NCBI GenBank assembly: GCA_021781215.1
Contig: JAJXXC010000004.1
Location: 66,975 to 130,974 of the forward strand
Length of the DNA: 64,000 bases
Direction: 5' to 3'
Source of the DNA: a bacterium
GTDB taxonomy: Bacteria > Patescibacteriota > Saccharimonadia > Saccharimonadales > DATKHC01
In this document: one piece after another, positions 1 to 64,000 of the stretch
Numbering within the stretch: the first letter of the stretch is position 1
How the letters are laid out: each line of letters starts with the position of its first letter
The notes under the pieces: model-generated
Seen by the model: only the letters and a program-made list of their open reading frames with translations
Told to the model about the DNA's origin: nothing
Databases searched by the model: none
Position numbers and translations under genes: made by a program

Positions 1-2050
1 GATAAGAAATTGTTTTCTTTCCATGTTTACCGGCAATAAAATCATCAATCCACTGCATCGGTCCCGGCCTATAGAGCGCGACCATCGCAATAATATCTTC
101 AAACGACGTTGGCTTAAGTTCTTTCAGGTATCTTTTCATCCCAGCTGATTCAAACTGAAATACTCCGACAGTGTTACCATTTTGAAATAATTTCAAAGTG
201 TCCTTATCTTCTAGTGAGATATCGTTTATATCAATTTCTTTACCAAAAACTTTTTTAACAATTCTAAGCGTATTATTAATTGTTGTTAGGTTGCTAAGCC
301 CCAAAAGATCCATTTTAAGTAACCCAAGCTCTTCAATCGGTCCTAATGAATACTGTGTGCTCACTACGCCCTTCTGAGCCATTTCTAGTGGCGTAAATTT
401 AACTATATCGTCCGGAGCTATAACTATTCCCGCAGCGTGAATCCCATGGCTACGTACCGTTCCTTCGAGCTTTACGGCCAAATCCAGCACTCGTCTACTT
501 GTTGGATTTGAGTCATATTCCTCTTTTAGGTAAGGTTCATCTTTGATTGAGTCAGCTAGTGGTCTATGTCTGCCCTGTATCGGCAGGGGCAACATCTTAG
601 CTAGTCTATCGGCTTCAGCGTATGGGACTTCCAAGACCCTGGATACATCTCTAACCGCATTTCTAGCAAACATACGTCCGAAGGTAGCAATGTTTGCAAC
701 CCTCTCAGTACCATATTTTGTGATACAGTATTGAATTACTTCATCTCGTCTGGAGTCTTGAATATCGATATCAATATCCGGCATGCTAATACGATCCGGA
801 TTCAAGAATCGCTCAAACAACAAATCATATTTGATTGGGTCGAGCTCGGTAATTCTCAGGGCGTAAGCAATAATCGAACCGGCAACACTACCCCTCCCAG
901 GGCCAAAAGCAATACCATTGCTTTTACCCCAATTCACGAAATCGGATATGATCAGAAAATAGCCATTGAATCCCATTCTGTCTATGACCCCAAGCTCATA
1001 TTCGGCTCTTTCAAGAATATTCTTGGGGAGTAATTTCTTTAACTCATTTTCAGTTAATTTATCACTGAATTTTGATTTGTTATATCTACCGACTAAGCCT
1101 TGATAGACTTCGAAACTCAGCTGAATTTTTTCAGTCACTCCTTCTGGTAAACTAAATTTCGGAATTAAAATTTTATCGAACTCTAATTCTACCTTGCATC
1201 TCTGAGCCAGCTCACGAGTATTATAAATATAGTCAGGGTTCTGATCACCCCATCTAGCTATAATTTCTGATGGCTTAGTTACATGTAGCGGAAAGTCTTT
1301 TAACGACATTCTATTTGTCTGATCTAAATAGCTACCAGTTCCAACACATAACAATACCTCATGAGCTTCTTGATCTTCATGGGTTAGATAATGAGCATCG
1401 CAGGTAACCACAACCTTAATATCTAATTCACCAGCTATTTTAATTACCTGCTTATTTATTCGTCCCTGCTCTTTGTTATACATTGGGTTAGACGGATGAC
1501 CATGGTCTTGGACCTCAAGGTAATAGCGGTCACCAAATAGATTCTTGTAAAACTTTGCGATTTCTACAGCCTGTTTATACTGACCTTCCTTTAGCGCGCT
1601 ACCAATTTCACCACCCATACAGCCACTCAGACAAATTATGCCTTCATTATATTTTTCTAATAAATCGTGGTCTATCCTCGGAAAATAATAAAAACCATCA
1701 ACATTAGCAATTGATGAAAGTTGCATTAGATTTTGATAACCCTTATTGTTCATGGCAATAAGTACTAAGTGAAATCGGATTTTGTCTTTAGAGACTTCTT
1801 TGTCGGTATGCTTTCTTGCTGCAACGTAAGTTTCAATACCAATCAGGGGATTTATATTATTTTTTTTAGCGGCTTTATAAAAATCGACAACACCCGACAT
1901 AGTTCCGTGATCAGTTATGGCAACTGATTTCATGCCCTCAGACTTAACAAAATCAATTAACGGATCAATTTTAGTTAAACCATCGAGAACGCTATATTCG
2001 GTGTGATTATGTAAATGAACATAATCCTGTGTTGTTAACCCCTTCTCCAT
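1..2050 (-). CDS. dnaE: DNA polymerase III alpha subunit, N-terminal part (partial, runs off the window start)
   Basis: Not in the ORF track. Manual minus-strand translation from the ATG at 2050-2048 gives MEKGLTTQDYVHLHNHTEYSVLDG (PHP domain start). Near pos 60-140 it reads ...IIAMVALYRPGPMQWIDDFI (LYRPGPM polymerase motif). The frame stays open to position 1. Confidence 0.85.
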   Translation of the reverse strand, partial: MEKGLTTQDYVHLHNHTEYSVLDGLTKIDPLIDFVKSEGMKSVAITDHGTMSGVVDFYKAAKKNNINPLIGIETYVAARKHTDKEVSKDKIRFHLVLIAMNNKGYQNLMQLSSIANVDGFYYFPRIDHDLLEKYNEGIICLSGCMGGEIGSALKEGQYKQAVEIAKFYKNLFGDRYYLEVQDHGHPSNPMYNKEQGRINKQVIKIAGELDIKVVVTCDAHYLTHEDQEAHEVLLCVGTGSYLDQTNRMSLKDFPLHVTKPSEIIARWGDQNPDYIYNTRELAQRCKVELEFDKILIPKFSLPEGVTEKIQLSFEVYQGLVGRYNKSKFSDKLTENELKKLLPKNILERAEYELGVIDRMGFNGYFLIISDFVNWGKSNGIAFGPGRGSVAGSIIAYALRITELDPIKYDLLFERFLNPDRISMPDIDIDIQDSRRDEVIQYCITKYGTERVANIATFGRMFARNAVRDVSRVLEVPYAEADRLAKMLPLPIQGRHRPLADSIKDEPYLKEEYDSNPTSRRVLDLAVKLEGTVRSHGIHAAGIVIAPDDIVKFTPLEMAQKGVVSTQYSLGPIEELGLLKMDLLGLSNLTTINNTLRIVKKVFGKEIDINDISLEDKDTLKLFQNGNTVGVFQFESAGMKRYLKELKPTSFEDIIAMVALYRPGPMQWIDDFIAGKHGKKTISY

Positions 2051-2144
2051 ACAATAAGATTATCCCTCAATATTGTTTATACTATATCTCTAGTATAGAA
2101 GCCTTTTGCTAATTTTAGATACAAAATATGTTGTTATTTTAAAA

Positions 2145-3596
2145 TTAAAGCTTAAGTTCTTGTCTAATGAGTTTACTAGAAATTTCTGGATCAGCTTTGC
2201 CACTAGATAATTTCATCACCTGACCAACCAAATAGCCAATAGCCTTGTCTTTGCCAGCTACTAAATCAGCGACGGCATCGGGATTCTCGGATATAACTTT
2301 CTGGATTATTGGCAACAAGTCGTCTGAGCCCGATAGCTGGACTAGCTTAAGCTTGTTGGCAATGTCAACTGGTTTTTCTCCATTTAACAGCATTTCTTTC
2401 AGAATTAGTTTAGCTGACGTTGAAGATATAGTATTATCTTCAGTTAACTTTGCTAGTTCAACCATCGATGACTCATTTAGTTTAACTTGGTCCCAAGTAA
2501 ATACTCGATCCGCTACATATCCCTGTACGTCTGATGACAACCAATTGGCAATTTTCTTAGCTGTATGGACAGAATATTTATTAACAATCTCATACATAAA
2601 ATTACCGACCTTTATCTCGCTTAAAAGTGTATCTATGGCCGAATCCTCAATACCGATAGTGCTTAATTTATTACGAATTAATGAAACTGTTATTGGCATT
2701 TCGGATTTAATTTTATTAATTAGTTCCTGATCAAGAATAACTGGCGGAACATCTGGCTCTGGAAAATATCTATAGTCATGAGCATCTTCTTTTGATCTTT
2801 GAGAAAAAGTTCTTTGTTTAGCATCGTCCCAGCCTCTGGTTTCTTGGACTATTTGTTTACCAGATTCCAGCAATTCAATCTGTCTCTTTATTTCATATTC
2901 AACTGCTTTCTCAACACTTTTAAACGAGTTAAGATTTTTAGTTTCAGTCCTAGTGCCAAGTTTTGATTGATCTTTCGATACGCTAACATTTACGTCAAAT
3001 CGCATATTGCCTAGATACATATCTGCATTCGATACGTCGGCATAACGCATAATAAGATTTAATTCCTGGGCATAAGCTCTTGCATCTTCAGCAGTATGAA
3101 TTTCAGGTTCTGAGACAATCTCAAGTAGCGGTACACCTGCTCGATTTAAATCAACTAAACTATAGTCCTTACCAGGTGGATGGATTATTTTACCGGCATC
3201 TTCTTCAATATGAGCTCTAGTTATATTGATAATCTTATTTTCTCCATTGGTTTTGATGCCTACGGATCCGCCCAATATTATTGGCTGACTAAACTGAGTA
3301 ATCTGATAACCTTTTGGAAGATCTGGGTAAAAATAATGTTTTCTGTCGAACTTGGAAAATATTTGCGGCTTTGTGTTTAAGGCAAAGGCAGCTTTTATGC
3401 CAAGATAAATTGCCCTCTCATTCAACACCGGAAGCGCTCCTGGCATACCAAAACAAATATGCGAAGTAGCAATGTTGGGGCGAATGTCACCCTCAGAAAT
3501 TTTTACTGCAGCAAATAGTTTAGTCTTAGTCTTAAGCTGGACATGGCATTCAATACCGATTGTTGGGAAATAGTTGGATGAGTTATTTTTTTTCAT
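2145..3596 (-). CDS. gatB: Asp/Glu-tRNA amidotransferase subunit B
   Basis: 483 aa with an IGIECHVQL N-terminus, a full-length GatB-like sequence and a C-terminal YqeY-like tail; lies in the gatC-gatA-x-gatB operon. Confidence 0.95.
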   Translation of the reverse strand: MKKNNSSNYFPTIGIECHVQLKTKTKLFAAVKISEGDIRPNIATSHICFGMPGALPVLNERAIYLGIKAAFALNTKPQIFSKFDRKHYFYPDLPKGYQITQFSQPIILGGSVGIKTNGENKIINITRAHIEEDAGKIIHPPGKDYSLVDLNRAGVPLLEIVSEPEIHTAEDARAYAQELNLIMRYADVSNADMYLGNMRFDVNVSVSKDQSKLGTRTETKNLNSFKSVEKAVEYEIKRQIELLESGKQIVQETRGWDDAKQRTFSQRSKEDAHDYRYFPEPDVPPVILDQELINKIKSEMPITVSLIRNKLSTIGIEDSAIDTLLSEIKVGNFMYEIVNKYSVHTAKKIANWLSSDVQGYVADRVFTWDQVKLNESSMVELAKLTEDNTISSTSAKLILKEMLLNGEKPVDIANKLKLVQLSGSDDLLPIIQKVISENPDAVADLVAGKDKAIGYLVGQVMKLSSGKADPEISSKLIRQELKL

Positions 3597-4011
3597 CTGA
3601 TGGTAACGCTCCCAAATCTCTTAATGCTTGTCTAAATCCTAGCAATGCTTTCTTAACATCAGTTTCAGTTAGTACTACCTTCTTGCTGCTATCAATCTTT
3701 TTAAATATCTTATAGCTTACCCATAGACTATCATTATCTGAAAATGTCCTCTGTCCATTAGTTAATTTTTCGCCCATATTTTTGCCTTTAAATTTTCGTC
3801 TGACAACTGCTTTTTTAAGTAAAAGCTCTGATTCAACTATAGCTTTTGACCATGACTCTTTGTTTGAGCATAAGGACTGAATATAAATCCATTTTTTAAT
3901 AAATTTCTTATTATTCAGTTTCTTTGGGAAATATTTATATATCAAAATACATACAAATAAAAAGAATGTAAGCGATAAAGCTATTGAAGTATTGCCGTTT
4001 AAGCTCATCAT
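3583..4011 (-). CDS. hypothetical small membrane-anchored protein inserted between gatA and gatB
   Basis: 142 aa with one N-terminal hydrophobic helix (ALSLTFFLFVCILIY). Its start overlaps the gatA stop (ATGA) and its end overlaps the gatB start by 14 nt. Confidence 0.5.
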   Translation of the reverse strand: MMSLNGNTSIALSLTFFLFVCILIYKYFPKKLNNKKFIKKWIYIQSLCSNKESWSKAIVESELLLKKAVVRRKFKGKNMGEKLTNGQRTFSDNDSLWVSYKIFKKIDSSKKVVLTETDVKKALLGFRQALRDLGALPSDEKK

Positions 4012-5432
4012 ATACTTCCCTCTAAGGCGTTGGCAAAATTAATTAGATCAGCATCGTGCTTTTGGTCAGCCATGATTTGAATACCAATCGGCAAACTATT
4101 GCCTACGTTAGCCGGAATACTGATTGCGGGAATCCCAACCAGACTGGCCCCAACAGTTAAAACATCGGTTAAGTACATCTTCATACTGTCATCAACGTTT
4201 TCACCGATTGCAAATGCAACATCGGGTGCCGTAGGTGTAATAATAAAATCACATTTTTTAAATGCCTGGTTATATTCTTCAATTAATTTAGTTCTTAGTT
4301 TTTGAGCTTGATTATAATATGCGTCATAATAGCCACTACTTAGCACATAGGTGCCAAGCATAATCCGACGTTTGGCTTCCCTTCCGAAACCCAAACTTCT
4401 GGTTTTATTATATGACTCTTCTAAAGTAGTAGCTTTGGAATCTGAAAAACCATACCTAGTTCCATCATACCTGCTAAGATTACTGCTAATCTCTGCTGGA
4501 GCAATAATATAGTAACAAGCCAGAGAATACTCAATTAACGGAAAAGAGACCTCAATAACGTTAGCACCAAGTGATTTTAGGGTTTCAATAGTTTGTCCAA
4601 ATTTTGTTTGAACAGGTTTAGATATATCCGAACCTTCAAATTCTTTAACCACACCAATGGTTTTACCCTTTAGACTATATTTATCTGGGATAAAGTCGTA
4701 AGAATCTAATTTAATAGTAGTGCTGTCTAGTGTATCTTGACCAGCAATTACTTCCATTACAATAGCGGTATCTCTAACATTTTTAGTTATCGGACCGATT
4801 ACGTCAGTACTGCTTGCCATAGCAATAACTCCGTTTCGTGAGACCAAACCATAGGTTGGTTTAAATCCAACCGCGCCGCAAAAAGATGCTGGCAAACGAA
4901 TCGAACCACCAGTATCGGTGCCAAGAGCAAACGGAGCCATATCCAAAATGACAGCGGCAGCTGAACCACCGCTACTTCCACCTGGTACTAATTTTTTGTT
5001 ATGTGGGTTTTTAGTAACCATAAAATCACTATTTTCAGTGCTAGATCCATGGGCAAATGCATCCAAGTTAGCCTTAGCTACACAAATAGCCCCCTCGGCT
5101 TCTAGTCTCTCGATAACTGTTGCCTGATACGGAGCTACAAAACCTTTTAATATATTACTAGCGGCTGTTGTGGCTGACCCAAATGTAAGCATATTATCCT
5201 TAGCAATAAATGGAACGCCTGCCAGTCTGCCAACTTTTTCACCCTTAACAATTCTTGCATCAATCGACTTAGCTCTTTCGATAGCCCTGTCTTTAATTAC
5301 CGAAATAATTGCATCATAGTCACTCTTGTCCTCAATCGTTGCTAAGGATTTCTCTACCAAAGATAGCGCAGTAGTTTTACCTGAGTTCACCTCATTAGCA
5401 ATAAGATCTATATCTTTCCATTGACTCATCAT
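4008..5432 (-). CDS. gatA: Glu-tRNA(Gln) amidotransferase subunit A
   Basis: 474 aa carrying the amidase signature GGSSGGSAAAV and GTDTGGSIRLPA. Confidence 0.95.
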   Translation of the reverse strand: MMSQWKDIDLIANEVNSGKTTALSLVEKSLATIEDKSDYDAIISVIKDRAIERAKSIDARIVKGEKVGRLAGVPFIAKDNMLTFGSATTAASNILKGFVAPYQATVIERLEAEGAICVAKANLDAFAHGSSTENSDFMVTKNPHNKKLVPGGSSGGSAAAVILDMAPFALGTDTGGSIRLPASFCGAVGFKPTYGLVSRNGVIAMASSTDVIGPITKNVRDTAIVMEVIAGQDTLDSTTIKLDSYDFIPDKYSLKGKTIGVVKEFEGSDISKPVQTKFGQTIETLKSLGANVIEVSFPLIEYSLACYYIIAPAEISSNLSRYDGTRYGFSDSKATTLEESYNKTRSLGFGREAKRRIMLGTYVLSSGYYDAYYNQAQKLRTKLIEEYNQAFKKCDFIITPTAPDVAFAIGENVDDSMKMYLTDVLTVGASLVGIPAISIPANVGNSLPIGIQIMADQKHDADLINFANALEGSI

Positions 5433-5719
5433 AAAACTCGTTTTACCTTAATATAATTATTTTCAACATCAGGCACATTCTTCATTAAGTCTTCAGTTGA
5501 AATTCTATAATCAATCTCCTCGTCAGGCCTCATAACGTTAGAAAGACCTGTAACCTGATAAGTCGGCTCAGTATTTGCAAGATTTAGTGCCTGCAACTGG
5601 CTAACATAATTTAGGATTACTTCAATTTCTCCAACCAAACTTTTCACATCGGATTCTGTAACCAAAATATTGGAAAGTTTAGCCAATTTAAATATATCGT
5701 CCTTAGTCAGTTTAGTCAT
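5429..5719 (-). CDS. gatC: Asp/Glu-tRNA amidotransferase subunit C
   Basis: 96 aa GatC-like sequence (LAKLSNI...SVGEI..IL.YV) with a 4-nt overlap onto gatA. Confidence 0.9.
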   Translation of the reverse strand: MTKLTKDDIFKLAKLSNILVTESDVKSLVGEIEVILNYVSQLQALNLANTEPTYQVTGLSNVMRPDEEIDYRISTEDLMKNVPDVENNYIKVKRVL

Positions 5720-5767
5720 TTACGAAAATTATACACTTAACAGTAGTCATATTCAATTAAACGACCA

Positions 5768-7732
5768 CTAAATCTTAGATTTAAGGTCATTAATCATATC
5801 TCTAAATTCAGCAGCTTGTTCAAACTGAAGATTAGCCGATGCTAATTCCATCTGTAGAGTAAGCTCTTTTATTAAATGCCCGTACTCGTCTTTTGGAATT
5901 TTCTTCAAATCAAGCTTCGGTTTATCTTTGTTGATTTCCAAATTTTTTCTCATAGTCTCATCGATTGCACGAGTAATACCGATAGGAGTTATGTGGTGTT
6001 TTTTATTATATTCAGTTTGCAATTCTCTTCTAGAATTTGTTTTATCAATTGTTGCCTGCATACTCTTGGTAATCTTATCTCCGTACATGATAACCCTACC
6101 ATCAATATGTCTAGCAGCACGGCCGACTGTTTGAATCAATGCTTGTTCACTACGTAAGAAACCTTCTTTGTCAGCATCTAAGATTGCCACTAAACTAACC
6201 TCAGGAAGATCTAAGCCTTCCCTAAGTAAGTTAATACCAACCACAACATCGTAAACCCCCATACGTAAGTCTCGCAAGATGTCGGTACGATCCATTGTAT
6301 CTACGTCACTATGTATATATGTGACCTTAATACCTATCTCCTTCAAATAATCGGTTAGGTCTTCGGCCATTCTTTTAGTAAGAGTAGTGACCAATACTCT
6401 TTGGTGTTTCTTTATGGTGATATTTATCTCAGATATAAGGTCATCAACCTGATGGGTGGTTGGCTTGACATTAATGATAGGATCGATGAGTCCAGTAGGT
6501 CTAATTAGCTGTTCTACTACCGCCTCACTTCTGCTTAATTCATATTCAGCCGGTGTGGCACTAACATAGACTACTTTGTTCATATGTTTTTCAAATTCTA
6601 TAAATGTTAGTGGTCGATTATCTAGGGCACTGGGTAACCTAAAACCATATTCAACCAGAGATTCTTTCCTCGCCCTATCGCCGTTATACATACCACGGAT
6701 TTGAGGTATGGTCATATGCGACTCATCAATAATTAATAAATAATCATCTGGGAAATAATCCAATAAGGTTGCAGGCTGTTCGCCTGGCTCACGGTTAGTT
6801 AAATATCTACTATAATTTTCTATGCCTTTTACAAACCCTGTCTCTTCCATCATTTCCAAGTCAAAATTAGTTCTTTGCTCTATTCTCTGAGCTTCAATTA
6901 GTTTAGACTCTTTTTGAAACTGCAATACTCGCTGATCCAACTCTTGTCTTATCTGTGATAAAGATTTCTTTAGTTTTGATTCAGCAGTGACATAATGGCT
7001 GCTAGGAAAAATTACCAGTTGATTAATTTTTGCTATAACTTCACCAGTTAAGGGATTAATTTTAGTAATGCCATCAATATGGTCTCCAAAGAAATCTATT
7101 CTATATGCAAGTTCTTCGGCAGCTGGAAAAATATCCACGACGTCACCCTTGACTCTGAATACTCCTCGATGGAAATCAATATCATTTCTTTGATACTGAA
7201 TATCGGTCAATTGCCTCAACAGTTTATCCCGATTACGAATTTCATTGATTTCAACTCTAACGGCCAAGGAGTCATAATCTTCAACTGAACCAATGCCATA
7301 AATACATGAGACTGATGCAACGATAATTACATCCTTCTTAGTCAATAAAGCATCCGTGGCTGCATGCCTTAAGCGATCAATCTCTTCATTTATTTGACTA
7401 TCTTTTTCAATGTAAGTATCAGTTCTAGGTATGTAGGCCTCTGGTTGATAATAATCAAAGTAACTAACAAAATAGTGTACCGAGTTGTCGGGAAAAAAAT
7501 TCTTAAACTCATTGTATAGTTGAGCCGCAAGAGTTTTGTTATGACTGATTACTAATGTGGGTTTTTGGATATTCTGAATTACATTAGCTATCGTATATGT
7601 CTTGCCCGACCCAGTAACACCGAGTAACACCTGTTGCTTAACGTCATGCTTCAAATTATCAGTCAATGCCTTAATCGCCTCGGGTTGGTCTCCTGCAGGT
7701 TTATAATCGGAATTTAATTTAAACTCATCCAT
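5768..7732 (-). CDS. uvrB: excinuclease ABC subunit B
   Basis: 654 aa with Walker A GVTGSGKT, helicase motifs (DESH), and a C-terminal UVR domain (FEQAAEFRD). Confidence 0.95.
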
Positions 7733-7775
7733 AGCTACTTAGTTTAGACGAATTCAAAGGCAAAGAACAGCTACA

Positions 7776-8426
7776 CTAACCAGCGTGCAAACTATTTCGG
7801 TCCTTTTCGTTAAGATACCAAAACTGATCGTGGTTTTTCAGATGTTCTTTAAGGTCACTATATTTTTCGTCCAGTTTTTTGATTATCATATCGACTAGTT
7901 CTTTTGGGTCATGGCTATATAAAACCAAGTCTCTATGAGGAGGCTCTAAGCTATCCATAAGTTTTGGTATCCAGTCAGCAGTACCACCACTCCCAAGCAA
8001 TACACCACAGGGTTTATTATTTTCTAACGCAGAAGTAAATTCATGTAATGAGCCGAATCTACCACCAACGGTAATAACGGCATCACTTGATTGAACTAAA
8101 TATAAATCTCTGCCGACATAATGCATGCCAGTAAAATTGATAAAATCATAACACTCAAACGGAAGCCTATACTTACGCAAATGCTCTCTTAAGGATACTG
8201 CTGGCGAGAAACCAATACTTTTACCACCCATTTTGGTAGCAGCTACAGCGGCAAAAAAAGGTAAGCCGACAGTTGCACCAGTAGTTAGAGTCTGGCCCCT
8301 GGCAGCAATTTCACTGCCCAACTCCGCGGCTTTTCTTTTAGAATATTCAATAGTTGGGCCATATGCAGCACCGGAAACGCATATAGAATAGACTATTTCT
8401 AATTTCTTTTTGTCTTTTGGAATCAT
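7776..8426 (-). CDS. LOG/SLOG-fold (TIGR00725-like) Rossmann protein
   Basis: 216 aa with TTGATVGLP and VGGRFGSLHEF motifs typical of the LOG/DprA-like SLOG fold. Assignment is by motif recognition only. Confidence 0.6.
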   Translation of the reverse strand: MIPKDKKKLEIVYSICVSGAAYGPTIEYSKRKAAELGSEIAARGQTLTTGATVGLPFFAAVAATKMGGKSIGFSPAVSLREHLRKYRLPFECYDFINFTGMHYVGRDLYLVQSSDAVITVGGRFGSLHEFTSALENNKPCGVLLGSGGTADWIPKLMDSLEPPHRDLVLYSHDPKELVDMIIKKLDEKYSDLKEHLKNHDQFWYLNEKDRNSLHAG

Positions 8427-9685
8427 GAATATACAACCCTATTTTTAAAAATTTGTAAAGATTCGTTACCTTCTAATTTACCTGATATTTGTTTTGAAAG
8501 CTGATTGCTGCATTCACCAGATTCAAAATATTTAGCAATTAAAGCACTGCTAACGGCTTCCTGCATGAAAAGATTACTACTATCTTTCAGCGACAACCGA
8601 TTATAGCCGTTATAGCAGACGTCTAAAAGATTAAAAGAAACTGTCTCGTCATTATCAATGTAGCCCAATTTATCAGTATCAAACCAAAAATGAAGAGCTG
8701 GCTCAATGTTCATTAATATTTTATTTAACTGGTTGTCATTAGATGGACTTTGTTGCAAAATAATATCTTCTCGTTCATCCTCGGATAATGTACTTAGTTG
8801 TTTGGTGAAATCGGCGATAGAATCCCACGAGAAACCGTACTTTGAAACATAGAAATCAATTAGCTCCGTATTCTTAAAAAGCGTGGAAATTGTTGCACCT
8901 AGATGTGAATTAAACTGTTGATTTTGAATAAACTTACTAAATCTAACCATTAATTTTAATTGGTGAATAATATATGCATAAGTAAGTATAGAGAATCCAA
9001 TTGTGAGCCTAGAATTTAAGGGAATAATTAAAATCTGTCCTATATTCTCGAGCGAGATAACACTATGTTTATTTAACTTGAGAATAGCCTTTGAAATCTT
9101 TTGAAATTTTGGATTGTTTAAAACTATCAGTTCTATTTTTTTATACTCAAAGTCACTAATCGACAATTCCTTTAATAGGTCGAGATAACTTCTTTTCCAT
9201 TCTTCTGATTCAATATAATAAGCTACGGATAGTACAATTCTTGGATTCTCATTTTTTAACATTGAACTAAGTGATCTATGTCCCAAAAGCACAGACGTTT
9301 TAAGTGGTTGATTTTTAGCCAATATCTTTCTGATAACACTAGGCTTAAGGCTAAATACACTTTGAGCATTAACTGGCTGGTTAAATGTTGCAACGATTTT
9401 ATCCAATGTATCGGATAGTGGTGATTCATACTTAAGATTATTTTTTTTAACTATAAAATTATCGTGTAGTATGAATAAATTATTCAAGGCATGGTATAGC
9501 TCTGGAGCCGTAGTATCGCTTGGGTTAAGACCTAGAGATTTGATTTTATGATTAGTCGCTATTTTAATATCTGATAGTAATTTCAAATCATTGGATTTAT
9601 GACCCGAAACAAACTCCATGTCTTCAATAAATTTTTTAAAACCGCTTGTTTCTTTTGATAATAAATTCGCTAAGAATGTCGACAT
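8423..9685 (-). CDS. hypothetical protein (420 aa), translationally coupled to the SLOG-fold gene
   Basis: Long uninterrupted ORF with a 4-nt overlap onto the downstream gene; no recognisable motif. Confidence 0.5.
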   Translation of the reverse strand: MSTFLANLLSKETSGFKKFIEDMEFVSGHKSNDLKLLSDIKIATNHKIKSLGLNPSDTTAPELYHALNNLFILHDNFIVKKNNLKYESPLSDTLDKIVATFNQPVNAQSVFSLKPSVIRKILAKNQPLKTSVLLGHRSLSSMLKNENPRIVLSVAYYIESEEWKRSYLDLLKELSISDFEYKKIELIVLNNPKFQKISKAILKLNKHSVISLENIGQILIIPLNSRLTIGFSILTYAYIIHQLKLMVRFSKFIQNQQFNSHLGATISTLFKNTELIDFYVSKYGFSWDSIADFTKQLSTLSEDEREDIILQQSPSNDNQLNKILMNIEPALHFWFDTDKLGYIDNDETVSFNLLDVCYNGYNRLSLKDSSNLFMQEAVSSALIAKYFESGECSNQLSKQISGKLEGNESLQIFKNRVVYS

Positions 9686-9728
9686 ATTACTATAAGCATA
9701 ACATGTTTAACTCTGTATTTGTCTATAA

Positions 9729-10730
9729 TTAAAAGCTTTCGATTCTATAATCAGCAGGAGCTTTTTTAAGTAATTCGGCAAGTTCGTTTTCATTTAATAG
9801 ACCTTCTTGGGCTCCAATATGTTGAACTACATTCATGGAACTAATTGGTGCAAGCTGCAATGCGGCTTCAAGATCATACCCCTTGATAAGTGCTGCCACT
9901 AGAGTAGATGCAAATGCATCGCCTGCCCCGGTTCGCTCATAAGGCGGTTTGGGGTCTGGATACACCGGCACTTTTAATCTTTTTTTACCATCACTCGCAT
10001 AAGCACCTGCAGGGCCGTCAGTAATAACTGCCGTTTTAGGCCCATAGCTGTGTAGAGTATCTAGTAATCCATGAAGGTTATCATAGCTTCCACCGGTTAA
10101 TTGCACTGCCTCTTCTCGATTCAAGACCAGCACCTCGGTATTCTTATATAGTGCCTTTAGTCTTTCGTAACCTGCTTCCAGCTGAAAGGTACCTGGCTGT
10201 AGGGCAAGCTTAACCATCTTATTGTCTTCCAGCCAGTCGGCGAGTTGATCATTGTATTCAAGAGCACTACCTGCAACCGAACTAAAATATATCCATTTAG
10301 GAATCTCTGTTTCTCTCAAATGAGGCCAATGATATTCGTATGTCTCGTGCTTAATCAATATCGTTCGTTCTTCTTTGTACCATAAGACATAGTGATAATT
10401 GCTTAACTTATCGGGGCTAATGCTGACGAACCTAGTGTCCACCTTATTTTTAGCCAAGGCATTTATAATGTCTCTTCCGAACTGGTCACCCCCAACGTTA
10501 CTAACAAATCCAGTAACTAGACCAAATTTAGCAAAATTTACAGCAGCATTACTAGCATTACCTACAGCCTCAACAATATAAGCATGGTCATATGGTATTT
10601 TTGTCCCATATGCTACAGCTAGCCATTTACCTTTCTCGTCCTGAAACGAGCGAGCACCATCATCAAATAATTTAATAAATGCGTCTGTGACAACATCGCC
10701 TACAGCCAATACATCAAATCTACCTGGCAT
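9729..10730 (-). CDS. PfkB-family carbohydrate kinase
   Basis: 333 aa with the C-terminal TGAGDAF motif of the ribokinase/PfkB family; adjacent to the aldolase gene. Confidence 0.85.
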   Translation of the reverse strand: MPGRFDVLAVGDVVTDAFIKLFDDGARSFQDEKGKWLAVAYGTKIPYDHAYIVEAVGNASNAAVNFAKFGLVTGFVSNVGGDQFGRDIINALAKNKVDTRFVSISPDKLSNYHYVLWYKEERTILIKHETYEYHWPHLRETEIPKWIYFSSVAGSALEYNDQLADWLEDNKMVKLALQPGTFQLEAGYERLKALYKNTEVLVLNREEAVQLTGGSYDNLHGLLDTLHSYGPKTAVITDGPAGAYASDGKKRLKVPVYPDPKPPYERTGAGDAFASTLVAALIKGYDLEAALQLAPISSMNVVQHIGAQEGLLNENELAELLKKAPADYRIESF

Positions 10731-11653
10731 TAGACTAAGTTAGCCTTTCCCGCGGAATTAAACATATCAATTTTTGACTCAACTACAGTCTGAACAGCAG
10801 TAATAACTTTATCCATTAATTTAATAACCGCATATTCGGAAGGATTGTCTCTCAAGACTTCTTCTAAAGTTTTTCGATAAGCCACTCTCATATCAGAATT
10901 AATATTAACCTTTGACACTCCTATCTTAACTGCCTCTTCAAAATAATGACCCGGCGTGCCACTTCCACCATGTAAGGAAATATTACAATCTATTGATTCT
11001 CTAATTTGTTTTAATAGTTCGAGATCGAGCTGTTTGGGGACTGGATATTGACCGTGCAAATTTCCGATAGCTGCTGCAAAAGTATCAATTCCAGATGCTT
11101 GAACAAATTGCTGCGCACCGTCAGGAGTTGAAAAAGTTTTTTTGATTTCCTCATAATTAATAACTTCTGTGTGTAAATTAGAACTTCCACCAAAATAATG
11201 CGGCTCGCTTTCAACCAATGCGCCGGTAAATTTAGCATATTCAACGACTTTCTTTGTATCAGCAATTATCTGATCCTCCGTAGCATCATGCTGTGCCTGA
11301 CTGATGTCAATGTGAATGAACTCAAATCCGGCATCTATTCCAGCCTTCGCTGCCTCCACGCTAGGTGAATGATCCAAGTTAATATACATCTCTACGCCAT
11401 ACTTGCGTTTATAATTTGTCACCATATCCCTAACATTATCAAGTCCAATTGAGTCAACTTCACCCTGACTAACCTCAATTAATACTGGGGCTTTCTTTTT
11501 AACGGCAGCTTGCAGTACGGCCCTAAGAGTTTCTTGATTATCCATGTTAAAAGCACCAAATGCAAAATGCTCATTTCTAGCTCTCGTCATGGCTTGACGA
11601 GCTAGATTGCAGTTGTTTCTGATTTCATAAATTGTAAGCGACATTACTATCAA
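10730..11653 (-). CDS. fba: class II fructose-bisphosphate aldolase
   Basis: 307 aa with the LDHS, HIDIS and SLHGGSG motifs. Confidence 0.9.
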   Translation of the reverse strand: MIVMSLTIYEIRNNCNLARQAMTRARNEHFAFGAFNMDNQETLRAVLQAAVKKKAPVLIEVSQGEVDSIGLDNVRDMVTNYKRKYGVEMYINLDHSPSVEAAKAGIDAGFEFIHIDISQAQHDATEDQIIADTKKVVEYAKFTGALVESEPHYFGGSSNLHTEVINYEEIKKTFSTPDGAQQFVQASGIDTFAAAIGNLHGQYPVPKQLDLELLKQIRESIDCNISLHGGSGTPGHYFEEAVKIGVSKVNINSDMRVAYRKTLEEVLRDNPSEYAVIKLMDKVITAVQTVVESKIDMFNSAGKANLV

Positions 11654-11684
11654 TTATATAAGCATTAGTGTTTTTAGGCTAATT

Positions 11685-12656
11685 TTATTGAGCTAATAAT
11701 TCTTTTGCACTTGCAACTATAGAGCCACTGTCTAAATGAAAGTGTTTGATTAGCTCACTGGCCTCACCCGACTCACCAAACCTATCTTGCATGCCAATAC
11801 GGTGCATTCTAGTAGGCAAGTGTTCGGATAATAATTCACTAATTGCTCCGCCCAAGCCACCATTTATCTGAGCCTCTTCTGCCGTTATCACTAGCCTGGT
11901 TTTAGAAACACTTGAAAGTATGGTTTTTTGATCCAAGGGTTTGATAGTTGCTACATTAACTACTTCCACGCTGATTCCCTCAGATTCCAATACTTCGGCT
12001 GCCACTAAGCTTTCATACACAAGGCTTCCACAGGCAAAAATTGTAAGATCTCTACCTTCACGATAAACATAGCTTTTACCTATTTCAAATGGAGTCTGCT
12101 CATTAGTAATTACGGCAGTGGCTTCTCTGGCTAAACGTAAATAGTTAGGACGTTTATCATTTGCCATAGCGAGAGTAGCTTTCTCTGCCTGCAGCGAATC
12201 ACACGGAACAATAACTACCATGTTAGGCAGAACTCGCATTAATGCGATATCCTCAAGCATCTGATGAGTTGCACCATCAGGACCAACGCTAACACCGGCA
12301 TGTGATCCGACTATTTTAACCGGTCGATCATTCAAACAAATTGTAGTTCTGATTTGTTCCCAGTTTCTCCCAGGGCTAAAGGCAGCATAGCTACTAACAA
12401 ATGGTATCTTACCCATTGCGGCTAATCCCGAACCGACTGTCACTAAATTTTGTTCTGCTACTCCAATTTCAAAAAATCTATCTGGAAATTCAGCCTTGAA
12501 TAAACCCATCTTGGTTGAATCCGTTAAATCTGCGCAAGCTGCAACCACTTGAGAATTAACTTTACCCGCGCTAACTAAACCCTTGCCAAAACCTTCTCGA
12601 ATTGGTTCAAATTTCATATCTGGACCTAGTTTTTTAATTGATCTAAAGATGCTCAT
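11685..12656 (-). CDS. transketolase, C-terminal (pyrimidine-binding) subunit
   Basis: 323 aa with FEIGVAEQN and GPDGATHQ motifs; forms a split-tkt pair with the upstream gene. Confidence 0.9.
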   Translation of the reverse strand: MSIFRSIKKLGPDMKFEPIREGFGKGLVSAGKVNSQVVAACADLTDSTKMGLFKAEFPDRFFEIGVAEQNLVTVGSGLAAMGKIPFVSSYAAFSPGRNWEQIRTTICLNDRPVKIVGSHAGVSVGPDGATHQMLEDIALMRVLPNMVVIVPCDSLQAEKATLAMANDKRPNYLRLAREATAVITNEQTPFEIGKSYVYREGRDLTIFACGSLVYESLVAAEVLESEGISVEVVNVATIKPLDQKTILSSVSKTRLVITAEEAQINGGLGGAISELLSEHLPTRMHRIGMQDRFGESGEASELIKHFHLDSGSIVASAKELLAQ

Positions 12657-13504
12657 TCAGATTCACTCCGTATTTTTCCTCTAAGTGTCCTAAGCTCCTT
12701 TAGGGCAATCTTGGCCTGTTGGGCATTAGGTGGCGTACCGTGCCAATGATAATCATTTTCCATAAAATCAACGCCCTTACCGGGTATAGTATGCGCAATC
12801 AAGATAACTGGTGAATTTTCAATTGACTTTGCAAAATTAAGAGCATTAATAACTTCTTCTATGTTATTACCATCCGTCTCTAAAACCTTCCAACCAAAGC
12901 TCTGCCACTTCGCGACTACATTTTCTAATGGCATGACTTCTTCCGTTGGACCGTCGATTTGTATATTATTTCTATCTAGAATCGCAATTATATTACTTAG
13001 CTTGTACTTGCTAGCCAACATAGCTGCTTCCCATATATTCCCTTCGTCTGTTTCCCCGTCTCCCATAACCACATAAATATATCGATCCTTTATTTTATCC
13101 AGTCGCATAGCCAAAGACATACCGGCCGCCTGACTTAATCCACAGCCCAGAGGGCCTGAAGTATTTTCTAGTCCTGGAAGGCGTAACCTTTCGGGGTGAC
13201 CCTGCAATCTAGAACCCAGCTGTCTTAGCGTCATTAATTCTTTAGTATCAAAATATCCCGCATGAGCCATGGTCGCATATCTAACAGGAACGCAATGGCC
13301 ATTACTCAATAACAAAATATCCCGCTCATCCCAATCAGGATTTTTAGGATCATGTTTTAAGACGTTGAAATAGAGTGCTGTAAAAATATCTGTTAGCCCA
13401 AGCGGGCCGGCACTATGCCCACTACCAGCATGCTCTAACATTTTAATAATATCCTGCCTAATTGAATCGGCCTTGAGCTTAAGGTTTTCGATATATAAAC
13501 TCAC
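12653..13504 (-). CDS. transketolase, N-terminal (TPP-binding) subunit
   Basis: 283 aa with SGHSAGPLG and GDGETDEGNIWEA motifs; 4-nt overlap with the C-terminal subunit gene. Confidence 0.9.
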   Translation of the reverse strand: MSLYIENLKLKADSIRQDIIKMLEHAGSGHSAGPLGLTDIFTALYFNVLKHDPKNPDWDERDILLLSNGHCVPVRYATMAHAGYFDTKELMTLRQLGSRLQGHPERLRLPGLENTSGPLGCGLSQAAGMSLAMRLDKIKDRYIYVVMGDGETDEGNIWEAAMLASKYKLSNIIAILDRNNIQIDGPTEEVMPLENVVAKWQSFGWKVLETDGNNIEEVINALNFAKSIENSPVILIAHTIPGKGVDFMENDYHWHGTPPNAQQAKIALKELRTLRGKIRSESE

Positions 13505-14133
13505 GCCACTACCTCCAGTGACTTACATAAGGCATCATAGGCTTGCAACGGATTCTTAGATTTATGTATATAGCCGCCAACATTTAAAACATCGACTTTA
13601 TTGTCAGATAATATCTTTGCATTAGAAAGATTAATTCCACCATCCCAGCCAACTTCAATATTTGAATTCAACTCCTTAACCATACTGGCTTTTGACACCA
13701 ATTCCATATCGGCATGTCCACCAAAAAATCCTAAATTGCCTGAAAAAATTAATACATGATCAAGAACATCTCTAAACTGTTTAAGTAAGCTGACATTAGT
13801 CTGTTGCAACACTGCAATGCCTAGTCTAATCCCATTACTCTTAACAACATCCGCAATTTCACTGATATTCATTTCTGATTCATAGTGGACAATGATTAGG
13901 TGCGGTTTCAAACTCACTAACTGCTTAATAATTGGGCCAGGTGTCTCGTACATCACATGGATATCGGTCGTGACTTTGGGCAGCCAGATTTTCTTAACAT
14001 CTAAAAGTTTTGGGGCAAATATATCATCGGCGATATCTAAATGTAGCCGTTTCGCAAACTGCGAAACTACAGCTATCTGATTATTGAATTGAGCAAGACT
14101 CGTGGCTGTTATTGTCGGGCAAATTATTGACAT
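13501..14133 (-). CDS. ribulose-phosphate 3-epimerase-like TIM-barrel protein
   Basis: 210 aa, divergent from canonical Rpe (HLDIADDIFAP, WDGGIN). Position between tkt and rpiB supports the call. Confidence 0.6.
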   Translation of the reverse strand: MSIICPTITATSLAQFNNQIAVVSQFAKRLHLDIADDIFAPKLLDVKKIWLPKVTTDIHVMYETPGPIIKQLVSLKPHLIIVHYESEMNISEIADVVKSNGIRLGIAVLQQTNVSLLKQFRDVLDHVLIFSGNLGFFGGHADMELVSKASMVKELNSNIEVGWDGGINLSNAKILSDNKVDVLNVGGYIHKSKNPLQAYDALCKSLEVVA

Positions 14134-14135
14134 AA

Positions 14136-14582
14136 TTAATTCATCTCATCTAATTCTCTGATTCTTCTACTATGCCTAGGGGCGCCAGAAAACGGAGATT
14201 CTAGCCATTGGTTAATAATATCTAAGGCTTCCTGAGTATCTAAAATTTGTGCCGGTAAACACAATACATTACTATTTTCATCATTTCGAGAATCCCTAAC
14301 CGACTTTATATCCCAACCCAAGCAGGCTCTAATGCCCTTGAACCTATTAGCAGCAATTACCATGCCCTGACCGCTGCCACATAGCAAAATCCCTCTTGGC
14401 TCCTTATCATCGCTTGCCAGGACATCATTTACCACTCTCTGGGCAAAAACTGGATAATCATCGTCGGGGTCGAGTTTATGGTCACCTAAATCATCTACGA
14501 TATAATTATTTTTAACCAAAAAATCTCTGACTTTATTTCTTGCGTAAAAGCCCTGATGATCTGATCCTAAATAAATTTTCAT
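14136..14582 (-). CDS. rpiB: ribose 5-phosphate isomerase B
   Basis: 148 aa with GSDHQG and LCGSGQGM motifs. Confidence 0.9.
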   Translation of the reverse strand: MKIYLGSDHQGFYARNKVRDFLVKNNYIVDDLGDHKLDPDDDYPVFAQRVVNDVLASDDKEPRGILLCGSGQGMVIAANRFKGIRACLGWDIKSVRDSRNDENSNVLCLPAQILDTQEALDIINQWLESPFSGAPRHSRRIRELDEMN

Positions 14583-14599
14583 CGTAATACAATCTCCGA

Positions 14600-15625
14600 C
14601 TATTGGTTATTACCAGCTTGGAGTATTCTTCCAGTATCAGCGACTACTTCAACCAGTCTATTAGAATATCCCCACTCATTATCATACCAAGCTACAACCT
14701 TAAGCATATTACCAGCAACTACAGCGGTTAATTTCAAATCAACGATTGCTGAATGGCTATTACCTATAAAATCACTACTAACTAGCTCTTCCTCTGTTAC
14801 GTCTAGTATCCCTTGATAAAAAGGCTCCTTGGCTGCTTTCTTAAACACTTCATTAACTAGCTCAACCGTAACTGGTTTCTTGGTAATAATTACAAAATCA
14901 CTTAGCGATACTACTGGAGTAGGTACCCTGACCGACATACCCCCAAATATACCTTCTAAACTAGGCAAGGCTTTAGCTGCCGCAATAGATGCGCCGGTTG
15001 TCGTTGGAACTATATTTTCAGCCGCGCTTCTGGCCTCACGTAAATCTTTGGCAGGTGCGTCTTGTAATCTTTGGCTGGATGTATAGCTATGAACGGTGGT
15101 CATCATGGCTTTTTCGATACCGAATGCACCTTCAATTACCGCAGCTACTGGGGTAATACAATTTGTTGTACACGAAGCATTACTAATAATGTCTTGCGCG
15201 CTATTCAGCTTATCTTCATTAACACCTAAAACTATGGTGGTAGCACCTTCGCCTTTAGCGGGAGCTGATAAAACAACTCTCTTAGCACCAGCAGTAATAT
15301 GAGCCTGAGCTTTAGCTGGATCAACAAAAAAACCAGTACATTCAATTACTACATCAACAGCCAAATCTTTCCATGGCAGTGTTAATGGGTCTTTTTGAGC
15401 TAGGACTTTTATATTCTGATCGTTAATAATCAGACTATCATCACTGAAACCAACCTTATTTTTATATAGACCATAATTAGTATCATGCATCAATAAATGA
15501 GCTAAAGTTTTTGTGTCAGTTAGGTCATTTATAGCAACAATTTCTAAATCGTCTCTATCAAATGCTATTTTGAATGCATTTCTTCCAATTCGGCCAAAAC
15601 CATTTATCGCAATCCGTGTTTTCAT
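14600..15625 (-). CDS. gap: type I glyceraldehyde-3-phosphate dehydrogenase
   Basis: 341 aa with NGFGRIGR, the SCTTNC active site, and WYDNEWGYS. Confidence 0.95.
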   Translation of the reverse strand: MKTRIAINGFGRIGRNAFKIAFDRDDLEIVAINDLTDTKTLAHLLMHDTNYGLYKNKVGFSDDSLIINDQNIKVLAQKDPLTLPWKDLAVDVVIECTGFFVDPAKAQAHITAGAKRVVLSAPAKGEGATTIVLGVNEDKLNSAQDIISNASCTTNCITPVAAVIEGAFGIEKAMMTTVHSYTSSQRLQDAPAKDLREARSAAENIVPTTTGASIAAAKALPSLEGIFGGMSVRVPTPVVSLSDFVIITKKPVTVELVNEVFKKAAKEPFYQGILDVTEEELVSSDFIGNSHSAIVDLKLTAVVAGNMLKVVAWYDNEWGYSNRLVEVVADTGRILQAGNNQ

Positions 15626-15709
15626 TGTCCCTCCCTAGAATATTTATTACCTATTATTGTAGAGAAGCACGAGCTTTATGGCAATACAGGAAAAGTGACT
15701 GCAGGTTTT

Positions 15710-16237
15710 TTAAGACTCGGTTTTGTATTTTTCTACACAGCCACGAATAATTTTCCAGGCAGCATTAGCGTCACCCCAACCCTTAACATTGGTTGTTCCA
15801 ACTTGCTTTAGATCTTTATAGTGATTAAAGTGATATTCTATTTGTTGTTTCCATTGCTCAGTCAAATCACCCAAGTTGTTGATATGCTTTCCGGAATGTC
15901 GATCATCTTCTGGAACACAAATTATTTTATAATCATTCTCATCACCATCGACAAAATCCAATACCCCTATAACCCTAGACTTAACTACTATCCCAGTCCC
16001 AATTGGCTCATCGGAAATCAGTAAGGTATCTAACGGGTCATTATCTTCATCCGTAGTAGCTGGTATAAAACCATAATTAACTGGTTTTTTAAATATTGAG
16101 GGCTCAACCCTATCTAGAACAAAGGCTTTCTTGTCTCTATCGAATTCAATTTTATGCGAAGAATTCTTAGGAATTTCAACAACGGTATAAATATATTTAC
16201 CATCTTCACCAAAACCAAAAAGTTTATCAAAATCCAA
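15710..16237 (-). CDS. ppa: inorganic pyrophosphatase (family I)
   Basis: 175 aa with VVEIPKNS..K.E.D and DNDPLD motifs. Confidence 0.9.
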   Translation of the reverse strand: MDFDKLFGFGEDGKYIYTVVEIPKNSSHKIEFDRDKKAFVLDRVEPSIFKKPVNYGFIPATTDEDNDPLDTLLISDEPIGTGIVVKSRVIGVLDFVDGDENDYKIICVPEDDRHSGKHINNLGDLTEQWKQQIEYHFNHYKDLKQVGTTNVKGWGDANAAWKIIRGCVEKYKTES

Positions 16238-16313
16238 AATAGCTTCTCCTTTATTTTACTTAATATATTGTATCAATAACACTCTAAATAGTTAAGAAAT
16301 AGAGTCTGTAAAC

Positions 16314-17252
16314 CTATTTCCTAGCTAAGCTATTTAGATATTCACGAATCTCAAGCGCAGCCTTAGCTCCCTCACCAACCGCACTGGCAATTTGCATAGT
16401 TGCAGCCTGGCGGACATCACCGGCAGCAAAGATACCGTCTATATTTGTTTTAAGATCATCGTCGGTAATAATTTGGCCAACCTCGTTCAAGGCAACCGGG
16501 CTATTCTTTAAAAATCCAGTATTTGGATTTAGACCTATAAAAATAAAGACGCCATCGGTAATATAGTCTACCGGTTCATTGGTTACCGTATTTGTCGCCG
16601 CTACCTTAGTAACTTTATTATTCTCACCGACTATTTCATTTGGAGTTACGTTGAAATGAATTTTTATCTTAGGGTTTTTCTTTAACTCTTCAATTAAAAT
16701 TTCTGAGGCCTTTAGTTTATCGCCCCTAACTAAAATATCTATACTGCTAGCAAATCTGGTTAAGAATAGTGATTCTTGAGCCGCTGAATTGCCGCCGCCA
16801 ATAACAACTAGTTTTTTATCTCGGTAAAATGCTCCGTCACAAGTTGCGCAGTAGTGGACTCCTCTTGATAAATATTCTACCTCGCCTTTAATCCCTAGTT
16901 TCTTATAGTCACAACCGGTAGCCAAGAGAACTGATTTGGCGTAGATATCACCATCTGTTGTGACTAATTTTAATAGACCGTCTTCGGGTATGATAGAAGA
17001 TACTTCCCCGAGTCTAATTTCAGTACCAAAGCGCTCAGCATGCTTTCTTAGATTATCGGCTAATTCTAACCCGCTAATTCCATCAGCAAAACCCGGATAA
17101 TTATCAATAACATCAGTTACTGCAGCAAGCCCACCAATGACGCCTTTTTCATACAATACAGTTTCGATGTCTTCTCTTGTGGTATAAATAGCAGCCGACA
17201 ATGCAGCTGGTCCTGCGCCAATAGCAACAAAGTCAATTATTTTTTTAGTCAT
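16314..17252 (-). CDS. trxB: thioredoxin-disulfide reductase
   Basis: 312 aa with GAGPAAL, the redox CATCDG motif, and GGGNSA. Confidence 0.9.
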   Translation of the reverse strand: MTKKIIDFVAIGAGPAALSAAIYTTREDIETVLYEKGVIGGLAAVTDVIDNYPGFADGISGLELADNLRKHAERFGTEIRLGEVSSIIPEDGLLKLVTTDGDIYAKSVLLATGCDYKKLGIKGEVEYLSRGVHYCATCDGAFYRDKKLVVIGGGNSAAQESLFLTRFASSIDILVRGDKLKASEILIEELKKNPKIKIHFNVTPNEIVGENNKVTKVAATNTVTNEPVDYITDGVFIFIGLNPNTGFLKNSPVALNEVGQIITDDDLKTNIDGIFAAGDVRQAATMQIASAVGEGAKAALEIREYLNSLARK

Positions 17253-17271
17253 TTAAATATCTCCCCTAGTT

Positions 17272-17520
17272 TTAAGAAATGGCTGGGACTAATTGAGCCA
17301 GATTATAGCCAACCACTACCTGTTTAGAATCATCGGATTTGGTAATCAATGTTATTGGAACAGTCAGCTGACCGCTAAGTTCAAAAGCTTCTTTTTGTTT
17401 TTCGGGTTCATTGTCTAGATTAACCTCATCATAGCTAAAGCCTTTATTAGTTAAGAATTGTTTGACCATTTTGCAGTATGCACAGGTATTTGTAGTAAAA
17501 ATAGTTATATTCTTGACCAT
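17272..17520 (-). CDS. glutaredoxin/NrdH-like small redoxin
   Basis: 82 aa with a CAYC motif, directly upstream of trxB. Confidence 0.7.
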   Translation of the reverse strand: MVKNITIFTTNTCAYCKMVKQFLTNKGFSYDEVNLDNEPEKQKEAFELSGQLTVPITLITKSDDSKQVVVGYNLAQLVPAIS

Positions 17521-17607
17521 TCTTTGCTCCTTTTTTTGTATCTTGTTTGTTATTTAAAATTATATATAGCGGTTAATATTTATGCAATACACCATATGTT
17601 GTGTTTA

Positions 17608-18147
17608 TCACTTCACGGCCAATAAAGTCACATCAAAGACTAGGGCTGCGTTAGCTGGTATACCAGATCCAGACGGAGGGTTGGCGCCGTAAGCTTCAGC
17701 GGCAGGAATAAGCAATCGTCTCTCACCACCAACTTTCATGCCAGGTATGCCTTGCTGCCAACCTAAAATTACCTGATTTAAGGCTAGGGTAATCGGCTGA
17801 GGTCCATTATCTAGTGAACTCTGAAAGATTATGCCGGTATCAGCTACTGCGCCAGTATAAATCACACTGACCGTCGATGATGCCGTAGCTACTGCTCCGG
17901 TACCGACCTTAAGATCGGTTATTTGTAAGCTTGTAACGTTATTATTTACTGGGGTAAAACCCGATAAACAGGTACCCGCTAATTTCTTTGTATTCACGCT
18001 CGTCTCCTTACAAGGCACAGCCTTATTACTATTATTAGAATTGATCATTGACCAAATCACTACTCCACTGGTAGCTAGCGCAGTAAACAGGAATAAGCCT
18101 GCCATAATTAGCGCAAAACTTCGGTCCCTAAGACTAGTTTTAGCCAT
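17608..18147 (-). CDS. FKBP-type peptidyl-prolyl isomerase, membrane-anchored
   Basis: 179 aa with an N-terminal TM helix and an FKBP core (VIYTGA...FQSS...VILGWQQGIPGMKVGGERRLLIP). Confidence 0.8.
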   Translation of the reverse strand: MAKTSLRDRSFALIMAGLFLFTALATSGVVIWSMINSNNSNKAVPCKETSVNTKKLAGTCLSGFTPVNNNVTSLQITDLKVGTGAVATASSTVSVIYTGAVADTGIIFQSSLDNGPQPITLALNQVILGWQQGIPGMKVGGERRLLIPAAEAYGANPPSGSGIPANAALVFDVTLLAVK

Positions 18148-18220
18148 TTTTATTTTCCCCTCTTTAATAACTCAATTCATCAATCATTATATAAATAATC
18201 GCTAAATTTGCAAAGCAAGA

Positions 18221-20716
18221 TTATATGATATCGCCAGAAAAATCTTCTATGGTTCGAGCCTTAAGATTACTCATCAGACTCCTTAAATCAGAGCTCTTTA
18301 GAGTCTTAGAATAGGAGTTTAAAGAGACTCTTAGGGTAATCTGTTTATATTCTGAGGATTCACCCTGGAATATATCAACTGGGCTTAAGTTAAAATAAGC
18401 GTCTTCGAAAGATTCAGCAATTAATTTTTTGGTCATATTATATAAATCTGAGTATTTAGTAGTTGTTGGAACCCTGAAACAGACGTCTTGCTCAATCTTA
18501 GGATAATGTGATAATTGGCTATAGATTTGTCCATTCGATACTTCTAAAAGCTTGGCTAGATCGAGCTCGATTATTGATACGAAATCTGGCAACTTCATGA
18601 TTTTTTTTATCGACTGGGTGGGCTCACCAATAATTCCTAAGAAAACATCTCCGACGTAGATAAGGCCCGATCGTATTGGCTCAAAAATCTTTGATGTTTG
18701 AACGAATTTAGCATCTATATGCTGCTGGTCGTATGACATTAATTTTATTTCTATGCCTAGCTGAGTCATCAAATAGCCTAGATAAGTTTTTGCCTGATAG
18801 TAGGCTGCCGATGAGGCCAGGGTATTATCGGTCAGCACCATAGCTATTCTATATTGTTCCTCTGGAAGAGTTGGTTCTTTATGATCCTTAAAACTGTTCT
18901 CTACTATTTTAGACATTTCATATAATACAAACTTAGAATAACCAGTCTTAACGTTTGAGTGAATCTTTTCCAGAAGGCTAGGTGCTAAACTAAGTCGATA
19001 ATATTGAATATCCGGACTGAGCGCATTGGATAGCTTATAGGCTAGGTCTGGATTTTGATTGACATTCTCGATTAGATTTCCATGCACAAAGTTATAAGTC
19101 ACAGCTTCATTAGCTCCAGCCCGTAGCATCAACTCCCTAATCTTCTGCCTAAATTCAAATAGCTTATTTTTAGCTACTGGTTTTGATGATCTTACCGGAA
19201 GAATTTGCCTAAGCCTATCATAACCATATAGCCTGCCAACTTCTTCAATTACGTCTTCCCTAATCTCTAAATCTGTTCTCCAAAATGGTGGCTTAATCAT
19301 CATTTGATCATTGTCGCCCGAAACATCTATCTCAACATTGGTTAACAGTTTGATCATTTCATCCATCTCAATATCTAGTCCTAGTAAATTGTTAACTGCT
19401 TTCACTTCCACCGGAAAAGATGTTTGTTTGCTTGGATTTTTATTAGCAGTCAATACACTACCCTCAATTTGACCACCAGCAACACCAACAATAGCCTGGC
19501 TAACTATTGGCAATATATGAATATTCTGTAGGCTCGATTGTCCCTTATTAAATCTAGTTACTGCTTCACTAAAAATTCCGTTCTCCATCGATGTTCGTCG
19601 AATTGTGTACATATCAAAAGTTGCGCATTCAAGTACGATATTCTTGGTAGAGTTATCAATTTCAGTGCTCGAACCACCCATAACACCACCTAAACCAATG
19701 GCCTTAGAACCTGTAGTAATTAGGATAGTAGCCTGGCTAGGAGTAACTCGCTTGCCATTCAATAAATCAACTTGTTCATCGGGATTAGGTTTTCTAATAA
19801 CAATTTTAGGGGCATCAACTGATGATTCAATAGATTTTAGCTTATCGTAATCATAGGCATGTAGCGGCTGGCCAGTAATCAACATATAGAAATTAGTTTG
19901 ATCCACTACGTTATTAATTGGCCTGATTCCCGATCGGCTTAAGAATGATTGAGTCTGTACATCACTAGGCTTTATTTCTATTCCACTGATTATCTGTACT
20001 AAAAACTCTGCCACTAATTCGGGTATTTTATTTTCAACCTGTATAAGATTATTGGTCTGAAAATCGATTGGCTCTTGATATTCAGACGTATACCAATCTG
20101 GAGATTTAAATTGTTCTCCAGTTATGCCAGCTATTTCTCTAGCAATACCAAGTACACCAAAACAATCTGGTCGATGAGTTAACATCTTATTCTCAATGTC
20201 GATGATTACGTCATTGAGTTCATAAACTTCTGCAAATTCTTGTCCAATTTTAGCCGGTTTATCTAATTCAAGTATCCCGTGATGCTCGTCGCTCAAACCC
20301 AGCTCTTTACTGCTGGCTAACATACCCTGGCTGACAATACCCCTAAGTTCTTTTGGTTCAAGGATCAGTGAGTCCTTGCCAAAAGTACTGGGAACGATTG
20401 AACCAGGTTTTAACCAAACAGCTAGCATATCTTTCCTAACATTTGGGGCGCCACAAACAACTTGAATTAAACCATGCTCATCTCGCTCGATATTTTTAGT
20501 AACTTGCCCGTCATCAATTTTACAGACAGATAGTTTATCGGCATTAGGGTGTCGATCAGATTCAACAACCCTAACGATCAAAGCACCCTGATATCTTTGT
20601 CCGAGATCAATAACCTCTTCTATGGCACCTAATTTACTACCAATCAAATCAATTAATTCCAAGGTCGGCACAGAGACTTTAGTAAATTTTTTAACTAAGT
20701 TAAGACTTACTTTCAT
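18221..20716 (-). CDS. pheT: phenylalanine--tRNA ligase beta subunit
   Basis: 831 aa with tRNA-binding, B3/4, B5 and FDX-ACB regions; overlaps pheS by 4 nt. Confidence 0.95.
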   Translation of the reverse strand: MKVSLNLVKKFTKVSVPTLELIDLIGSKLGAIEEVIDLGQRYQGALIVRVVESDRHPNADKLSVCKIDDGQVTKNIERDEHGLIQVVCGAPNVRKDMLAVWLKPGSIVPSTFGKDSLILEPKELRGIVSQGMLASSKELGLSDEHHGILELDKPAKIGQEFAEVYELNDVIIDIENKMLTHRPDCFGVLGIAREIAGITGEQFKSPDWYTSEYQEPIDFQTNNLIQVENKIPELVAEFLVQIISGIEIKPSDVQTQSFLSRSGIRPINNVVDQTNFYMLITGQPLHAYDYDKLKSIESSVDAPKIVIRKPNPDEQVDLLNGKRVTPSQATILITTGSKAIGLGGVMGGSSTEIDNSTKNIVLECATFDMYTIRRTSMENGIFSEAVTRFNKGQSSLQNIHILPIVSQAIVGVAGGQIEGSVLTANKNPSKQTSFPVEVKAVNNLLGLDIEMDEMIKLLTNVEIDVSGDNDQMMIKPPFWRTDLEIREDVIEEVGRLYGYDRLRQILPVRSSKPVAKNKLFEFRQKIRELMLRAGANEAVTYNFVHGNLIENVNQNPDLAYKLSNALSPDIQYYRLSLAPSLLEKIHSNVKTGYSKFVLYEMSKIVENSFKDHKEPTLPEEQYRIAMVLTDNTLASSAAYYQAKTYLGYLMTQLGIEIKLMSYDQQHIDAKFVQTSKIFEPIRSGLIYVGDVFLGIIGEPTQSIKKIMKLPDFVSIIELDLAKLLEVSNGQIYSQLSHYPKIEQDVCFRVPTTTKYSDLYNMTKKLIAESFEDAYFNLSPVDIFQGESSEYKQITLRVSLNSYSKTLKSSDLRSLMSNLKARTIEDFSGDII

Positions 20717-21741
20717 GAAAATTGCCTCAAAAATTCAAGTTTTGATGATTTCAAATTACGAACATCTTCAATGTCATATTTCATCATGACTAATCTATCT
20801 AGGCCAAAACCAAAAGCAAAACCAGAATATACATCTGGATCAATTTCAGCCTGAGTTAATACATTGGGGTGAATCATGCCGCAGCCGAGTAACTCTATGA
20901 ATCCAGAATAGCTACAGACCGAACAGCCTTTCTTATCACAAAATGGACAGGACAATGCAAACTCAAAGCTTGGTTCAGTAAAAGGAAAGTAGAATGGCTG
21001 TGATTTAATATCTAGCTGACGGCCGAAATACTCTTCAAGAAAAGTTCTAAGCGTCGCCATTAAATTGCCAGCATTTATGTTTTTGCCTACATATACTCCC
21101 TCGACCTGATAAAAAGTATGATCATGCCTGGAATCTACATCTTCGTTTCTAAAAACTACACCAGGTATTACACAGGCTATCGCCTTTCCATGCTCCAACT
21201 CGGATTTATTTTGTTGGATAACTCGGTTTTGCATTGATGAAGTATGAGCCGGAGCAATCAATTTATCTTTAGTCATAAAAGTATCGTAATCATCTCTGGC
21301 GGGGTGACCTTCTGGAAAGTTTAAAGATCCAAACATATGAAAATCATCATCTATAATCCGAGATTCAATTGCAGAAAAACCCATTCTATAAAAAATATCC
21401 AAGACTATATCTAGCTCTCTCATTAGCGGATGTTGACTACCATTATCAGATGTTAAAAGCTGATTGGCATTGGTCAAATTCTGATTAATATCAAACGGTG
21501 CAGTAATATCAATTGGTTCAGGTACTTCAAGTTTTTGTTGATGCTTTTCAACTAACTCTTTTAGTTTAAGGGTAAGTTCATTAACCTTCTTGCCAAATAT
21601 AGCTCGCTCAGCTTCAGGTAGTGAGGGTATGATGCTATATAAAGTTTTTAGTTCCCTAGATTTTAAAATATCAGCTTTGTTATCAAGGCCATCAAACCTA
21701 CTCAAAAGAACTTCTGATATATTTTCTACGTCAATATTCAT
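20713..21741 (-). CDS. pheS: phenylalanine--tRNA ligase alpha subunit
   Basis: 342 aa with class II motifs (HPARD, FRNE, GFAFGFGLDRL). Confidence 0.95.
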   Translation of the reverse strand: MNIDVENISEVLLSRFDGLDNKADILKSRELKTLYSIIPSLPEAERAIFGKKVNELTLKLKELVEKHQQKLEVPEPIDITAPFDINQNLTNANQLLTSDNGSQHPLMRELDIVLDIFYRMGFSAIESRIIDDDFHMFGSLNFPEGHPARDDYDTFMTKDKLIAPAHTSSMQNRVIQQNKSELEHGKAIACVIPGVVFRNEDVDSRHDHTFYQVEGVYVGKNINAGNLMATLRTFLEEYFGRQLDIKSQPFYFPFTEPSFEFALSCPFCDKKGCSVCSYSGFIELLGCGMIHPNVLTQAEIDPDVYSGFAFGFGLDRLVMMKYDIEDVRNLKSSKLEFLRQFS

Positions 21742-21842
21742 AATTAATATATGAAGTATAACATCTCAAGTTATTAAAATTAACGACGGTATTAACTTAA
21801 GCATTAAAATTATATAATTACTGTTAATATATAAGTACAATT

Positions 21843-23165
21843 ATGGACTATTATTTTAAATTAATCGAAGACTGCGAGACGGTTCTAAAAGAAAACGATT
21901 TCGGTAAATATACAGTTCCGTCTAAAGAGATATATCCGCATCAATGGCTTTGGGATAGTAGTTTTGTAGCCATAGGCCTAGCCAACACAAACATCGACCG
22001 AGCTAAACAAGAAGTTATCTCAATCTTTGAAGGCCAATGGTCAGACGGTATGCTACCTCACATGATATTCAGGGCTAAGGAAACCCATAATGATGACCGG
22101 GAATTCTGGGCTAGTTGGAGAAATCCAAAATCACCATCAATTCCAACCAGTGGTATCACTCAACCACCAATCGTAGCTGAAGCTATTATTAGAATTGGCA
22201 AAAAACTTCCTAAGTCTGAACGCCTGTCGTGGTACAAGTTAATGCTGCCTAAACTAATTGACTATCACGAATGGATTTATCGTGAACGTGATCCGTCCAA
22301 TAGTGGCCTAGCGATTATCATTCACCCATGGGAATCGGGCTTAGATAACAGTCCACCACTACTAAAGGCTTTAAAAGAAAAAAACTATACCCCAATTTGG
22401 TTAAAAATATTAATCGCATTAGGCGTTATAAGGATATTGGATAGTTTTAGAGCCGATACTAAACATATACCCAAAGATCAAAGAGCTACAACTTCTGACT
22501 TAATCATCTTGAATCTGCTTAGAAGTAGAATTAAAAAGAATTCTTACAAAATAAAGAAAATTCTATCCAAGAAATCATTTGCAGTCGAAGACTTAACTTT
22601 TAATTGCATATTAAACCGAGCCAACGCCCATGTTATTGAGATGGCTAAATTTATTAAATATGATCTCGACGAAAAATTAATAGAAAAATTTACTAAAACA
22701 GAAAAAGCTCTTGAAACATTATGGGATCCCTATAAATCACAGTATTTTTCAAGAGATTATTTTACCGGCAATCTAATAAAAGAGCCTTCAATTGCCTCAC
22801 TTATGCCGCTATATGCTGGCAATTTAGATAAATCTAAATTAAAAATTATCGTTGAGAGCCTAGAAAACAAAGATTTGTATGCCAGTAATTTCCCAGTGCC
22901 CTCAGTGCCGCTAAATTCTCCGTGGTTTAAAGAAACCGAATACTGGCAAGGACCGTCATGGATAAATACAAATTGGTTTATCATTGACGGTCTGAAAAGA
23001 TCTAAATATCTAGACCATTATGAAGCCCTAAAAGAGACAACTCTTGAGATGGTTGAAAATGGCGGAATATTTGAATACTACAATCCTAATAATGGCCACG
23101 GCCAAGGTATTGAAAATTTTTCATGGACAGCAGCTCTTTGCCTAGACATGACTAAAAAAGATTAG
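21843..23165 (+). CDS. (alpha/alpha)6-barrel glycoside hydrolase (GH63/MGH1-like)
   Basis: 440 aa with QWLWDSSF, HPWESGLDNSP and WQGPSWINTNW motifs typical of GH63-type hydrolases. Substrate is unknown. Confidence 0.65.
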   Translation: MDYYFKLIEDCETVLKENDFGKYTVPSKEIYPHQWLWDSSFVAIGLANTNIDRAKQEVISIFEGQWSDGMLPHMIFRAKETHNDDREFWASWRNPKSPSIPTSGITQPPIVAEAIIRIGKKLPKSERLSWYKLMLPKLIDYHEWIYRERDPSNSGLAIIIHPWESGLDNSPPLLKALKEKNYTPIWLKILIALGVIRILDSFRADTKHIPKDQRATTSDLIILNLLRSRIKKNSYKIKKILSKKSFAVEDLTFNCILNRANAHVIEMAKFIKYDLDEKLIEKFTKTEKALETLWDPYKSQYFSRDYFTGNLIKEPSIASLMPLYAGNLDKSKLKIIVESLENKDLYASNFPVPSVPLNSPWFKETEYWQGPSWINTNWFIIDGLKRSKYLDHYEALKETTLEMVENGGIFEYYNPNNGHGQGIENFSWTAALCLDMTKKD

Positions 23166-23173
23166 TATTACTC

Positions 23174-24238
23174 CTAATCTGGTTTATCTAATAGCAATGG
23201 ATCAACTACTGGTTTTGAACTAGTAATCTTAATAATGTTTTTATCGACCTTTTTAAGCTCGCTATGTGCGTGATTATAGTGATTCACCGTAGCGCCCAAG
23301 CTATTACCGAGTTTTTGCATATATTGCTCAAACCCTGAGATATGTTTACCCAGCTGTCCGACTCGCACGTAGATATCTTTTGCCTGTTCTTCAATTTGCA
23401 AAGATCTAAGCCCCTGCATCACAGTTTGTAGATAAGCCATAAAGCTAGTTGGGCTAACAATAATTACGTGCTTATCTCTGAAGGCATATTCGATTAAGTC
23501 CCGTGAGCTAGTACCCGTAGAACCCACTTTGGTAATTAATAGCTCATAATATATTGCCTCACTTGGAATAAACATAAAAGCGAAGTCCATTGTTTTCTCA
23601 GATGGTCTAATATATTTCGCAGTTTCATCAATCCGAGACTTTAGGTCAGCTTTAAATAATTTAATCCAAGCGTCTTTTTGAGTCTTATCAGATTCGTTAA
23701 TCAGTCGATTGTAATTCTCTAATGAAAACTTTGAATCAATGGGCAATATTTTATTTTTTTCTAATAATATGACAGCATCAACCGTTTCGCCGTCCTTAAA
23801 CTTATATTGCATCTTAAATCTATCTGGTGGCAGTACATTTTGAAGTAGGGTTTCTAAATAATATTCACCGAGTACACCTCGCTGTTTCGGATTTTGTAGT
23901 ACATTTTGCAAAGTTTTAAGTTCTGAGGCTACATCAACCACTCTTTTATTAGTCTCATCTAATTTAGTAAGTTTTTCGGTGACTTCAGTAATTAATTTCG
24001 AACTAGCAGAAAACTGTTTATACATCGAGTCCTTCATCGACGCTTCATTCTTATCCAATCTGTCGGTTAGCTGATTTTGCAAGCCCTCTTTAAGTAAATT
24101 GATGGTCTGATTTAATTGGCTTAAATCTTCTTTTATGAGTAGCGCATTATCGGTAGTTCCGACAGATTTTTTAGACAATAGAATATAGATAACTAAGCCG
24201 ACTACTACGATCCCCAAAACTATTAAAGCCCCAATCAT
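23174..24238 (-). CDS. rmuC: DNA recombination protein RmuC
   Basis: 354 aa with an N-terminal TM helix, a coiled coil, and a RmuC nuclease-like C-terminus (VDAVI..PIDSKF, FMFIPSE). Confidence 0.85.
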   Translation of the reverse strand: MIGALIVLGIVVVGLVIYILLSKKSVGTTDNALLIKEDLSQLNQTINLLKEGLQNQLTDRLDKNEASMKDSMYKQFSASSKLITEVTEKLTKLDETNKRVVDVASELKTLQNVLQNPKQRGVLGEYYLETLLQNVLPPDRFKMQYKFKDGETVDAVILLEKNKILPIDSKFSLENYNRLINESDKTQKDAWIKLFKADLKSRIDETAKYIRPSEKTMDFAFMFIPSEAIYYELLITKVGSTGTSSRDLIEYAFRDKHVIIVSPTSFMAYLQTVMQGLRSLQIEEQAKDIYVRVGQLGKHISGFEQYMQKLGNSLGATVNHYNHAHSELKKVDKNIIKITSSKPVVDPLLLDKPD

Positions 24239-24275
24239 AAGTAGTATTATAACAGTTTCCCGCAGTTAGTGATGG

Positions 24276-25394
24276 CTATTTAGGACTAGCTATTTTCTCC
24301 CACGGGAGTTGGCTTTTACCGAAATGACCATACGCTGAAGTATCCGAATATATCGGTTTTCTCAAATCCAATTGTTTAATTATTCCACTTACAGACGGAT
24401 CTATAAGATCATCAACAAATTTATATATCGACTCAAGTGATGTTAGCTCAGTTCCAAAAGTATCAATGTTTAACATTACAGGGCTCTTAGCACCTATATA
24501 GTAAGCAAGTCCTACTTCGACTTTTGACGCTAATTTTGAAGCAACTATATTTTTAGCAATATATCTAGCGGCATAAGCACCAGACCGATCAACTTTGCTA
24601 GGATCCTTACCACTAAAGGCACCACCTCCAACCCGAGCAAAGCCTCCATAACTATCAACTACAATCTTTCTACCAGTTAACCCACAATCAGAACTCGGGC
24701 CAGGAATATTCCAAATGCCAGTTCCATTTACAATCACCCGGTCTCTGTTAACGCTATAATTAAACTCAGCTAATATTGGGCTAATAATTTTGGTATATAC
24801 GTCCTCAAATATTTGTTCTGAAGTTACCTCTTCGCTATGAGGAACCGCAATAGTTACATGAGACACAAATTTCGGTTTATCGTCCTCGTAAGCAATGACT
24901 ACCTGAGCCTTACCATCAGGACGCAAGAATGACAACTCGCCAGACTCTCTTACTGAATCTATCTTTTTAGTTAATCTGTGTGCAATTGTTATTGGAGTTG
25001 GCATTAGTTCCTTAGTCTCATCACAAGCGAAGCCAAACATCATTCCCTGATCACCTGCTCCTTCAGCGTCAACTCCGACTGCAATTTCAGGAGACTGTTG
25101 ATGGATAAAATTATCGAGCTTTGATTCGTAGCTAAAACCCCAGTCATTATTTATATAACCGAGTTGTTTAATTTTATTTCTGGCAATTTCTTCAAAATTA
25201 ATTTTAGCAGTAGTGGTAACCTCACCCGCTAAAACAATGTGGTTGTCTGCAACCAGAGCCTCGACGGCAACTCTTCCGTTTGGATCTTCGGCTAGAACTG
25301 CATCAAGGATGGCATCGCTAATCCCATCACAAACCTTATCCGGATGACCGGCACAAACAGATTCACTGGCGAAATATGATATATTTTTTGACAT
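24276..25394 (-). CDS. metK: S-adenosylmethionine synthetase
   Basis: 372 aa with GHPDK, GAGDQGMMFG and GGGAFSGKDPSKVDRS motifs. Confidence 0.95.
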   Translation of the reverse strand: MSKNISYFASESVCAGHPDKVCDGISDAILDAVLAEDPNGRVAVEALVADNHIVLAGEVTTTAKINFEEIARNKIKQLGYINNDWGFSYESKLDNFIHQQSPEIAVGVDAEGAGDQGMMFGFACDETKELMPTPITIAHRLTKKIDSVRESGELSFLRPDGKAQVVIAYEDDKPKFVSHVTIAVPHSEEVTSEQIFEDVYTKIISPILAEFNYSVNRDRVIVNGTGIWNIPGPSSDCGLTGRKIVVDSYGGFARVGGGAFSGKDPSKVDRSGAYAARYIAKNIVASKLASKVEVGLAYYIGAKSPVMLNIDTFGTELTSLESIYKFVDDLIDPSVSGIIKQLDLRKPIYSDTSAYGHFGKSQLPWEKIASPK

Positions 25395-25395
25395 T

Positions 25396-25556
25396 AAAAA
25401 ATCCTTTCTATGATTAGTTTTTTAGCTAACTAACGAGAAAGGACTGCAATTCAATGCAAAATATCTTCCCCATTAGTTAGACTAATTGGGCTAGATTTAG
25501 CACCTTACACTAATTGCAGGTTGCTGGCGTGTCATCGAGCTAGGTCTCTATTCGCA
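25396..25556 (-). promoter_or_regulatory. SAM riboswitch (SAM-I clan, reduced P2) with a terminator/SD-sequestering hairpin, in the metK leader
   Basis: The minus strand reads GCGAAUAGAG..GAUGACACGCCAGCAACC..AAGGUGCUAAAUC..CCCAAUUAGUCUAACUAAUGGG..GAAGAUAUUUUGC. This contains the conserved GCAACC/GGUGCUAA core, a P4 hairpin, and P1 closure. It is followed by the stem UCCUUUCU(25443-25436)/AGAAAGGA(25409-25402), U6, then the metK ATG. Confidence 0.65.
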
Positions 25557-25695
25557 CTCTTTATATTTAAATTTTAAATTAAACGTACGTGTCATTAATT
25601 AGTGACAATACGGTTATTCTAGCATTAACATTTTAATAATTCCACTTTTTATATTTCTTAATAAAATATAACAAGATATAATCAGTAGTTACTGT

Positions 25696-25769
25696 TGGGA
25701 GTTGGCCAAGCGGTAAGGCACTGGGTTCTGGTCCCAGGATCGGGGGTTCGAATCCCTCACTCCCAGCCA
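25696..25769 (+). tRNA. tRNA-Gln (anticodon CUG), CCA encoded
   Basis: Manual cloverleaf: acceptor TGGGAGT/ACTCCCA (U1:A72), D arm GCCA-AGCGGTA-AGGC, anticodon arm CTGGG-TTCTGGT-CCCAG, T arm GGGGG-TTCGAAT-CCCTC, discriminator G plus CCA. Total 74 nt. Confidence 0.9.
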
Positions 25770-27334
25770 AGAGATAATTTTTCGTCTTTCAACAAGGTAT
25801 AGAATGGCTCTGCTAAGGAGTAATCAACTATTTTTATTCCATCAAAATGTAGGTTCAAAAACACATTGCGTATAATTATGTCTCGTTGAACCATTGTTCC
25901 ATTGTTGAACCTTTTAGCCATAGTTTGAACCAGTGTATTAAACTCTTCTGTCGTGAAAGCTTGTATTGACACTTTTTCTAGCTTTAGATTGTTATCTTCA
26001 ATCTTAGCTGTTTGGCTTGTTATTGTTCGCATATTTTCAGATATAGAGATCTGTATTTCTTCTTTCATTTTTGTATCTCTTATTACCAGTAATTGCTTAC
26101 CAAAATCTTTATTGTCGGTTCTCAACCTTGTTATATAGGCTTGCAAGCTTATATTCTCACCCCTAAGAGCTTGTTTGCGACTAGCTGATAACTCCTTATT
26201 TTCAGCCAAATATTTCTTATATACCTTTCCTGTGAGTTTAGACGAGACTTCTTTAAGAACTTTACTGGCTGCATCAGACACCACGATTGCCCTAACGTCT
26301 TTGGGCTTACGAGGGCAGTCAGTATTTTTGCATTTTGTATAAACATAATACTTGCCGCTTCTACTCTTAGAGCGATAGACAATCAGTGGCCGTTTATCGT
26401 GGCAAGTCTCACAAAACAAGATGTCTCTAAACGGCAAGAAATACTCTAACTTTTTGCCACTCCCACGTTTTCGCTTATAGTTTACCTCTTGAACTTTTGC
26501 ATAAGTAGCTTCATCAGTTAATGGCACAAAATCAGGTAGTAGTTCACGCAAATCTGCCGTACCGTCTGCCTGAACTGCTATGCCGTAATAAAAACTGCTA
26601 TGTTTGCCACTAAACATTCTAGTCAAGTCATTGGTTTTTATTATTCTAATCTTTCGTTCAGCTTTTATGATTTGAGAAAAGTTGTTTGTATTTAGATATT
26701 CAATAATTTCGTCGTGTTTAGCTCCTCTGGCTCTCATTTGCCATGCTTCTTGTATAAGCCCAAAGTTGTTGTTTTCTGTATCTGGTTTGTAGTAACCATT
26801 TTCTTGAATATATCCTAATCTTGGGTAACCTCCTAAACCGCCTTCTCCAAACTTTTTTCTTACCCCTCTTGTAGCTTTTTGCGATAATTCATCAGAATAA
26901 TGAGTTGCCAGCACAAACATTAAACCTAACATCATTCGGCCAGCAGGGTCATTCGAAAATGGCAATGAGAAAAATCTTAAGTCTTTCAACTGACCATTGT
27001 TTATCATATCTAAGATAATGCTGGCTTCAACCATATTACGAGCCAGTCGGTCAGGATGCCATGAAATAATTCCGTCAATCTCACCGCTTTTAACGCGTTT
27101 AATAAGATTTCTGAACTCTGGTCGTTTTTTGGCTATTTTTGCCGATTTACGTTCTTCGATTGGCTTACCGACTAACTTTAAGCAATCTCGCTTAACCAAT
27201 AACATACAGTCGTCTATTTGGTCGTTTATCGATCTGTATTGTCGCTCCAATCCTTCAGTACTCTTACGAGCGTATATAACGTATTTATAGGCTGTTTGGG
27301 GCTGACTTGTTGTGTTGTTAATGTCAGGGTTCAT
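25757..27334 (-). CDS. large serine recombinase (integrase)
   Basis: 525 aa with an N-terminal resolvase catalytic region (YARKSTEGLERQ), a recombinase domain, a Zn-ribbon (CETCHDK...CKNTDCP), and a C-terminal coiled coil. The last 4 codons and the TGA stop lie within the tRNA-Gln 3' end. Confidence 0.85.
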   Translation of the reverse strand: MNPDINNTTSQPQTAYKYVIYARKSTEGLERQYRSINDQIDDCMLLVKRDCLKLVGKPIEERKSAKIAKKRPEFRNLIKRVKSGEIDGIISWHPDRLARNMVEASIILDMINNGQLKDLRFFSLPFSNDPAGRMMLGLMFVLATHYSDELSQKATRGVRKKFGEGGLGGYPRLGYIQENGYYKPDTENNNFGLIQEAWQMRARGAKHDEIIEYLNTNNFSQIIKAERKIRIIKTNDLTRMFSGKHSSFYYGIAVQADGTADLRELLPDFVPLTDEATYAKVQEVNYKRKRGSGKKLEYFLPFRDILFCETCHDKRPLIVYRSKSRSGKYYVYTKCKNTDCPRKPKDVRAIVVSDAASKVLKEVSSKLTGKVYKKYLAENKELSASRKQALRGENISLQAYITRLRTDNKDFGKQLLVIRDTKMKEEIQISISENMRTITSQTAKIEDNNLKLEKVSIQAFTTEEFNTLVQTMAKRFNNGTMVQRDIIIRNVFLNLHFDGIKIVDYSLAEPFYTLLKDEKLSLGWE

Positions 27335-27494
27335 TTATTGCTACTAGTATTACTATACTGCTTTATTTTAGCAAATTTCTAAAGGTATACACATACTTTT
27401 GAACTCTTGCAATTGAACTACTTAGCTTACAAGTTTAGTTTGTCTAGCATTAGCAATACTCTATAAGGTAGATCAGGTGTAAAATTAAATACAT

Positions 27495-29738
27495 ATGAGC
27501 AATTTTAAGAAAAACTCTGATGAACCGATTGTCTCACTCAAAGAAGATAGATTTGGAAGAGAAAACTTTTCTCACACCCTAGCGGATGCGTTGATAAAAG
27601 TGCCAAATAATCAGTCCATGACGGTTGGCTTATATGGTACCTGGGGAAGCGGTAAAACATCAATAATCAACATTGCCAAAGAATATCTAAATAGTAAGTA
27701 CGAAAATGATGTAATTATTGTTGAGTTCAATCCCTGGATTTTCTCATCAGTAGAAAGTCTGCATATGGCTTTTTTTAATTCATTAGCTGTAAAACTTCAC
27801 AAAAAATTAAAAACAAGGGGTCAAGAAGTAGGTGAAGCTATACAAAAATATGGTCAACTTACAGACCCTATTGGTAGTGCAGTAGGAATGTTACAGCCAC
27901 AAGTAAAATCTTTAGCAAAAATAATCGGTCAGGTCATTAGCGTATTTGGCTCTGCCTTAAATAAAACGGAAGATATTAACGCTATCAGAGTTAAGGTCAA
28001 TACAATTCTGGCTTCGTCTGGCAAAAGAGTTGTCGTAGTAATAGATGATATAGATAGGCTAGACAAAGATGAAGTGCATCAGGTGTTTAAGCTAGTCAAA
28101 AACGTAGCCCACTTCAAAAACGTTTCTTATTTACTATCATTTGACCGTGTTGTGGTAGCCGAAGCCTTATCAGAAAGGTATCCAAATAGTCCAAGTTTTG
28201 GCGGTAGCTTTATCGATAAAATAGTCCAGCTACCTCTTTTCGTGCCTAGCGTTGACCAGTTATTACTAAATAGATTTCTTACAGACGACCTTGATAGAAT
28301 CATCTCACAAAACAAACTAGATATAACAGAGAAAGATATGTCTCGCTTCCAGTCTGTTTTCTTCGCTCGAGATGCAGACAAGTTATTTGATACTCCCAGA
28401 AAGGTGGTACGTTATCTAAACACTGTTGACTTCTCTACAGAAAGTCTAGGTATTGAAACTTGCTTTACTGATACTGCCTTAATTGATTTAATTCGTAACT
28501 TCTACCCTGACCTTTATGAAAGTATTGCTTCCAATAAACTATTACTTTTGAATGGGATGCATGGCGATAGAGAAATCGAGAACGAGAAAGCTGCAGCCAG
28601 AAAGGCTGTATTTGGAACTGACAAGCCGTTTGCTATGGAAGCCATGCTTATTCGTGAATTATTCCCTAGTTTTGAATGGGCTTTAGGTGGGTCATCATAT
28701 TCTGGTGATTTTCTAAAAATCTGGGAAGACGAAAAAAGAGTTTGCTCAGAGAAATACTTTAATCGCTTTTTTGCTTATGACATACCAGTAGGTGATGTGG
28801 CAGACGCTAAAATAGATAGCTTCTTATTAACTCTTAGCTCACCAAAAACAACTATACCTATAGCCGAAAAAGCTTTTAAGGATATGAGTAAAAATAGCGA
28901 TCAGGCGTTATTGCTGTCTAAACTAAGAAGAAAAGAAGACGATCTCACTGAGACTGTCAGTAAAAAGCTTTCTCAGGTTATGGTTAATGTTGGCTTTAGC
29001 TTATCGAGACAAAGACAGGCTTTGGTGGGTGATATGTATTCACCATATGTACAATCGGCTATTCTAGCGATAAGACTAACTCGCAACATACAAAATCCAT
29101 ATAAGACACTAGAAAAGTACATAAAAAGCAGCCCAATTGATTATGCTGCTCAACTTTTTAATTGGATTAGAGTAAACACCGAGAAAGACAAAACTACTCA
29201 AGAAGACTTTGAGCCGTTAATTACACTTGATGAACTCGACAATTTAGGCAAGCTGATTGCTAATAGAATTAAGACTTATACCAATACGAAATATATCCAA
29301 ACTGACTTAACGCAAGATGTACCTTTCTTGATGTGGATTTGGCAAAAGTGGGGTAATAAGTCCGACATAAACAACTATTTTGCTAAAAGCTTTAAGAACA
29401 ATCCTGAAAGAGCTGTAGACTTTTTGATGACTTATGTAGGTGATGCTTGGGAGATAGGTACAGGCATAAAAACTCGATCTGAGTTCAGGAGAGAAGCCTA
29501 TGATCAAGTAGCCAAAGTTGTTGACCCTGAAGTTTTTATTAAACCGTTAATGACGCTATACGGTAAGGAAGTAAACGAGGGTGGGTTCAGCGATAGTCGG
29601 TTTGATAAAACTAAAGATTACAAGTTTCAGGTAGCTCAACAGTTCCTGTACATTAACCGTAATAAAGATAAAGTGGATAGTAATAAAGCAGCAGGAACTG
29701 AAGCTATCGAAGGTGAGGTCGTAGATACCGCAATATAA
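27495..29738 (+). CDS. KAP-family P-loop NTPase
   Basis: 747 aa with Walker A GLYGTWGSGKTS, Walker B/KAP motif VVVVIDDIDRLDKDE, and a long helical C-terminal half. Confidence 0.8.
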   Translation: MSNFKKNSDEPIVSLKEDRFGRENFSHTLADALIKVPNNQSMTVGLYGTWGSGKTSIINIAKEYLNSKYENDVIIVEFNPWIFSSVESLHMAFFNSLAVKLHKKLKTRGQEVGEAIQKYGQLTDPIGSAVGMLQPQVKSLAKIIGQVISVFGSALNKTEDINAIRVKVNTILASSGKRVVVVIDDIDRLDKDEVHQVFKLVKNVAHFKNVSYLLSFDRVVVAEALSERYPNSPSFGGSFIDKIVQLPLFVPSVDQLLLNRFLTDDLDRIISQNKLDITEKDMSRFQSVFFARDADKLFDTPRKVVRYLNTVDFSTESLGIETCFTDTALIDLIRNFYPDLYESIASNKLLLLNGMHGDREIENEKAAARKAVFGTDKPFAMEAMLIRELFPSFEWALGGSSYSGDFLKIWEDEKRVCSEKYFNRFFAYDIPVGDVADAKIDSFLLTLSSPKTTIPIAEKAFKDMSKNSDQALLLSKLRRKEDDLTETVSKKLSQVMVNVGFSLSRQRQALVGDMYSPYVQSAILAIRLTRNIQNPYKTLEKYIKSSPIDYAAQLFNWIRVNTEKDKTTQEDFEPLITLDELDNLGKLIANRIKTYTNTKYIQTDLTQDVPFLMWIWQKWGNKSDINNYFAKSFKNNPERAVDFLMTYVGDAWEIGTGIKTRSEFRREAYDQVAKVVDPEVFIKPLMTLYGKEVNEGGFSDSRFDKTKDYKFQVAQQFLYINRNKDKVDSNKAAGTEAIEGEVVDTAI

Positions 29739-29743
29739 GATAT

Positions 29744-30195
29744 TTAATCTGTCGAGGTATCAATCTCAAGCTCAATAGCTTCTGTTTCTTGATAGGTTTT
29801 TGCTTTAGTAACTATTAGCTTCTTAACAAACCTAAACTCTTTAGCTCTCTGTGCGTTACGCTTTTGTCTATCTTGACGGTCTTGCCACCACATGGCTACA
29901 TTTATATCTCCCCAATGTAGTGCTCAATTATGCTCGTAGCTCGGTTTGTAATTGTGTCTTGAGTGGCGGTTGTTTTGTCTCGAAACTCCACATTTTTTCA
30001 TCTCAGTATAAAAGACCGAGCGAGGCACACCAGACTTCACGCAACCCAATGATACGCCGACAGTACATCTACTTCATCACGACTTATCTTTGAGAGCTTG
30101 TCAGTAATGTGCATGCCTTGCAACACCTGAGCCTGTGGGTTGAACTTCTAAACTAGCTCGGCTGTCTTCTCCTCGTAATACTTGCCTTTCTTCAT
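29744..30195 (-). pseudogene. decayed paralog of the HTH gene at 31219..31653
   Basis: Manual translation gives fragments in three frames, interrupted by in-frame stops. MKKGKYYEEKTAELV* is followed by ..KISRDEVDVLSAYHWVA*, then GVPRSVFYTEMKK.., then ..MWWQDRQDRQKRNAQRAKEFRFVKKLIVTKAKTYQETEAIELE. These are colinear with GVSTSTYYKELAS...SRWWIDRQDKLERSAQRAKEYRLIKRLIITKTYQETQSVKLE. DNA similarity is visible between 29770-29890 and 31225-31345. Confidence 0.6.
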
Positions 30196-30282
30196 ATATA
30201 CATTTTACCCCACGTTGAGGTGTAAGATAGGCAGTTAGTATAGTCACGTTATGGACTAGGCTAGGCAACCTTGGATTATATA

Positions 30283-30879
30283 TCAGGGAACTAGCCACTC
30301 GCCAGTGCTTTGCAACAAACCACTTTGGGTTTGGAATTGTATCTTAGCGGCCTTGACGGCATCAGGAACTTGAAATACTACACATCCAGTAGTGCTTTCG
30401 CCGGGAGCTAATGTGTACTGTCCACTATTGAAATTAGTACATTCAGACACACTACTAAAGTCAGCTGTATAACTTTGGTTGTCTGTTCCTATTAGGGTGA
30501 CGTCACTGTTAGCGTCATCATTAAACGCAGCTGTGCCATTATTAACAATTTTTACATCTACTGCGACAAACCTTTTCCCAGCATCAGCAGTAGTATACTG
30601 GTCAACTCCGCTTGCAGGGTCAATCACCTGATTTAGCGTTACTGCTAAGCCTTTGCTTCCACCGACATCTACCGTTGAGCCAACGTGAGCCGTTGAATTT
30701 AATGGACTAGAACTAGGTTTATTGCTACTTGAACTCGTACCAGCCTTGCTTGCAGTTGTAGTTACGGTGGTTTTGTTACCACCAGCAGAAATTGAACCAA
30801 TAATTATTAAGGCCACTATCACACCAATTATACTCGACACTTTATGACGTCTAAAAAAACTTTTTTCCTTACTGCTCAT
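30283..30879 (-). CDS. DUF4352-like secreted/membrane-anchored Ig-fold protein
   Basis: 198 aa with an N-terminal TM helix, an S/T-rich linker, and a C-terminal domain (KRFVAVDVKIVNNG...TLAPGESTTGCVVFQVP) resembling DUF4352. GC content is visibly higher than in the neighbours. Confidence 0.65.
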   Translation of the reverse strand: MSSKEKSFFRRHKVSSIIGVIVALIIIGSISAGGNKTTVTTTASKAGTSSSSNKPSSSPLNSTAHVGSTVDVGGSKGLAVTLNQVIDPASGVDQYTTADAGKRFVAVDVKIVNNGTAAFNDDANSDVTLIGTDNQSYTADFSSVSECTNFNSGQYTLAPGESTTGCVVFQVPDAVKAAKIQFQTQSGLLQSTGEWLVP

Positions 30880-30985
30880 TTGTAAACTCCTAGCTTAACT
30901 TATATCTGTAAAGATAGCACATTAAATAACAAAAATAAACAACTAGTTTATGTAACTATCTGTTTATAATTCTTACCCTAAGTGT

Positions 30986-31213
30986 ATGAGCAATGCACAA
31001 GAACAAAAGTTGATGAAAGCCTTTGGTAAACGAATTTCTGAGGTTCGTAAAAGTCGTGGTGTTACACAACAACAGCTAGCTGAACATATAAATATGAGTG
31101 TTGTTGCTATCGCCTATATTGAAACTGGCAAGCGTTGGGCACGACTTGGAACGTTGAATAAGATAGCCAAAAGCCTGAAAGTAACTGTAGCTAACTTATT
31201 TGAAGGAATATAA
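30986..31213 (+). CDS. XRE-family helix-turn-helix regulator
   Basis: 75 aa with a typical Cro/CI HTH (RGVTQQQLAEHINMSVVAIAYIETGKR). Confidence 0.8.
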   Translation: MSNAQEQKLMKAFGKRISEVRKSRGVTQQQLAEHINMSVVAIAYIETGKRWARLGTLNKIAKSLKVTVANLFEGI

Positions 31214-31218
31214 ATTCC

Positions 31219-31653
31219 CTATTTTGTAAACATGTCTGTTTCAAGCTTAACGCTTTGTGTTTCTTGATAAGTTTTAGTGATGATAAGCCGTTTGATGAGC
31301 CGATATTCTTTGGCTCTCTGTGCACTTCTTTCAAGTTTGTCTTGACGATCAATCCACCAACGAGATGTTTGAACATCGTGTTGCTTTTCAATAGCATCCT
31401 TAACAACTAAGTTGGCAAAGATTGTGGTTTCATTCTGGGCAATAGTCATTTTGTCCGAAAATCTTTTATTACTAGCAAGTTCCTTGTAGTAAGTTGAAGT
31501 ACTGACACCAGATAGGACACAGGCACCACTAACGTTCATACCTTTCCTAAAACAATCAACTAGTTCTCGGACAACCACTGGCGTTATTGCTTTGGGTCGT
31601 CCAACGCTTTTACTAGGATTGTTTATCGCGAGTTGTTGTGACTGATTTATCAT
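31219..31653 (-). CDS. HTH protein resembling a phage terminase small subunit or excisionase-type DNA-binding protein
   Basis: 144 aa with an N-terminal GRPKAITP..HTH (GACVLSGVSTSTYYK) and a C-terminal SRWWIDRQ motif, as in small-terminase-like HTH proteins. Function is not proven. Confidence 0.5.
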   Translation of the reverse strand: MINQSQQLAINNPSKSVGRPKAITPVVVRELVDCFRKGMNVSGACVLSGVSTSTYYKELASNKRFSDKMTIAQNETTIFANLVVKDAIEKQHDVQTSRWWIDRQDKLERSAQRAKEYRLIKRLIITKTYQETQSVKLETDMFTK

Positions 31654-31706
31654 AGTCTTATTGTAACAAGATTCGCTGGTATGATGTAGTATTGGCTAAA
31701 GCTATA

Positions 31707-33290
31707 CTACCTAGCAGGCTGATCATTGACTTCTTTTTCAATGATCAGCATCTTGTTAAAGCTTCTCTCGACACTCTCAATAAATGTGTCTATTACTATG
31801 GGGAAGTCATCTTGTTTAACTACAGCACCGTCGTATATTTGTTCCATTATTATAGTTCTATTTTGGTTAGGAAAAGATATTTTTGTATATTCAATTTTTT
31901 TCTTGCGTGAAGCAGTATAATATGGTTTATTTGCCATCGCCACTCCAAAGCCAAAGTCCATTATTATCTTTGCCATCTTGACACTGTGTATCCTGAGAGT
32001 TCTATCATCGGGCTTATCCAAAGCCATAACCTCTACCTTTATAGCCTCAAGCTTTGATTTGTATTCTCTATTCAGAAGCAAGGTAAGTAGAGTGCCGGGT
32101 TTTGGGAACTCTTTTTCATCAAAGCTAATGTCTTTTCCATAAAGTAAAACCCCGTCCGACCAAATAATAAACCGGTCTTTTTTATAAATTTCTGAGAACA
32201 GATCAGCCTCATTAATAAAGGTTGCATCTACCGGGTATTCTCCAAAAGTTTTTGAATAGCCATTAGTAATTATATAAAAGTTTATATCTGATATATGAGC
32301 CTTAAACTCATTTCTAGCAGCACTTCCCACTAGATAGATCGATACCACAATATTGCCTAGTTCTTTTTCTGCAAACTCAACCATTGGATAGACCATAAGG
32401 TCAAGGGGCGACTTAATTTTGTCCTTACTCGCCTTATTCTCAATGTTCATAGAACCCAAAAACTCAGTATACTTAACCATAATTTTGGCTAACTCAATTG
32501 GATTAGTTTCAATTTTGAAATGCTTAATCAGTGCATCGGCCATCCTTTCGACGGTATATTCAATTTCAGTTATAGTTTTTTGCTGTTTTTTAACTAACTC
32601 TGATCTCAATTTATCATAGGCATCCTTACCTAGCTTCTCCATTCTAGTCTTACCATCCTCTGTTAGTTGCTGAGTAGGTGTTGGTTGAAGCATAATTTTA
32701 GACATTCTTATCTTTTGATAATCACTATTGAGAGCTAGTCTACTTGCAAAGTGATGATGCTGTGTTCTTCTTTTTAGTACAACACCTATTGGGTTATCAG
32801 ATTGTTCCAGCTTCTTTAGCAGTTCGTATACACCTATTTCCCCTAACTTGTCTTTATTCTTTTTGAGAAAACTAGCAAGCCTCATATTTTCTGGTTCAGA
32901 ATAAGCTTTCGGGAAAGGAGGCTCGGCAAACATAAGGTCTAGTAGTCTTAATAATTTGTCTTTGAACTGATGAACGAGATCAAGGAATATGCCATTGTAG
33001 TAGTTAATTAAGTCTTCTGGTTCATGAGTCTTGTGTTTAGTAGTAAGTTTTTCGTTGACGTTTGCAATTAGTTCGGATGTTAGTTTAAGTTCATTCAAAA
33101 CCCTTTCAATTTCACCAGCATATATATACCGATTCTCAAAGACCTTACGCTCAAAGGTTATTCTTTCAATAGCAGCATAGCCCGGTTCATCCATCTCTTT
33201 CTGAAGGTTGAGCATAAGTAAGCTCTGCCTTAACTTGGAGAACTCAGTATCTGGTACTCTTCTACTATTGACTGATACTTCTTCACCCAT
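31707..33290 (-). CDS. nucleotidyltransferase-fold protein with a long helical N-terminal region (possible HEPN-NTase-HEPN architecture)
   Basis: 527 aa with a minimal-NTase signature at aa 319-340, YLVGSAARNEFKAHISDINFYI (GS-x11-D-I-N). Rx4H motifs occur at aa 174-180 (RRTQHHH) and aa 430-435 (RTLRIH). Domain calls rest on motifs only. Confidence 0.55.
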   Translation of the reverse strand: MGEEVSVNSRRVPDTEFSKLRQSLLMLNLQKEMDEPGYAAIERITFERKVFENRYIYAGEIERVLNELKLTSELIANVNEKLTTKHKTHEPEDLINYYNGIFLDLVHQFKDKLLRLLDLMFAEPPFPKAYSEPENMRLASFLKKNKDKLGEIGVYELLKKLEQSDNPIGVVLKRRTQHHHFASRLALNSDYQKIRMSKIMLQPTPTQQLTEDGKTRMEKLGKDAYDKLRSELVKKQQKTITEIEYTVERMADALIKHFKIETNPIELAKIMVKYTEFLGSMNIENKASKDKIKSPLDLMVYPMVEFAEKELGNIVVSIYLVGSAARNEFKAHISDINFYIITNGYSKTFGEYPVDATFINEADLFSEIYKKDRFIIWSDGVLLYGKDISFDEKEFPKPGTLLTLLLNREYKSKLEAIKVEVMALDKPDDRTLRIHSVKMAKIIMDFGFGVAMANKPYYTASRKKKIEYTKISFPNQNRTIIMEQIYDGAVVKQDDFPIVIDTFIESVERSFNKMLIIEKEVNDQPAR

Positions 33291-33305
33291 AAACTTAGCT
33301 CTTTA

Positions 33306-33647
33306 TTATTTCTGTTTCTTTAACACAAGCCTTATTTTGTTTGGCTTTTTCTTCACTAGCCTGATAATGGCTTTATCTTGACTAAAGACGTTTTGCATTG
33401 CCCTGCTTATTACCACATCTAGGTTCAATCTTGCATTGGTTACTGATATTCTTTCAATATATAGGTTGTTACGCCCTTTGTCTGTGGCTAAACTTAGTGT
33501 CATTACTGAGCCATCATCTAATACAATCTCACCATTGTTACCGCTAGCGTCACCAATTTCAATCTCACTTAAGACAGATAATAAATCAGTGATACTCTTT
33601 AGCATTGTTTTTTGTTTACTGGACACTAATGTTTTGTTATAACTCAT
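33306..33647 (-). CDS. hypothetical 113-aa protein, first gene of the NTase operon
   Basis: ORF lies 15 nt upstream of the 527-aa gene on the same strand and has a lysine-rich C-terminus. No recognisable motif. Confidence 0.45.
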   Translation of the reverse strand: MSYNKTLVSSKQKTMLKSITDLLSVLSEIEIGDASGNNGEIVLDDGSVMTLSLATDKGRNNLYIERISVTNARLNLDVVISRAMQNVFSQDKAIIRLVKKKPNKIRLVLKKQK

Positions 33648-33805
33648 AGATTACCCCTCGTTGATACCTATATTTTATAATACTTGCGTTATTGCCGCTA
33701 ATTAAGTCATTTAGCATTTGCCCAAACTTATGCAAGCCAGCCATAACATCAGCACATGTGATATGCTCGGCATTACTAGGTACTGGTTCAAATTGAGTTT
33801 CATTT

Positions 33806-33822
33806 TCCCAGCCACAAGAGAT
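33806..33822 (+). repeat. att-like copy of the tRNA-Gln 3' terminus (candidate attR)
   Basis: TCCCAGCCAcaAGAGAT compared with TCCCAGCCAAGAGAT at 25761-25775. Confidence 0.45.
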
Positions 33823-34045
33823 TCGATCTTAAGCCAAATATCTAGTCACGACATCGTAAAACGTCCTCGACCGTCACCCACAGCAATCATGGATTCGAAC
33901 GTAAGTCAAACATGTAGTATGGTAAATGTATTTTTAGATCTAGTTACTCCGCAGAAATTTTACTTGTTAAAAATTATACGGAAGTTCAATTCCCTAGACT
34001 CCAAAATTTAATATCTATACTATTGGAGTAAACTAGGAGAATAAT

Positions 34046-34756
34046 ATGAGTCACGAGGCAAAAATTCACGAAGCACAGACAAAAATTTTACGAGAACTTT
34101 TATTCTTACCCAAAGCAAATTTCGCATTACTCCAAAAGGCCACAGGTCTAGAGGGTGACCATGCCAAATTCCATATTAAGCGATTAGTTGAGCTTGAATA
34201 TCTTAGCAAATCAAATGGCACCTATTCGCTCAGTATACGTGGTAAGGAATATGCAAATAAGCTTGATACTGACGTCAACACTATAGAACGCCAACCAAAA
34301 AGTACTACAATTTTGATAATTTGTCGTACGAAAAATGGCAAAAAAGAATACATCGCCCAAGAACGTCTAAAAAATCCATACTTTGGTTTTTGGGGTTTCC
34401 CAAGCGGTAAGATTCGCTGGGGTGAATCAATTTACGAAACTGCTGAACGTGAAATGACTGAAGAAACTGGATTATCTGGTGGTAAATGGGAGCATCGCGG
34501 AATTTATCACGAGAGAGTTCGTCACACAAACACAAAAGAAATTATAGAAGATAAGATTTTTCACATTATGTACACCGAGCACATATCAGGTGAATTAATT
34601 GAAAAATTTGAGGGTGGTAGAAATAAATGGATGGAACTAGAAGATATAAAGAAAAATCCTAAACATTACAAAAGCTTTGATATCGAAGCAGAGTTCGCTA
34701 TGCACCCTATCCCATTCATCGAAGCTCTTGACGAATACGACGACGGACAATTTTAA
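34046..34756 (+). CDS. NUDIX hydrolase with an N-terminal winged-helix domain
   Basis: 236 aa with a Nudix box GKIRWGESIYETAEREMTEETGL (GX5EX7REUXEEXGU) and an N-terminal wHTH-like region. Confidence 0.85.
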   Translation: MSHEAKIHEAQTKILRELLFLPKANFALLQKATGLEGDHAKFHIKRLVELEYLSKSNGTYSLSIRGKEYANKLDTDVNTIERQPKSTTILIICRTKNGKKEYIAQERLKNPYFGFWGFPSGKIRWGESIYETAEREMTEETGLSGGKWEHRGIYHERVRHTNTKEIIEDKIFHIMYTEHISGELIEKFEGGRNKWMELEDIKKNPKHYKSFDIEAEFAMHPIPFIEALDEYDDGQF

Positions 34757-34771
34757 TAACACTGTTGGAAT

Positions 34772-34878
34772 CTTATGCTATGCAAAAAAATCTAGACCGA
34801 CATACTCAGCCAATTTGGTAATATATAATCGCAATAACTTCTTAGTCTGAGCGGAAAACTACACCCAAGAGCCTTAGT
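34772..34878 (+). repeat. intergenic mosaic repeat, copy C (3' part of the unit plus the restart AGAGCCTTAGT)
   Basis: CTTATGCTA..AAATCTAGACCGACATACTCAGCCAATTTGGTAATATATAATCGCAATAACTTCTTAG aligns to copy A. AGAGCCTTAGT at 34868-34878 matches 37819-37829. Confidence 0.7.
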
Positions 34879-34892
34879 GTTACAATTTATAT

Positions 34893-35231
34893 ATGGCAAC
34901 GAATAAAACAAAAACATGGAAACCGACAGCAGCAGGAATTATGAGCCTAATAGTCGGCACTTTTACTGTTTACTATCACACGTTTGGCACTTTTACCAAT
35001 CACTGGCACATCCTTAATCTGATCATTCCCGACATCATAGGTCTTATTGCGTTAGTCGGTGGATTTTATGCTATTAAGCGGCACAGATGGGTAGTGGCAG
35101 TAGCCGGTGCAGTTTGTACTATGTATCCACCCCATCCATGGGGCAGTTTAGTATGGACTCCTGTTCTAGGCGTTATTGGTATCGTTCTTCTGATGCAATC
35201 TAAAAAAGAGTTTTCTGATGAAGAACAATAA
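34893..35231 (+). CDS. hypothetical small membrane protein (3 predicted TM helices)
   Basis: 112 aa with hydrophobic segments; no recognisable motif. Confidence 0.5.
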   Translation: MATNKTKTWKPTAAGIMSLIVGTFTVYYHTFGTFTNHWHILNLIIPDIIGLIALVGGFYAIKRHRWVVAVAGAVCTMYPPHPWGSLVWTPVLGVIGIVLLMQSKKEFSDEEQ

Positions 35232-35433
35232 ATTACTCGGTATCCCGACAGTTATATGGCTCCTTCAGCTGTTATATGTTGCTTTAGCACTTGGGTTATT
35301 TGCAATCCTATCACTCAAGCTACATAAGCAGGTACATCAACTGGCGTTTCAGCTTGAGTATGTCTTCATTATGGTCGTTATCAACATTGCTTGGCGTGTG
35401 ATTATCAAAATGAAAAATCCGGATTGGTTTTAA
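35218..35433 (+). CDS. hypothetical small membrane protein
   Basis: 71 aa with two hydrophobic segments; overlaps the upstream ORF by 14 nt. Confidence 0.4.
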   Translation: MKNNKLLGIPTVIWLLQLLYVALALGLFAILSLKLHKQVHQLAFQLEYVFIMVVINIAWRVIIKMKNPDWF

Positions 35434-35436
35434 ACA

Positions 35437-35565
35437 CTTATGCTAACAGAGCTTTCACACTCGCCATCGACACAGGGTCTACAATAAGAGTCAAAGTTCT
35501 GAAATCCGACCATGGTCCCAACCAATTTGGTAATATACAACCACGGTAACTTCTTAGCCCCAAGC
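35437..35565 (+). repeat. intergenic mosaic repeat, copy A (most complete unit)
   Basis: The 5' and middle parts (AGAGCTTTCACACTCGCCATCGA..GTCAAAGTTCTGAAATCCGACCATGGTCCCAACCA) share sequence with copy B. The flank and 3' part (CTTATGCTA, ..CCAATTTGGTAATATACAACCACGGTAACTTCTTAG) share sequence with copy C. Confidence 0.7.
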
Positions 35566-35635
35566 TGTCTTTTGTCTCATACTAATATGGTTTCCCATAT
35601 TTGATAAAACTTGTATTATTAGCAAAGAGAAATAC

Positions 35636-35992
35636 ATGGCAGACATCACAATTGAAAATGACGAATTGATTTTGAAGCTTTCAGCAGTAGAAAAAGCTGA
35701 AGCAGTACACGGCGACCTTCGTGTCCCACTTTCGGAGGTTCAAAAAGTCGAAGTAATAGATGATGCTCTAGAGATGACTCGCATCAAAACAGGATTCAAG
35801 GTCGGAATGAGGGCGCCTGGTTATGCAAGCGTAGCCGTTATCCGTCGTCCAAGATATAAAGCCTTTGTTGCAGTACACCATGATACACCTAAAGCAATTC
35901 GTGTTACCTTAGCAAGTGATTCATATAACGAATGGGTAGTAGGTGTTGCTAACCCAGAGTCAGTACTAGCCAGCCTAAATCTAAAAAAGTAA
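35636..35992 (+). CDS. hypothetical 118-aa soluble protein
   Basis: Clean ORF with locally higher GC and no firm motif. Confidence 0.5.
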   Translation: MADITIENDELILKLSAVEKAEAVHGDLRVPLSEVQKVEVIDDALEMTRIKTGFKVGMRAPGYASVAVIRRPRYKAFVAVHHDTPKAIRVTLASDSYNEWVVGVANPESVLASLNLKK

Positions 35993-36008
35993 CTAATAGT
36001 TAAGATTA

Positions 36009-36094
36009 GGCCAGAAGAGCCTTCACTCTCACCATTGATTCTGAGTCAATAGTAAGGGTCAAAGTTCGAAAATCCGACCTTGGTCTCAGCCAAG
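36009..36094 (+). repeat. intergenic mosaic repeat, copy B; tRNA-Gln-like relic
   Basis: Contains a 5-bp stem with a 7-nt loop, ATTGA-TTCTGAG-TCAAT (36034-36050), with CTG at the anticodon position. Downstream come GTTCGAAAATCC (T-loop-like) and TCTCAGCCAAG (36084-36094), compared with the tRNA TCCCAGCCAAG. The 5' edge GGCCAGA is nearly complementary to the 3' edge TCTCAGCC. Confidence 0.6.
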
Positions 36095-36281
36095 CATAAA
36101 CATTTAGAACACGCTAATGGCATTTAAGCGTTCACGGAACAAAGCATATGTAATGATAACAAAACCTCTACCTTTAAATAGGACAGCAGTCTTCCTTTAA
36201 CTTATATGCACCCCTATTACATCGGCTCAAATATATAACTTTTTACCACGTACACAAGTTTTTTTGGTATGATTTAGCTAA

Positions 36282-37007
36282 ATGACATCGGCAGTAAAAA
36301 TAAATAATCTATCTGTGGTTCTAGGGGGTCAAGTTAATGCCCTAAAGCATATCAACCTAGAAGTCCCCGAAGGTAAGATTACTGGTTTTATCGGACCATC
36401 GGGAGCGGGCAAGACTACTTTAATAAGATGTATAGTCGGCAGACTAGCAATACCCAAGGGATCAGTAGAGGTTTTTGGGTTGACGTCCGGTTCACCGAAA
36501 CTTCGTAGTAGGGTTTCGTATATGACCCAGGAATTATCGGTATATACGGACTTGACTGTAATTGAAAATCTTACATATTTTTCTAGAATGATTGGTCAAT
36601 CTAGGCGTGAAACAATCGACACCGTGAAAGATATTCTACAAACTATTAATATGTCTGATAAGGCGACTACATTGGTCGGTTGCTTATCTGGAGGACAAAA
36701 GCAAAGAGTGTCTTTAGCGATAGCTCTTATCGGTAAGCCAAAGTTAATGGTATTGGACGAGCCTACAATTGGTCTCGATCCGGCTCTTAGAGAAAATCTA
36801 TGGCAGCTTTTTTACAAAATTGCTGCAAGTGGTACGACACTCATAATCTCGAGTCACTCCATGGACGAAGCTAGAAGATGCGACGAATTGGTTTTGCTCC
36901 GTGAAGGAAAAGTAATCGCTTACGATTCCCCAAAAGAGCTACTTCACAAGACAGAAACTAAATCCGTAGAAGAGGCATTTTTAAAGCTAGTAAGTGAGAA
37001 ATCATGA
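36282..37007 (+). CDS. ABC transporter ATP-binding protein (ABC-2/DrrA-like)
   Basis: 241 aa with Walker A GPSGAGKTT, signature LSGGQKQR, and Walker B MVLDEP. Confidence 0.9.
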   Translation: MTSAVKINNLSVVLGGQVNALKHINLEVPEGKITGFIGPSGAGKTTLIRCIVGRLAIPKGSVEVFGLTSGSPKLRSRVSYMTQELSVYTDLTVIENLTYFSRMIGQSRRETIDTVKDILQTINMSDKATTLVGCLSGGQKQRVSLAIALIGKPKLMVLDEPTIGLDPALRENLWQLFYKIAASGTTLIISSHSMDEARRCDELVLLREGKVIAYDSPKELLHKTETKSVEEAFLKLVSEKS

Positions 37008-37744
37008 CTCTGATCAAAACATTCAGTACGGCCGGACGAGTATTACGTCAGCTTAAACACGACCCACGCACATTGTTTTTGTTATTTATTGTGCCCTCCG
37101 TCTTAATTATTGTTCTAAAATATGTATTTAACTCTAGAGCAGAGTCATTCAATTCCATTGCACCAATGCTTCTCGGAATCTTTCCTATGGTTATGATGTT
37201 TTTGATAACCTCAATAGCTACACTGAGAGAACGCCGAAGTGGGACGCTCGACAGACTTATGACAATGCCTATATCAAAGCTCGATTTCGTCCTGGGCTAC
37301 GCCATCGCCTTTTCGACCGTAGCCTTGCTCCAGGCGATAATTACAACCACAGTTATGCTAGGACTCTTACACGTACCGGTTATGGGCGGTACTTTTGCTA
37401 CTATTGTCGGTGCTGTATTTGCTGCTCTGCTGGGGACGGCTCTCGGTTTATTCTCCAGTGCTTTCGCAATGACCGAATTTCAAGCCATTCAGTTTATGCC
37501 AGCTTTCATCTTTCCCCAATTGCTCGTTTGTGGACTATTTGTAGCAAGAGATCAAATGACTAAAGTACTGCAATGGTTTGCCGATATTGTTCCCCTAACT
37601 TACAGCGTAGATGCCATGAAACAAGTAACAACTCAATCCAATTGGACTTATATACATACCAAAGATTTAATTATAGTAGCCTGTTTTACTATTGCAGCCC
37701 TCGTTCTCGGATCGATTACTATTCGTCGTCAATCAAAACCTTGA
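37004..37744 (+). CDS. ABC-2 type transporter permease
   Basis: 246 aa with about 6 TM segments; 4-nt overlap with the ATPase gene. Confidence 0.8.
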   Translation: MTLIKTFSTAGRVLRQLKHDPRTLFLLFIVPSVLIIVLKYVFNSRAESFNSIAPMLLGIFPMVMMFLITSIATLRERRSGTLDRLMTMPISKLDFVLGYAIAFSTVALLQAIITTTVMLGLLHVPVMGGTFATIVGAVFAALLGTALGLFSSAFAMTEFQAIQFMPAFIFPQLLVCGLFVARDQMTKVLQWFADIVPLTYSVDAMKQVTTQSNWTYIHTKDLIIVACFTIAALVLGSITIRRQSKP

Positions 37745-37806
37745 GTACGTTATAGTCATTACTGACATGGTACTAAAACTAGAATACTCATAAAATAGTA
37801 ATACAC

Positions 37807-37829
37807 GGCCAGACCAGTAGAGCCTTAGT
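37807..37829 (+). repeat. intergenic mosaic repeat, copy D (5' edge only)
   Basis: GGCCAGAccagtAGAGCCTTAGT matches the copy B 5' edge (GGCCAGAAGAGCCTT) and the copy C restart (AGAGCCTTAGT). Confidence 0.5.
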
Positions 37830-37900
37830 TTAACTGCTGCATAGATACTTCTGTCTATCTGATCACAGACATGCCGGTATAACCAATATACACTGAGTGT

Positions 37901-38293
37901 ATGAAATATTTTGTTAATAATATAAGCGAACTAACCAACGAAAATTCCGATTATCGACGGGTTATTTATACTACCAACTACACTCAACTTGTTCTAATGA
38001 GTTTGTCACCTGGAATAGAAATTGGTAATGAGATTCACGGACTCGATCAATTTATAAGGATTGAGAGCGGTAAAGCAAAAGTTGTATTAAACAATGGAGA
38101 GAACGAATACGAGCTAAAAGATGATTGGGCGATTATCATTCCCGCAGGAACCTACCATAATCTTACCAATATAGGCGATAGTGAACTAAAACTCTATACT
38201 CTTTATTCACCCCCTAATCATCTTAAAGACACTATTCAGCCTACAAAAGCCGATGAAGTAGAAGATAAATTTGATGGCAAAATTACGATATAA
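37901..38293 (+). CDS. cupin domain protein
   Basis: 130 aa with a cupin-like pattern (G.EIGNEIHGLDQFIRIESG ... IIPAGTYHNLTNIG). Confidence 0.75.
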   Translation: MKYFVNNISELTNENSDYRRVIYTTNYTQLVLMSLSPGIEIGNEIHGLDQFIRIESGKAKVVLNNGENEYELKDDWAIIIPAGTYHNLTNIGDSELKLYTLYSPPNHLKDTIQPTKADEVEDKFDGKITI

Positions 38294-38419
38294 GTAGGTC
38301 TAAGATAATTTCGAACAAAGTGCCAAATAATTCAAACTGGCATGTTTATCAAGGGTTTACATAACAGAAACTATCAACTAAGATTTTACACTCTTAGTCC
38401 GTGATATTTTTCCCCACTA

Positions 38420-38587
38420 TTAACGACGCATCATGAACGCAACGTATAAAACTACATACACTAGAACAATTATAATATTAGCTATTAATCTTCCCCAGAA
38501 TCGATGCCTAAAGAAAAGAATATCTACAGCAACTACAGTAGCCACCATGGCCAAAACATAAACTACAGTTATCGCATTTTTATTCAT
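38420..38587 (-). CDS. possible 55-aa membrane peptide (below the ORF-track cutoff)
   Basis: Manual translation gives MNKNAITVVYVLAMVATVVAVDILFFRHRFWGRLIANIIIVLVYVVLYVAFMMRR*, with two hydrophobic helices. There is no homology evidence. Confidence 0.3.
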   Translation of the reverse strand: MNKNAITVVYVLAMVATVVAVDILFFRHRFWGRLIANIIIVLVYVVLYVAFMMRR

Positions 38588-38706
38588 TCTTTTATTATAC
38601 TCTTCAAAAAAAAAGAATGATATGTATTGCTAAAAAATTCGTAACAGTATGCTCAACCGGGTGATATTTCAGTGTATGATAGAAACATGGAACAAAGATT
38701 AAAATT

Positions 38707-39954
38707 ATGACAAAAAACCTATTTCGATTCAAAAAAAGTGACAAAATATCACTAAGCAGTGATAACGTTAGGGCTGCGAGAGATTACATCAAAAACTACT
38801 GGAATACGCTGGAACGTTTTAGCCCGGAAGAAAATGATAGTCTGATAGGCCTACCGAAACCCTATTTAGTACCCGCCTATGAGAAGAGTCATAGTTTTGA
38901 TTTCAACGAACTATACTACTGGGATAGTTATTTTATGGTGCAAGGAATACTGGATGATGACCATAAAGAATTAGTTATGGGTATACTGGAGGATTTAATA
39001 AGTTTATTTAAGCGCTATAACGTTATTCCCAACGCATCTAGAACCTACTTAACTGGGCACTCTCAGCCGCCCCTATTAACTAGTTTTATTTGGGATGTTT
39101 ATGACGCTTACAAACTTAACAACGAATGGTTAAGGGAAAAAATTGAAATAGCTAAGGCAGAGTATAGGACCGTATGGATGGGTACCAAAAAACCAAATGA
39201 AAGGTTGATATATAAGAATCTTTCGCGATACTACGACATTAATCACATAGACGATTTAGCAGAAACTGAAAGTGGCTGGGATATGACTCCACGATTCAAT
39301 CACCGTGCGCTAAATTATCTTCCCATTGATTTAAATAGTCTGCTCTATAAATATGAGGCTGATTTTGCTAAAACAGCTGATGCCCTTGGTGATGAACAAG
39401 AGGCGAGGCTATGGAGAAAAGCCATGGATCAAAGAGCCAATACTATAAATGAACTCATGTGGGACAAGGGCAATAATCTATATTACGACTATAATTTTAC
39501 CAAGCATAAACTTAGTCATGTTGGATCACTAGCTAGTTTCTATCCGTTATGGAGTGGTATGGCTAATGAGTATCAGGCAAAGAAACTAGTAAAAAGTTTG
39601 GCGCGTTTTGAATACAAGGGTGGCCTATCGGCTACCGACAACTCAACATTTAGTCGATTCATGCCCTACTCAATTAACATGCAGTGGGCTTATCCAAATG
39701 GCTGGGCGCCACTGCATTTTATGATAGTTTATGGTTTACAGCGTTATGGCTACCACGAAGATGCGCGTCGAGTTGCAATGAAATGGCTCAAAACTAACTT
39801 AGACTGGTTCAATAAACATGGCGTTTTCTTAGAAAAATACAATGTAGTTCAACCCGAAGAACCGCCAGCAAAAGGACTCTACCCTTCTCAAACTGGTTTT
39901 GGCTGGACAAATGCGGTTTTTGAACGATTCTGCCAGGACTTCATAGACAAATAA
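38707..39954 (+). CDS. alpha,alpha-trehalase (GH37)
   Basis: 415 aa with trehalase signatures: ELYYWDSYFMVQG (signature-1-like) and QWAYPNGWAPLHF (signature-2-like). Confidence 0.85.
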   Translation: MTKNLFRFKKSDKISLSSDNVRAARDYIKNYWNTLERFSPEENDSLIGLPKPYLVPAYEKSHSFDFNELYYWDSYFMVQGILDDDHKELVMGILEDLISLFKRYNVIPNASRTYLTGHSQPPLLTSFIWDVYDAYKLNNEWLREKIEIAKAEYRTVWMGTKKPNERLIYKNLSRYYDINHIDDLAETESGWDMTPRFNHRALNYLPIDLNSLLYKYEADFAKTADALGDEQEARLWRKAMDQRANTINELMWDKGNNLYYDYNFTKHKLSHVGSLASFYPLWSGMANEYQAKKLVKSLARFEYKGGLSATDNSTFSRFMPYSINMQWAYPNGWAPLHFMIVYGLQRYGYHEDARRVAMKWLKTNLDWFNKHGVFLEKYNVVQPEEPPAKGLYPSQTGFGWTNAVFERFCQDFIDK

Positions 39955-40022
39955 TCTTCTGGAGCTAGTTAACGCATAATCATAAGCCCTGCTTGCTACA
40001 CTATAATTTTTTGCTTATAGTA

Positions 40023-40940
40023 ATGCTTATGGATAGCGTATTAGTTACTACCAAACTTTCTAAAAAATATCCAAACGCAAATGTATATGCACTTAAGAAC
40101 CTGACACTTAATGTTGGACCTGGCGAAGTCTACGGTTTTTTAGGACCAAATGGCGCCGGTAAATCAACGGCAATTAGGACGCTGATGAATTTTATTCAGC
40201 CAACAAGCGGTAGCGCAACAATCTTAGGCCGCGATATTATTAAAGATTCTGTAAAAATTAAACAAGAAATTGGTTATCTTGCCGGGGACGGCGCAGTCTA
40301 TAACAAAATGACCGGTCGTCAGTATTTAGAGTATCTAGGCGAGCTGCAACCACCATCCTCCAAGACATACCAGCAAGAACTCACAAAACGTCTCCAGGCC
40401 ACTTTAAATAAACCCCTAGGGTCACTTTCGCGTGGTAATCGACAAAAGATTTCTATCATCCAAGCATTTATGCACCAACCTAAGCTACTTATTTTAGATG
40501 AGCCGAGTAGTGGACTAGATCCATTGATGCAAGAAGTGTTCTATGAACTGATTGCCGAATCAAAAGCTCGTGGAGCTGCAGTTTTTATGAGTAGTCATAT
40601 TTTGAGTGAAGTTCAAAAAATATGTGATCGAGTCGGAATTATTCGTAATGGAGAGCTAGTGACCGAACGAAATATCGCCGAAATGGCTGAAGAGGCTGCT
40701 CAGACTTTTGACTTAACTTTTAAAGATAACCTACCTGTTAGTAAATTAAAAAATCTTGCTTGCGTACAGAAGCTAGTCGAGAATAGTCCTCATAGCGTTA
40801 CCTTACAAGTCAGAGGTGAGCTTGCACCTTTATTCTCGATATTAGCTCAATACACCGTTACCAATATTGATACTCGTACGCTCGATTTAGAAGAAGCCTT
40901 TATGCATTACTATCAGCCCCGAGAGGACAGACATGTTTAG
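40023..40940 (+). CDS. ABC transporter ATP-binding protein
   Basis: Walker A GPNGAGKST, signature LSRGNRQK, Walker B LILDEP. Start set at the in-frame ATG at 40023; the track ORF begins at a TTG at 39993. Confidence 0.85.
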   Translation: MLMDSVLVTTKLSKKYPNANVYALKNLTLNVGPGEVYGFLGPNGAGKSTAIRTLMNFIQPTSGSATILGRDIIKDSVKIKQEIGYLAGDGAVYNKMTGRQYLEYLGELQPPSSKTYQQELTKRLQATLNKPLGSLSRGNRQKISIIQAFMHQPKLLILDEPSSGLDPLMQEVFYELIAESKARGAAVFMSSHILSEVQKICDRVGIIRNGELVTERNIAEMAEEAAQTFDLTFKDNLPVSKLKNLACVQKLVENSPHSVTLQVRGELAPLFSILAQYTVTNIDTRTLDLEEAFMHYYQPREDRHV

Positions 40941-41724
40941 TGTTTTTAAATGGACTTTGTGGCAACGCCGTTGGAGTACGTTATGGTGGAGCTTGGGTAT
41001 AGTCAGTTTAATAACCCTGACTTTATCGTTTTATCCAACCATCCATAATCAGGCCGCTCAACTCAATAAAAGTTTTGGCAGTTTAAATAATAGTACACTT
41101 GCCTTATTTGGTGGCACGGATTTTTTTTCACCAGTCGGTTATCTTAATAGCCAATTAATATATTTAATGCTACCCTTGTTATTAATAATTTTGGGCGTTG
41201 GCCTAGGTAGTAGCTTAATAGGCCGCGAGGAATCCGAGGGAACGATAGAGCTACTACTTGCTCGACCCATATCACGTCCTCGCCTTATCTTGGCAAAGGC
41301 TTTAGCGGGAGCTTTTATAATATTTTTAGTAACTACAATTGGCTCGTTAGTCACCATCGGCTTAGCTAAGGTAGTAAACATGGGCATCCCACTCACAAAC
41401 ATTGCGATGGCGTGCCTAGCATGTTTTATGTTAGTACTAACCTTCAGCGCCATCGCCTTTTTGCTGTCCTCTACCGGTAGGGGTCGAGCTTCAGCTCTCG
41501 GAATTACTATAGTTTATACCCTTGGTGGTTACATTATTGGCTCGCTCGCTAATACCGTACACGGGCTCCGAATTCCTAGTATGCTCTTCCCGTATCATTA
41601 CTACCAATCGGCCGACATCTTGCGAGGCACATTTAATTGGAGTTCGATTACATTTTTTGGAATCTTCATAGGTGTGTGTTTAATACTTGCCCTACTAAGC
41701 TTCAGGCGTCGAGACCTTGGATAA
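40933..41724 (+). CDS. ABC-2 family permease
   Basis: 263 aa with about 6 TM segments; 8-nt overlap with the ATPase gene. Confidence 0.7.
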   Translation: MFSVFKWTLWQRRWSTLWWSLGIVSLITLTLSFYPTIHNQAAQLNKSFGSLNNSTLALFGGTDFFSPVGYLNSQLIYLMLPLLLIILGVGLGSSLIGREESEGTIELLLARPISRPRLILAKALAGAFIIFLVTTIGSLVTIGLAKVVNMGIPLTNIAMACLACFMLVLTFSAIAFLLSSTGRGRASALGITIVYTLGGYIIGSLANTVHGLRIPSMLFPYHYYQSADILRGTFNWSSITFFGIFIGVCLILALLSFRRRDLG

Positions 41725-41794
41725 AAGATTATCTATTGAATTTTTAAGCAATAGTACTATAGTCACTAAATAGGAGATTCAATTAAAACAAAAA

Positions 41795-43006
41795 ATGAGA
41801 ATCGCATCTGAACAGAAGGAGTTAGTTAGAGCCCAGATAGATAGAGGTGAGGTGGTAACCTTATTGGGGAACACTGTTTTGGATAGTATCTCAAACGATC
41901 AAATATTCAATCCTGCAATAACAAGTCAAGAAATTATTTTGGAACCTATGCTACCCCAATTAGCCCGACGCTTAGAGCAAACACCAACTTTAGGGATCCA
42001 TGAGGTTAAAGGTAGCGAAGGACTTTTTAACGTAACGGTACTAGACAATGGTGGGGTTAAATATTTATTTGGCCGAAAGGTGCAGGAAGCTGCTGAACAG
42101 GGTCAACCAGATTTTGGTTCCTTGGTTATGGCCGAGCTTGGGCCGGATAATAACATTATATCCATGGATGAGGTGTGGAACCCCAAAGGACAAGATATTT
42201 TAATTGAAGACCCTCGAGCTCATCAAACTATTGATGGCAAAACTATTATTGGAGTTACCGCCGTTAGGCAATCGGAGGAGAACAAGACATATCCAGCCTT
42301 TATAAAACTGGACTCTCCGGATCGGTTGTTGACACACCCCTTCCCCAAGCTACACATTATTGAAAAGTTTGGAAATGGTAGTCAAGCTACGCCATTAGGT
42401 GAAACAACTAAGGGTAAAAATGCCACAACAGTCGATGCAACGCATATTATGTATAGACCCGATGGGCTGAATCACGCCCTGCAAGTATTTGAGTATATAA
42501 ATAATGACGCTAATCACGTAGGTTTTATAGATTTCCCGAAAGATATCCCTGGAGCAACATATAAAATCGGGACAACCACCCCTCCCGAATGGATCAATGA
42601 TCATGAAGCATTTTTCATATTTCATGGGATTGATAAAACTATAGACGGCAAAGTCGTGGATCCCGACACAATAGATGATCGAGTTATCTATCACTACTCA
42701 ATCCATACAGCAAGACTCTTGAAATCAATTAACGATCAAGGGGAAACATTGTTTTCGGTAGACAATATTAGTCGGGCGCCGATAATAACTCCCGATTCAT
42801 TTCCTAGACTAAATGATAGTCGTCAAATTGAACTTCACCCTGAGATAAGACGAGTGACATATAGCTGCGGCGGAACAGCTATTAAAAATCCAGAGGGGCA
42901 ATTAATTCAAGAAAAACTTTTTGTAAATCAAGGTGATAAACGTACTTGGGTAGTAATTATTGATGCAGTCGCAATAATCTCCAGTTGGGATCGTAGACTT
43001 AAGTAA
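41795..43006 (+). CDS. hypothetical 403-aa protein
   Basis: Long clean ORF with no motif I can name; lies between the ABC-2 exporter and the PQ-loop gene. Confidence 0.5.
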   Translation: MRIASEQKELVRAQIDRGEVVTLLGNTVLDSISNDQIFNPAITSQEIILEPMLPQLARRLEQTPTLGIHEVKGSEGLFNVTVLDNGGVKYLFGRKVQEAAEQGQPDFGSLVMAELGPDNNIISMDEVWNPKGQDILIEDPRAHQTIDGKTIIGVTAVRQSEENKTYPAFIKLDSPDRLLTHPFPKLHIIEKFGNGSQATPLGETTKGKNATTVDATHIMYRPDGLNHALQVFEYINNDANHVGFIDFPKDIPGATYKIGTTTPPEWINDHEAFFIFHGIDKTIDGKVVDPDTIDDRVIYHYSIHTARLLKSINDQGETLFSVDNISRAPIITPDSFPRLNDSRQIELHPEIRRVTYSCGGTAIKNPEGQLIQEKLFVNQGDKRTWVVIIDAVAIISSWDRRLK

Positions 43007-43078
43007 TTAGCAGCAGAAATCGAACATACCTAAACTTTGGTCTATTTCTGAATTCTATTGCTCTGATAAAAGATAGTC

Positions 43079-43420
43079 GTGATAAAATTAGGTATGCATT
43101 ATCTCGGGTTGCGTCATAAACATGAACGTACAATAGCACACAAAAAACACAATAAAACATCGTATAAAATATGGCTAGATAAGGTCACGTTTGTCGCTGG
43201 AATAGTTGGACCTTTTACCGTTCTGCCACAAATTTATAGTATATTCACCACAAAATCTGCGGCAGGCGTTTCGCTGCTAACCTGGGCTCTTATATTCATC
43301 GTAACCTTCCCATGGATTTTATATGGTATAGCTCACAGAGAAAAGAGTATAATCGTAAGCTTTATCTTATGGGAAATTGCCAACCTTTTAGTTGTTATTG
43401 GGGTGCTGTTATATCACTAA
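43079..43420 (+). CDS. PQ-loop / SemiSWEET-like 3-TM membrane protein
   Basis: Three hydrophobic helices with an LPQ motif (GPFTVLPQIYSIF). The start codon is uncertain because the basic N-terminal extension may not be translated. Confidence 0.5.
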   Translation: MIKLGMHYLGLRHKHERTIAHKKHNKTSYKIWLDKVTFVAGIVGPFTVLPQIYSIFTTKSAAGVSLLTWALIFIVTFPWILYGIAHREKSIIVSFILWEIANLLVVIGVLLYH

Positions 43421-43436
43421 GAACACGTTATTAGTG

Positions 43437-43691
43437 TTACGCCTTAAGCCCAAACATGCTAGCTAGCTGACTATTGCTTGGTTCCACAAGTATTTCACCG
43501 TTTGAAAAGACAATGGTTGGAATACTTTTAAGGCCGTTATTAATTTCACTAACCTCATCTGCTGCACTTGCAACCTTATCGATATCAATATAGTTATATG
43601 GAATGCCCATAGTGTCTAAAAACTCACGGCTGCGTTTACAGTCGGCACACCAATCGGCTCCATAAAATTTAGTGATTGATATGTTTGTCAT
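43437..43691 (-). CDS. glutaredoxin/mycoredoxin-like small redoxin
   Basis: 84 aa with a CADC motif in a YGADWCADCKR context and an IPTIVF motif. Confidence 0.7.
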   Translation of the reverse strand: MTNISITKFYGADWCADCKRSREFLDTMGIPYNYIDIDKVASAADEVSEINNGLKSIPTIVFSNGEILVEPSNSQLASMFGLKA

Positions 43692-43803
43692 TTATATTAA
43701 TTATAGCAAACGATTATTTATTAAATATTAATCCTGGAGCTTGGTGATAACGGGGCTAGAATATAATTTTAATCGAAGAGCCTCTGTCTACAGATAGATA
43801 AAT

Positions 43804-45912
43804 TTATTTATATTTTTTGATATTAGGCCACCAGATTTTTCTACCAATATCATAAGAGATAGCTGGAACGAATAATGACCTAATTATCAAGGTATCTAGT
43901 AAGACACCGAAGGAAACTATAAATGCTAGTTCCGCTAAAAATAATATCGGAATGACTCCAAGGGCAGCGAAAGTTGCAGACAATACAATGCCGGCGGAAG
44001 TTATAACACTTCCAGTCACACTTAGACCCTTTAAGATCCCATATCTAGTTGAAGTCTTAAGCGACTCTTCCCTGATCCTAGTCATTAAGAAAATGTTATA
44101 GTCAACGCCAAGAGCTACTAAAAATATAAAGCCAAACAATGGCACGGATGGGTCAGCTCCCGGAAAATGAAATACATGGTTAAAAATGATAGCGGAGATT
44201 GCCAGGGTTGCTGCATAGCTTATGATAACTGAAATAATTAGAATGACTGGGGCCAATATAGACCTGAGTAGTAATATAAGGATTACCAAAATAATAGCTA
44301 GAACCACTGGAATAATGATCTTTAAATCGTGTTTTGCTGCATTATTAGTATCTAGTTGGATGGCAGAATTTCCACCGACAAGCACATTTTTATCAAATAC
44401 TTTGAGTGATGTTCGAAGTTGACTAACTAGACTTTCAGCTTGTGGCGACTGCCCTTGGTAATTGGTTACCACATTAATCAGAACTTTATTATCAGCTACT
44501 ATAGGTATACTTGATTTGGTAATTGGATTGTTGTCCGAGAGAATAGTAGCCGAGCTTATGCCATTAGTTTGGTTAAGCGACTTAACGATAGCTTCGGAGC
44601 TTGATTGAGATGCTATGATCTGCATTGGATTGCCCGAACCGGCTGGGAAATATTTACCTAAGAGATTCTGGCCAGTTATTGCTTCTGACTTTCCGGTAAT
44701 ATTTTGCGCCTGTGATACCCCGCTAGCCTTAAGTGTCGGTAGGCCTATAATAATGATTGCCAACAAGCTGACACCAAGTACAATCCAAATCATTCGGAAT
44801 CTGTTCTCAACAAATCTAGCAATTTTATTCCAAAAATTAGAATACAGGTTAAATTTCGATGGTTCGTTTTTGGATGATGTTTCGGCATCATAGGTCACCT
44901 TAAGTGGCCAAAACGATTTTCTACCAAATAATAACAATAAAGCTGGGAAGAAAGTCATGGCGGTGAAATAAGACATTATTATCCCAGTTGCAGCAACCGG
45001 TCCAAGACTACGATTCGAATTAAGTTCTGAGAATAATAGACTGAACAGACCGGCGATTACGGTAAGAGCAGCTGCCGTAATTGGCTCCCAAGTAGACAGT
45101 AGTGATTGCCTGATTGCATCAAATTTATTATCAAACTGATGAAGTTTTTCTTTAAATCTTGATATAAATAGAATTGAATAGTCCGTTGTTGCGCCTATGA
45201 CTAAAATTGATAAAATTCCCTGTCCTTCGCCATTGAGCTGAATTACGTTATGTTTGGCCAGAAAGTAGACTACGAGTATTGATCCACTAAGGGCAAAAAC
45301 AGAACTCAATAAAACTAGTATCGGTAAAAATATCGACCGATATACAACCAATAAAATTACTAGAACGGCAATAATAGCTACATAAGTCAGTATCCCGTTG
45401 ATACCATTAAAGGCATTGGAAAAAGCATTTATAATACCGGCTGGTCCGGTTACATATGTTGATAAATATTTTGGTTTATTATTGGCCAAAATATTGTGCA
45501 GACCATTAATGGTTGGGTTGTTATTAGTTGTGGCTGTAGTTGGAACGATTATCTCGGCCGCCATTTTATTTTCTGAAATTATTGGACCGACTATGAAAGT
45601 ATTTTTAGATAGATAAACTCCGGTGACATCTTTAAACTGTTTTGGCAGATTAGATATGTAGCTTAAATCATTATTTGTAAATTTATTAGGTGATTGGATA
45701 AAGATGATAGCCGGGAACGAGTTGGTCTGTTCAAATTTTGATATCTGATTTTGGACTTGTGTTGATTGGGCCGATTTTGGTAAATATGATCCTTCGTTAT
45801 TATTAGCTACGGAGTTAATTTTGGCGAAAGTTGGACCTCCGACAGAAGCTATAACTAACCAAACTAATAATGTTACGGTTGAAATCAAATAGTATTTTGT
45901 TCGTTTTTGCAT
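43804..45912 (-). CDS. MMPL-family (RND superfamily) transporter
   Basis: 702 aa with 12 predicted TM segments in two 6-TM blocks plus large loops, and motifs GATTDYSILFISRFKE and GVDYNIFLMTRIRE. Confidence 0.85.
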   Translation of the reverse strand: MQKRTKYYLISTVTLLVWLVIASVGGPTFAKINSVANNNEGSYLPKSAQSTQVQNQISKFEQTNSFPAIIFIQSPNKFTNNDLSYISNLPKQFKDVTGVYLSKNTFIVGPIISENKMAAEIIVPTTATTNNNPTINGLHNILANNKPKYLSTYVTGPAGIINAFSNAFNGINGILTYVAIIAVLVILLVVYRSIFLPILVLLSSVFALSGSILVVYFLAKHNVIQLNGEGQGILSILVIGATTDYSILFISRFKEKLHQFDNKFDAIRQSLLSTWEPITAAALTVIAGLFSLLFSELNSNRSLGPVAATGIIMSYFTAMTFFPALLLLFGRKSFWPLKVTYDAETSSKNEPSKFNLYSNFWNKIARFVENRFRMIWIVLGVSLLAIIIIGLPTLKASGVSQAQNITGKSEAITGQNLLGKYFPAGSGNPMQIIASQSSSEAIVKSLNQTNGISSATILSDNNPITKSSIPIVADNKVLINVVTNYQGQSPQAESLVSQLRTSLKVFDKNVLVGGNSAIQLDTNNAAKHDLKIIIPVVLAIILVILILLLRSILAPVILIISVIISYAATLAISAIIFNHVFHFPGADPSVPLFGFIFLVALGVDYNIFLMTRIREESLKTSTRYGILKGLSVTGSVITSAGIVLSATFAALGVIPILFLAELAFIVSFGVLLDTLIIRSLFVPAISYDIGRKIWWPNIKKYK

Positions 45913-46009
45913 GCCGGTTAATTATACTATTTATAAACAATAATTGACACTTTGTGAAAGTCGATTAATCAGACGATATGCCCCTATGTCTCGCTTTCTA
46001 TAGATAGAA

Positions 46010-47038
46010 TTAAGCTAAGCTGTTTGGCACAAAATTATTGCTCTTTATATCTCGCAAGAATGCTAGTTCAACTATTTTAAATATCATCGACCTAAAACCT
46101 ATCTTCTCATTTAAATAACAAGCTTTGGGAAATGAGCCATATCCTTCAATTAAACTAGGTATTAGATTTGCTTCTAAGAATTGTGGAGTCCCCTGATCAT
46201 CTATTCGAATATCTATTCTCCCGAAATCACGTCCACCCAATGCCGTAAAAGCACTCAATGCCAAACTACAGATTGCAATTCTAAGCTCACTTTCATCCAG
46301 GGATAAAGCACTTTCTTCATTAGCCGACTTAACGCCACTACCCAATATACGATTGCCAAATTCATCCGGAGAAGTTATTAACTCCAAAGGCATTGTATAT
46401 ATAGAGTCGTTATCGGTTTGATTAAAAACCCCTACGCTAAATTCACGTCCCGTAAGATATCTCTCGATAATTGAGTCTGACCCAAAATTATAAGAAATGT
46501 CATAAACTTTGGCCTTTAACTCAACTAAGTTATTAACCACAGACTTGTTATTAATACCTAGCCCACCTCCCCGATTATTAGGTTTAACAAATAGTGGAAA
46601 TGTAAAATCTTTTGGTATCTCAATTGCTGAATTTAAATCATCTTTGTTGATTAGTAAATACGGTGAGGTATCTACTCCAGCATTCAATATGCATTTTTTA
46701 GCTAAAGATTTATCGACTGATTGTTCATGAGCTATTTTGTTTGATCCGGTATAAGTAATTCCAAATCTGTCGAGATATTCCGATATCCAAATTTTCCTAG
46801 ATAATTCAACACCAGGTGCCATATCATTGTTGATAAACTTCATACCCAAAAAAACTAAATCTGGGTTAAGTTTAACTAATGAATTGAGATCGCTAAGATT
46901 ATCGACTATAGTGATGCCAACTCTAGAATACTTACTTCTTAGAGCAAGAAGAATTGCATCACCGGAATCACGGCTCATTGAACTGAACCGAGTTTTCGAA
47001 GAACGAACAATCTCGATGTGTTTATCTATCATTATCAT
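46010..47038 (-). CDS. ATP-grasp protein (D-Ala-D-Ala ligase-like)
   Basis: 342 aa with FPLFVKPNNRGGGLGI and EANLIPS motifs. The N-terminus differs from canonical Ddl. Confidence 0.6.
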   Translation of the reverse strand: MIMIDKHIEIVRSSKTRFSSMSRDSGDAILLALRSKYSRVGITIVDNLSDLNSLVKLNPDLVFLGMKFINNDMAPGVELSRKIWISEYLDRFGITYTGSNKIAHEQSVDKSLAKKCILNAGVDTSPYLLINKDDLNSAIEIPKDFTFPLFVKPNNRGGGLGINNKSVVNNLVELKAKVYDISYNFGSDSIIERYLTGREFSVGVFNQTDNDSIYTMPLELITSPDEFGNRILGSGVKSANEESALSLDESELRIAICSLALSAFTALGGRDFGRIDIRIDDQGTPQFLEANLIPSLIEGYGSFPKACYLNEKIGFRSMIFKIVELAFLRDIKSNNFVPNSLA

Positions 47039-47104
47039 TAAATTTTACAAATCTTCTCAAGATCTTCTTAAGGCGTCGTACAAGTCTTGATTTAAAAAGC
47101 TTAT

Positions 47105-47395
47105 CTAGTATGACTTACGAAAGTCATTGCCACCAGAACGTCTATCTTCCTGTGGACGAGCTTCGTTAACAACTATTTCTCGGCCACTTAGGCTTTTGCC
47201 ATTCAAATTCTTAATTGCGTTTTGAGCTTCTGTGTTGTCTGACATCTCTACGAAGCCAAAACCCTTAGATTGACCACTATCTCGGTCTTTAATGACTGCC
47301 GCGCTAACAACTTGACCTTGTTCAGCAAAAAAATCTTCTAATTCTTTTTCGGTTACGCTATAGGCTAATCCGCCTACATATAGTTTCATTGACAT
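47105..47395 (-). CDS. RRM-type RNA-binding protein
   Basis: 96 aa with RNP-2 LYVGGL and RNP-1 KGFGFVEM motifs. Confidence 0.9.
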   Translation of the reverse strand: MSMKLYVGGLAYSVTEKELEDFFAEQGQVVSAAVIKDRDSGQSKGFGFVEMSDNTEAQNAIKNLNGKSLSGREIVVNEARPQEDRRSGGNDFRKSY

Positions 47396-47572
47396 TTTAA
47401 TATCTTTCTTTTTAGTTAATATGGCAGGCTTAATATTTCACCCGAGATAATATTAAGTTTTTTTAAGAACGAACTATGAAGACGGAGAGGTTATATAACC
47501 ACTTGCTATAAGTATTGTAGCACAATAAATATATATTCCGTAATAGTTTTTATAATTTGTAAAATAGTTTAA

Positions 47573-48469
47573 TCAAGCCACGTCCTGAATTTGTTTTTCG
47601 TTCCTTAAGCTATTTTTTTCCTGATTTTGCTTAGACCGTTCATGTAGAAATATAATATGATTATCGATTTGGTCACGAGCCTGTTCCGCTTCCGGATTTA
47701 ATCCTTCAAGCTTATCCAGGCCTAGCTTATCAATGGTTGGTTGAAATACTAAATCAACGAGCTCTGTTATACCAAAAATTCCAGCTTTTCTAATTTCCAC
47801 TGAATGTCTATTAAAATTCGGTATGCCGGTACCAGGCATTTTAAATCCAACTAGTTGATTAAGGCTAGCTATCACCATAGCCGAAGGATCAATCTTAAAA
47901 GCTGCAGTGGCTAGACCAAAATAGAAATCATGGTGACGTCCCTCGTCACCGGCAACGTAACCCATTATTTTTGGGCCACCTCTTTCTTTATCTAGCATTC
48001 TCCCAGTATTTCGGTGTGAGACTTGAGTAGCCAATTCTTGGAAACTGGTATAAATCAATAATTCTGCTAAATTAGGTGGTTCAGGAACTACTCCACCCTT
48101 CATCTGTATCATTCTGGAATTTTCCAGCTCTACAGGATCTATTGCATGAGTAGCCAAAACCCAATCGCGTATTACCGCCGAATGCCGCCATTCTTCAGCC
48201 GTCCATTGTCGAGTCCAGGCGGAAAATGGATGGTCTCCACCCAAGCGATTTAATAAAGTATGGCTATAATATGGTAGATTGTCTTCAGTTAGTAAATTAA
48301 CCAATATGGCGCTTCTTACCCCTTGGGTCAGTGGATATTCATGTTCATCCCAAACATAATCACTGTCAAAATTTGTCGCTAGATCATACGGCACTAGCTC
48401 GTGTGGATACCAAGTTTTCTCAGTTATTTTCAGATGATAATTGAGTAACTTCTCGGCTGGCTCCGCCAA
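47573..48469 (-). CDS. acyl-ACP desaturase (soluble di-iron, DesA-like)
   Basis: 298 aa with di-iron ligand motifs WTAEEWRH and GDEGRHHDF. The TTG start is uncertain because the frame stays open a further 26 codons upstream. Confidence 0.8.
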   Translation of the reverse strand: MAEPAEKLLNYHLKITEKTWYPHELVPYDLATNFDSDYVWDEHEYPLTQGVRSAILVNLLTEDNLPYYSHTLLNRLGGDHPFSAWTRQWTAEEWRHSAVIRDWVLATHAIDPVELENSRMIQMKGGVVPEPPNLAELLIYTSFQELATQVSHRNTGRMLDKERGGPKIMGYVAGDEGRHHDFYFGLATAAFKIDPSAMVIASLNQLVGFKMPGTGIPNFNRHSVEIRKAGIFGITELVDLVFQPTIDKLGLDKLEGLNPEAEQARDQIDNHIIFLHERSKQNQEKNSLRNEKQIQDVA

Positions 48470-48635
48470 TTCATTAATCAGTACTCGATCGACTTTTGCG
48501 CCAGCTTCAAAATTACTAATAATAGACCTCGGTAATTCTTTATTATTACCTTAAATAATAGTCCTTTTTTAAGCAAAACTAAATAGGCCTTAACCTAAAC
48601 TATATTAACTACGAACATCCCTAGGGATGGATAAT

Positions 48636-48923
48636 CTATCTAGTAACTTCTCCACCTAAATTAATCCAGCTAGACAGTCCACCTATGTTAGTGGCAGTAA
48701 AACCTTGGCTCTTCAGTAGGCTCTCAGCAGTGCCTGCACGACCTCCCGAGGCACAATAAATGTATATCGGTAAATCCGGGTTTAAATCTCCAGTATAACC
48801 AGTTAACAGATTATTGATTGAGATATGTATAGCGCCCTTTGCATGTCCATCTCTCCACTCATCTTTAGTTCGTACGTCAAGTAATTGGGCCTTACCTAAC
48901 TTTATATCTTCTACTATATTCAT
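48636..48923 (-). CDS. single-domain rhodanese sulfurtransferase
   Basis: 95 aa with the active-site loop YCASGGRAG. Confidence 0.85.
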   Translation of the reverse strand: MNIVEDIKLGKAQLLDVRTKDEWRDGHAKGAIHISINNLLTGYTGDLNPDLPIYIYCASGGRAGTAESLLKSQGFTATNIGGLSSWINLGGEVTR

Positions 48924-48941
48924 TATTTGCTCCTTTAAAAT

Positions 48942-50285
48942 TTAAATTGTTAATCCTGCTTTCACGGCCCTAGTGTAATTGTCATCAATTAGGACCACTT
49001 TTTTACCAGCACTGTCTAGAATACTTGTCGCAATGCTAGCCCTAAAACCACCCGCACAGTGTACCCATATCTGTTTGTCATTAGGCAGTTTGTCTATATT
49101 CACTTTGAGTTCATGCAAGGGAATATGCATAGCACCTTTTATATGTCCTTTTTGCCATTCACCGTTTCGCCGAACGTCTAAAACCACTACGGATGTACTA
49201 TCATCTAACTGGTGTAAATCGTCAAAGTTTTTGACCGGATAATTAGAGTTACTCTTTACATCAGTTAAAATTGTTTCCGGCGTTGAATAGCCGGCTAACA
49301 TTTCCCTGCCAATTAACGATAATTGCTCCTGGGCTATTTGCACGTCTTCTGCTCTCGAACCAATAATCACTAGAGGAGTATTCCATTCAATCAACCACCC
49401 TGCATATGTTGTGAAATCATTACTGAGCTCAATATTGTAAGTACCAACTAAATGCTCATTGGCATAAACAGTTCTTGACCGCATATCAATAATCGCTGAG
49501 CCGTCATGAATGGCTCGCATAACTGCTTCACGAGTCAACTTATCGGGTAAATTCAATGCCGCCTGCTTCGGACCTTTTAGATTTTCAGGAGCCATATAGG
49601 CGTAATATGAGGGATATACGTCCAGATTATCTACTAATTCTTTTACGAATATCTCTAAATTACCGGAAGTATATACATGATTGGTTTGAATCTGCTGCGA
49701 TAGCGTACTAACACTAATCGCTTCAGTCGGAGTTGCGGCACAAAAACTACCAAAACCATGAGTTGGATATATTACTGTTTCCGGATCTAAAATATTAATA
49801 AAGTCTTGAGCTGTCTGATACTGTGCCTTGGCTAATTTAGGAGTTGCCTCAGCCGAAATCAGATCCGGTCGACCAACCGCTCCATAAAGTAGCGATCCAC
49901 CGGTAAATAACATAGGGGTTTGCCCTGATTGTTCGACTAAATAACTTAAATGACTAAAAGTATGACCTGGCGAAGCTAGAGCAGTTATGCTTAAATTACC
50001 GACCAATACTTTTTGTTTATCTTTAATCTCTGACCTTTCAAAGGTCACCTGGTCGTCGGCCGAAACGTAATAAGACGCTCCTAATTTGGTCGCCAAGGCA
50101 TAGCCACCAGTTACATAGTCGTTATGTATGTGCGTTTCAAAAATTGCTTTTATTTCCAAGCCTTTTGACCGTTTTATAATTTCATCAATTCGACGGCTTG
50201 GATCGATAACAACTGCTCTAGCGCCATCATGGACTATATAGCTTCTATTACCTAAATCAGGTACATCAACAACAATAACTTTCAT
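48942..50285 (-). CDS. MBL-fold (persulfide dioxygenase-like) protein fused to two rhodanese domains
   Basis: 447 aa with an N-terminal metallo-beta-lactamase motif ETHIHNDYVTGG and a C-terminal rhodanese domain with HCAGGFRAS. Confidence 0.8.
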   Translation of the reverse strand: MKVIVVDVPDLGNRSYIVHDGARAVVIDPSRRIDEIIKRSKGLEIKAIFETHIHNDYVTGGYALATKLGASYYVSADDQVTFERSEIKDKQKVLVGNLSITALASPGHTFSHLSYLVEQSGQTPMLFTGGSLLYGAVGRPDLISAEATPKLAKAQYQTAQDFINILDPETVIYPTHGFGSFCAATPTEAISVSTLSQQIQTNHVYTSGNLEIFVKELVDNLDVYPSYYAYMAPENLKGPKQAALNLPDKLTREAVMRAIHDGSAIIDMRSRTVYANEHLVGTYNIELSNDFTTYAGWLIEWNTPLVIIGSRAEDVQIAQEQLSLIGREMLAGYSTPETILTDVKSNSNYPVKNFDDLHQLDDSTSVVVLDVRRNGEWQKGHIKGAMHIPLHELKVNIDKLPNDKQIWVHCAGGFRASIATSILDSAGKKVVLIDDNYTRAVKAGLTI

Positions 50286-50313
50286 CAGTTAATTACCTTT
50301 TTAAAATTTTTCA

Positions 50314-50565
50314 TTAATTAACGCCAAGGGCTACTTTAAATCTTGGCACATCAAAACCTAATATTTTTTCGATAGATCCATCATCGCCCTCTATAGTAGT
50401 AAACGGTACTCCCATTTGACCACTTAAATTCACCATCGATTGAGCGGCTATTGGATTTAAATCTACCTTATATTCTGAGAACTTAATATTTTTCTCATTC
50501 AGCCACCGTGATAACATCACACAATATGGACATGTCGTAGTACTATATACTGTTATTTTTTTCAT
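50314..50565 (-). CDS. NrdH/glutaredoxin-like redoxin
   Basis: 83 aa with a CPYC motif. Confidence 0.75.
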   Translation of the reverse strand: MKKITVYSTTTCPYCVMLSRWLNEKNIKFSEYKVDLNPIAAQSMVNLSGQMGVPFTTIEGDDGSIEKILGFDVPRFKVALGVN

Positions 50566-50574
50566 ATATCCTCC

Positions 50575-50943
50575 TTATTTTGTTACAGCGCCACCCATGC
50601 TGCGCCACTTACTTAAGCCACCTAAATTCACAACCTTATTAAATCCACTACGGCGCAAAATTGAACTAGCCCTAGAGGCCCGGGCGCCACTATGACAATA
50701 GATGTAGATTGTTTTTTGTTTGTCTTGAGACGGTAATGTGCCCGATTGAATGGATTGTAGTGATATATTCTTGGCACCCTTAGCATGACCACCACTAAAC
50801 TCGGCCGATGACCTAACGTCAATTAACAATGCACCATTATCTAAATCAGTTTGCACCGCTTCTAAAGACGGAGTATTCCCTCGTAATCTAGAAAACACAA
50901 ATACAACCACAAGCACCGCAATTACAATTAATATATAACTCAT
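50575..50943 (-). CDS. membrane-anchored rhodanese
   Basis: Start set at the ATG at 50943-50941, which overlaps the Fur-like gene's TGA (ATGA coupling); the track ORF starts 24 nt earlier. Has a TM helix plus the active-site loop YCHSGARAS. Confidence 0.8.
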   Translation of the reverse strand: MSYILIVIAVLVVVFVFSRLRGNTPSLEAVQTDLDNGALLIDVRSSAEFSGGHAKGAKNISLQSIQSGTLPSQDKQKTIYIYCHSGARASRASSILRRSGFNKVVNLGGLSKWRSMGGAVTK

Positions 50944-51335
50944 ACTCCACTCTCCTTTTTTAAACATTTAGCACATGAACCCTGAACCGTTAATCCTCCA
51001 TTTAATTTGCAATCACCAAGTTTCTCTTGGATAACATTAAATAGGTCTGACGGTAATTCGACATCTCTTAACCTATCGCAACTAACACACTGAAAATGAT
51101 CATGGGTTTTTAGATTAAAATCGAAACGAGATAGTTTGTTGGATGTAGGCGGAGCACATAAAAGATCTCCACGTTCCAGCATCCTAGTAGTAATACGATG
51201 GACCGTAGTTGCACTTAAATCAGGGTAAGTTATGTGTAGATACTCCAGGATCTGCCCGTTTGTTGCGTGTTTAGCTGACTTCATATAAGTCTTAACAGCA
51301 TCTGTATATTTTGTTGTGCGTTCGGCAATCATCAT
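50940..51335 (-). CDS. Fur-family transcriptional regulator
   Basis: 131 aa with a wHTH N-terminus, HDHFQCVSCDR, and a C-terminal CAKC (structural Zn site). Confidence 0.8.
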   Translation of the reverse strand: MMIAERTTKYTDAVKTYMKSAKHATNGQILEYLHITYPDLSATTVHRITTRMLERGDLLCAPPTSNKLSRFDFNLKTHDHFQCVSCDRLRDVELPSDLFNVIQEKLGDCKLNGGLTVQGSCAKCLKKESGV

Positions 51336-51363
51336 ACTAATGTAAATGATTTACATTAGTATG
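51333..51363. promoter_or_regulatory. perfect 15-1-15 palindrome, candidate Fur-family operator
   Basis: CATACTAATGTAAAT-G-ATTTACATTAGTATG. The left arm includes the regulator's start codon (51335-51333). The site lies in the divergent intergenic region. Confidence 0.6.
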
Positions 51364-51412
51364 TCAATAGTTATGATCAAATTTATTAAAATAACGTATA
51401 ATAATACTCATT

Positions 51413-51811
51413 ATGGCGATAACTAAAATAAAGTTGTCTATACCGGCTTGGACCGCATCGGTCTATATAATACTGTCACTAATACTCCTGCCCTGGGCCG
51501 TATATCTTGGTGCAACCCTGCCAACTCATCACCTCTCTGCTCACTGGGATATAAGCTGGACTGGTCTTGATGTAGCATTATTCATAACCATGCTTACAAC
51601 TGGTATATTGGCATACCTTAAATCTCACTGGGTAATAATTTCATCGTCAACGGTAGGTAGCTTGCTAATAGTCGACGCCTGGTTCGATACTATGAGTCAA
51701 CGAAAAACACTTCAGCTCCACGAAGCAATAATCTTAGCTATTTTCATTGAACTTCCTTTAGCTTTTATTAGCTACTTCATAGCATTTAAGGCGCTTAGGC
51801 ATAATATTTAA
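51413..51811 (+). CDS. hypothetical 4-TM membrane protein
   Basis: 132 aa and hydrophobic; divergent from the Fur-family gene. Confidence 0.5.
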   Translation: MAITKIKLSIPAWTASVYIILSLILLPWAVYLGATLPTHHLSAHWDISWTGLDVALFITMLTTGILAYLKSHWVIISSSTVGSLLIVDAWFDTMSQRKTLQLHEAIILAIFIELPLAFISYFIAFKALRHNI

Positions 51812-51929
51812 CTTCGGCTCGAAATCAGTCTTCCACAGCTAATTAAAAATTGAAAATAAAAATGCTTATTTTTAAAACTTATCGCTGTATAATAAAAGAC
51901 AAAATTACAGAACGGGTTTTGATTAGATT

Positions 51930-54029
51930 TTGAAATACAAGATTACTGAAAACAAAGGCAACTTTCAACACCGAAAACTTATTTTTATAATAGGTTGTTT
52001 TTTAATTTTACTGCTAATAGTTGGTGCCTTTTTCGGATTTTTAATCTTTAAACATCGTCAAAATCATAAAACAGTAATACTGACTACTAAACAAATTATA
52101 AAACCAAAGCCAGTAGCTACATTTGCAGCTGCTGAGTCTGGCCTTTTGCCATGGCACCTAACAACAGCCCTAAGCAGAATGGTGGTTTTTACAAATAATA
52201 ACCAGGCAATAGTTGCGGGTGGGCTTACGGCGCAAGGAACTACTAATAACGTTTATTCATTGGATATCACGAATGGGAATCAAACAGTTACTTCCCACTT
52301 AACGGAAAACGTTCATGATGCATCTGGCTCTGTGATAAATGGAAATATGGAAATATTTGGAGGCGGATCGTCAAATTCAAGCAGTTCAGTACAGACACTG
52401 TCTTCAATCAGCAGCATTCCGTCTTCAATTACTAGCCATCTGCCACAGCTAAGATCAGATTCAACCGCCATCACAATAAATAAAACAACTTTTATTATTG
52501 GTGGTTATAATGGCACCCAGGCAGACTCTCAGATACTAACAACTACCGACGGTAAAACTTTTAGCGACTTCGGCGCATTACCAATTCCAGTTAGATACAC
52601 CACTGCCACATACATCAATGGTTTAATCTACGTCTTTGGTGGCATGGCAATTAATGGATCTAACGCTGGAAATCCCATTAGTTCGGTTCAAATTATTAAT
52701 CCAGTCAGTCATCAAATAACTGTTGCCAAATGGCAACTCCCAGAACCACTAGAAGCCGCAACAGCCATGAATCTTAATAATGAAATATTCTTAGCTGGTG
52801 GCCAGACTAACAGCGTTCAGCCAATTAATATTGGCATGGGAACAACCCAAATCAGTGGAATTGCGACTACTAACTCCGACACTTCTGGAACTATTTGGGC
52901 TGTCGACACGGTGAATGGTAGATTCCTTAAAGCCGGGGTTTTACAAGCGCCCGTTTCTAACGCCGGGCTAGCGATTATTGGTTCAACTGCGTGGCTGATT
53001 GGCGGTGAGAACAACCATAATATTGTCTCGACGGTTCAAATCATAAAACCTAATATACAGTTCGGTATTGCTGGTACTCCTGGTGCAGGATCTCCCTATT
53101 ACGGTGATAAATTATTAATTGCCGACAGGGGCAACAATCGTCTATTGGTACTAAATGATCAGATGAACACAATCTGGACATATCCATCGGCAACAACTTC
53201 AGCCAGCACGCAATTTTACTATCCCGATGATGCATTCTTTATAAATAACGGAACCGAGATTATATCTAATCAAGAAGACAATAATACTATTGTTAAAATT
53301 TCTTATCCGTCTGGAAAAATTATCTGGTCCTATGGCCATCCTTTGATACCCGGATATGGCAATGGATATCTTCATTCACCTGATGATGCATATCAACTAA
53401 AAAATGGACAAATCGTCGTAGCGGATATTAGAAATTGTAGGATACTATTCATTAATCAGGACGGATCAATCGCCCATCAAATTGGCACTAATGGGGTTTG
53501 TAGACATAATCCCCCTAATTCACTGGGCTCTCCCAATGGTAGCACTCCTCTATACGACGGTAATATACTAGTATCCGAAATTAACGGCTCATGGGTGAGT
53601 GAATATACGCCTACTGGCAAGTTGGTTTGGACTACCCATTTAGCAATAAGCTACCCATCGGACCCACAACAAATTGGTGCCAGCCCAACTAGCAACCCAA
53701 ACCTTTATTTAATTGCAGACTACAAAATGCCTGGAGCAATTCTTACATTTAATAGAGCTGGACAAATACTAAGCATGTATCGTCCTACTTCTGGTCCAGG
53801 AATGTTAAGCTACCCCTCGTTAGTTGAACTAATACCTAGTGGAGTTTATATGGCTAACGATGATCTTCGAAACCGAATAGTAGCGATAGACCCATCAACC
53901 GGAGCCCTGGTGTGGCAATACGGAACAAACGATATTCCGGGTACTAAACCAGGCATGCTAAATACCGTAGATGGTTTTGATCTCTTACAATCAAACGGCG
54001 CAACGCCCACTCACGGCGCTACTTATTAA
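51930..54029 (+). CDS. membrane-anchored protein with a Kelch-like and a second beta-propeller-like region
   Basis: 699 aa with a TTG start and an N-terminal TM helix. Repeated GG-containing blades occur (VAGGLT, IFGGGSS, IIGGYNG, VFGGMAI, LAGGQTN, LIGGENN). NHL/ASST-like repeats follow (IADRGNNRLLVLN, VADIRNCRILFIN, NDDLRNRIVAID). Confidence 0.55.
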   Translation: MKYKITENKGNFQHRKLIFIIGCFLILLLIVGAFFGFLIFKHRQNHKTVILTTKQIIKPKPVATFAAAESGLLPWHLTTALSRMVVFTNNNQAIVAGGLTAQGTTNNVYSLDITNGNQTVTSHLTENVHDASGSVINGNMEIFGGGSSNSSSSVQTLSSISSIPSSITSHLPQLRSDSTAITINKTTFIIGGYNGTQADSQILTTTDGKTFSDFGALPIPVRYTTATYINGLIYVFGGMAINGSNAGNPISSVQIINPVSHQITVAKWQLPEPLEAATAMNLNNEIFLAGGQTNSVQPINIGMGTTQISGIATTNSDTSGTIWAVDTVNGRFLKAGVLQAPVSNAGLAIIGSTAWLIGGENNHNIVSTVQIIKPNIQFGIAGTPGAGSPYYGDKLLIADRGNNRLLVLNDQMNTIWTYPSATTSASTQFYYPDDAFFINNGTEIISNQEDNNTIVKISYPSGKIIWSYGHPLIPGYGNGYLHSPDDAYQLKNGQIVVADIRNCRILFINQDGSIAHQIGTNGVCRHNPPNSLGSPNGSTPLYDGNILVSEINGSWVSEYTPTGKLVWTTHLAISYPSDPQQIGASPTSNPNLYLIADYKMPGAILTFNRAGQILSMYRPTSGPGMLSYPSLVELIPSGVYMANDDLRNRIVAIDPSTGALVWQYGTNDIPGTKPGMLNTVDGFDLLQSNGATPTHGATY

Positions 54030-54141
54030 TATTCATTCAGGAGCTACCTACTAAGCTAGATAATAATTTCAAATTAACTATTCTTGATGTTTACTGAATA
54101 AATGCCACTTCCATAATAATTTAATCTGATATTATATATCA

Positions 54142-55272
54142 ATGCCAATTAACCAGTTGCTAAAACTAAAAGACCTAAACATAAATGCCAGGCTCGAGAA
54201 CCTAACATCAACTGTCGTCAATAATGATTTATTGCTATCAATTTTAGTATCGTTGATATTGATAATAGTTGGGGTAACTTTCGGCTATGAAAATAATCAA
54301 AAAGTGCCAATCACCCACTCAAAAAGTGTTTTGTACCGTCTAGAGCCAAAAAATAGTCTAAGTTTTATGTCTAATTGGGACGGCCCAATATATATCAATA
54401 TCGCTAAACATGGATATAGCCAAAAAAGCTCAGCCAATTTTTTTCCACTATACCCAGTCTTAATCAGTATTGTTAATAAAGTAATTTCATCGCCGCTATA
54501 TAGCGCCCTGATTGTAGCCTGGGCAAGCGTTGTCGGAGCAATATATTTTTATCTCAGAGTCGTTAAAAGTTTTTTTAAGATTAAAGATAATATTACTGCC
54601 ACCAAAGCCTTATTATTATTTATCCTGTTTCCAAGTGCGGTTTTTTTACTCGCAACCTTAACTGAGAGTTTATTCGCGTTTCTATCACTAGCCGCAATCT
54701 ATTTTGCTATGAAAAATAGATACATTCTAGCAGGAGTATTTAGCATGTTCGCCACGTCAACTAAGCCGACCGGTATATTTATATTAATCCTACTTGGATT
54801 AATTTTAATTGAGAACAGGCTGAAGCTCACTAAAGTTTTCTTGTCTATGTTAATTGGTTCTGTAGGTATCCTAGGCTATATGGCCTACTTGTATATAAAA
54901 TATGCTAACCCATTTGAGTTTATCGTAACCCAAAATCATCATGGTTGGTTTCAGCATTTATTAATAGCTCAATCAAGAAATTTGAGCCCGATGAATATAA
55001 TATTTTTAATACCCATAGTCATTTCAGTTTTTTATTGGTGGAAACGTAAAAAAAGCTTTTCTATCTACTCAATTTTATTTATCTTAATTCCCCTACTAGG
55101 CGGCCAGTTTGGTGGTTTTGTAAGATACGCTCTTATGGCATTCCCAGTATTTTTAATGTTCTACGACTATTTACGAAACAGAAAACTACTCTACATAATA
55201 GTATTGATGTTGTCGACTATTGGCTGGTCATATATCCTTCTGCAATACGCAGGTGGTTATATTGGAGGCTAG
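54142..55272 (+). CDS. PIG-V-like GT-C mannosyltransferase family membrane protein
   Basis: 376 aa, polytopic, with the WDGPIYINIAKHGY motif (WD..Y..IA..GY of the PIG-V family). Paralog of 58254..59372. Confidence 0.6.
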   Translation: MPINQLLKLKDLNINARLENLTSTVVNNDLLLSILVSLILIIVGVTFGYENNQKVPITHSKSVLYRLEPKNSLSFMSNWDGPIYINIAKHGYSQKSSANFFPLYPVLISIVNKVISSPLYSALIVAWASVVGAIYFYLRVVKSFFKIKDNITATKALLLFILFPSAVFLLATLTESLFAFLSLAAIYFAMKNRYILAGVFSMFATSTKPTGIFILILLGLILIENRLKLTKVFLSMLIGSVGILGYMAYLYIKYANPFEFIVTQNHHGWFQHLLIAQSRNLSPMNIIFLIPIVISVFYWWKRKKSFSIYSILFILIPLLGGQFGGFVRYALMAFPVFLMFYDYLRNRKLLYIIVLMLSTIGWSYILLQYAGGYIGG

Positions 55273-55275
55273 ACC

Positions 55276-56088
55276 TTACGCAGCTCGTCGGTAATTATAT
55301 ACCGAGCTATAGTCACCGCTTCCGGAATGAGATGGTAGTACTGAATGAACTATATCAACTTCATTTGCTCTTTGGAGTCGCGCAATGTGTTCTGCTGTAT
55401 CAGTTATAGATTGGTCGCTAATTTTAGTATCGGCAGTGAACGGTGGCGCTGCATTCCTAGCATTACCGTGACGATCAATATCCATACCATCCCCAGGGAA
55501 TAAATCAAATGCTTTACTACCATCATTTTTTCCGACTAAATACCCCGTACTACCGCTAGTATGACCAGGCATGTCCATAGCATGCATATTTACATTACCA
55601 ACTGTCTCTTTATAGCCATGGCTAATTATGACCGGATTAATTGAGGCATAGGTATTGGCCCTTTGGTGTTTGGTAAATTTATCAAACAACTTTGGAAAAA
55701 ATCCTTCATAGGGCAGCTCACCTCTCAGTACCCTAGATTCATGCTCGCTCATATATACTGGAACATTTTTCAAGGCCTGCAACCCTCTTATATGGTCTGG
55801 GTGACTATGGGTTATATATACTCTCTTAACAGCGCTCAAATCTAAACCAAGCTTTCCTAGGTGTCTTCTAATTTTTCTAGCGTGCTTATCCATACCGGCG
55901 TCAATTAGAATAAACTCAGTATTTTCCTTATTGATAGGAATTAAATTAACCGAACCATGTCTAATTGCTAAACTAGTAGCACCACTTGCAGGATGATACT
56001 GCCCATCTTTCAGCGGAGACAATCTAGCCATTTTTGTGACTATTGGCGAAATTATATTAGGTCGACGGATCTTAGATAGAGTTTCCAT
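55276..56088 (-). CDS. MBL-fold metallo-hydrolase
   Basis: 270 aa with the THSHPDHIRG motif. Confidence 0.8.
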   Translation of the reverse strand: METLSKIRRPNIISPIVTKMARLSPLKDGQYHPASGATSLAIRHGSVNLIPINKENTEFILIDAGMDKHARKIRRHLGKLGLDLSAVKRVYITHSHPDHIRGLQALKNVPVYMSEHESRVLRGELPYEGFFPKLFDKFTKHQRANTYASINPVIISHGYKETVGNVNMHAMDMPGHTSGSTGYLVGKNDGSKAFDLFPGDGMDIDRHGNARNAAPPFTADTKISDQSITDTAEHIARLQRANEVDIVHSVLPSHSGSGDYSSVYNYRRAA

Positions 56089-56257
56089 TCAAATAGTATA
56101 ACCTGTGCTATCTAAATTATGGTAGGCACATTATAATTTTCAGTATAGCCAACTTAAAATATTTCTATGTATTCCCTTGTGTTTATAGATATTGTTCATA
56201 TAATTGAAGATATTATTAAAGATATATAGGGACAGATATTTGTTCTAAGCTTTGTAT

Positions 56258-57724
56258 ATGAATAACGAAATCGACATTAAAGAGTCTTTATTAAAAGACG
56301 TGAAAGATCACTTACCAGAGATCAATAACCAAGACTTATCGCAAATTGAACGCGCCTATAATTACGCAAAGATAGCTCATGCAGAACAATTACGCGCCAA
56401 TGGTAAGCCCTATTTCGAAGAACACTGTGTTGCAGTTGCTAAACACATAATCGAGCTCGATATGGACCCCACCCTGATTTGTGCCGCATTATTGCATGAT
56501 ACGATTGAAGACACACCGATTACTATTAGTGATTTGCAAAAAGAATTTGGCGAAGATATTGCTTTTCTAGTCGAGGGCGTCAGTAAATTAGGAAATATTA
56601 AATACCGAGGCAATGAACGACACGTTGAAAGTCTAAGGAAATTCTTCGTTTCAGTTGCCAAAGATATTCGAATCGTTATTTTGAAGCTTGCAGATCGGTG
56701 GCATAACCTTGAAACCTTAGAATTTCTGCCCGAAGAAAAACAGCAACGAATCGCCATAGAAAGTATTATGATTCATGCTCCACTAGCCTCTCGCATGGGT
56801 ATGGGTAAGCTAGTCAGTATTATTAATGATCTTTCTTTTCCCTATGCATTTCCAGAAGAATACAAGAGAACTAAAAAAATCATGGATAGTTTGGTTAAAA
56901 ACGCCGACGATACAGTTAAAAAAATGCACCGAGATCTAAGTGCCGATCTTTTTAATTCACTGAAGTATTTACCGAAAATCGATGAGCGAATTAAGGGTAC
57001 CTATAGTCTATACAAGAAACTTTCTAGAAAAAAATGGAATGTAGATGAAATATACGACCTGATTGCAATTCGAGCTATCGTCAATTCAGTCGCGGACTGT
57101 TATCAGGCTCTTGGCGCAATTCACCATCACTGGCGACCAGTCCCAGGACGCGTCAAGGATTATATAGCAGTGCCAAAACCTAATGGATACCAGAGCCTAC
57201 ATACTGCCGTTTTCAGTGGTGATGGACGTATTATAGAAATTCAAATTCGAACCCAAGCAATGCATGAATCTAACGAATACGGCTTGGCATCTCATCACAA
57301 CTACAAAAACTTTCATTCACAAAAAGGTACCGAAAAAGAAAGTTTCGCTTGGATAGAACAATTACGTGAATTGCAAAAATCTAACCTACCATCATATGAT
57401 TACTATTCACAACTTAAAACTGACCTTTTCCAAGATCGGATATTTGTATTTACACCGAAGGGCGATGTGGTTGATTTACCAGTCGGAGCCACAATTCTAG
57501 ATTTTGCATACTCGGTTCATACAAAAATTGGAGAACATGCGGGTGGTGGAAGAATTAATGGTAAATTTATGGCTCTTAAAACACCTATTAAAAGTGAGCA
57601 AATAGTTGAGATTATTACCAACTCTAAAGCAAGGCCAAGTGATAAATGGCTCGAGATGTGTATCACTAATGTAGCTTTAAGTAGTATCCGAAAATCATTA
57701 AAAACGCAAAGAAAACTAACATAG
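56258..57724 (+). CDS. bifunctional (p)ppGpp synthetase/hydrolase (RelA/SpoT homolog; HD-Synth-TGS, no ACT)
   Basis: HD motif LLHDTIEDT, synthetase motifs (DLIAIRAIV, PKPNGYQSLHT, EIQIRT), and TGS (IFVFTPKGDVVDLP). Start set at the ATG at 56258; the track ORF uses a TTG at 56252. Confidence 0.9.
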   Translation: MNNEIDIKESLLKDVKDHLPEINNQDLSQIERAYNYAKIAHAEQLRANGKPYFEEHCVAVAKHIIELDMDPTLICAALLHDTIEDTPITISDLQKEFGEDIAFLVEGVSKLGNIKYRGNERHVESLRKFFVSVAKDIRIVILKLADRWHNLETLEFLPEEKQQRIAIESIMIHAPLASRMGMGKLVSIINDLSFPYAFPEEYKRTKKIMDSLVKNADDTVKKMHRDLSADLFNSLKYLPKIDERIKGTYSLYKKLSRKKWNVDEIYDLIAIRAIVNSVADCYQALGAIHHHWRPVPGRVKDYIAVPKPNGYQSLHTAVFSGDGRIIEIQIRTQAMHESNEYGLASHHNYKNFHSQKGTEKESFAWIEQLRELQKSNLPSYDYYSQLKTDLFQDRIFVFTPKGDVVDLPVGATILDFAYSVHTKIGEHAGGGRINGKFMALKTPIKSEQIVEIITNSKARPSDKWLEMCITNVALSSIRKSLKTQRKLT

Positions 57725-57874
57725 GATAACAATAAATAATATAAGCATAACCAGTGTTAATATTGATGACTAAACTACAACACCTTTCTATTGACGCGAA
57801 GGATGGATGGTAGTAAATTAAGCGTACTACCATCGTGAGGTGGTACGTAATAACTTCATCGTTATTACGAAAAA

Positions 57875-57899
57875 GGAACCCCTAAAAAGGTTCCTTTTT
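57875..57899 (+). terminator. rho-independent terminator (A-tract upstream, so possibly bidirectional)
   Basis: Stem GGAACC(57875-80), loop cctaaaaa, stem GGTTCC(57889-94), then TTTTT. Confidence 0.6.
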
Positions 57900-57933
57900 C
57901 ATTTATACATATTTACATTATTTGGAGCATATT

Positions 57934-58185
57934 TTGATTTCTAGAGAATGGGCACTACAAGGTGAATGCCGCGGGGTTGATCCCGACATATTCTTTCCCA
58001 GCATTAACATTTCTGAGAATACAAGGGTAGCTAAGGATATCTGCGCTAGATGTGTTGTAGCATATGAATGCTTAGATTATGCCCTTGCTATTAATGGAAC
58101 CGAGGGGATATGGGGCGACACGACCGAAGATGAAAGAAGAGTAATAGGCCGACGTAGACAAAATAGAATAAACGATTCCAGATGA
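57934..58185 (+). CDS. WhiB-like (Wbl) Fe-S transcription factor
   Basis: Four Cys in Wbl spacing (C-x24-C-x2-C-x5-C: GECRGVDPD...CARCVVAYEC), a GIWGD turn, and a basic tail RRVIGRRRQ. The likely start is a TTG at 57934, 6 nt after GGAG; the track ORF starts at 57922. Confidence 0.8.
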   Translation: MISREWALQGECRGVDPDIFFPSINISENTRVAKDICARCVVAYECLDYALAINGTEGIWGDTTEDERRVIGRRRQNRINDSR

Positions 58186-58253
58186 ATAAAACAGCCAGTC
58201 GCATTTAAATATCTTATTAACTTTCTTTTAGAACCCGACTATACTTACATATA

Positions 58254-59372
58254 ATGAAGATCGGCTTACAGAGAGACAAAATTACTACTAAGATCTTAGC
58301 TATGTATAAATTCATTATAAACCGTGAATGGCTCCTAGCGGTGTTGTTGACCCTAGTAATAGTTACAGTGGGATCAATTATTGGCATAGAAAATAATAAG
58401 ATTGCCTTATTCAACCCATCTCCAGTGTCTCGTTATGTTACAGAACCAACTAATAAATTGAGTTTTTTAGCTAACTGGGATGGTGTCGATTATATAAATA
58501 TTGCTAAGCACGGATATAGCTCGCCAAGCCTGACGAATTTCTTCTTGCTCTATCCAATAATACTCAACTTAGTAAACAAGATTATTAGCTCACCCCTGAT
58601 TAGTGGTCTAATTATTTCTTGGACATTTATGGTTGGAGCTATCTATTATTATCTAAAAGTTATTAAGCTATTTTTTCAGGTTGAAGATAACCTCGAAGCC
58701 GTAAAGGCAGTTTTTCTATTTATTCTTTTTCCAAGTTCAGTCTACTTAATGGCAGTATATACCGAGAGTCTATTCGCATTTCTATCTCTTGGAGCAATTT
58801 ATTACGCACTACAAAGAAGATATTTCATAGCTTCCTTTTTAACCACGCTTGCGTGCGTTACTCATGTCAATGGAGTGTTTTTACTCATACTGGTCGGACT
58901 AATATTAATTGAACAGAAGGAAAAATTGCGTAATGTATTCATAGGTTTAGTTATTGGCAGTATCGGCATGATTAGCTACATGGGCTACTTATGGGCTCAC
59001 TACCATAATCCATTTGAATTTATATCAGCCCAACATAATCATGGATGGCTTCGTCACTCTTTATTCAGTCACTTAAATAGCTTTAGTGGAGTAGATTTTA
59101 TATTTGCACTAGTTACTATAGCTGCTGTTATCTATTGGTGGAAACGTAGAAAAAGTTTTGCAATATACTCCTTCTTATACCTGCTTATTCCTCTTATAGG
59201 TGGGCAATTCGGTGGCTTCCCAAGATATACTCTAATGATTTTTCCCCTGCAGTTTATGTTTTATGATTATTTTCGTAATAAGAAACTTGGTTACCAAATA
59301 GTTTTAATTTTATTTAGTATCGGTTGGACTTATATATTATTGCAATTTGCGGCCGGCTATATTGTTAGCTAG
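58254..59372 (+). CDS. PIG-V-like GT-C mannosyltransferase family membrane protein (paralog)
   Basis: 372 aa, colinear with 54142..55272 (SFLANWDGVDYINIAKHGY..., YWWKRRKSF, GGQFGGFPRY). The start may instead be the ATG at 58302. Confidence 0.6.
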   Translation: MKIGLQRDKITTKILAMYKFIINREWLLAVLLTLVIVTVGSIIGIENNKIALFNPSPVSRYVTEPTNKLSFLANWDGVDYINIAKHGYSSPSLTNFFLLYPIILNLVNKIISSPLISGLIISWTFMVGAIYYYLKVIKLFFQVEDNLEAVKAVFLFILFPSSVYLMAVYTESLFAFLSLGAIYYALQRRYFIASFLTTLACVTHVNGVFLLILVGLILIEQKEKLRNVFIGLVIGSIGMISYMGYLWAHYHNPFEFISAQHNHGWLRHSLFSHLNSFSGVDFIFALVTIAAVIYWWKRRKSFAIYSFLYLLIPLIGGQFGGFPRYTLMIFPLQFMFYDYFRNKKLGYQIVLILFSIGWTYILLQFAAGYIVS

Positions 59373-59376
59373 ATTT

Positions 59377-60351
59377 CTATAATAATTTAGAAATTTGCTT
59401 AGCTATTCTATGAGCATGATATTTCAATGGCGATATCGGTAATTCCCAAGTTCCTGAATAAAATACTTCCTGGCCACCAAAACTGCGTTTAAATTCACTA
59501 AATCCTGCCCATGGATGATTAGGCCCTGCCCCATTAGGAGCAATTCCCCAAAGATCAAAACGTTCAAAACCTTCAGCTTTAGAATCAGTAATCATTTTCC
59601 AAACCAAAGGCGCTGTAGCTCTCAAATTCCTAGCGTTAGGATCGTTGCCGGTATACGAATAGGCACGAGTCTGTAAATAATCCATACAAAGAGTTGCAGA
59701 CACTACCTTCCCTTGATGCTCGGCAATAAAGAATTTAATATTGCCGGTTGGCAGCAATGTTTCGACCAAAGTTTTATAATATGAATCTGGATATGAATGA
59801 AAGTGACGAGTGTCAGCCGTCGCATGTATTAAATTTAAAAATGGCTCAAGATTGCTTATGTCAGTACTTGATCTGAGTATTAACCCACGGCGCTCAGCTC
59901 CATTAATCGTATTACGGTGCGATGAACTTAGCTTAGATTTAAGGACTTCGGGTGTTTGCTTGAGGTCAATTATTAATGATTCTTGTGGCTGAACCGATTT
60001 AGTTCTACGCATACCACTACTTGCGATAGTTTTCATGGAAACACCAATTGGCTCGCAACGTATAAAATCCAAGCTTAGAGCTTTAGCAGCTGTCTTTAAA
60101 CTCAATAAAGCCTCATTTAGACTATCTGGATTAGATATGGTTGGACCATACGGTACATAAAGATAGCGCACACCCTTACCGTTAATAATTACCGCCATCC
60201 AGCTCCAATCAGGGTTATCTGCCCAGATTACTGGATGCCCAAGAGCTTGTTGAAATAATGCCCATGGTCTACCCTGTAGCATATGAGCATTACGTACTTT
60301 TTGCTGCTCATCCCATGTTATAGCGGGTAGGCCTTGATTGAACTGATTCAT
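59377..60351 (-). CDS. FemAB/FemX-family peptidoglycan interpeptide-bridge aminoacyltransferase
   Basis: Colinear with FemX-type proteins (LQGRPWALFQQALG, YLYVPYGP, RFDLWG). Start set at the internal ATG (MNQFNQ...); the track ORF extends to 60486 and would overlap the divergent MFS gene. Confidence 0.7.
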   Translation of the reverse strand: MNQFNQGLPAITWDEQQKVRNAHMLQGRPWALFQQALGHPVIWADNPDWSWMAVIINGKGVRYLYVPYGPTISNPDSLNEALLSLKTAAKALSLDFIRCEPIGVSMKTIASSGMRRTKSVQPQESLIIDLKQTPEVLKSKLSSSHRNTINGAERRGLILRSSTDISNLEPFLNLIHATADTRHFHSYPDSYYKTLVETLLPTGNIKFFIAEHQGKVVSATLCMDYLQTRAYSYTGNDPNARNLRATAPLVWKMITDSKAEGFERFDLWGIAPNGAGPNHPWAGFSEFKRSFGGQEVFYSGTWELPISPLKYHAHRIAKQISKLL

Positions 60352-60432
60352 ACAAGTAATTGTAGATAATTTTAAAGTCATAGTACAGTTCATAATTTTT
60401 AAAATTACTCCTGGACATGCTATCATTTTATA

Positions 60433-61989
60433 ATGACCGGGGAGATTGTAAACAAAAAGACTGATAGTTTTATCGAAAAAAGCCATGAAGAGATTATGGT
60501 GATTATTTTTGCATTGATGCTCGCAATGCTACTAGGGTCCCTGGACCAAACCATAGTAGCAACTGCCCTCCCCAAAATTGCAACCGACCTACATGGACTG
60601 AATAAATTATCTTGGGTTGCTACTGCTTATCTATTAACCTCAGCTATCTCCACGCCTCTATATGGTAAAATTGGTGACCAGTTTGGAAGAAAAAAAATCT
60701 TTCAGTTCTCAATTGTCCTGTTCTTAATTGGTTCAGCTTTTTGTGGTATATCCCAAAATATGGACCAATTAGTTGCCTTCAGAGCCCTGCAAGGTATAGG
60801 CGCGGGAGGGCTGATGTCGTTGTCTATGACCATAGTCGGAGACGTTGTTTCACCTCGTCAAAGGGGAAAATATTTAGGCTATTTTGGCGCTGTATTTGCA
60901 ATTTCAAGTGTCGCTGGCCCATTGCTTGGTGGCTTCTTTACCGATAGCCTATCTTGGAGATGGGTATTTTATATCAACATACCACTAGGTATCATTGCAC
61001 TTTTAGTAATAGCCGCCAGACTTCACCTGCCAGTTAAAAAAACCGTTCACAAAATAGACTACTTGGGCAGCGGCCTGTTAATTGCCACGGCAACACCAAT
61101 AATTTTAGCAACAGTTTGGGGCGGCATAACTCATCCATGGGGGTCCTCGACAATCATCGGACTTTATGCCTTTGGAATATTTGCGATGATTCTGTTTATT
61201 CTATGGGAAAGAAGAGCTAAAGAAGCTATTTTGCCAACCCACTTATTCAAAAACGATATCTTCACTATGTCGATGATCCTATCAGTACTCGTCGGCATGG
61301 CAATGTTTGCAGCGATTTTATTTATTCCAGAATACCAGCAAATTGTTCGAGGCTATTCGGCAATAAAATCCGGGTTACTGTTACTGCCATTGGTTGCTGG
61401 AATGTTAATCACATTGGTTACTTCTGGTAGGCTGATCACTAAGTATGGTCACTACCGACCATTTCCAATCCTAGGAGCGATAATCACCACAATCGGGATG
61501 TGGTTGTTCTCTGGCCTAACACTTAAAACCACTCAGCTTCAATTATCAATTTGGATGGTCGTCTTAGGAATCGGTCTGGGCATGTTTATGCAGGTGATGA
61601 CATTAGCGGTTCAAAATGCAGTAGATCATTCTGAGATTGGCGTAGCAACAGCATCAGCTACATTTTTTAGAAGTATTGGTAGCTCTCTGGGAGGTGCTAT
61701 ATTTGGCGCTATTTTAACAAATCGGCTAGCATTTCACTTAAAACAATTACTCCCTATAGCCAGCGACAAAGTTAATAGCCTAACGACAAGTATCCAAAAT
61801 GGCATCTCAGCAGCCGATATCAATCAGATGCCACCGAATGTATCACATGCTATTTTCAAGGCTTTCGTATTATCTTTTCACGATATGTTTTTACTAGGAA
61901 TACCAATATTGATTCTAGCCCTCATTGCCGCCCTATTCCTGAGAGAGACACCACTAAGAACAACTGTCAAAACACCAGAAGTAATCTAG
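60433..61989 (+). CDS. MFS transporter, DHA2 (EmrB/QacA-like, 14 TM)
   Basis: 518 aa with LDQTIVATALPKI and GKIGDQFGRKK motifs. The start could instead be 60496. Confidence 0.85.
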   Translation: MTGEIVNKKTDSFIEKSHEEIMVIIFALMLAMLLGSLDQTIVATALPKIATDLHGLNKLSWVATAYLLTSAISTPLYGKIGDQFGRKKIFQFSIVLFLIGSAFCGISQNMDQLVAFRALQGIGAGGLMSLSMTIVGDVVSPRQRGKYLGYFGAVFAISSVAGPLLGGFFTDSLSWRWVFYINIPLGIIALLVIAARLHLPVKKTVHKIDYLGSGLLIATATPIILATVWGGITHPWGSSTIIGLYAFGIFAMILFILWERRAKEAILPTHLFKNDIFTMSMILSVLVGMAMFAAILFIPEYQQIVRGYSAIKSGLLLLPLVAGMLITLVTSGRLITKYGHYRPFPILGAIITTIGMWLFSGLTLKTTQLQLSIWMVVLGIGLGMFMQVMTLAVQNAVDHSEIGVATASATFFRSIGSSLGGAIFGAILTNRLAFHLKQLLPIASDKVNSLTTSIQNGISAADINQMPPNVSHAIFKAFVLSFHDMFLLGIPILILALIAALFLRETPLRTTVKTPEVI

Positions 61990-62459
61990 AAAACACTAGC
62001 CTGCAATAGAGCTACTCTGCCAAGATCAACGAATTCTTTCTGTCGCATAAGGTTGTCGAGCAAAAGGCTAGCTTCATCCACTTGCCTTTGGGTAACTTCT
62101 CTTTCTAGCTCTAAGTTAGCTAAATTATCCAAATAGATAATAGTATTCTCCAGTATCACGCTATTAGCTAGATGTTTGGTATTCACGTCACTAAGTATGA
62201 GTCTCATTAAATCTTCATGGGGCTTAATTGGTGGCTCAATATTTTTATGTATCTCTTGATGTAAATCCAACCTCATTACATCCACGAAGCCCGGAAAAAT
62301 CCTATACGCCTCGTACAGTTCTTTATACTCATGGCTCCTAAAAGCAGGACCGTGATAAAACTTCTTATCAAATATCATACGATGTCGCTCTACCTGTTTA
62401 TTACCAGATAAACGATTGCCTGCTTGATCTATATATATTCGTTTGGATTTCTTAGTCAC
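61986..62459 (-). CDS. hypothetical 157-aa protein
   Basis: Clean ORF with no recognisable motif. Confidence 0.45.
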   Translation of the reverse strand: MTKKSKRIYIDQAGNRLSGNKQVERHRMIFDKKFYHGPAFRSHEYKELYEAYRIFPGFVDVMRLDLHQEIHKNIEPPIKPHEDLMRLILSDVNTKHLANSVILENTIIYLDNLANLELEREVTQRQVDEASLLLDNLMRQKEFVDLGRVALLQASVF

Positions 62460-62566
62460 AAAATCACTCTATTACTTTTGAATTTTATATAAATAAATTA
62501 AATCATTTATAAACTAATTCTTGCAAGCATTAGCACATCTAAGTCAAATATAACCTTCACAATTTA

Positions 62567-63604
62567 CTAGTTAGGTGACAAATAATACATTAATTGACCC
62601 GTAGAATTCCCCATAATAGTGTTTGTCTCCATTTGTCCATTACCAGTTGTTGGATCTATAGTAGCAGAATCACCATAAATAAAGGTCGGCTGCTTGCCTC
62701 CAGCAATGACTATCTCGACATGACCACCATTATAACTAAAATAGGCTACATCGCCAGGCCTAGGAATATAACCAGACAGGGCAGAATGTAATGTAAGTCC
62801 CATATACTGGATATTATTGGCGTTATTCTCATCCCAGCCATTGGCTGACCCTTGGGTAAACGGAAAGCCCGCCTCTTTATATACGTAGCTAACAAAGTCC
62901 GCACACCATTCTTCATTCGGAGACCCGTCGGTATAGCTTGATAAGAGAGCCATGTGATTAATGCTCCCGGATTGCCAAGTAGTCCATTCTTTCTCGGCAC
63001 TGCAAGCAATTAGCGCACCCTCACTAGTTAAGCCAGAGCAGCTTGTATTTAGAATTTTAGTCGAGCCGGTGAATGCAACTGGTGACCAAATCTCAACCGA
63101 TTTATTTAAATTTTTACATGAGTCAATGAATAGCGACTGTTCAGGGTTATTAATAGAGGCCGATAAACACAGTGTGCTATTAGGATTTCTATATCCACCC
63201 CTATCCCTAAGCCAAATTTGCCCCGGCGATCCATCACATGGGTTCATAACAACTTTAGATCCTCTGCTTTTGGCATTATTGGCTACGCTAAGGCAGTACT
63301 TATTATCATGAACAATATTTATGCCCCTTACGGTCCATATTTGCGCCTGACTGCTATTGCAGCCCCAAGCTTCAACTAAATTAGAGTTTGATAATTTGTT
63401 CTGATAATCGTCCATACAATAACCACTGGAAGCTAATTTGATGTTTGGGTTATCACTATACCTATAATGTAAATGGTGTTGAATACTGAAAAAGCCAATT
63501 ATAATTAAAAAAACACCCAAGATAACTTTCGGTATAATGTTAGTTGATTTATTTTTAGGCTTAGCCTGAACGCCTCGTCTAGAATAACTATTTGGTCTTT
63601 GCAT
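62567..63604 (-). CDS. membrane-anchored ricin-B-lectin plus CHAP-domain peptidoglycan hydrolase
   Basis: 345 aa with an N-terminal TM helix and QxW repeats (AQIWTV, GQIWLR, VEIWSP). The CHAP catalytic Cys sits in the context EWCADFVSYVYKEAG, and the His in GGHVEIVI. Confidence 0.7.
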   Translation of the reverse strand: MQRPNSYSRRGVQAKPKNKSTNIIPKVILGVFLIIIGFFSIQHHLHYRYSDNPNIKLASSGYCMDDYQNKLSNSNLVEAWGCNSSQAQIWTVRGINIVHDNKYCLSVANNAKSRGSKVVMNPCDGSPGQIWLRDRGGYRNPNSTLCLSASINNPEQSLFIDSCKNLNKSVEIWSPVAFTGSTKILNTSCSGLTSEGALIACSAEKEWTTWQSGSINHMALLSSYTDGSPNEEWCADFVSYVYKEAGFPFTQGSANGWDENNANNIQYMGLTLHSALSGYIPRPGDVAYFSYNGGHVEIVIAGGKQPTFIYGDSATIDPTTGNGQMETNTIMGNSTGQLMYYLSPN

Positions 63605-63748
63605 AACACTTTTTTGTTTTATTGATTAACTCAAATTATAGTATAAAAAACCATTACTAGCCATTATACCGACAAGATTAATAACGCCTCAAATCAAGAT
63701 AACCAAATCCGATATCAGTTATTACAGATAAGCTGTTATAATAAGTAA

Positions 63749-64000
63749 ATGCAGAAGCTAAAAGAAGACGAAATAACAGAATCCTTCAATAAGCTTGATG
63801 GTTGGAAAATAGAAAACAATACCTTAACTAAAGATTTTGGTTTCAAAGGTTTTTCAACTGCGCTCAGTTTCATGAACCAATTAGCGCCATTGGCCGAAAA
63901 ATTAAATCATCACCCGGATTGGTCTAATTCATATAATCGAGTATCTGTTAAGCTAACCACTCACCAGGCTCATGGTCTAACTAAAAATGACTTTGTATTC
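63749..64000 (+). CDS. pterin-4-alpha-carbinolamine dehydratase (partial, runs off the window end)
   Basis: Manual translation gives MQKLKEDEITESFNKLDGWKIENNTLTKDFGFKGFSTALSFMNQLAPLAEKLNHHPDWSNSYNRVSVKLTTH, containing the PCD/DCoH HHPDW motif. Confidence 0.8.
   Translation, partial: MQKLKEDEITESFNKLDGWKIENNTLTKDFGFKGFSTALSFMNQLAPLAEKLNHHPDWSNSYNRVSVKLTTHQAHGLTKNDFVF

Follow-up and report, generated by a model that had tools for sequence, protein, structure and literature searches.

The locus described here raises the question of how a run of accessory genes came to lie behind a tRNA-Gln(CUG) gene, and whether the short repeats that divide it, each resembling the 3' end of the tRNA, mark the joins of successive insertions. 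It is part of a stretch of 64,000 nucleotides, referred to as the window, which belongs to a Saccharibacteria genome. A sequence-only reading had described the locus as a composite island grown by serial accretion at the tRNA, and the gene layout it gave holds, with a recombinase-bearing element followed by a gene for a NUDIX protein with a putative N-terminal wHTH, genes for two small, putative membrane proteins (112 and 71 aa) and a gene for a 118-aa protein (Table 1). As a whole, the locus is very likely a tRNA-Gln hotspot that holds an 8,045-bp serine-recombinase element, with what are probably older relic modules behind it.

Table 1. Features of the tRNA-Gln locus, with positions counted from the first nucleotide of the window
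Feature	Position	Strand	Basis or remark
metK	24276..25394	-	Three Pfam S-AdoMet synthetase domains (N, M, C); closes the conserved left block
SAM riboswitch upstream of metK	25458..25569	-	RF00162 at 56.4 bits (gathering score 44.4)
tRNA-Gln(CUG), integration target	25696..25769	+	ARAGORN; Rfam tRNA 61.1 bits
Large serine recombinase, 525 aa when integrated	25757..27334	-	Pfam Resolvase; stop codon TGA antisense inside the tRNA
Core copy 1, TCCCAGCCA (attL core)	25761..25769	+	Acceptor-stem end, discriminator base and CCA
Integrative element, 8,045 bp including the right-hand core copy	25770..33814	.	Missing in L116; sibling ends joined in L125/L126
PifA-like KAP P-loop NTPase, 747 aa, predicted anti-phage cargo	27495..29738	+	PADLOC PifA; Pfam KAP_NTPase
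DUF4352 protein, cargo	30283..30879	-	Pfam DUF4352 E=2.6e-18; phrog_806 E=3.9e-23
Cro/CI-type HTH regulator	30986..31213	+	Pfam HTH_3 E=5.4e-13; PHROG transcriptional regulators
144-aa small DNA-binding protein, small-terminase- or HTH_7-like	31219..31653	-	Conserved backbone of the element family
527-aa protein, cargo	31707..33290	-	Weak nucleotidyltransferase motif (Pfam NTP_transf_2 E=9.6e-4, under the curated cut-off)
113-aa protein, conserved backbone	33306..33647	-	Directly 3' of the recombinase once the ends are joined
P arm of the attachment site	33637..33805	-	Codes for the 55-aa recombinase tail, only when the ends are joined
Core copy 2, TCCCAGCCA (attR core)	33806..33814	+	Junction point in L116 and L125
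Module 2, NUDIX hydrolase	34046..34756	+	Pfam NUDIX E=1.7e-14; PADLOC candidate PDC-S07 E=1.3e-7
Repeat copy c3, motif ACTCAGCCA at 34804-34812	34775..34845	+	Shortened left arm and 39-nt right arm
Module 3, two small proteins of 112 and 71 aa	34893..35433	+	ORFs
Repeat copy c4, motif TCCCAACCA at 35516-35524	35438..35557	+	Full left and right arms
Module 4, 118-aa protein	35636..35992	+	ORF
Repeat copy c5, motif TCTCAGCCA at 36084-36092	36006..36093	+	Left arm only; probable outermost junction

The left border was confirmed as first drawn, with the housekeeping genes ending at metK and its SAM riboswitch and the island starting at the tRNA. The metK-RmuC-GH-PheST block and the sequence onward from it are kept in two related contigs (L088 and L090), L092 and L090 have an identical tRNA-Gln, and divergence of all the sequences sets in right behind its CCA. 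An alignment of six genomes showed identity through the tRNA CCA and unrelated sequence beyond, which places the synteny break, and with it the beginning of the island, exactly at the tRNA 3' end. A MetK search of a one-genome-per-species collection gave relatives of at most 66% identity and no usable synteny, and an exact look-up of the ABC ATPase that lies beyond the last module matched no record. In a source-like assembly this ATPase is split in two.

What follows the tRNA differs between relatives. L088 and L090 keep synteny on the left side and differ in everything past the CCA. Four further contigs (L092, L098, L106 and L108) have a 546-aa serine recombinase directly behind this tRNA; it is unrelated to the window enzyme, with 26% identity confined to the catalytic domain. 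As relatives thus hold unrelated content or another serine-recombinase element at the same place, the 3' end of tRNA-Gln(CUG) is, on this comparison of assemblies, an integration hotspot in this Saccharibacteria lineage. Sibling elements also occupy tRNA-Gln in other host contexts (L127, L128 and L130), of which that in L130 has its own CCCAGCCA repeats 6.3 kb apart, and the recombinase family is present in many assemblies, with a homologue of 39% identity in Woesebacteria. Arrays comparable to the small modules of the window occur in relatives too: L100 has a 21-nt repeat of the tRNA end at +176 and a 9-mer at +1646, with what is, judged by sequence alone, a toxin-antitoxin-like gene pair between them, and L008 has a 20/22-nt repeat.

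The limits of the 8-kb element were defined from two kinds of contig. In L116 the element is absent and window positions 25741-25769 are fused to 33815-34798 at 100% identity, giving an attB that reads CGGGGGTTCGAATCCCTCAC-TCCCAGCCA-CAAGAGATTCG...; this is a k=31 assembly, at which joining through a 9-bp repeat is impossible, and the corresponding raw reads are those of SRR5080639. An attP-like arrangement is found in L125, where reverse-complemented positions 711-1113 correspond to window 33418-33822 and 1099-2716 to window 25761-27377, and L126 has the same end-to-end junction across the same 9 bp. These two contigs, possibly from one sample, carry a sibling 81% identical to the window element, and their junction, which is that of the sibling, is either an attP or the boundary between two tandem copies. 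Core copy 1 is common to the attB in L116 and the attP in L125, and attB, attP, attL and attR have all been recovered with the 9-bp core, attL and attR in the window and attP from the 81% sibling. The attP of the window element, with its ends joined, would read ...CATTT-TCCCAGCCA-AGAGATAA. With the empty site and the joined ends both found in other assemblies, positions 25770-33814 are shown to form one discrete integrative element. It is framed by the 9-bp direct repeat TCCCAGCCA, has the recombinase at the end next to the tRNA, and is present only in some strains. Because the exchange falls within the shared 9 bp, the native tRNA is kept and only its trailer is altered. An assembly break at 25730/25731 (L002 and L007), just past the anticodon, had been considered as a marker of the crossover and was dropped, the proven junction being the 9-bp core.

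These contigs bear out the proposal that the motif copy at 33806 is a recombination junction, and they qualify two expectations that came with it. An empty site does exist, but as the tRNA followed by the NUDIX gene (L116) rather than by the ABC transporter, and an ends-joined form exists at the first junction for the 81% sibling (L125 and L126), but the assemblies compared contained no excision product of the element in the window itself. Foreign origin had also been argued from GC content, on a hand count of ~50% for the DUF4352 gene. This gene has a GC content of 0.425, the higher figure having arisen because single 60-nt lines reach 0.55, and the 8-kb element equals the left core region (both 0.373). 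GC does not therefore set the island apart, but tetranucleotide composition does, with a distance that peaks at 0.184 at the element compared with 0.09-0.125 elsewhere in the window.

The recombinase contains a Pfam Resolvase catalytic domain (PF00239, E=1.1e-22, residues 19-165) and the motifs YARKST, DRLARN and CxxC...CxxxxC, and aligns from residue 5 to residue 503 with the PHROG 95 integrase (E=2.5e-47). Its resemblance to NCBIfam CcrB is weak, lies in the catalytic domain and is far below the cut-off (E=4.2e-8). Neither of the Pfam Recombinase and zinc-ribbon domains (PF07508 and PF13408) matched the window enzyme at E<=0.01; homologues of 36-62% identity contain one or both. Twelve members of the family align as far as the core-encoded ...SLGW and then diverge, several of them running on with GGIRTPE, the antisense reading of a tRNA T-arm. 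When the ends of the element are joined in silico the recombinase ORF extends to 580 aa, as against 525 aa in the integrated form, and a 580-aa protein (P0122) is 81% identical to the joined recombinase at 100% coverage. The gene is hence shown to span the attachment site, and integration swaps its last 55 aa for a stop codon antisense to the tRNA. Over this tail pN/pS is 0.29 (16 synonymous and 18 non-synonymous changes; Fisher p=7e-5), which indicates purifying selection on the residues that integration removes.

The enzyme presumably catalyses both integration and excision, and it could be switched by its own reaction: only the ends-joined form encodes the full 580 aa, coupled to two downstream backbone genes, integration would cut off the tail and part the operon, and the integrated form would then be biased against re-excision, or have an altered activity or stability. 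We regard such a switch as somewhat unlikely; if true, a serine integrase would here have its directionality control built in. An extension of the idea, in which the same enzyme family would serve recombinase-less mini-modules in trans and so give a serine-recombinase cassette array at a tRNA gene, is less likely. Homologues of the 113-aa backbone protein occur in L125 (65%) and L130 (42%), and that in L125 overlaps the recombinase stop by 11 nt.

The remaining genes of the element are cargo or backbone. The KAP NTPase matches Pfam KAP_NTPase (E=5.4e-50) and the PADLOC PifA model PDLC02361 (E=1.2e-82), with residues 5-649 aligned to positions 4-667 of the 720 in the profile, and the DUF4352 protein has weak similarity to a superinfection-exclusion family (Sie-like phrog_8545, E=8.8e-6). 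The C-terminal half of the 527-aa protein is variable between strains, and contigs break or diverge at 32354-32370. Together these three proteins may guard the host from phage, whereas the 113-aa and 144-aa backbone proteins could aid directionality, or allow a helper phage to package the element. Serine integrases cross over at a 2-bp stagger and require a directionality factor for excision, for which these two proteins are candidates. None of the genes of the element could be confidently assigned to cell-to-cell transfer.

Packaging is central to an explanation in which the 8-kb element is a miniature phage satellite, excised through the serine recombinase and packaged by a helper, with defence genes as cargo and the 144-aa protein redirecting packaging. 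The element resembles known satellites of this kind (PICI and PICMI) in being integrated and small (6.3-8 kb) and in having an integrase, an HTH regulator, a small-terminase-like protein and predicted anti-phage cargo. The 144-aa protein belongs to the conserved backbone, with homologues adjoining the recombinase in L125, L127 and L130; it matches the PHROG terS family (E=3.8e-10), 16 of the 26 members of its family match Pfam Sf6_terminase, and the best structural matches of its model (pLDDT 78) are small terminases. However, the top match, Sf6 TerS, is weak, with a probability of 0.98 but E=0.12 and TM 0.35-0.44, and nine of the 26 members match HTH_7, so that a plain DNA-binding protein or directionality factor is possible. 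In contrast to PICI and PICMI, the element is without a replication module or demonstrated helper phage; capsid and pac/cos features were likewise not found in it, and a collection of viral contigs gave no matches to the recombinase, the NUDIX protein, the attP junction or the 118-aa protein, leaving the element with no relatives there. We consider a satellite unlikely.

The five motif copies lie where the sequence-only reading had placed them (TCCCAGCCA at 25761 and 33806, CTCAGCCA at 34805, TCCCAACCA at 35516 and TCTCAGCCA at 36084), but their frequency, which had been offered as evidence, carries no weight. With up to one mismatch the motif occurs 16 times in the window compared with 8.4 expected, and the exact 9-mer is common, with six occurrences; three plus-strand copies in the 10.3 kb past the tRNA give a Poisson P of 0.11. 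The core matches at 9/9 in unit 1 and, within a real repeat, at 7/9, 8/9 and 8/9 in units 2-4, although such matches are common by chance. A non-significant count is what would be seen if every copy were a chance match and there were no island, yet the empty site in L116 and the joined ends in L125/L126 place junctions exactly at copies 1 and 2, and synteny breaks at the tRNA end; this refutes the idea for those two copies, and we give it practically no credence overall. Past the 9-mer, the four copies beyond the tRNA have no more likeness to the tRNA than random windows (p=0.11, 0.52, 0.86 and 0.24), and Smith-Waterman comparison of the tRNA 3' end and its flank with the whole window gave nothing above background. 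Long tRNA-derived repeats are not expected of serine recombinases. The copies are not tRNA pseudogenes or decayed tRNA halves, as a search with the Rfam tRNA model at E<=10 brings up the real tRNA and no other.

A real local repeat underlies the copies at 34805, 35516 and 36084, which would fit relic junctions. The left arm of c4 is 76% identical to 36006-36093 over 88 nt, whereas the right arm of c3 (nhmmer E=2e-4 for this copy) is 85% identical to 35519-35557, so that c4 is akin to c5 left of the motif and to c3 right of it, a switch of partner at the motif that is blurred by faint similarity between the right flanks of c4 and c5 too. The claim that sequence diverges downstream of every copy is accordingly wrong for 34805 and 35516, which share 39 nt at 85% right of the motif. 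The 12 nt right of c5 (AGCATAAACATT) agree at 9/12 with the tRNA-Gln trailer in each of L095, L096 and L104 and at 8/12 with that in L088, the other flank-trailer pairs scoring 1-7 in almost all cases and 8 in one; as the match is short, it gives moderate support to an outermost core copy that abuts the ancestral tRNA flank. A second TCTCAGCCA followed by GCATAA in L104, considered as the counterpart of c5, lies inside a 254-aa ORF and is put down to chance. The right flank of copy 2 resembles the right arm of the L108-type element at 8/10 nt, a likeness too short to make module 2 a remnant of such an element.

The three small modules are probably older insertions at the same spot. The NUDIX, 112- plus 71-aa and 118-aa modules would by now have become fixed, their boundaries would be hybrid junctions in which a degenerate core copy joins left and right arms that are related, and the last copy would adjoin the ancestral tRNA trailer. 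A site without module 2 (or modules 2-3) would then read tRNA followed by ATTTGGTAATATA, a fully empty site tRNA followed by AGCATAAACATTTAG, and a module circle GG-TC[CT]CA[AG]CCA-ATTTGGTAA joined to the opposite module end. The module 3 proteins had no family matches, and the 118-aa protein was unmatched in Pfam, NCBIfam, PADLOC and PHROGs. The 8-kb unit is strain-variable (L116), and serial accretion is plausible for the small modules; an invariant gene order, which would speak against it, was found at modules 2-4, with no differences of presence or absence and the order NUDIX-112-71-118-ABC in every one of the few contigs recovered, but not at the 8-kb element.

This constant order is also expected if only the 8-kb element was inserted, modules 2-4 being resident genes and the repeat a local intergenic element (regulatory, an RNA hairpin or a small dispersed repeat) whose likeness to the tRNA end is coincidental. 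The frequency of the motif at up to one mismatch and the left arms of the repeat, which are unlike the tRNA, agree with such an origin, as does the position of every repeat copy 5-20 nt past a stop codon, and the c5 left arm folds well as a minus-strand RNA (z=-3.75). Nevertheless, c4 folds no better than shuffled sequence, no plus-strand terminator is predicted, the flanked genes are mutually unrelated, and the repeat, which a model search of related loci did not recover, is absent from the rest of the 64 kb. Furthermore, the three copies all have the proven attR on one side and, on the other, sequence matching the native tRNA trailer of four relatives, and the motif sits where the similarity between copies changes partner. 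Resident genes are on balance the less probable explanation. The shortness of the modules (568-999 bp), with one or two same-orientation genes each and then a 70-120-nt imperfectly palindromic repeat, also recalls an integron-like cassette array in which the repeats would be attC-like single-strand sites, and the bottom strand of c5 does fold better than the top. This is disfavoured by the absence of a tyrosine recombinase among the island ORFs, of an R''/R' consensus (by inspection) and of single-stranded DNA folds better than shuffles (z=-0.6 to -1.7), and there are three repeat copies only; we hold it to be very improbable. The reading that we prefer remains that of a hotspot with one proven and several probable older insertions.

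An accretion island anchored on a tRNA is of a known kind, and the pairing of enzyme and target is uncommon. In mycobacterial prophages, the common cores used by tyrosine integrases measure 25-76 bp, and tRNA genes are overlapped by 10 of 15 of the sites (PMC8092301), whereas the serine integrases of streptococcal IMEs insert almost always within genes and disrupt them (PMC5357655). The locus resembles tRNA-anchored ICE/IME/CIME arrays such as ICESt1/ICESt3 in starting at a tRNA 3' end and in having putative internal core copies that separate units, although those arrays mostly use tyrosine integrases and here a serine recombinase acts with a 9-bp core. In staphylococci, SCC elements and composite islands insert at the rlmH/orfX 3' end by means of CcrAB or CcrC. 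The likeness to SCC lies in a large serine recombinase, a conserved gene whose 3' end is left undisrupted, short direct repeats that mark units, accessory or defence cargo, and tandem arrays that include recombinase-less units, such arrays being here a putative feature; the differences are a tRNA rather than a protein gene as target, a single recombinase distant from Ccr whose ORF crosses the attachment site, and a Saccharibacterium as host. Phages with integration-dependent immunity, of the BPs and Brujita type, have their attP within the repressor gene, which integration truncates, and use a tyrosine recombinase as integrase. They share with the window element an attachment site in coding sequence and a protein C-terminus altered by integration, but here it is the recombinase that loses its own C-terminal 55 aa. 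The 747-aa KAP NTPase resembles PifA of the F plasmid, matching the PADLOC model nearly end to end, although this likeness is known from sequence and the gene here is part of an integrative element in a Saccharibacterium.

Little is known about the mobile elements carried by Saccharibacteria and other Patescibacteria, and one is defined here to the base pair from metagenomes alone, at a tRNA-Gln site that is used by at least two unrelated serine recombinases. Its PifA-like gene bears on the phage resistance of these epibionts, and a compact serine integrase with a short, defined tRNA target is a possible genetic tool for Saccharibacteria. Likewise, a recombinase gene that spans its own attachment site, with a tail under selection, leads to a testable idea of how directionality may be controlled.

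Exact-protein look-up with the NUDIX protein, encoded in the first of the three small modules that follow the 8-kb recombinase-bearing segment, recovered a contig from run SRR5080639 (L116) which reads CGGGGGTTCGAATCCCTCAC-TCCCAGCCA-CAAGAGATTCG and fuses window positions 25741-25769 to 33815-34798 at 100% identity. This contig is the empty site (attB), and its false joining through a 9-bp repeat is impossible because the assembly used k=31. In L125 and L126, two contigs encoding the recombinase homologue P0122, a homologue of window 33418-33805 is followed by the core TCCCAGCCA and then by a homologue of 25770-27377. This junction either is the attP (joined ends) of a sibling element or lies between two tandem copies, and in both cases it is the product of site-specific recombination at the core. 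Together, the empty site and the joined ends define 25770-33814 (8,045 bp) as a discrete element with a 9-bp direct repeat at both ends, made up of the final acceptor-stem bases, the discriminator base and CCA, and after integration the tRNA-Gln is wholly native. It is proven that the 8-kb unit is a discrete element using a serine recombinase, with strain-variable presence, and the proposal of the sequence-only reading that the motif copy at 33806 is a recombination junction is borne out by both sets of contigs.

Features of the tRNA-Gln(CUG) locus, in window positions
Feature	Position	Strand	Remark
SAM riboswitch	25458-25569	opposite to tRNA	upstream of tRNA; 56.4 bits
metK		opposite to tRNA	upstream of tRNA
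tRNA-Gln(CUG)	25696-25769	+	
Large serine recombinase	25757-27334	-	adjoins tRNA
Joined recombinase ORF	33637-33805 + 25757-27334	-	crosses attachment site
PifA-like NTPase (cargo)			within element; PADLOC E=1.2e-82
DUF4352 protein (cargo)			within element; weak superinfection-exclusion match
HTH regulator (cargo)			within element
527-aa protein (cargo)	31707-33290	-	no assigned function; weak nucleotidyltransferase motif in C-terminal half
Repeat c3	34775-34845		left arm shortened
Repeat c4	35438-35557		c5-like left of motif, c3-like right
Repeat c5	36006-36093		outermost copy

The recombinase has a resolvase domain (E=1.1e-22), the catalytic motifs YARKST and DRLARN and the zinc-ribbon signature CxxC...CxxxxC; its residues 5-503 match a PHROG integrase, and its homologues (36-62% identity) carry Pfam Recombinase and zinc-ribbon domains. 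When the element ends were joined in silico so as to read the ORF across the junction, it gained 55 codons, giving a protein of 580 aa compared with 525 aa in the integrated form. A search with the 580-aa sequence returned P0122, which is also exactly 580 aa (81% identity, 100% coverage). Twelve family members (60-85% identity) aligned through ...SLGW, which is the antisense reading of the core, and diverged right after it, several terminating within a few codons and several reading on as GGIRTPE, a tRNA T-arm in antisense; among them only the attP-form protein had the 55-aa tail. Differences in the tail comprised 16 synonymous and 18 non-synonymous changes (pN/pS 0.29, Fisher p=7e-5, versus 0.18 in the protein body), a substitution pattern that shows purifying selection on the tail, so that the 580-aa form appears to be a selected product. 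The stop of the 580-aa ORF overlaps the start of a 113-aa gene by 11 nt, both in the L125 sibling and in the window.

Sibling elements were also found at tRNA-Gln in different host surroundings (L127 and L128), and in contig L130 (JGI 3300059835) a 6.3-kb sibling that encodes a KAP NTPase of its own lies between CCCAGCCA copies (10006 and 16310, reverse-complement). The left copy consists of a 24-nt tRNA-Gln 3' fragment; no tRNA adjoins it or lies within 10 kb. The right flank is similar to the native trailer of L088. This sibling is either inserted in a relic attachment site or was left next to one. The conserved backbone runs recombinase, core, 113-aa protein, 144-aa protein, and the cargo differs among siblings. 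In the 144-aa family, Pfam assigned Sf6_terminase to 16 of 26 members and HTH_7 to nine, and a structural model (pLDDT 78) had small terminases as its best matches, although these were weak (probability 0.98, E=0.12, TM 0.35-0.44). Contigs from two samples break at 32354-32370, inside the 527-aa cargo ORF (L006 and L007 end, L113 and L114 start), and the opening 59 nt of L113 have no relation to the window, which indicates that the C-terminal half of this protein has alternative versions in co-existing strains.

All five motif copies lie where the sequence-only reading had placed them. By themselves they carry no weight, as the window has 16 matches to TCCCAGCCA with ≤1 mismatch where 8.4 are expected, six copies of the exact 9-mer are present, and a Poisson test on the three + strand copies within the 10.3 kb downstream of the tRNA gives P=0.11. 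When the 3' part of the tRNA and its flank were aligned locally to the whole window, no match rose above background; the left flanks of the copies were no more tRNA-like than random windows (p = 0.11-0.86), and Rfam at E≤10 detected no second tRNA-like sequence. GC content likewise failed as a mark of foreign origin, being 0.373 in the 8-kb segment, equal to the left core region, and 0.425 in the DUF4352 gene; tetranucleotide distance does set the segment apart (0.184 for 26001-34000 versus 0.09-0.125 in the rest of the window). Divergence of the flanks at every copy did not hold for two pairs, since 34805 and 35516 have 39 nt in common right of the motif (85%) and 35516 and 36084 have 88 nt in common left of it (76%). 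Overall, the original observation was confirmed in part and its interpretation supported in part.

The repeats at the last three motif copies (c3, c4 and c5) form a true repeat family with no other copies in the window. Each starts 5-20 nt past a stop codon. The flanked genes, which encode the NUDIX protein, 112-aa and 71-aa proteins, and a 118-aa protein, are mutually unrelated. Related small elements may have inserted in succession at the tRNA end, in which case each internal junction would be a hybrid of the left arm of one element and the right arm of the next, and the outermost one would border on the ancestral trailer. Immediately right of c5, 12 nt (AGCATAAACATT) agree with the post-CCA trailers of L095, L096 and L104 at 9/12 positions and with that of L088 at 8/12, with almost all other flank-trailer pairs at 1-7 and one at 8. 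Three points count against accretion: the module motif copies are degenerate (7-8/9 positions), c4 and c5 show faint similarity right of the motif too, and the modules keep one order in all contigs found, with no presence/absence difference. The main rival is that c3/c4/c5 are a local repeat with another role. We regard serial insertion of small elements as a moderately likely origin of the c3/c4/c5 pattern, and the three small modules as probable older accretions. As minus-strand RNA, the c5 left arm (36016-36090, - strand) forms a long imperfect hairpin (-41.7 kcal/mol, z=-3.75) whose apex, ATTGA-TTCTGAG-TCAAT, resembles a CUG anticodon loop; that of c4 is weaker (z=-1.2). An attC-like reading was rejected: a tyrosine recombinase and consensus boxes are both absent, and ssDNA folds are no better than shuffles.

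Contig DAIEGS010000002.1 (assembly GCA_027356125.1) corresponds to the window at 99.9-100% identity, and its closest relatives carry the label Candidatus Saccharibacteria or Saccharimonadales. In L092 and L098 (the closest other lineage, MetK 93-94%), L106 and L108, a different serine recombinase directly follows the same tRNA; this 546-aa enzyme shares 26% identity with the window enzyme, in the catalytic domain only. Its ORF (1759-3399 in L092) runs antisense through the entire tRNA. Its neighbours in L092 are an HTH gene and another gene that weakly matches Replic_Relax, and in L098 no second core copy was found within 13 kb. L088 and L090 (MetK 78-79%) keep the metK-RmuC-GH-PheST-... block with all sequence past CCA unrelated. 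The end of this tRNA is thus a hotspot of integration. In L008 the tRNA end is repeated over 20/22 nt, ~170 nt downstream. In L100 a 21-nt repeat lies at +176, followed by a native-type trailer, and the exact 9-mer recurs at +1646; between the two is a gene pair that, as judged by sequence, is toxin-antitoxin-like. Upstream, metK and the riboswitch (window 24276-25569) are missing between RmuC and tRNA-Gln in L104, L106 and L109 (RmuC 89-91% identical), so metK is variably present at this locus. In SRR17201898 there is a contig break just past the anticodon, between the end of L002 (25731) and the start of L007 (25730), outside the recombination core, and this is likely caused by tRNA sequence common to other organisms in the sample.

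The distance between the tRNA and a D-Ala-D-Ala ligase homologue (window 46010-47038) varies from 2.5 kb in L009 through 7.4 kb in L088 to 20 kb in the window, so the whole 25.8-46 kb stretch may be a plasticity zone. The ABC transporter, cupin, trehalase and MMPL genes (36093-46010) may also be lineage-specific additions; no junction evidence was found past 36.1 kb in the window. The ABC ATPase (36282-37007) is intact at 241 aa in the window and L118; GCA_027356125.1 (L005 336-1053) has it as two ORFs of 148 and 86 aa, owing to a frameshift or assembly error there.

ICE, IME and CIME are known to accrete in tandem at attL or attR, and in streptococcal IMEs serine integrases nearly always insert in genes, disrupting them (PMC5357655). 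The tyrosine integrases of mycobacterial prophages use common cores of 25-76 bp, with 10 of 15 sites overlapping tRNA genes (PMC8092301). The literature searched, of incomplete coverage, contained no description of such an island for Saccharibacteria. The nearest functional analogue is the staphylococcal SCC composite island, in which a serine recombinase acts at the 3' end of a conserved gene, the direct repeats are short and some units lack a recombinase. Less usual in the window island are a tRNA target for a serine recombinase, the use of one tRNA target by two unrelated serine recombinases, and a recombinase whose ORF runs across its own attachment site.

Follow-up and report, generated by a model that had tools for sequence, protein, structure and literature searches.

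The window, by which we mean the whole 64-kb stretch of DNA that was analysed, contains a tRNA-Gln gene overlapped at its 3′ end by the gene for a large serine recombinase (LSR) on the opposite strand, followed by several cargo genes and a displaced copy of the tRNA 3′ end (Table 1). The LSR gene ends inside the tRNA gene, as the original prediction had it: the complement of 25757–25769 supplies its TGA stop, the codons for E, W and G and the final base of the L codon, and the 3′-terminal 13 nt of the gene are antisense to the tRNA 3′ end. The tRNA-Gln(CTG) is still intact after the insertion and forms the tRNA-side arm of attB and attL. Both copies of the repeat that had been proposed to bound the element are present, TCCCAGCCAAGAGAT at 25761–25775 and TCCCAGCCAcaAGAGAT at 33806–33822.

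Table 1. Coordinates of the island, its genes and its attachment-site sequences in the window.
Feature	Position	Strand	Basis or remark
tRNA-Gln (anticodon CTG), CCA encoded	25696..25769	+	ARAGORN; Rfam tRNA, 61 bits
T-loop GTTCGA (antisense TCGAAC) of the tRNA	25746..25751	+	+18 from complement of A76
LSR, truncated integrated form, 525 aa	25757..27334	-	Pfam Resolvase PF00239
attL core TCCCAGCCA, last 9 nt of tRNA-Gln	25761..25769		identical in attB (L015), attP (L001), attL and attR
Integrated island, 8,045 bp	25770..33814		empty-site contig L015 joins 25769 directly to 33815
attL element-side arm (P′ arm of attP)	25770..25800		within LSR coding sequence (..LLKDEKLSL); collinear with L001 attP form
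KAP-family P-loop NTPase, PifA-like, cargo	27495..29738	+	Pfam KAP_NTPase 5e-50; PADLOC PifA 1e-82
DUF4352 protein, cargo	30283..30879	-	Pfam 3e-18; weak PHROG match to Sie-like family
Cro/C1-type HTH regulator	30986..31213	+	Pfam HTH_3, 5e-13
HTH protein resembling terminase small subunit, 144 aa	31219..31653	-	phrog_4102, 4e-10
527-aa cargo protein	31707..33290	-	weak Pfam NTP_transf_2, 1e-3, 19.9 bits (cut-off 21)
Conserved 113-aa gene	33306..33647	-	65% identical to gene overlapping LSR stop on L001
Detached LSR 3′ end, 55 codons + stop	33637..33805	-	contiguous with LSR only in excised (attP) form
T-loop-like TTGAAC, P arm of attP/attR	33786..33791	-	+23 from core start
attR core TCCCAGCCA, displaced copy of tRNA 3′ end	33806..33814		
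Chromosomal B′ arm of attB/attR	33815..33835		sequence
Reconstructed attP 60-mer, GGTTCAAATTGAGTTTCATTTTCCCAGCCAAGAGATAATTTTTCGTCTTTCAACAAGG	junction 33814/25770		

The 525-residue LSR has a resolvase-type catalytic domain with a nucleophilic serine. Pfam places the Resolvase domain at residues 19–165 (E 1e-22), there are PDB matches to DNA invertase, and Y21, R23 and the catalytic S25 are invariant in alignments of 43 and 74 homologues. The zinc ribbon and inserted coiled coil of LSRs were recognised from the invariance of C308, C311, C335 and C340 in the homologue alignments, the detection of PF13408 in homologues and the AF2 model of an orthologue, P0007. This model contains a catalytic domain, a middle domain, a strand-rich four-Cys region (strands 306–348), a long helical hairpin (384–454) and closing strands (492–507). 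The Recombinase domain (PF07508) had no Pfam match in the window LSR; precomputed matches exist in many homologues at 36–62% identity, and AF2 models a folded helix/strand domain at P0007 residues 175–290. The canonical fold of P0007 ends near residue 516 and is confidently modelled to about there, so that the truncated 525-aa form would represent a complete LSR. With all canonical domains kept in the model, the truncated enzyme probably stays catalytically competent. No second recombinase was found in the island with Pfam.

All four att forms were seen. The window itself provides attL and attR. An empty attB is present on a public contig (L015), in which 29 nt of the tRNA 3′ end are followed by 984 nt of the sequence from 33815 on, with 0 mismatches. 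The attP form was found uninterrupted on two contigs (L001 and L002) carrying an 80%-identical element: the attP sequence of L001 consists of the attR left arm, the core and the attL right arm, and a single blastn alignment runs for 2,009 nt, at 80% identity, across the reconstructed junction. The attP junction of this exact element was not found, and the attP evidence therefore comes from the 80%-identical relative. The empty attB and the natural attP bear out both the predicted attL/attR pair and the claim that the stop codon is supplied by the chromosomal tRNA side.

The crossover most probably falls within TCCCAGCCA, in agreement with the attP form of the 80%-identical relative. Since the independent attB and attP sequences identify the 9-nt exact part of the repeat as the recombination core, the repeat is not due to chance. 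The AGAGAT portion is shifted by 2 nt and is missing from the chromosomal arms of the integrated relatives L010, L110 and L113, so that only the 8–9-nt core is general. A junction with the crossover in AGAGAT, which would retain an extra CA and encode 556 aa, was considered and rejected: this arrangement is absent from the natural attP (L001) and from attB (L015). The family-wide core is CCCAGCCA, which occurs additionally at 13644 and 62833 in the 64-kb window.

Translation across the junction, with the crossover in TCCCAGCCA, gives an excised-form LSR ORF of 580 aa that ends in SLGWENETQFEPVPSNAEHITCADVMAGLHKFGQMLNDLISGNNASIIKYRYQRGVIYEL. The tail comprises 55 extra codons, NETQFEP...VIYEL. 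A longer ORF in the excised form had been predicted, and the 580-aa orthologue P0007 on L001/L002, 82% identical to the window LSR, agrees with this; the predicted extension of about 35 codons does not hold, the actual one being 55 codons in another frame. The peptide LAGKMKLN..GKC given for it would need the extra CA to be kept, contradicting the crossover on which the same prediction was based. As the attachment site lies inside the LSR coding sequence, integration replaces the conserved last 55 residues of the enzyme. The protein collection has no exact match to this element's own 580-aa product.

The P0007 gene on L001/L002 is directly followed by homologues of 33306–33647 and 31219–31653. 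In the window, the tail ORF at its end and the 113-aa gene from its ATG on share 11 nt, so that in the attP form translation of this gene is probably coupled to that of the LSR; L097 and L096 show the same overlap. The gene has homologues in the Asp and Ser subfamilies, and PHROG, Pfam and PADLOC assigned it no function. The terminase-like HTH protein is 49% identical to the product of the second gene after the LSR on L001 and has homologues in L010 and L110, marking it as a conserved element gene located downstream of the LSR in the attP form. The 527-aa cargo gene has no counterpart in the gene order of L001. A SHOCT-domain gene precedes the LSR in L001, L007, L010, L110, L112 and L113 and is absent from the window element, which may thus be a reduced copy. 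From its sequence matches, the PifA-like KAP NTPase is a candidate abortive-infection defence gene; a similar KAP NTPase is found in the L110 element. Scans for promoters and terminators in the surroundings of attR and the LSR yielded counts near the shuffled expectation and carry no evidential weight. With an intact tRNA, a displaced 3′ copy, an adjoining integrase and an empty site in a relative, the locus has the features of a tRNA-integrating genomic island.

The same arrangement recurs in other genomes. Orthologues lie beside tRNA-Gln at five further loci (L007, L008, L010, L112 and L071), as the prediction required. In 60 of 80 related genome loci, mostly from Patescibacteria, the LSR ORF overlaps the antisense tRNA 3′ end, with 13 isotypes represented, and the C-termini of the 120 homologues listed are mostly antisense-tRNA peptides. 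The homologues number roughly 1,400 in all. In integrated copies, the antisense tRNA adds between 1 and 33 arbitrary residues to the C-terminus. An intact tail is present at the far junction of L010, integrated at tRNA-Gln(TTG); of L017, which is integrated at tRNA-Asp and has an LSR only 50% identical; and of L110 and L113, which have the core TGGCTGGG and where ARAGORN called no tRNA. Tandem or nested elements with a second LSR also exist (L097, L010).

Far junctions were surveyed by the core plus the +23 motif described below. Exact repeats of at least 9 nt, tried as a junction finder, were noisy from T-loop and other chance matches and were replaced. Across eight tRNA types, 18 of the 21 candidate far junctions gave an attP-form extension of 43–57 aa; random joins give this length in 6% of cases (binomial P about 1e-19), and the survey, having been searched with the +23 motif, is not independent support for that motif. 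Metagenomes scanned with a DNA pattern made of the core and the first part of the tail yielded 0 matches, and a protein-based metagenome scan found 2 loci only. IMG/VR held only distant relatives (≤29% identity over long matches), which gives no evidence that these elements are catalogued as viruses. The hosts of the homologues are bacteria, mostly Patescibacteria MAGs. Judged from these sequences, the arrangement is not peculiar to this locus but is a property of the whole recombinase family, and tRNA-targeting LSRs with attP in their own gene form a large, apparently undescribed family.

The identity between attP and attB at this site is only 8–9 nt. From the dyad symmetry of attB, the central dinucleotide is predicted to be CA at 25764–25765, corresponding to tRNA positions 71–72. 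On the tRNA side, the +18 position of the T-loop motif is alike in the Gln, Asp, Leu and Pro target tRNAs. On the P arm of attP, TTGAAC is located 5 bp further out than the tRNA-arm motif and encodes F-E-P of the tail; the +23 position is also found in the natural attP forms L001, L096 and L097. In all 9 of the 9 cases selected independently of the motif (six reconstructed pairs and three natural attP), YYGAAC is at +18 in attB and at +23 in attP. These positions agree with the 5-bp shift described for LSRs, in which the motif for the zinc-ribbon domain (ZD) lies further from the centre in attP than in attB (PMC3783163). We propose that the T-loop is the ZD motif of the attB half-site; this assignment and that of the central dinucleotide are drawn by analogy. 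In the B′ arm, GATTCGA at 33820–33826 mirrors the tRNA T-loop across the core, and TCGAA at the same spacing is present in L113 and absent from L010 and L110. In the P′ arm, within the LSR coding sequence, the search for a symmetric ZD-like motif gave only TTCAAC, 5 bp too far out.

We consider it probable (roughly 0.85) that the 8,045-bp element was inserted by its own LSR into TCCCAGCCA of the tRNA-Gln gene, that attP lies inside the LSR gene, and that integration swaps the C-terminus of the enzyme. The attachment site would be situated 55 codons ahead of the natural stop, and the excised gene would encode 580 aa and be followed by the small gene overlapping its stop by 11 nt and then by the terminase-small-subunit-like HTH gene. 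Integration would leave the tRNA intact and cut the LSR gene at the core, so that the integrated copy ends after G-W-E with a stop from the antisense tRNA. The tail and the downstream genes would be left 8 kb off at attR, parted from the LSR promoter and start codon, until excision rejoined them to the LSR gene. In a standard LSR layout, the ZD would read the T-loop YYGAAC at half-site positions 14–19 in attB and its mimic at 19–24 in attP. Integration would then work as a genetic switch, exchanging one recombinase isoform for the other and shutting down the coupled genes.

The tail itself might lack a protein function, its frame being kept by the P arm of attP, the start of the next gene and the coupling, in which case integration merely sheds a dispensable appendage. 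The first approximately nine codons of the tail do coincide with the core and the T-loop mimic, and can be explained by the attP DNA, while the final Y-x-Y/L codons hold the ATG of the next gene, which can account for the last three. AF2 gave the tail a pLDDT of 25–58, with one helix; its middle aligns poorly between distant subfamilies; and a full HMMER scan found no homologue outside the LSR family. (Further HMMER matches were one 66-aa tail-remnant ORF and two low-complexity repeat proteins judged spurious; a homologue search by word index, with the 58-aa tail as query, missed even P0007, which shares words with it, so that its blank outcome reflects the tool.) However, the tail is 77% identical in amino acid sequence to the natural tail of P0007, dN/dS is 0.07–0.37 across its whole length with many synonymous changes, and it has 0 stops, compared to 4–11 in the other frames. 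The helix ADVM..L+.F.QLL.D is kept in the Gln, Asp and Ser subfamilies, whose LSRs are 45–50% identical and use different cores. The length of 43–57 aa seen in the survey also argues against a neutral tail, since coupling alone would fix neither length nor sequence. We therefore regard a functionless tail as unlikely.

We give about the same low weight to a suicidal integrase of the SSV type, in which the 525-aa form would be inactive, integration a dead end, and excision possible only with an intact 580-aa enzyme provided in trans, encoded by an element that enters the cell or already resides there. Like SSV1 (PMC8371274), the window element has its att site within the gene for the recombinase; the C-terminal additions of the integrated copies are arbitrary; elements with a second LSR are available in tandem or nested arrangements; and no recognisable directionality factor was found in the island with Pfam or PHROG. 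Against this, the modelled cut sheds only the extension beyond the canonical fold and keeps the catalytic domain, recombinase domain, zinc ribbon and coiled coil, whereas the SSV1 split separates the catalytic domain. In addition, the zero-mismatch flanks of the empty site show that near-identical strains differ in whether they carry the insertion, in keeping with its recent gain or loss. That the overlap and the 9–15-nt repeat are coincidental features of ordinary chromosome is already refuted by the empty attB, the natural attP, the conserved tail and the overlap in 60 of 80 loci, even if a 9-nt repeat alone is not significant in 64 kb and CCCAGCCA has its two additional occurrences.

Within the favoured reading, self-insertion with an exchanged C-terminus, we can offer only as a tentative and rather doubtful extension that directionality is encoded by the gene structure itself, not by a separate factor, in combination with a ZD that reads the near-universal T-loop. 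In this reading, only the excised element would give rise to the tail, which would favour integration by the enzyme, or else govern how stable the enzyme is or how it pairs with the coupled downstream proteins. The isoform lacking the tail would come from the integrated element alone and would be the one able to excise, or to act in both directions. If the ZD reads the T-loop, tRNA specificity would come from the acceptor-stem side only, which would explain the spread over 13 isotypes and would mean that these tRNA-gene integrases can be retargeted.

Large DNA cargo is inserted mainly with the help of serine integrases, and the control of their directionality is an active structural question. 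The family described here systematically targets tRNA genes, which the prediction had already called unusual for an LSR; Mageeney et al. 2020 (PMC7192596) knew of no earlier report of a serine integrase that used a t(m)RNA gene. The family appears to set the ZD motif on the conserved T-loop, and each integration changes the LSR's own C-terminus and disconnects a coupled operon. It would represent an independent origin, in bacterial serine recombinases, of a split described as exclusive to archaeal tyrosine integrases (PMC8371274). In Patescibacteria, these mobile elements may constitute a major class, and some of the small elements carry defence-type cargo. The system is experimentally tractable, as both isoforms and all four att sites, which are short, can be made by synthesis.

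The window LSR shares with phiC31, Bxb1, A118/LI and SPbeta SprA the catalytic Ser in YxRxS, the resolvase domain, the four-Cys zinc ribbon and the coiled coil, and probably the recombinase domain, judging from its homologues and the AF2 model. As in known serine integrases, the identity between attP and attB is short, the int gene adjoins attP, and a DNA motif lies 5 bp further from the centre in attP (PMC3783163). The targets differ, being tRNA 3′ ends here (13 isotypes in the family) and protein-coding genes for the known serine integrases. Unlike in those systems, attP lies inside the integrase ORF, integration alters the C-terminus, and the proposed ZD motif is the tRNA T-loop.

Prochlorococcus tycheposons and TIGER-predicted serine-integrase islands are likewise small and tRNA-integrated, some with terS-like genes and defence cargo. 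In the portions of the two sources cited here, an LSR is recorded in 27 of 937 tycheposons (bioRxiv 10.1101/2020.12.28.424599) and t(m)RNA genes are the sites of 14 of 297 serine-integrase islands (PMC7192596); these portions do not mention an attP inside the ORF, a split C-terminus or a T-loop motif. The tycheposons and TIGER islands differ from the window family in their hosts and in the dominance of tyrosine recombinases.

The mycobacteriophages BPs, Brujita and Charlie, in work attributed to Broussard and colleagues in 2013, reportedly have attP inside the repressor gene, and integration at a tRNA is said to shorten the C-terminus of the repressor and to give a protein with altered properties; the part removed is reportedly a degradation tag, and the integrase a tyrosine recombinase. 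This integration-dependent immunity resembles the window system in having attP in a coding sequence, a tRNA target and the integration state as a genetic switch, but the gene that is cut is the repressor in the phages and the recombinase here. In Tn916, the end genes are said (Celli and Trieu-Cuot, in 1998) to be joined to a promoter at the far end only once the element is circular. The connection is likewise dependent on circularisation, but it is transcriptional only, with no ORF across the joint, and the recombinase is of the tyrosine type with no tRNA specificity, unlike the window LSR.

A parallel in gene structure exists with the SSV-type integrases (SSV1, pTN3, pT26-2) of archaeal viruses and plasmids, which have attP in the integrase gene, use a tRNA gene as target and keep the integrase gene intact only in the excised state; these tyrosine integrases, which split their own gene, have been described as exclusive to archaea (PMC8371274). 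The window LSR shares the attP within the integrase ORF, the partitioning of its own gene upon integration and the tRNA target. It has a Resolvase domain in place of the tyrosine recombinase fold, and its hosts are bacterial, which makes it an analogue of the SSV-type family and not a member. The SSV-type split separates essential parts of the enzyme, whereas only a 43–57-aa extension beyond the canonical domains is detached here. By this comparison, the system in the window is a counterpart, among bacterial serine recombinases, of the archaeal integrases whose own genes are split on integration.

The only tRNA in the window is a tRNA-Gln(CTG) called by ARAGORN, with which Rfam concurred. The ORF of the large serine recombinase (LSR; Resolvase domain, E = 1e-22) runs into it from the opposite strand: in reverse complement, tRNA bases 25757–25769 give the final base of a CTT codon followed by the closing codons GGC TGG GAG TGA. 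The original prediction had described this overlap and a repeat of the tRNA end at the far side of the cargo, and its coordinates and sequences for both were correct when checked with ARAGORN, Rfam and the sequence itself. Directly left of the tRNA lies a SAM riboswitch upstream of metK, an ordinary arrangement.

Positions of the features discussed, in window coordinates
Feature	Position	Strand	Remark
metK	24276–25394	-	
SAM riboswitch	25458–25569	-	Rfam RF00162, 56 bits
tRNA-Gln(CTG)	25696–25769	+	CCA encoded
LSR ORF	25757–27334	-	525 aa
Repeat, tRNA side	25761–25775		TCCCAGCCAAGAGAT
Island	25770–33814		8,045 bp
Interval between LSR and divergent PifA-like gene	27335–27494		160 bp
ORF, far end of island	31219–31653		
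ORF, far end of island	33306–33647		
Repeat, far side	33806–33822		TCCCAGCCAcaAGAGAT
Possible remnant of an older element	33815–36092		Nudix and three small genes
Degenerate att-like sequence	36040–36092	-	GCTTGGCTGAGACCAAGGTCGGATTTTCGAAC..CTTACTATTGAC, YYGAAC at +23

All four attachment-site forms occur in public data. The empty chromosomal site (attB) is represented by contig L015 (SRR5080639), in which the final 29 nt of the tRNA (CGGGGGTTCGAATCCCTCACTCCCAGCCA), at the contig start, are joined directly to CAAGAGATTCGATC... and the sequence continues to a Nudix gene, with all 984 positions matching the window from 33815 on. The excised form (attP) is found in contigs L001 and L002, where P0007, a close LSR homologue (82% identical) of exactly 580 aa ending in ..SLGWENVTQFEPIPASIEHTTFADVMNGLRKFGQLLNDLASGNNPSIIKYRYQQGVIYEL, is followed directly by homologues of the two far-end ORFs (65% identical for 33306–33647, 49% for 31219–31653), genes that the window carries at the other end of the island from the LSR. 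One blastn alignment (2,009 nt, 80% identity) spans the reconstructed window junction uninterrupted, and the L001 site, ..AACATTT TCCCAGCCA AGAGATAATTTTTCG.., consists of the left arm of the window attR (far junction), the core and the right arm of attL (tRNA-side junction). Together, the attB and attP sequences define the limits of the island and place the crossover within TCCCAGCCA. A related element, L010, is integrated at tRNA-Gln(TTG) with the shared core TTGGCTGGG; the two elements have CCCAGCCA in common, the 3'-terminal 8 nt of the tRNA. The insertion mechanism is well supported. Contigs assembled from short reads break in or at the tRNA: L006 stops 40 nt into it, and L015 begins 29 nt ahead of the junction. 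Coexisting occupied and empty sites in one sample would be expected to give this pattern.

Crossover in TCCCAGCCA, the site originally proposed, joins 33814 to 25770 in the circle, and the ORF gains 55 codons (the "tail"), yielding 580 aa with the C-terminus ..SLGWENETQFEPVPSNAEHITCADVMAGLHKFGQMLNDLISGNNASIIKYRYQRGVIYEL. The peptide originally given for the excised form, LAGKMKLN..GKC, is in the wrong frame, since it needs an extra CA to be retained, corresponding to crossover in AGAGAT and a protein of 556 aa. With frame and extension length corrected, the interpretation that the excised form encodes a longer recombinase is supported. The exact 580-aa protein of the window element had no match in the protein collection searched, so its own excised form was not seen.

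Several comparisons indicate conservation of the tail at the protein level. Four other integrated elements keep an intact remnant of it at their far junction: L010; L110 and L113, which have the core TGGCTGGG and no tRNA called by ARAGORN; and L017, which targets tRNA-Asp, has an LSR only 50% identical and carries the tail ETQIEPHETANILPIADVMEKLRRFRQLLSDIACGRHEDMIKYK. Pairwise Nei-Gojobori dN/dS over the 55 codons was 0.20, 0.37 and 0.07, and the tail frame contains no stops, against 4–11 in the other two frames. The AF2 model of P0007 is confident to about residue 516, comprising a catalytic domain, a middle helix/strand domain, a strand-rich region with four invariant Cys, a long helical hairpin and closing strands, while its tail has a pLDDT of 25–58 and a single helix (542–560). 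The model thus suggests that the integrated 525-aa protein would be a complete canonical LSR lacking only an extension. The tail may be a neutral appendage, or its loss a suicidal truncation or an isoform switch. Outside this LSR family, a full HMMER search using the tail gave no homologues. One called protein of 66 aa (P0124) is a tail remnant following the flank-derived MKHNFGLYGW, a composition indicating that the detached tail gains a start codon at some attR sites.

The overlap of ORF and tRNA is a property of this whole LSR family. Most of 120 listed homologues end in antisense-tRNA-type peptides (..EIRTPAPG, ..ERTRTFDL, ..YRIRTDDL, ..SRGAGN), and a few (P0070, P0084, P0112, P0102) have long tails not derived from tRNA. 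Scanning one genome per species gave 80 loci, mostly in Patescibacteria (including Saccharibacteria, Microgenomates lineages, Gracilibacteria, Peribacteria and Uhrbacteria), with several in MAGs that are labelled Gammaproteobacteria or Pseudomonadales, or that belong to other phyla. The LSR ORF overlaps an antisense tRNA 3' end in 60 of them (Leu 17, Pro 16, Lys 6, Gly 4, Asp 3, Glu 3, Gln 2, Ser 2, Met 2, His 2, and Ile, Val and Ala 1 each); the other 20 are mostly distant relatives or truncated at a contig end. Candidate far junctions had to match the tRNA end over 7 nt or more and carry YYGAAC at +23, and 18 of the 21 obtained extend the attP-form ORF by 43–57 aa, a range reached by 6% of random joins (binomial P ~1e-19). 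The reconstructed tails start x-x-T-x-[FLI]-E-[PLH], contain an amphipathic segment (e.g., I-A-D-W-L) and end Y-x-[YLF]. At many loci (e.g., L001, L096 and L097) the ATG of the next gene lies within the final tail codons (TATGAGTTATAA and similar). This gene (80–114 aa) is homologous among the Gln, Asp and Ser subfamilies, and an HTH protein matching terminase small subunits often comes after it (phrog_4102, E = 4e-10 for the window, 1e-15 for L097). In two subfamilies with 22–28-nt repeats, the exact-repeat join keeps the stop inside the repeat, leaving the C-terminus unchanged; at L039, the motif-based search gave a second candidate junction with a 43-aa tail. The LSR of L055 (~11330–11422), an element with a 28-nt repeat, has an in-frame stop (..LSVI*REPF..) just ahead of the C-terminal motif and is therefore a decaying integrated copy.

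Offsets such as +18 and +23 take the complement of tRNA base A76 as their reference. In every target tRNA arm the antisense T-loop YYGAAC begins at +18, and a T-loop-like YYGAAC begins at +23 in the element P arm. This spacing holds in six att pairs found without the motif (Gln, three pairs; Asp; Leu; Pro), and the +23 motif recurs in the three natural attP forms (L001, L096, L097). Tails begin ..F/L-E-P/L because those codons are the P-arm motif. The window attB is dyad-symmetric (TCGAATC, 5 nt, TGGC[TG]GGA, 7 nt, GATTCGA), which would center it at TG, the CA of tRNA positions 71–72, and put the motif at half-site positions 14–19 in attB and 19–24 in attP. The B' arms of other elements show no symmetry, and no motif could be assigned in the P' arm. 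These motif positions would be close to the layout of the Listeria innocua (LI, A118-family) integrase, whose zinc-ribbon domain (ZD) motif occupies positions 16–24 in attP and 11–19 in attB, a 5-bp shift (Rutherford et al. 2013, PMC3783163). By analogy, we propose that the ZD reads the tRNA T-loop, with the acceptor-stem side determining which tRNA is targeted.

Possible traces of repeated insertion were also seen. The degenerate att-like sequence beyond the island is homologous to sequence following LSR P0003 in L113 (7660–7720), where no tRNA was called, and the stretch from 33815 to its end may be the remnant of an older, tandem-inserted element. L097 (10001–15178) holds a nested or tandem pair of elements: an uninterrupted, tail-bearing LSR (P0112, 554 aa) and its coupled downstream genes sit within an island that is bounded on the outside by another LSR (510 aa), which abuts tRNA-Pro(CGG). 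In L010, TTGGCTGGGGC (the antisense tRNA-Gln 3' end) occurs twice more, at 2966 and 3738, upstream of the far junction mapped to 4255, which suggests that this tRNA received earlier insertions in a tandem array.

The LSR is the only recombinase in the island, and the cargo includes a PifA-like KAP NTPase (PADLOC, 1e-82), a DUF4352 protein, a Cro-like HTH protein and a 527-aa protein whose weak nucleotidyltransferase match falls below the Pfam cut-off. The LSR, a small ORF and the terminase-small-subunit-like HTH gene make up the conserved backbone. Most relatives, among them L001, L007, L010, L110, L112 and L113, carry a SHOCT-domain gene directly upstream of the LSR; it is missing from the window element, in which the divergent PifA-like gene begins 160 bp upstream of the LSR.

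We consider the ORF/att-site finding real, and it bears on the fields of mobile DNA and integrase engineering. Full-text searches, with incomplete coverage, returned no relevant literature on serine recombinases in Patescibacteria/Saccharibacteria or on attP within a serine integrase gene, and earlier descriptions are possible. Among serine-integrase islands, Mageeney et al. 2020 (PMC7192596) observed t(m)RNA use in 14 of 297, and 27 of 937 tycheposons carry an LSR (bioRxiv 10.1101/2020.12.28.424599). In its small size (~3.7–8 kb among the Gln and Asp subfamily elements), tRNA target, terS-like gene and defence cargo, the window element resembles phage satellites or tycheposon-like elements, which is only a lead at this point.

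Follow-up and report, generated by a model that had tools for sequence, protein, structure and literature searches.

Four intergenic spacers in the window, by which is meant the whole 64 kb stretch of DNA analysed here, carry related repeats, and the question they raise is what these repeats are and how the genes between them came to be set side by side. The first-pass annotation described pieces of one unit of about 130 nt in spacers at 34772–34878, 35437–35565, 36009–36094 and 37807–37829. The identities that it claimed are all present at these positions, its copy letters fit with A at 35437, B at 36009, C at 34772 and D at 37807, and the distances of 14 and 71 nt from copies C and D to the next ATG are correct. 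The repeats are real, but the single unit is not: it is a composite of an 88-nt element, E, which ends a module, followed by a 33-nt segment, Y, which starts the next.

34772–34812, + strand: degenerate E with lead CTTATGCTA, palindrome deleted and a tail-like end ...ACATACTCAGCCA, read against the E consensus
34813–34845, + strand: Y copy 1 (ATTTGGTAATATATAATCGCAATAACTTCTTAG), start of the next module (repeat family D2)
34846–34883, + strand: degenerate tail TCTGAGCGGAAAACTACACCCA followed by AGAGCCTTAGTGTTAC, the right part of copy C, kept in the corresponding block of the related genome L063 (repeat family D12)
35437–35524, + strand: E copy, 94.8 bits with model R1 (lead 35437–35447, palindrome 35448–35500, tail 35501–35524), core mutated to CCCAACCA
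35525–35557, + strand: Y copy 2, start of the module for a 118-aa protein, from repeat comparison and the junction survey
36005–36092, + strand: E copy, 99.2 bits with model R1, core CTCAGCCA
37807–37834, + strand: possible truncated 5′ piece of E (GGCCAGA..AGAGCCTTAGTTTAAC), weak and not significant alone

E comprises a 12-nt lead, a 24-bp imperfect palindrome with arms AGAGCCTT.../...AAAGTTCT, and a 24-nt tail with terminal CCCAGCCA; the module junction lies at this CCCAGCCA, 24 nt 3′ of the palindrome. Y starts with ATTTGGTAATATA, ends with CTTAG and opens the next module; at 15 junctions it comes after a tail or a genuine tRNA-Gln, and in L063 tRNA-Gln precedes it. Within the window, 35438–35525 and 36006–36093 are 76% identical over 88 nt, 34807–34845 and 35519–35557 are 85% identical over 39 nt, and 34868–34883 and 37819–37834 are 88% identical (14/16) over 16 nt. 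A 22-nt core motif has two occurrences in the window, against 0 of 100 shuffles with a match, and no further repeat copies were found in the rest of the 64 kb. Copy D is the weak member: its 11-mer alone gave at least two matches (at most one mismatch) in 30 of 100 shuffles, but the 14/16 extension and a GGCCAGA just upstream, matching the lead of the copy at 36005, lend it some support. Among the non-redundant loci scanned, the 11-mer AGAGCCTTAGT is exact only at two window sites and in the L063 ortholog. The stretch AGAGCCTTAGTGTTAC, within 34846–34883, is similar to the 5′ end of E.

A covariance model of the repeats (R1) was built and used to score E copies, and counts take copies above 73 bits. 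It finds 44 such copies at 29 loci, in Saccharibacteria MAGs and metagenome contigs. Orientation is always uniform within one locus, the spacing between copies in a locus is often 0.5–1.7 kb, and the strict E pattern occurs at just one or two loci per representative genome. The divergence comparison gave medians of 81.8% within an array and 83.0% between genomes. Copies in one array are thus no closer to each other than copies from different genomes, which indicates that modules were acquired separately, without local duplication. The 60 nt of lead and palindrome are as conserved as the tail. The tail of one locus (L047) is a hybrid, with an E-type 5′ part and a tRNA-type 3′ part.

The first-pass annotation missed a tRNA-Gln anchor 9 kb upstream, the mimicry of this tRNA by the E tail, and a large serine recombinase (LSR) gene lying at the tRNA.

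25696–25769, + strand: tRNA-Gln(CTG), array anchor (ARAGORN, Rfam)
25757–27334, − strand: LSR, integrated truncated form, 525 aa (Pfam Resolvase, E = 1e-22)
25770–33814, no strand assigned: integrated LSR element, 8,045 bp, with CCCAGCCA at both ends (attL and attR compared with attP of contig L061)
33640–33813, − strand: detached LSR C-terminus, 56–58 codons (GWENETQFEPVPSNAEH...VIYEL), whose translation matches the C-terminus of the unsplit 580-aa protein P0070
33786–33814, + strand: attR left arm and core, GTTCAAATTGAGTTTCATTTT[CCCAGCCA], a P-type half-site of the 20-nt spacing class; the arm is also present in L059, L060 and the attP of L061
33815–33828, + strand: CAAGAGATTCGATC, which forms the right half (B′) of attB as reconstructed and repeats the tRNA T-loop region in inverted form

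The last 8 nt of tRNA-Gln, CCCAGCCA (25762–25769), are the attL core. At all ten loci that hold a tRNA, the tRNA in reach is tRNA-Gln only, on the same strand and upstream of E, and L063 is arranged likewise; additional tail-like matches fall 15 times on the tRNA-Gln strand and never on the opposite strand. The E tail, GTTC.GAAATCC...CCCAGCCA, resembles the tRNA-Gln 3′ end, GGTTCGAATCCCTCACTCCCAGCCA, and, as judged from this resemblance in sequence, is a mimic of it. TTC lies 15 nt from the core in 19 tRNA-type ends and 20 nt from it in 42 tails. As these 42 tails belong to several unrelated sequence families, the LSR attP arm among them, the strictness of the 20-nt spacing points to recognition by a protein and not to homology. 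LSR sites are imperfect dyads, about 40 bp for attB and about 50 bp for attP, with half-sites of unequal length. The 15-nt and 20-nt spacing classes fit this rule of unequal half-sites.

The 525-aa LSR ends inside the tRNA-Gln 3′ end, which contains its final codons and stop codon. Its sequence shows a CxxC...CxxxxC motif, and its relatives (L016, L033 and many others) have Recombinase and Zn-ribbon domains, with matches to PF07508 and PF13408; by sequence comparison with solved structures, the catalytic domain alone matches. The protein combines a resolvase catalytic domain with a long C-terminal recombinase/zinc-ribbon region, as in LSR elements. Homologs that are 84–85% identical adjoin tRNA-Gln likewise in L057 and L059, the gene in L060 abuts a 23-nt tRNA fragment, and L033 has a more distant LSR 83 nt past an E copy. 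An LSR was found in about 6 of about 30 distinct arrays, most loci being no longer than 8 kb. In addition to the LSR, the element in the window encodes a KAP NTPase, a DUF4352 protein, an HTH protein and proteins of 144, 527 and 113 aa.

An unsplit 580-aa LSR, P0070, is encoded on L061, a circular 4.5-kb contig with a 122-nt terminal overlap and an intact attP. This attP equals the left side of the window attR joined to the right side of the window attL around CCCAGCCA, and L063 provides an unoccupied target. At the level of sequence, these circular, integrated and unoccupied forms show that the LSR element integrates by attP × attB recombination, yielding attL and attR with a short common core. 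The attP, ...GTTCAAATTGAG..CATTTT[CCCAGCCA]AGAGATAATT..., lies inside the 3′ end of the LSR gene. The attB consists of the tRNA-Gln T-loop, the acceptor 3′ end and an inverted copy downstream. Crossover occurs within the common 8-nt core CCCAGCCA, and integration splits the LSR gene, the detached codons joining it only in the excised circle. The reconstructed attB is 38 bp long and self-complementary at 22 of 38 positions, a value reached by 0.1% of shuffles; the 53-bp attP dyad is weak, with 1.4% of shuffles equalling it in L061 and 13% in the window. A CAAGAGATTCGATC-type start is also found behind an E copy in L055. The integrase gene thus lies at the edge of its element beside the target, with tandem elements between repeats of the target 3′ end, and the LSR is the candidate enzyme for these sites, its activity being predicted.

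The small modules of the window lie behind the LSR element.

33815–34812, + strand: NUDIX module (gene 34046–34756), ending in the degenerate E; absent from L063
34893–35433, + strand: two small genes, 112 and 71 aa, cargo without a Pfam family, in the block 34801–35524
35636–35992, + strand: cargo protein of 118 aa, function not assigned, with homologs in many other contexts without E

In L063, tRNA-Gln is joined directly to the counterpart of window 34813–35524 (window 34801–35524 and L063 9909–10629 are 90.6% identical). Relative to this arrangement, the window has 9,043 bp inserted at the CAGCCA core, with the core duplicated. Homology of the window with both L019 and L063 stops at 35524. 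Furthermore, the same modules lie behind the real tRNA-Gln in one genome and behind E or a tail in another, identity beginning directly after CCA (98% for L008/L050, 87% for L050/L051 and 82% for L008/L052). These comparisons show that a tail with the same core closes the modules on their right side and that related genomes differ exactly there. Two proposals of the first-pass annotation are borne out: the spacers are boundaries of exchangeable gene modules, whose content varies between related genomes and is not invariant, and ...CAGCCA is a recurrent junction, at which homology between genomes starts or stops exactly. Its second junction, after AGAGCCTT, finds no support as a site of recombination; the AGAGCCTTAGTG at 34868 belongs to the inherited interior of one module, and the block that carries it likewise lies behind tRNA-Gln in L063.

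Across arrays, the cargo includes transporters, NUDIX proteins, Doc/PIN toxins, restriction-modification genes and hydrolases. The modules at 33815–34812, 34813–35524 and 35525–36092 each have a core-bearing right end and no recombinase, an anatomy that would fit a cis-mobilizable element (CIME). To the right of the core, 56 distinct starts were found, with no more than 0.24 bit per position, and an inverted GAAC motif was lacking at the expected distance.

The reading preferred here, with a probability of roughly 0.65, is site-specific tandem accretion of small integrative modules at the 3′ end of tRNA-Gln(CTG), with the spacers as joints and E as the right-end att site. E would be the right-end attachment site of small modules of one or two genes without a recombinase, and E plus Y (35437–35557) would be the right end of one module joined to the left end of the next. 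The tail may be regarded as an attP-type half-site because its GTTC is set 5 nt further away from the core than the GTTC of the tRNA; if so, recombinases of the LSR family would act on E in trans, and the small modules may be moved by the LSR. Each insertion would leave a fresh usable core, so that the array grows like a row of cassettes. A bolder proposal is less likely than not to hold: that Saccharibacteria possess a genuine serine-recombinase gene-cassette system, in which the real tRNA-Gln is the primary site, the 88-nt attP-type mimic is the cassette end and the LSR gene is split on integration. The enzyme would then exist as a 525-aa integrated and a 580-aa excised form, a difference that could set the direction of the reaction.

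Several observations weigh against accretion. No right half-site is generally conserved, although a dimeric serine recombinase should require one, and the conserved 60 nt of lead and palindrome are left unexplained by a half-site role. The only circle found was that of the LSR element, with none for a small E-module; E is absent from the circular LSR element (L061), and an LSR is present in few arrays. The unconserved right sides of the junctions, the lack of small circles, the LSR circle without E and the conservation of the full 88 nt, beyond a half-site, would all suit an alternative in which the LSR element alone is site-specifically mobile, the small modules are swapped by homologous recombination (for example after DNA uptake) through their E or tRNA-like tails, and E is a relic of an old att site; the hybrid tail of L047 also favours it. 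This alternative is nonetheless considered unlikely, as E copies within an array are not homogenised, shared blocks stop exactly at CCA and not inside E, the 20-nt spacing is strict in tail families unrelated in sequence, and 75–85% identity over 88 nt makes a poor substrate.

The remaining explanations concern the nature of E itself. The modules of one or two genes, the imperfect palindrome with conserved mismatches behind each, the uniform orientation and cargo similar to toxin–antitoxin genes (Doc/Fic, PIN) recall an integron or CALIN in which E is attC and the cassettes are moved by a tyrosine integron integrase encoded elsewhere. However, the palindrome lacks closing RYYYAAC/GTTRRRY boxes, the junction falls 24 nt past it at a tRNA-like CCA end, arrays begin at tRNA-Gln and not at intI/attI, and cargo genes lie on either strand in L008. 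As the first-pass annotation had noted, no integron-type integrase is annotated in the window; nor is any tyrosine recombinase annotated there or in the other Pfam-annotated arrays. Phage_integrase had no match among the called genes of the window, L057, L059, L060 and L063, and was not among the 25 commonest families of 139 neighbouring ORFs, a ranking that would miss singletons. The integron explanation is accordingly disfavoured as extremely improbable. An equally slight chance is given to a generic MITE or REP repeat that is not tied to module mobility: E is short, intergenic, palindromic and multi-copy, but copies have no terminal inverted repeats or target-site duplications beside them, keep one orientation per locus, match strictly at only one or two loci per representative genome and have no recurring transposase nearby, and those with enough context all lie downstream of tRNA-Gln and not in random settings. 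A structured RNA (an sRNA, a 3′ UTR stabiliser or terminator, a riboswitch or a tRNA-like processing signal) is very unlikely too. The long hairpin, the tRNA-like CCA end of the tail and the folding of the minus strand of the 36000–36100 copy (z = −3.2) speak for it, but covariation is at the level of shuffles (0.060 against 0.059) with conserved mismatches, a search of Rfam gave no match even with E up to 10, a T-run is absent, and terminator and promoter signals are not above chance; moreover, neighbouring genes lie on either strand and E coincides with breakpoints of DNA homology.

Known systems offer partial parallels. In SCC and SCCmec, the LSRs CcrAB or CcrC integrate at the 3′ end of rlmH (orfX), and each element carries a copy of the integration site, so that elements and integrase-less pseudo-elements stack in tandem. 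The present arrays share LSR integration at the 3′ end of a conserved gene and junctions conserved mainly on one side; unlike them, SCC has a protein-coding target and elements of 20–60 kb, without tRNA mimicry or a split integrase gene. CIMEs, described beside ICEs and IMEs in the accretion model of ICESt1/ICESt3, are integrase-less, att-flanked, tandem and mobilised in trans, but those systems use tyrosine integrases and large elements, whereas here the modules are cassette-sized and the candidate is a serine recombinase. Classical tRNA islands and prophages use a tyrosine integrase and duplicate the tRNA 3′ end as a direct repeat, tandem islands being common. No tyrosine integrase is found here, and the repeat, with its shifted spacing, is a conserved imitation of the host tRNA end instead of a copy of it. 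Integron cassettes are similar in layout only, with units of one or two genes each bearing a palindromic end site, a fixed primary site and variable content; unlike integrons, the arrays have no IntI and no R″/R′ boxes, a tRNA gene serves as their primary site, and the enzyme probably belongs to another family (serine, with double-strand sites).

The ssrA islands (ssrA-GIs) of Dehalococcoides have a serine integrase, DsiB, that is a CcrB homolog, and many of them lack an integrase and were interpreted as cis-mobilizable elements (McMurdie et al. 2011, PMC3146451). Like the present arrays, they are tandem islands behind one tRNA-like gene, bounded by its 3′ end or by direct repeats of this end, with an LSR (about 540 aa there) on the reverse strand right beside attL, a conserved sequence upstream of the repeat that is unmatched in the RNA gene, and integrase-less units (PMC3146451). 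The present arrays differ from them in that the target is tRNA-Gln and not tmRNA, with crossover at the acceptor/CCA end; modules are often 0.5–1.7 kb with one gene; the right-end repeat is the 88-nt E, with its 24-bp palindrome and a tRNA mimic of 5-nt longer spacing; no second small recombinase (DsiA-like) is seen; and the integrase gene runs across attP and is cut in two on integration. Of the known systems, these islands and the SCC arrays come closest as precedents, and the miniature cassette-like form is not known elsewhere.

Saccharibacteria and other CPR bacteria have tiny genomes in which few mobile elements have been recognised, and little is understood of the way they acquire and exchange accessory genes. 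The present locus suggests one specific path, by way of a hot spot downstream of tRNA-Gln at which single-gene modules are stacked and exchanged. The attB, the attP and the 88-nt module end are well defined, and a candidate enzyme and a circular intermediate are in hand. If the LSR does move the small modules, the arrays would constitute a cassette system convergent with integrons; they would also offer a compact set of recombinase and sites with potential as a tool, and would mark variable regions in metagenome bins of CPR bacteria.

The window is a Saccharibacteria (TM7) segment that is near-identical to the MAG contig DAIEGS010000002.1. A first-pass annotation had described a mosaic repeat of about 130 nt at 34772-37829, with four copies (A to D) flanking gene modules. 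All of the repeats it listed were found in the window, as the following pairs:

35438-35525 and 36006-36093: 88 nt, 76% identity
34807-34845 and 35519-35557: 39 nt, 85% identity
34868-34883 and 37819-37834: 16 nt, 88% identity

The copy letters match if A is read as 35437.., B as 36009.., C as 34772.. and D as 37807... Two copies of the central 22-mer are present in the window, against matches in 0 of 100 shuffles, and no further repeat copies were found within the 64 kb. The fourth copy (37807..) is present, but its basis is an 11-mer without significance on its own. The 130-nt unit itself resolves into two parts: an 88-nt element, E, which ends a gene module, and a separate 33-nt segment, Y (ATTTGGTAAYATACAACCACAGTAACTTCTTAG), which begins the next. 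Y always lies directly 3′ of a core, the 8-nt shared attachment-site sequence ending CAGCCA (15 junctions). When one genome per species was scanned for the core motif, 13 loci proved real, nearly all of them carrying a Saccharibacteria or Saccharimonadales label, and a metagenome scan added 25 more. Alignment of the copies yielded the 88-nt E, in which conservation is sharply lost 3′ of ...CAGCCA:

Lead: 12 nt, TTAnGCTAAC-like
Palindrome: 24 bp, imperfect, AGAGCCTTCACTCTTGCCATTGAC / GTCAATAGCAAGAGTCAAAGTTCT with a 5-nt loop between
Tail: 24 nt, GAAATCCGACCATAGTCCCAGCCA

The covariance model of E, R1, detected 44 copies above 73 bits at 29 loci. Consensus folding and pair counts show the palindrome to be real, with pairing in 78.8% of cells as against 29-38% when partner columns were slid. 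Covariation within it is no higher than in shuffles and its mismatches are conserved; furthermore, the repeats had no Rfam match at gathering or at E-values up to 10, and scanning for promoters and terminators gave chance-level results and no signal within E or Y. Because of these features, E points to a DNA site read by a protein, and the RNA reading lacks support. Single-sequence folds were unremarkable except for the minus strand of one copy. The MITE reading likewise lacks support. Several other identities were dropped: a group II intron domain V (AGC...GTT base) has the wrong stem length, XerCD/dif-like half-sites (TTATGC / GCATAA) have no paired site, and lead-tail pairing in E has no covariation. 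E and Y tested together as a dyad were not significant.

E copies within a locus always share a single orientation and are often 0.5-1.7 kb apart; R1 found five in L050 and three each in L008, L019 and L040. ARAGORN identified a tRNA in 10 E-bearing loci, in every one (10/10) a tRNA-Gln (CTG or TTG) on the same strand and upstream of E. In the window this anchor is tRNA-Gln 25696-25769; directly upstream of it lies a SAM riboswitch (56 bits; 25458-25569, minus strand) preceding metK (24276-25394, minus strand). The E tail mimics the 3′ end of tRNA-Gln (tail GTTCTGAAATCCGACCATAGTCCCAGCCA; tRNA GGTTCGAATCCCTCACTCCCAGCCA), and besides the E copies there are 15 tail-like matches on the array strand and 0 on the opposite strand. 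A supposed tail at 33736-33743 (CTTATGCAAGCCAGCCA) was rejected as coding sequence of a detached recombinase C-terminus. Other tail families carry the same terminal core:

L011, 4843-4870 and 5925-5952: further module ends
L050, 3416-3443 and 13831-13858: further module ends
L047, 4354-4382: further module end
L059, minus strand, cores starting at 4262, 3748, 2974 and 2783: further module ends

What these families share is limited to the GTTC motif, the spacing and the core. As R1 misses them, E counts understate the length and diversity of the arrays.

The distance from the TTC(N)AA motif to the core (CCCAGCCA) falls into two strict classes. It is 15 nt in 19 of 19 genuine tRNA ends or fragments. 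In 42 non-tRNA tails, which belong to several sequence families unrelated to one another, it is 20 nt; only 3 cases have any other distance. Examples in the window are:

25747-25769: 15-nt class
35497-35524: 20-nt class
36065-36092: 20-nt class
33787-33814: 20-nt class

Structural work on serine integrases has found attP half-sites to be ~5 bp longer than attB half-sites. If this rule holds, the 20-nt as against 15-nt spacing makes the E tails attP-type half-sites; the attP arm of the large serine recombinase (LSR) described below is of the 20-nt class and the tRNA of the 15-nt class. A hybrid tail at L047 3372-3399 has E-type sequence in its 5′ part (TTCTGAAATCCGACC) and tRNA-type sequence in its 3′ part (TCATCCCCAGCCA), as if an E tail had once undergone exchange with a tRNA-Gln end.

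An LSR gene (25757-27334, minus strand) is the sole recombinase annotated in the window, in keeping with the earlier statement that no integron-type integrase is present. Its last four codons and stop codon fall within the tRNA-Gln 3′ end. Homologs with 84-85% identity are placed alike at tRNA-Gln in L057 and L059, and a 70% homolog in L060 adjoins a 23-nt tRNA-Gln fragment. In L033 a more distant LSR is placed 83 nt past an E copy, and in L016 another comes after a tRNA-like tail. The junction conserved at these LSRs is CCCAGCCA|AGAGATAATT.

Window 33640-33813 (minus strand) encodes GWENETQFEPVPSNAEH...VIYEL, the C-terminus of the unsplit 580-aa homolog P0070. The P0070 contig, L061, has 4,669 nt with a terminal overlap of 122 nt and is therefore a circle of ~4.5 kb, which establishes a circular form of the LSR element; no other circular contig was found. 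Its attP (...GGTTCAAATTGAGTAACATTTT[CCCAGCCA]AGAGATAATTTTTCGG..., core bracketed) equals the left side of the window attR (33786-33814) plus the right side of the window attL. It follows from this match and the detached C-terminus that the LSR element spans 25770-33814, that its crossover is within the 8-nt core and that its LSR gene is split by integration. The gene (L061 1998-3740) spans its own attP and encodes 580 aa in the excised circle and 525 aa when integrated, the final codons then coming from the tRNA. Other LSR homologs in the database (545-557 aa) continue their reading frame into antisense tRNA (...GIRTPE...). The reconstructed attB, GTTCGAATCCCTCACT[CCCAGCCA]CAAGAGATTCGATC, is a 38-bp dyad centred in the core and self-complementary at 22/38 positions, a value reached by 0.1% of shuffles. 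With attP, attB, attL and attR defined, LSR-type integration at the tRNA-Gln 3′ end is documented at the sequence level. The E tail and the P′ arm of the L061 attP also share 9 nt (GAAATCCGA), but the match is out of register and missing from the window's P′, and was treated as chance.

Between 27495 and 33647 the LSR element encodes a KAP-family NTPase, which the L060 element also has, along with a DUF4352 protein, an XRE-type HTH protein and three proteins (527, 144 and 113 aa) without clear family. This cargo may be a defence or addiction module. Elsewhere in the window, a metallo-beta-lactamase-fold protein (55276-56088, minus strand) has a Pfam match to the anti-Pycsar Apyc1 family.

The related MAG contig DAIEGT010000002.1 (L063) has tRNA-Gln joined straight to Y-AGAGCCTTAGTG-111 aa-71 aa-E, a block that corresponds to window 34813-35524 at 90.6% identity. 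Against L063, an inserted 9,043 bp (25770-34812) separates the core from ATTTGG in the window, and the core is present in duplicate; this insertion comprises the LSR element and a NUDIX module with a degenerate E at its end. Downstream of the block the module content of the two also differs, and they reconverge at a common ABC transporter (window 39993-41724). An ABC ATPase gene intact in the window (36282-37007) is called as two ORFs in L001 10647-11364 (GCA_027356125.1), reflecting either a frameshift in that assembly or the window's origin in another assembly of the same population.

Individual modules recur in different contexts. A 657-nt module shared by L008 and L050 (98% identity) has unrelated flanks in the two. 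One module is preceded by a genuine tRNA-Gln in L051 and by an E copy in L050; for another, the preceding sequence is tRNA-Gln(TTG) plus a remnant in L052 and E+Y+tail in L008. Similarly, an E copy precedes the Doc/Fic module in L018 and L032, and a tRNA-like fragment precedes it in L016. In every case compared, identity of the relocated module starts directly 3′ of CCA, as expected of the junction proposed at ...CAGCCA. Modules have accumulated in tandem, each with a terminal core copy, and relatives differ module-wise at the core. E is as divergent within one array as between genomes (median identity 81.8% and 83.0%); therefore, the arrays were not locally duplicated and are not being homogenised.

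Cargo genes lie on either strand. A 125-aa Doc/Fic-family gene occurs near E in six loci (L016 4336-4713, L018 1720-2097, L020 2612-3001, L032 7124-7501, L036 and L043), and in L016, L018 and L032 no other gene separates it from the preceding E or tRNA-like tail; a PIN-domain gene forms another module (L016 5021-5464). Homologs of a 118-aa cargo gene in other lineages were found without E or another repeat family. In L055, a trehalase gene with the same start (CAAGAGATTCGAAC) as window 33815 directly follows an E copy and precedes a PQ-loop gene. In the window (38707-43420), by comparison, the trehalase gene follows a cupin gene, and an ABC-ABC2-403-aa block (39993-43006) precedes the PQ-loop gene; the variable region therefore reaches past the last recognisable E.

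Modules could instead be exchanged by homologous recombination between E copies, with no site-specific step. This would fit the one-sided conservation, but is at odds with the abrupt boundary at CCA, the absence of homogenisation and the spacing rule. The toxin-type cargo (Doc/Fic, PIN) resembles that of chromosomal integron arrays; however, membership of the integron family is excluded, as no annotated array has a tyrosine integrase, R boxes are absent, the junction lies 24 nt past the palindrome and a tRNA serves as anchor.

The nearest described system is the set of ssrA genomic islands of Dehalococcoides. These are arranged in tandem downstream of tmRNA, are bounded by 20-bp repeats of the tmRNA 3′ end with an additional conserved motif beside the repeat, and encode a CcrB-like serine recombinase on the reverse strand adjoining attL; islands without an integrase were read as cis-mobilizable elements (PMC3146451). 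The tRNA-Gln arrays have these features in common with them. SCC arrays at rlmH work similarly. Distinctive of the arrays described here are a tRNA-Gln target, cassette-like module size, a conserved 88-nt palindrome-bearing end, a tail that imitates rather than copies the tRNA, two spacing classes and an integrase gene split by integration. Literature searches returned nothing on such arrays in Saccharibacteria or Patescibacteria. The E and attP patterns were absent from viral contigs, and the 129-nt unit from plasmid and phage collections.

It is proposed that LSRs of the window-LSR family act in trans to insert or excise the small modules, which lack a recombinase. Some observations sit awkwardly with this: the circular LSR element L061 is without E, the circularity check of contigs found no circle of a small module, and no conserved right half-site or inverted GAAC motif generally lies 3′ of the core. 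The sequences to its right have 56 distinct starts with ≤0.24 bit per position, among which Y, CAAGAGATTCGAWC and AGCCAAAAATTCGAAC form sub-families. Under the proposed mechanism, the small modules would use E, as an attP-type arm plus core, as their site, and the core would be regenerated at each insertion, enabling the array to grow.
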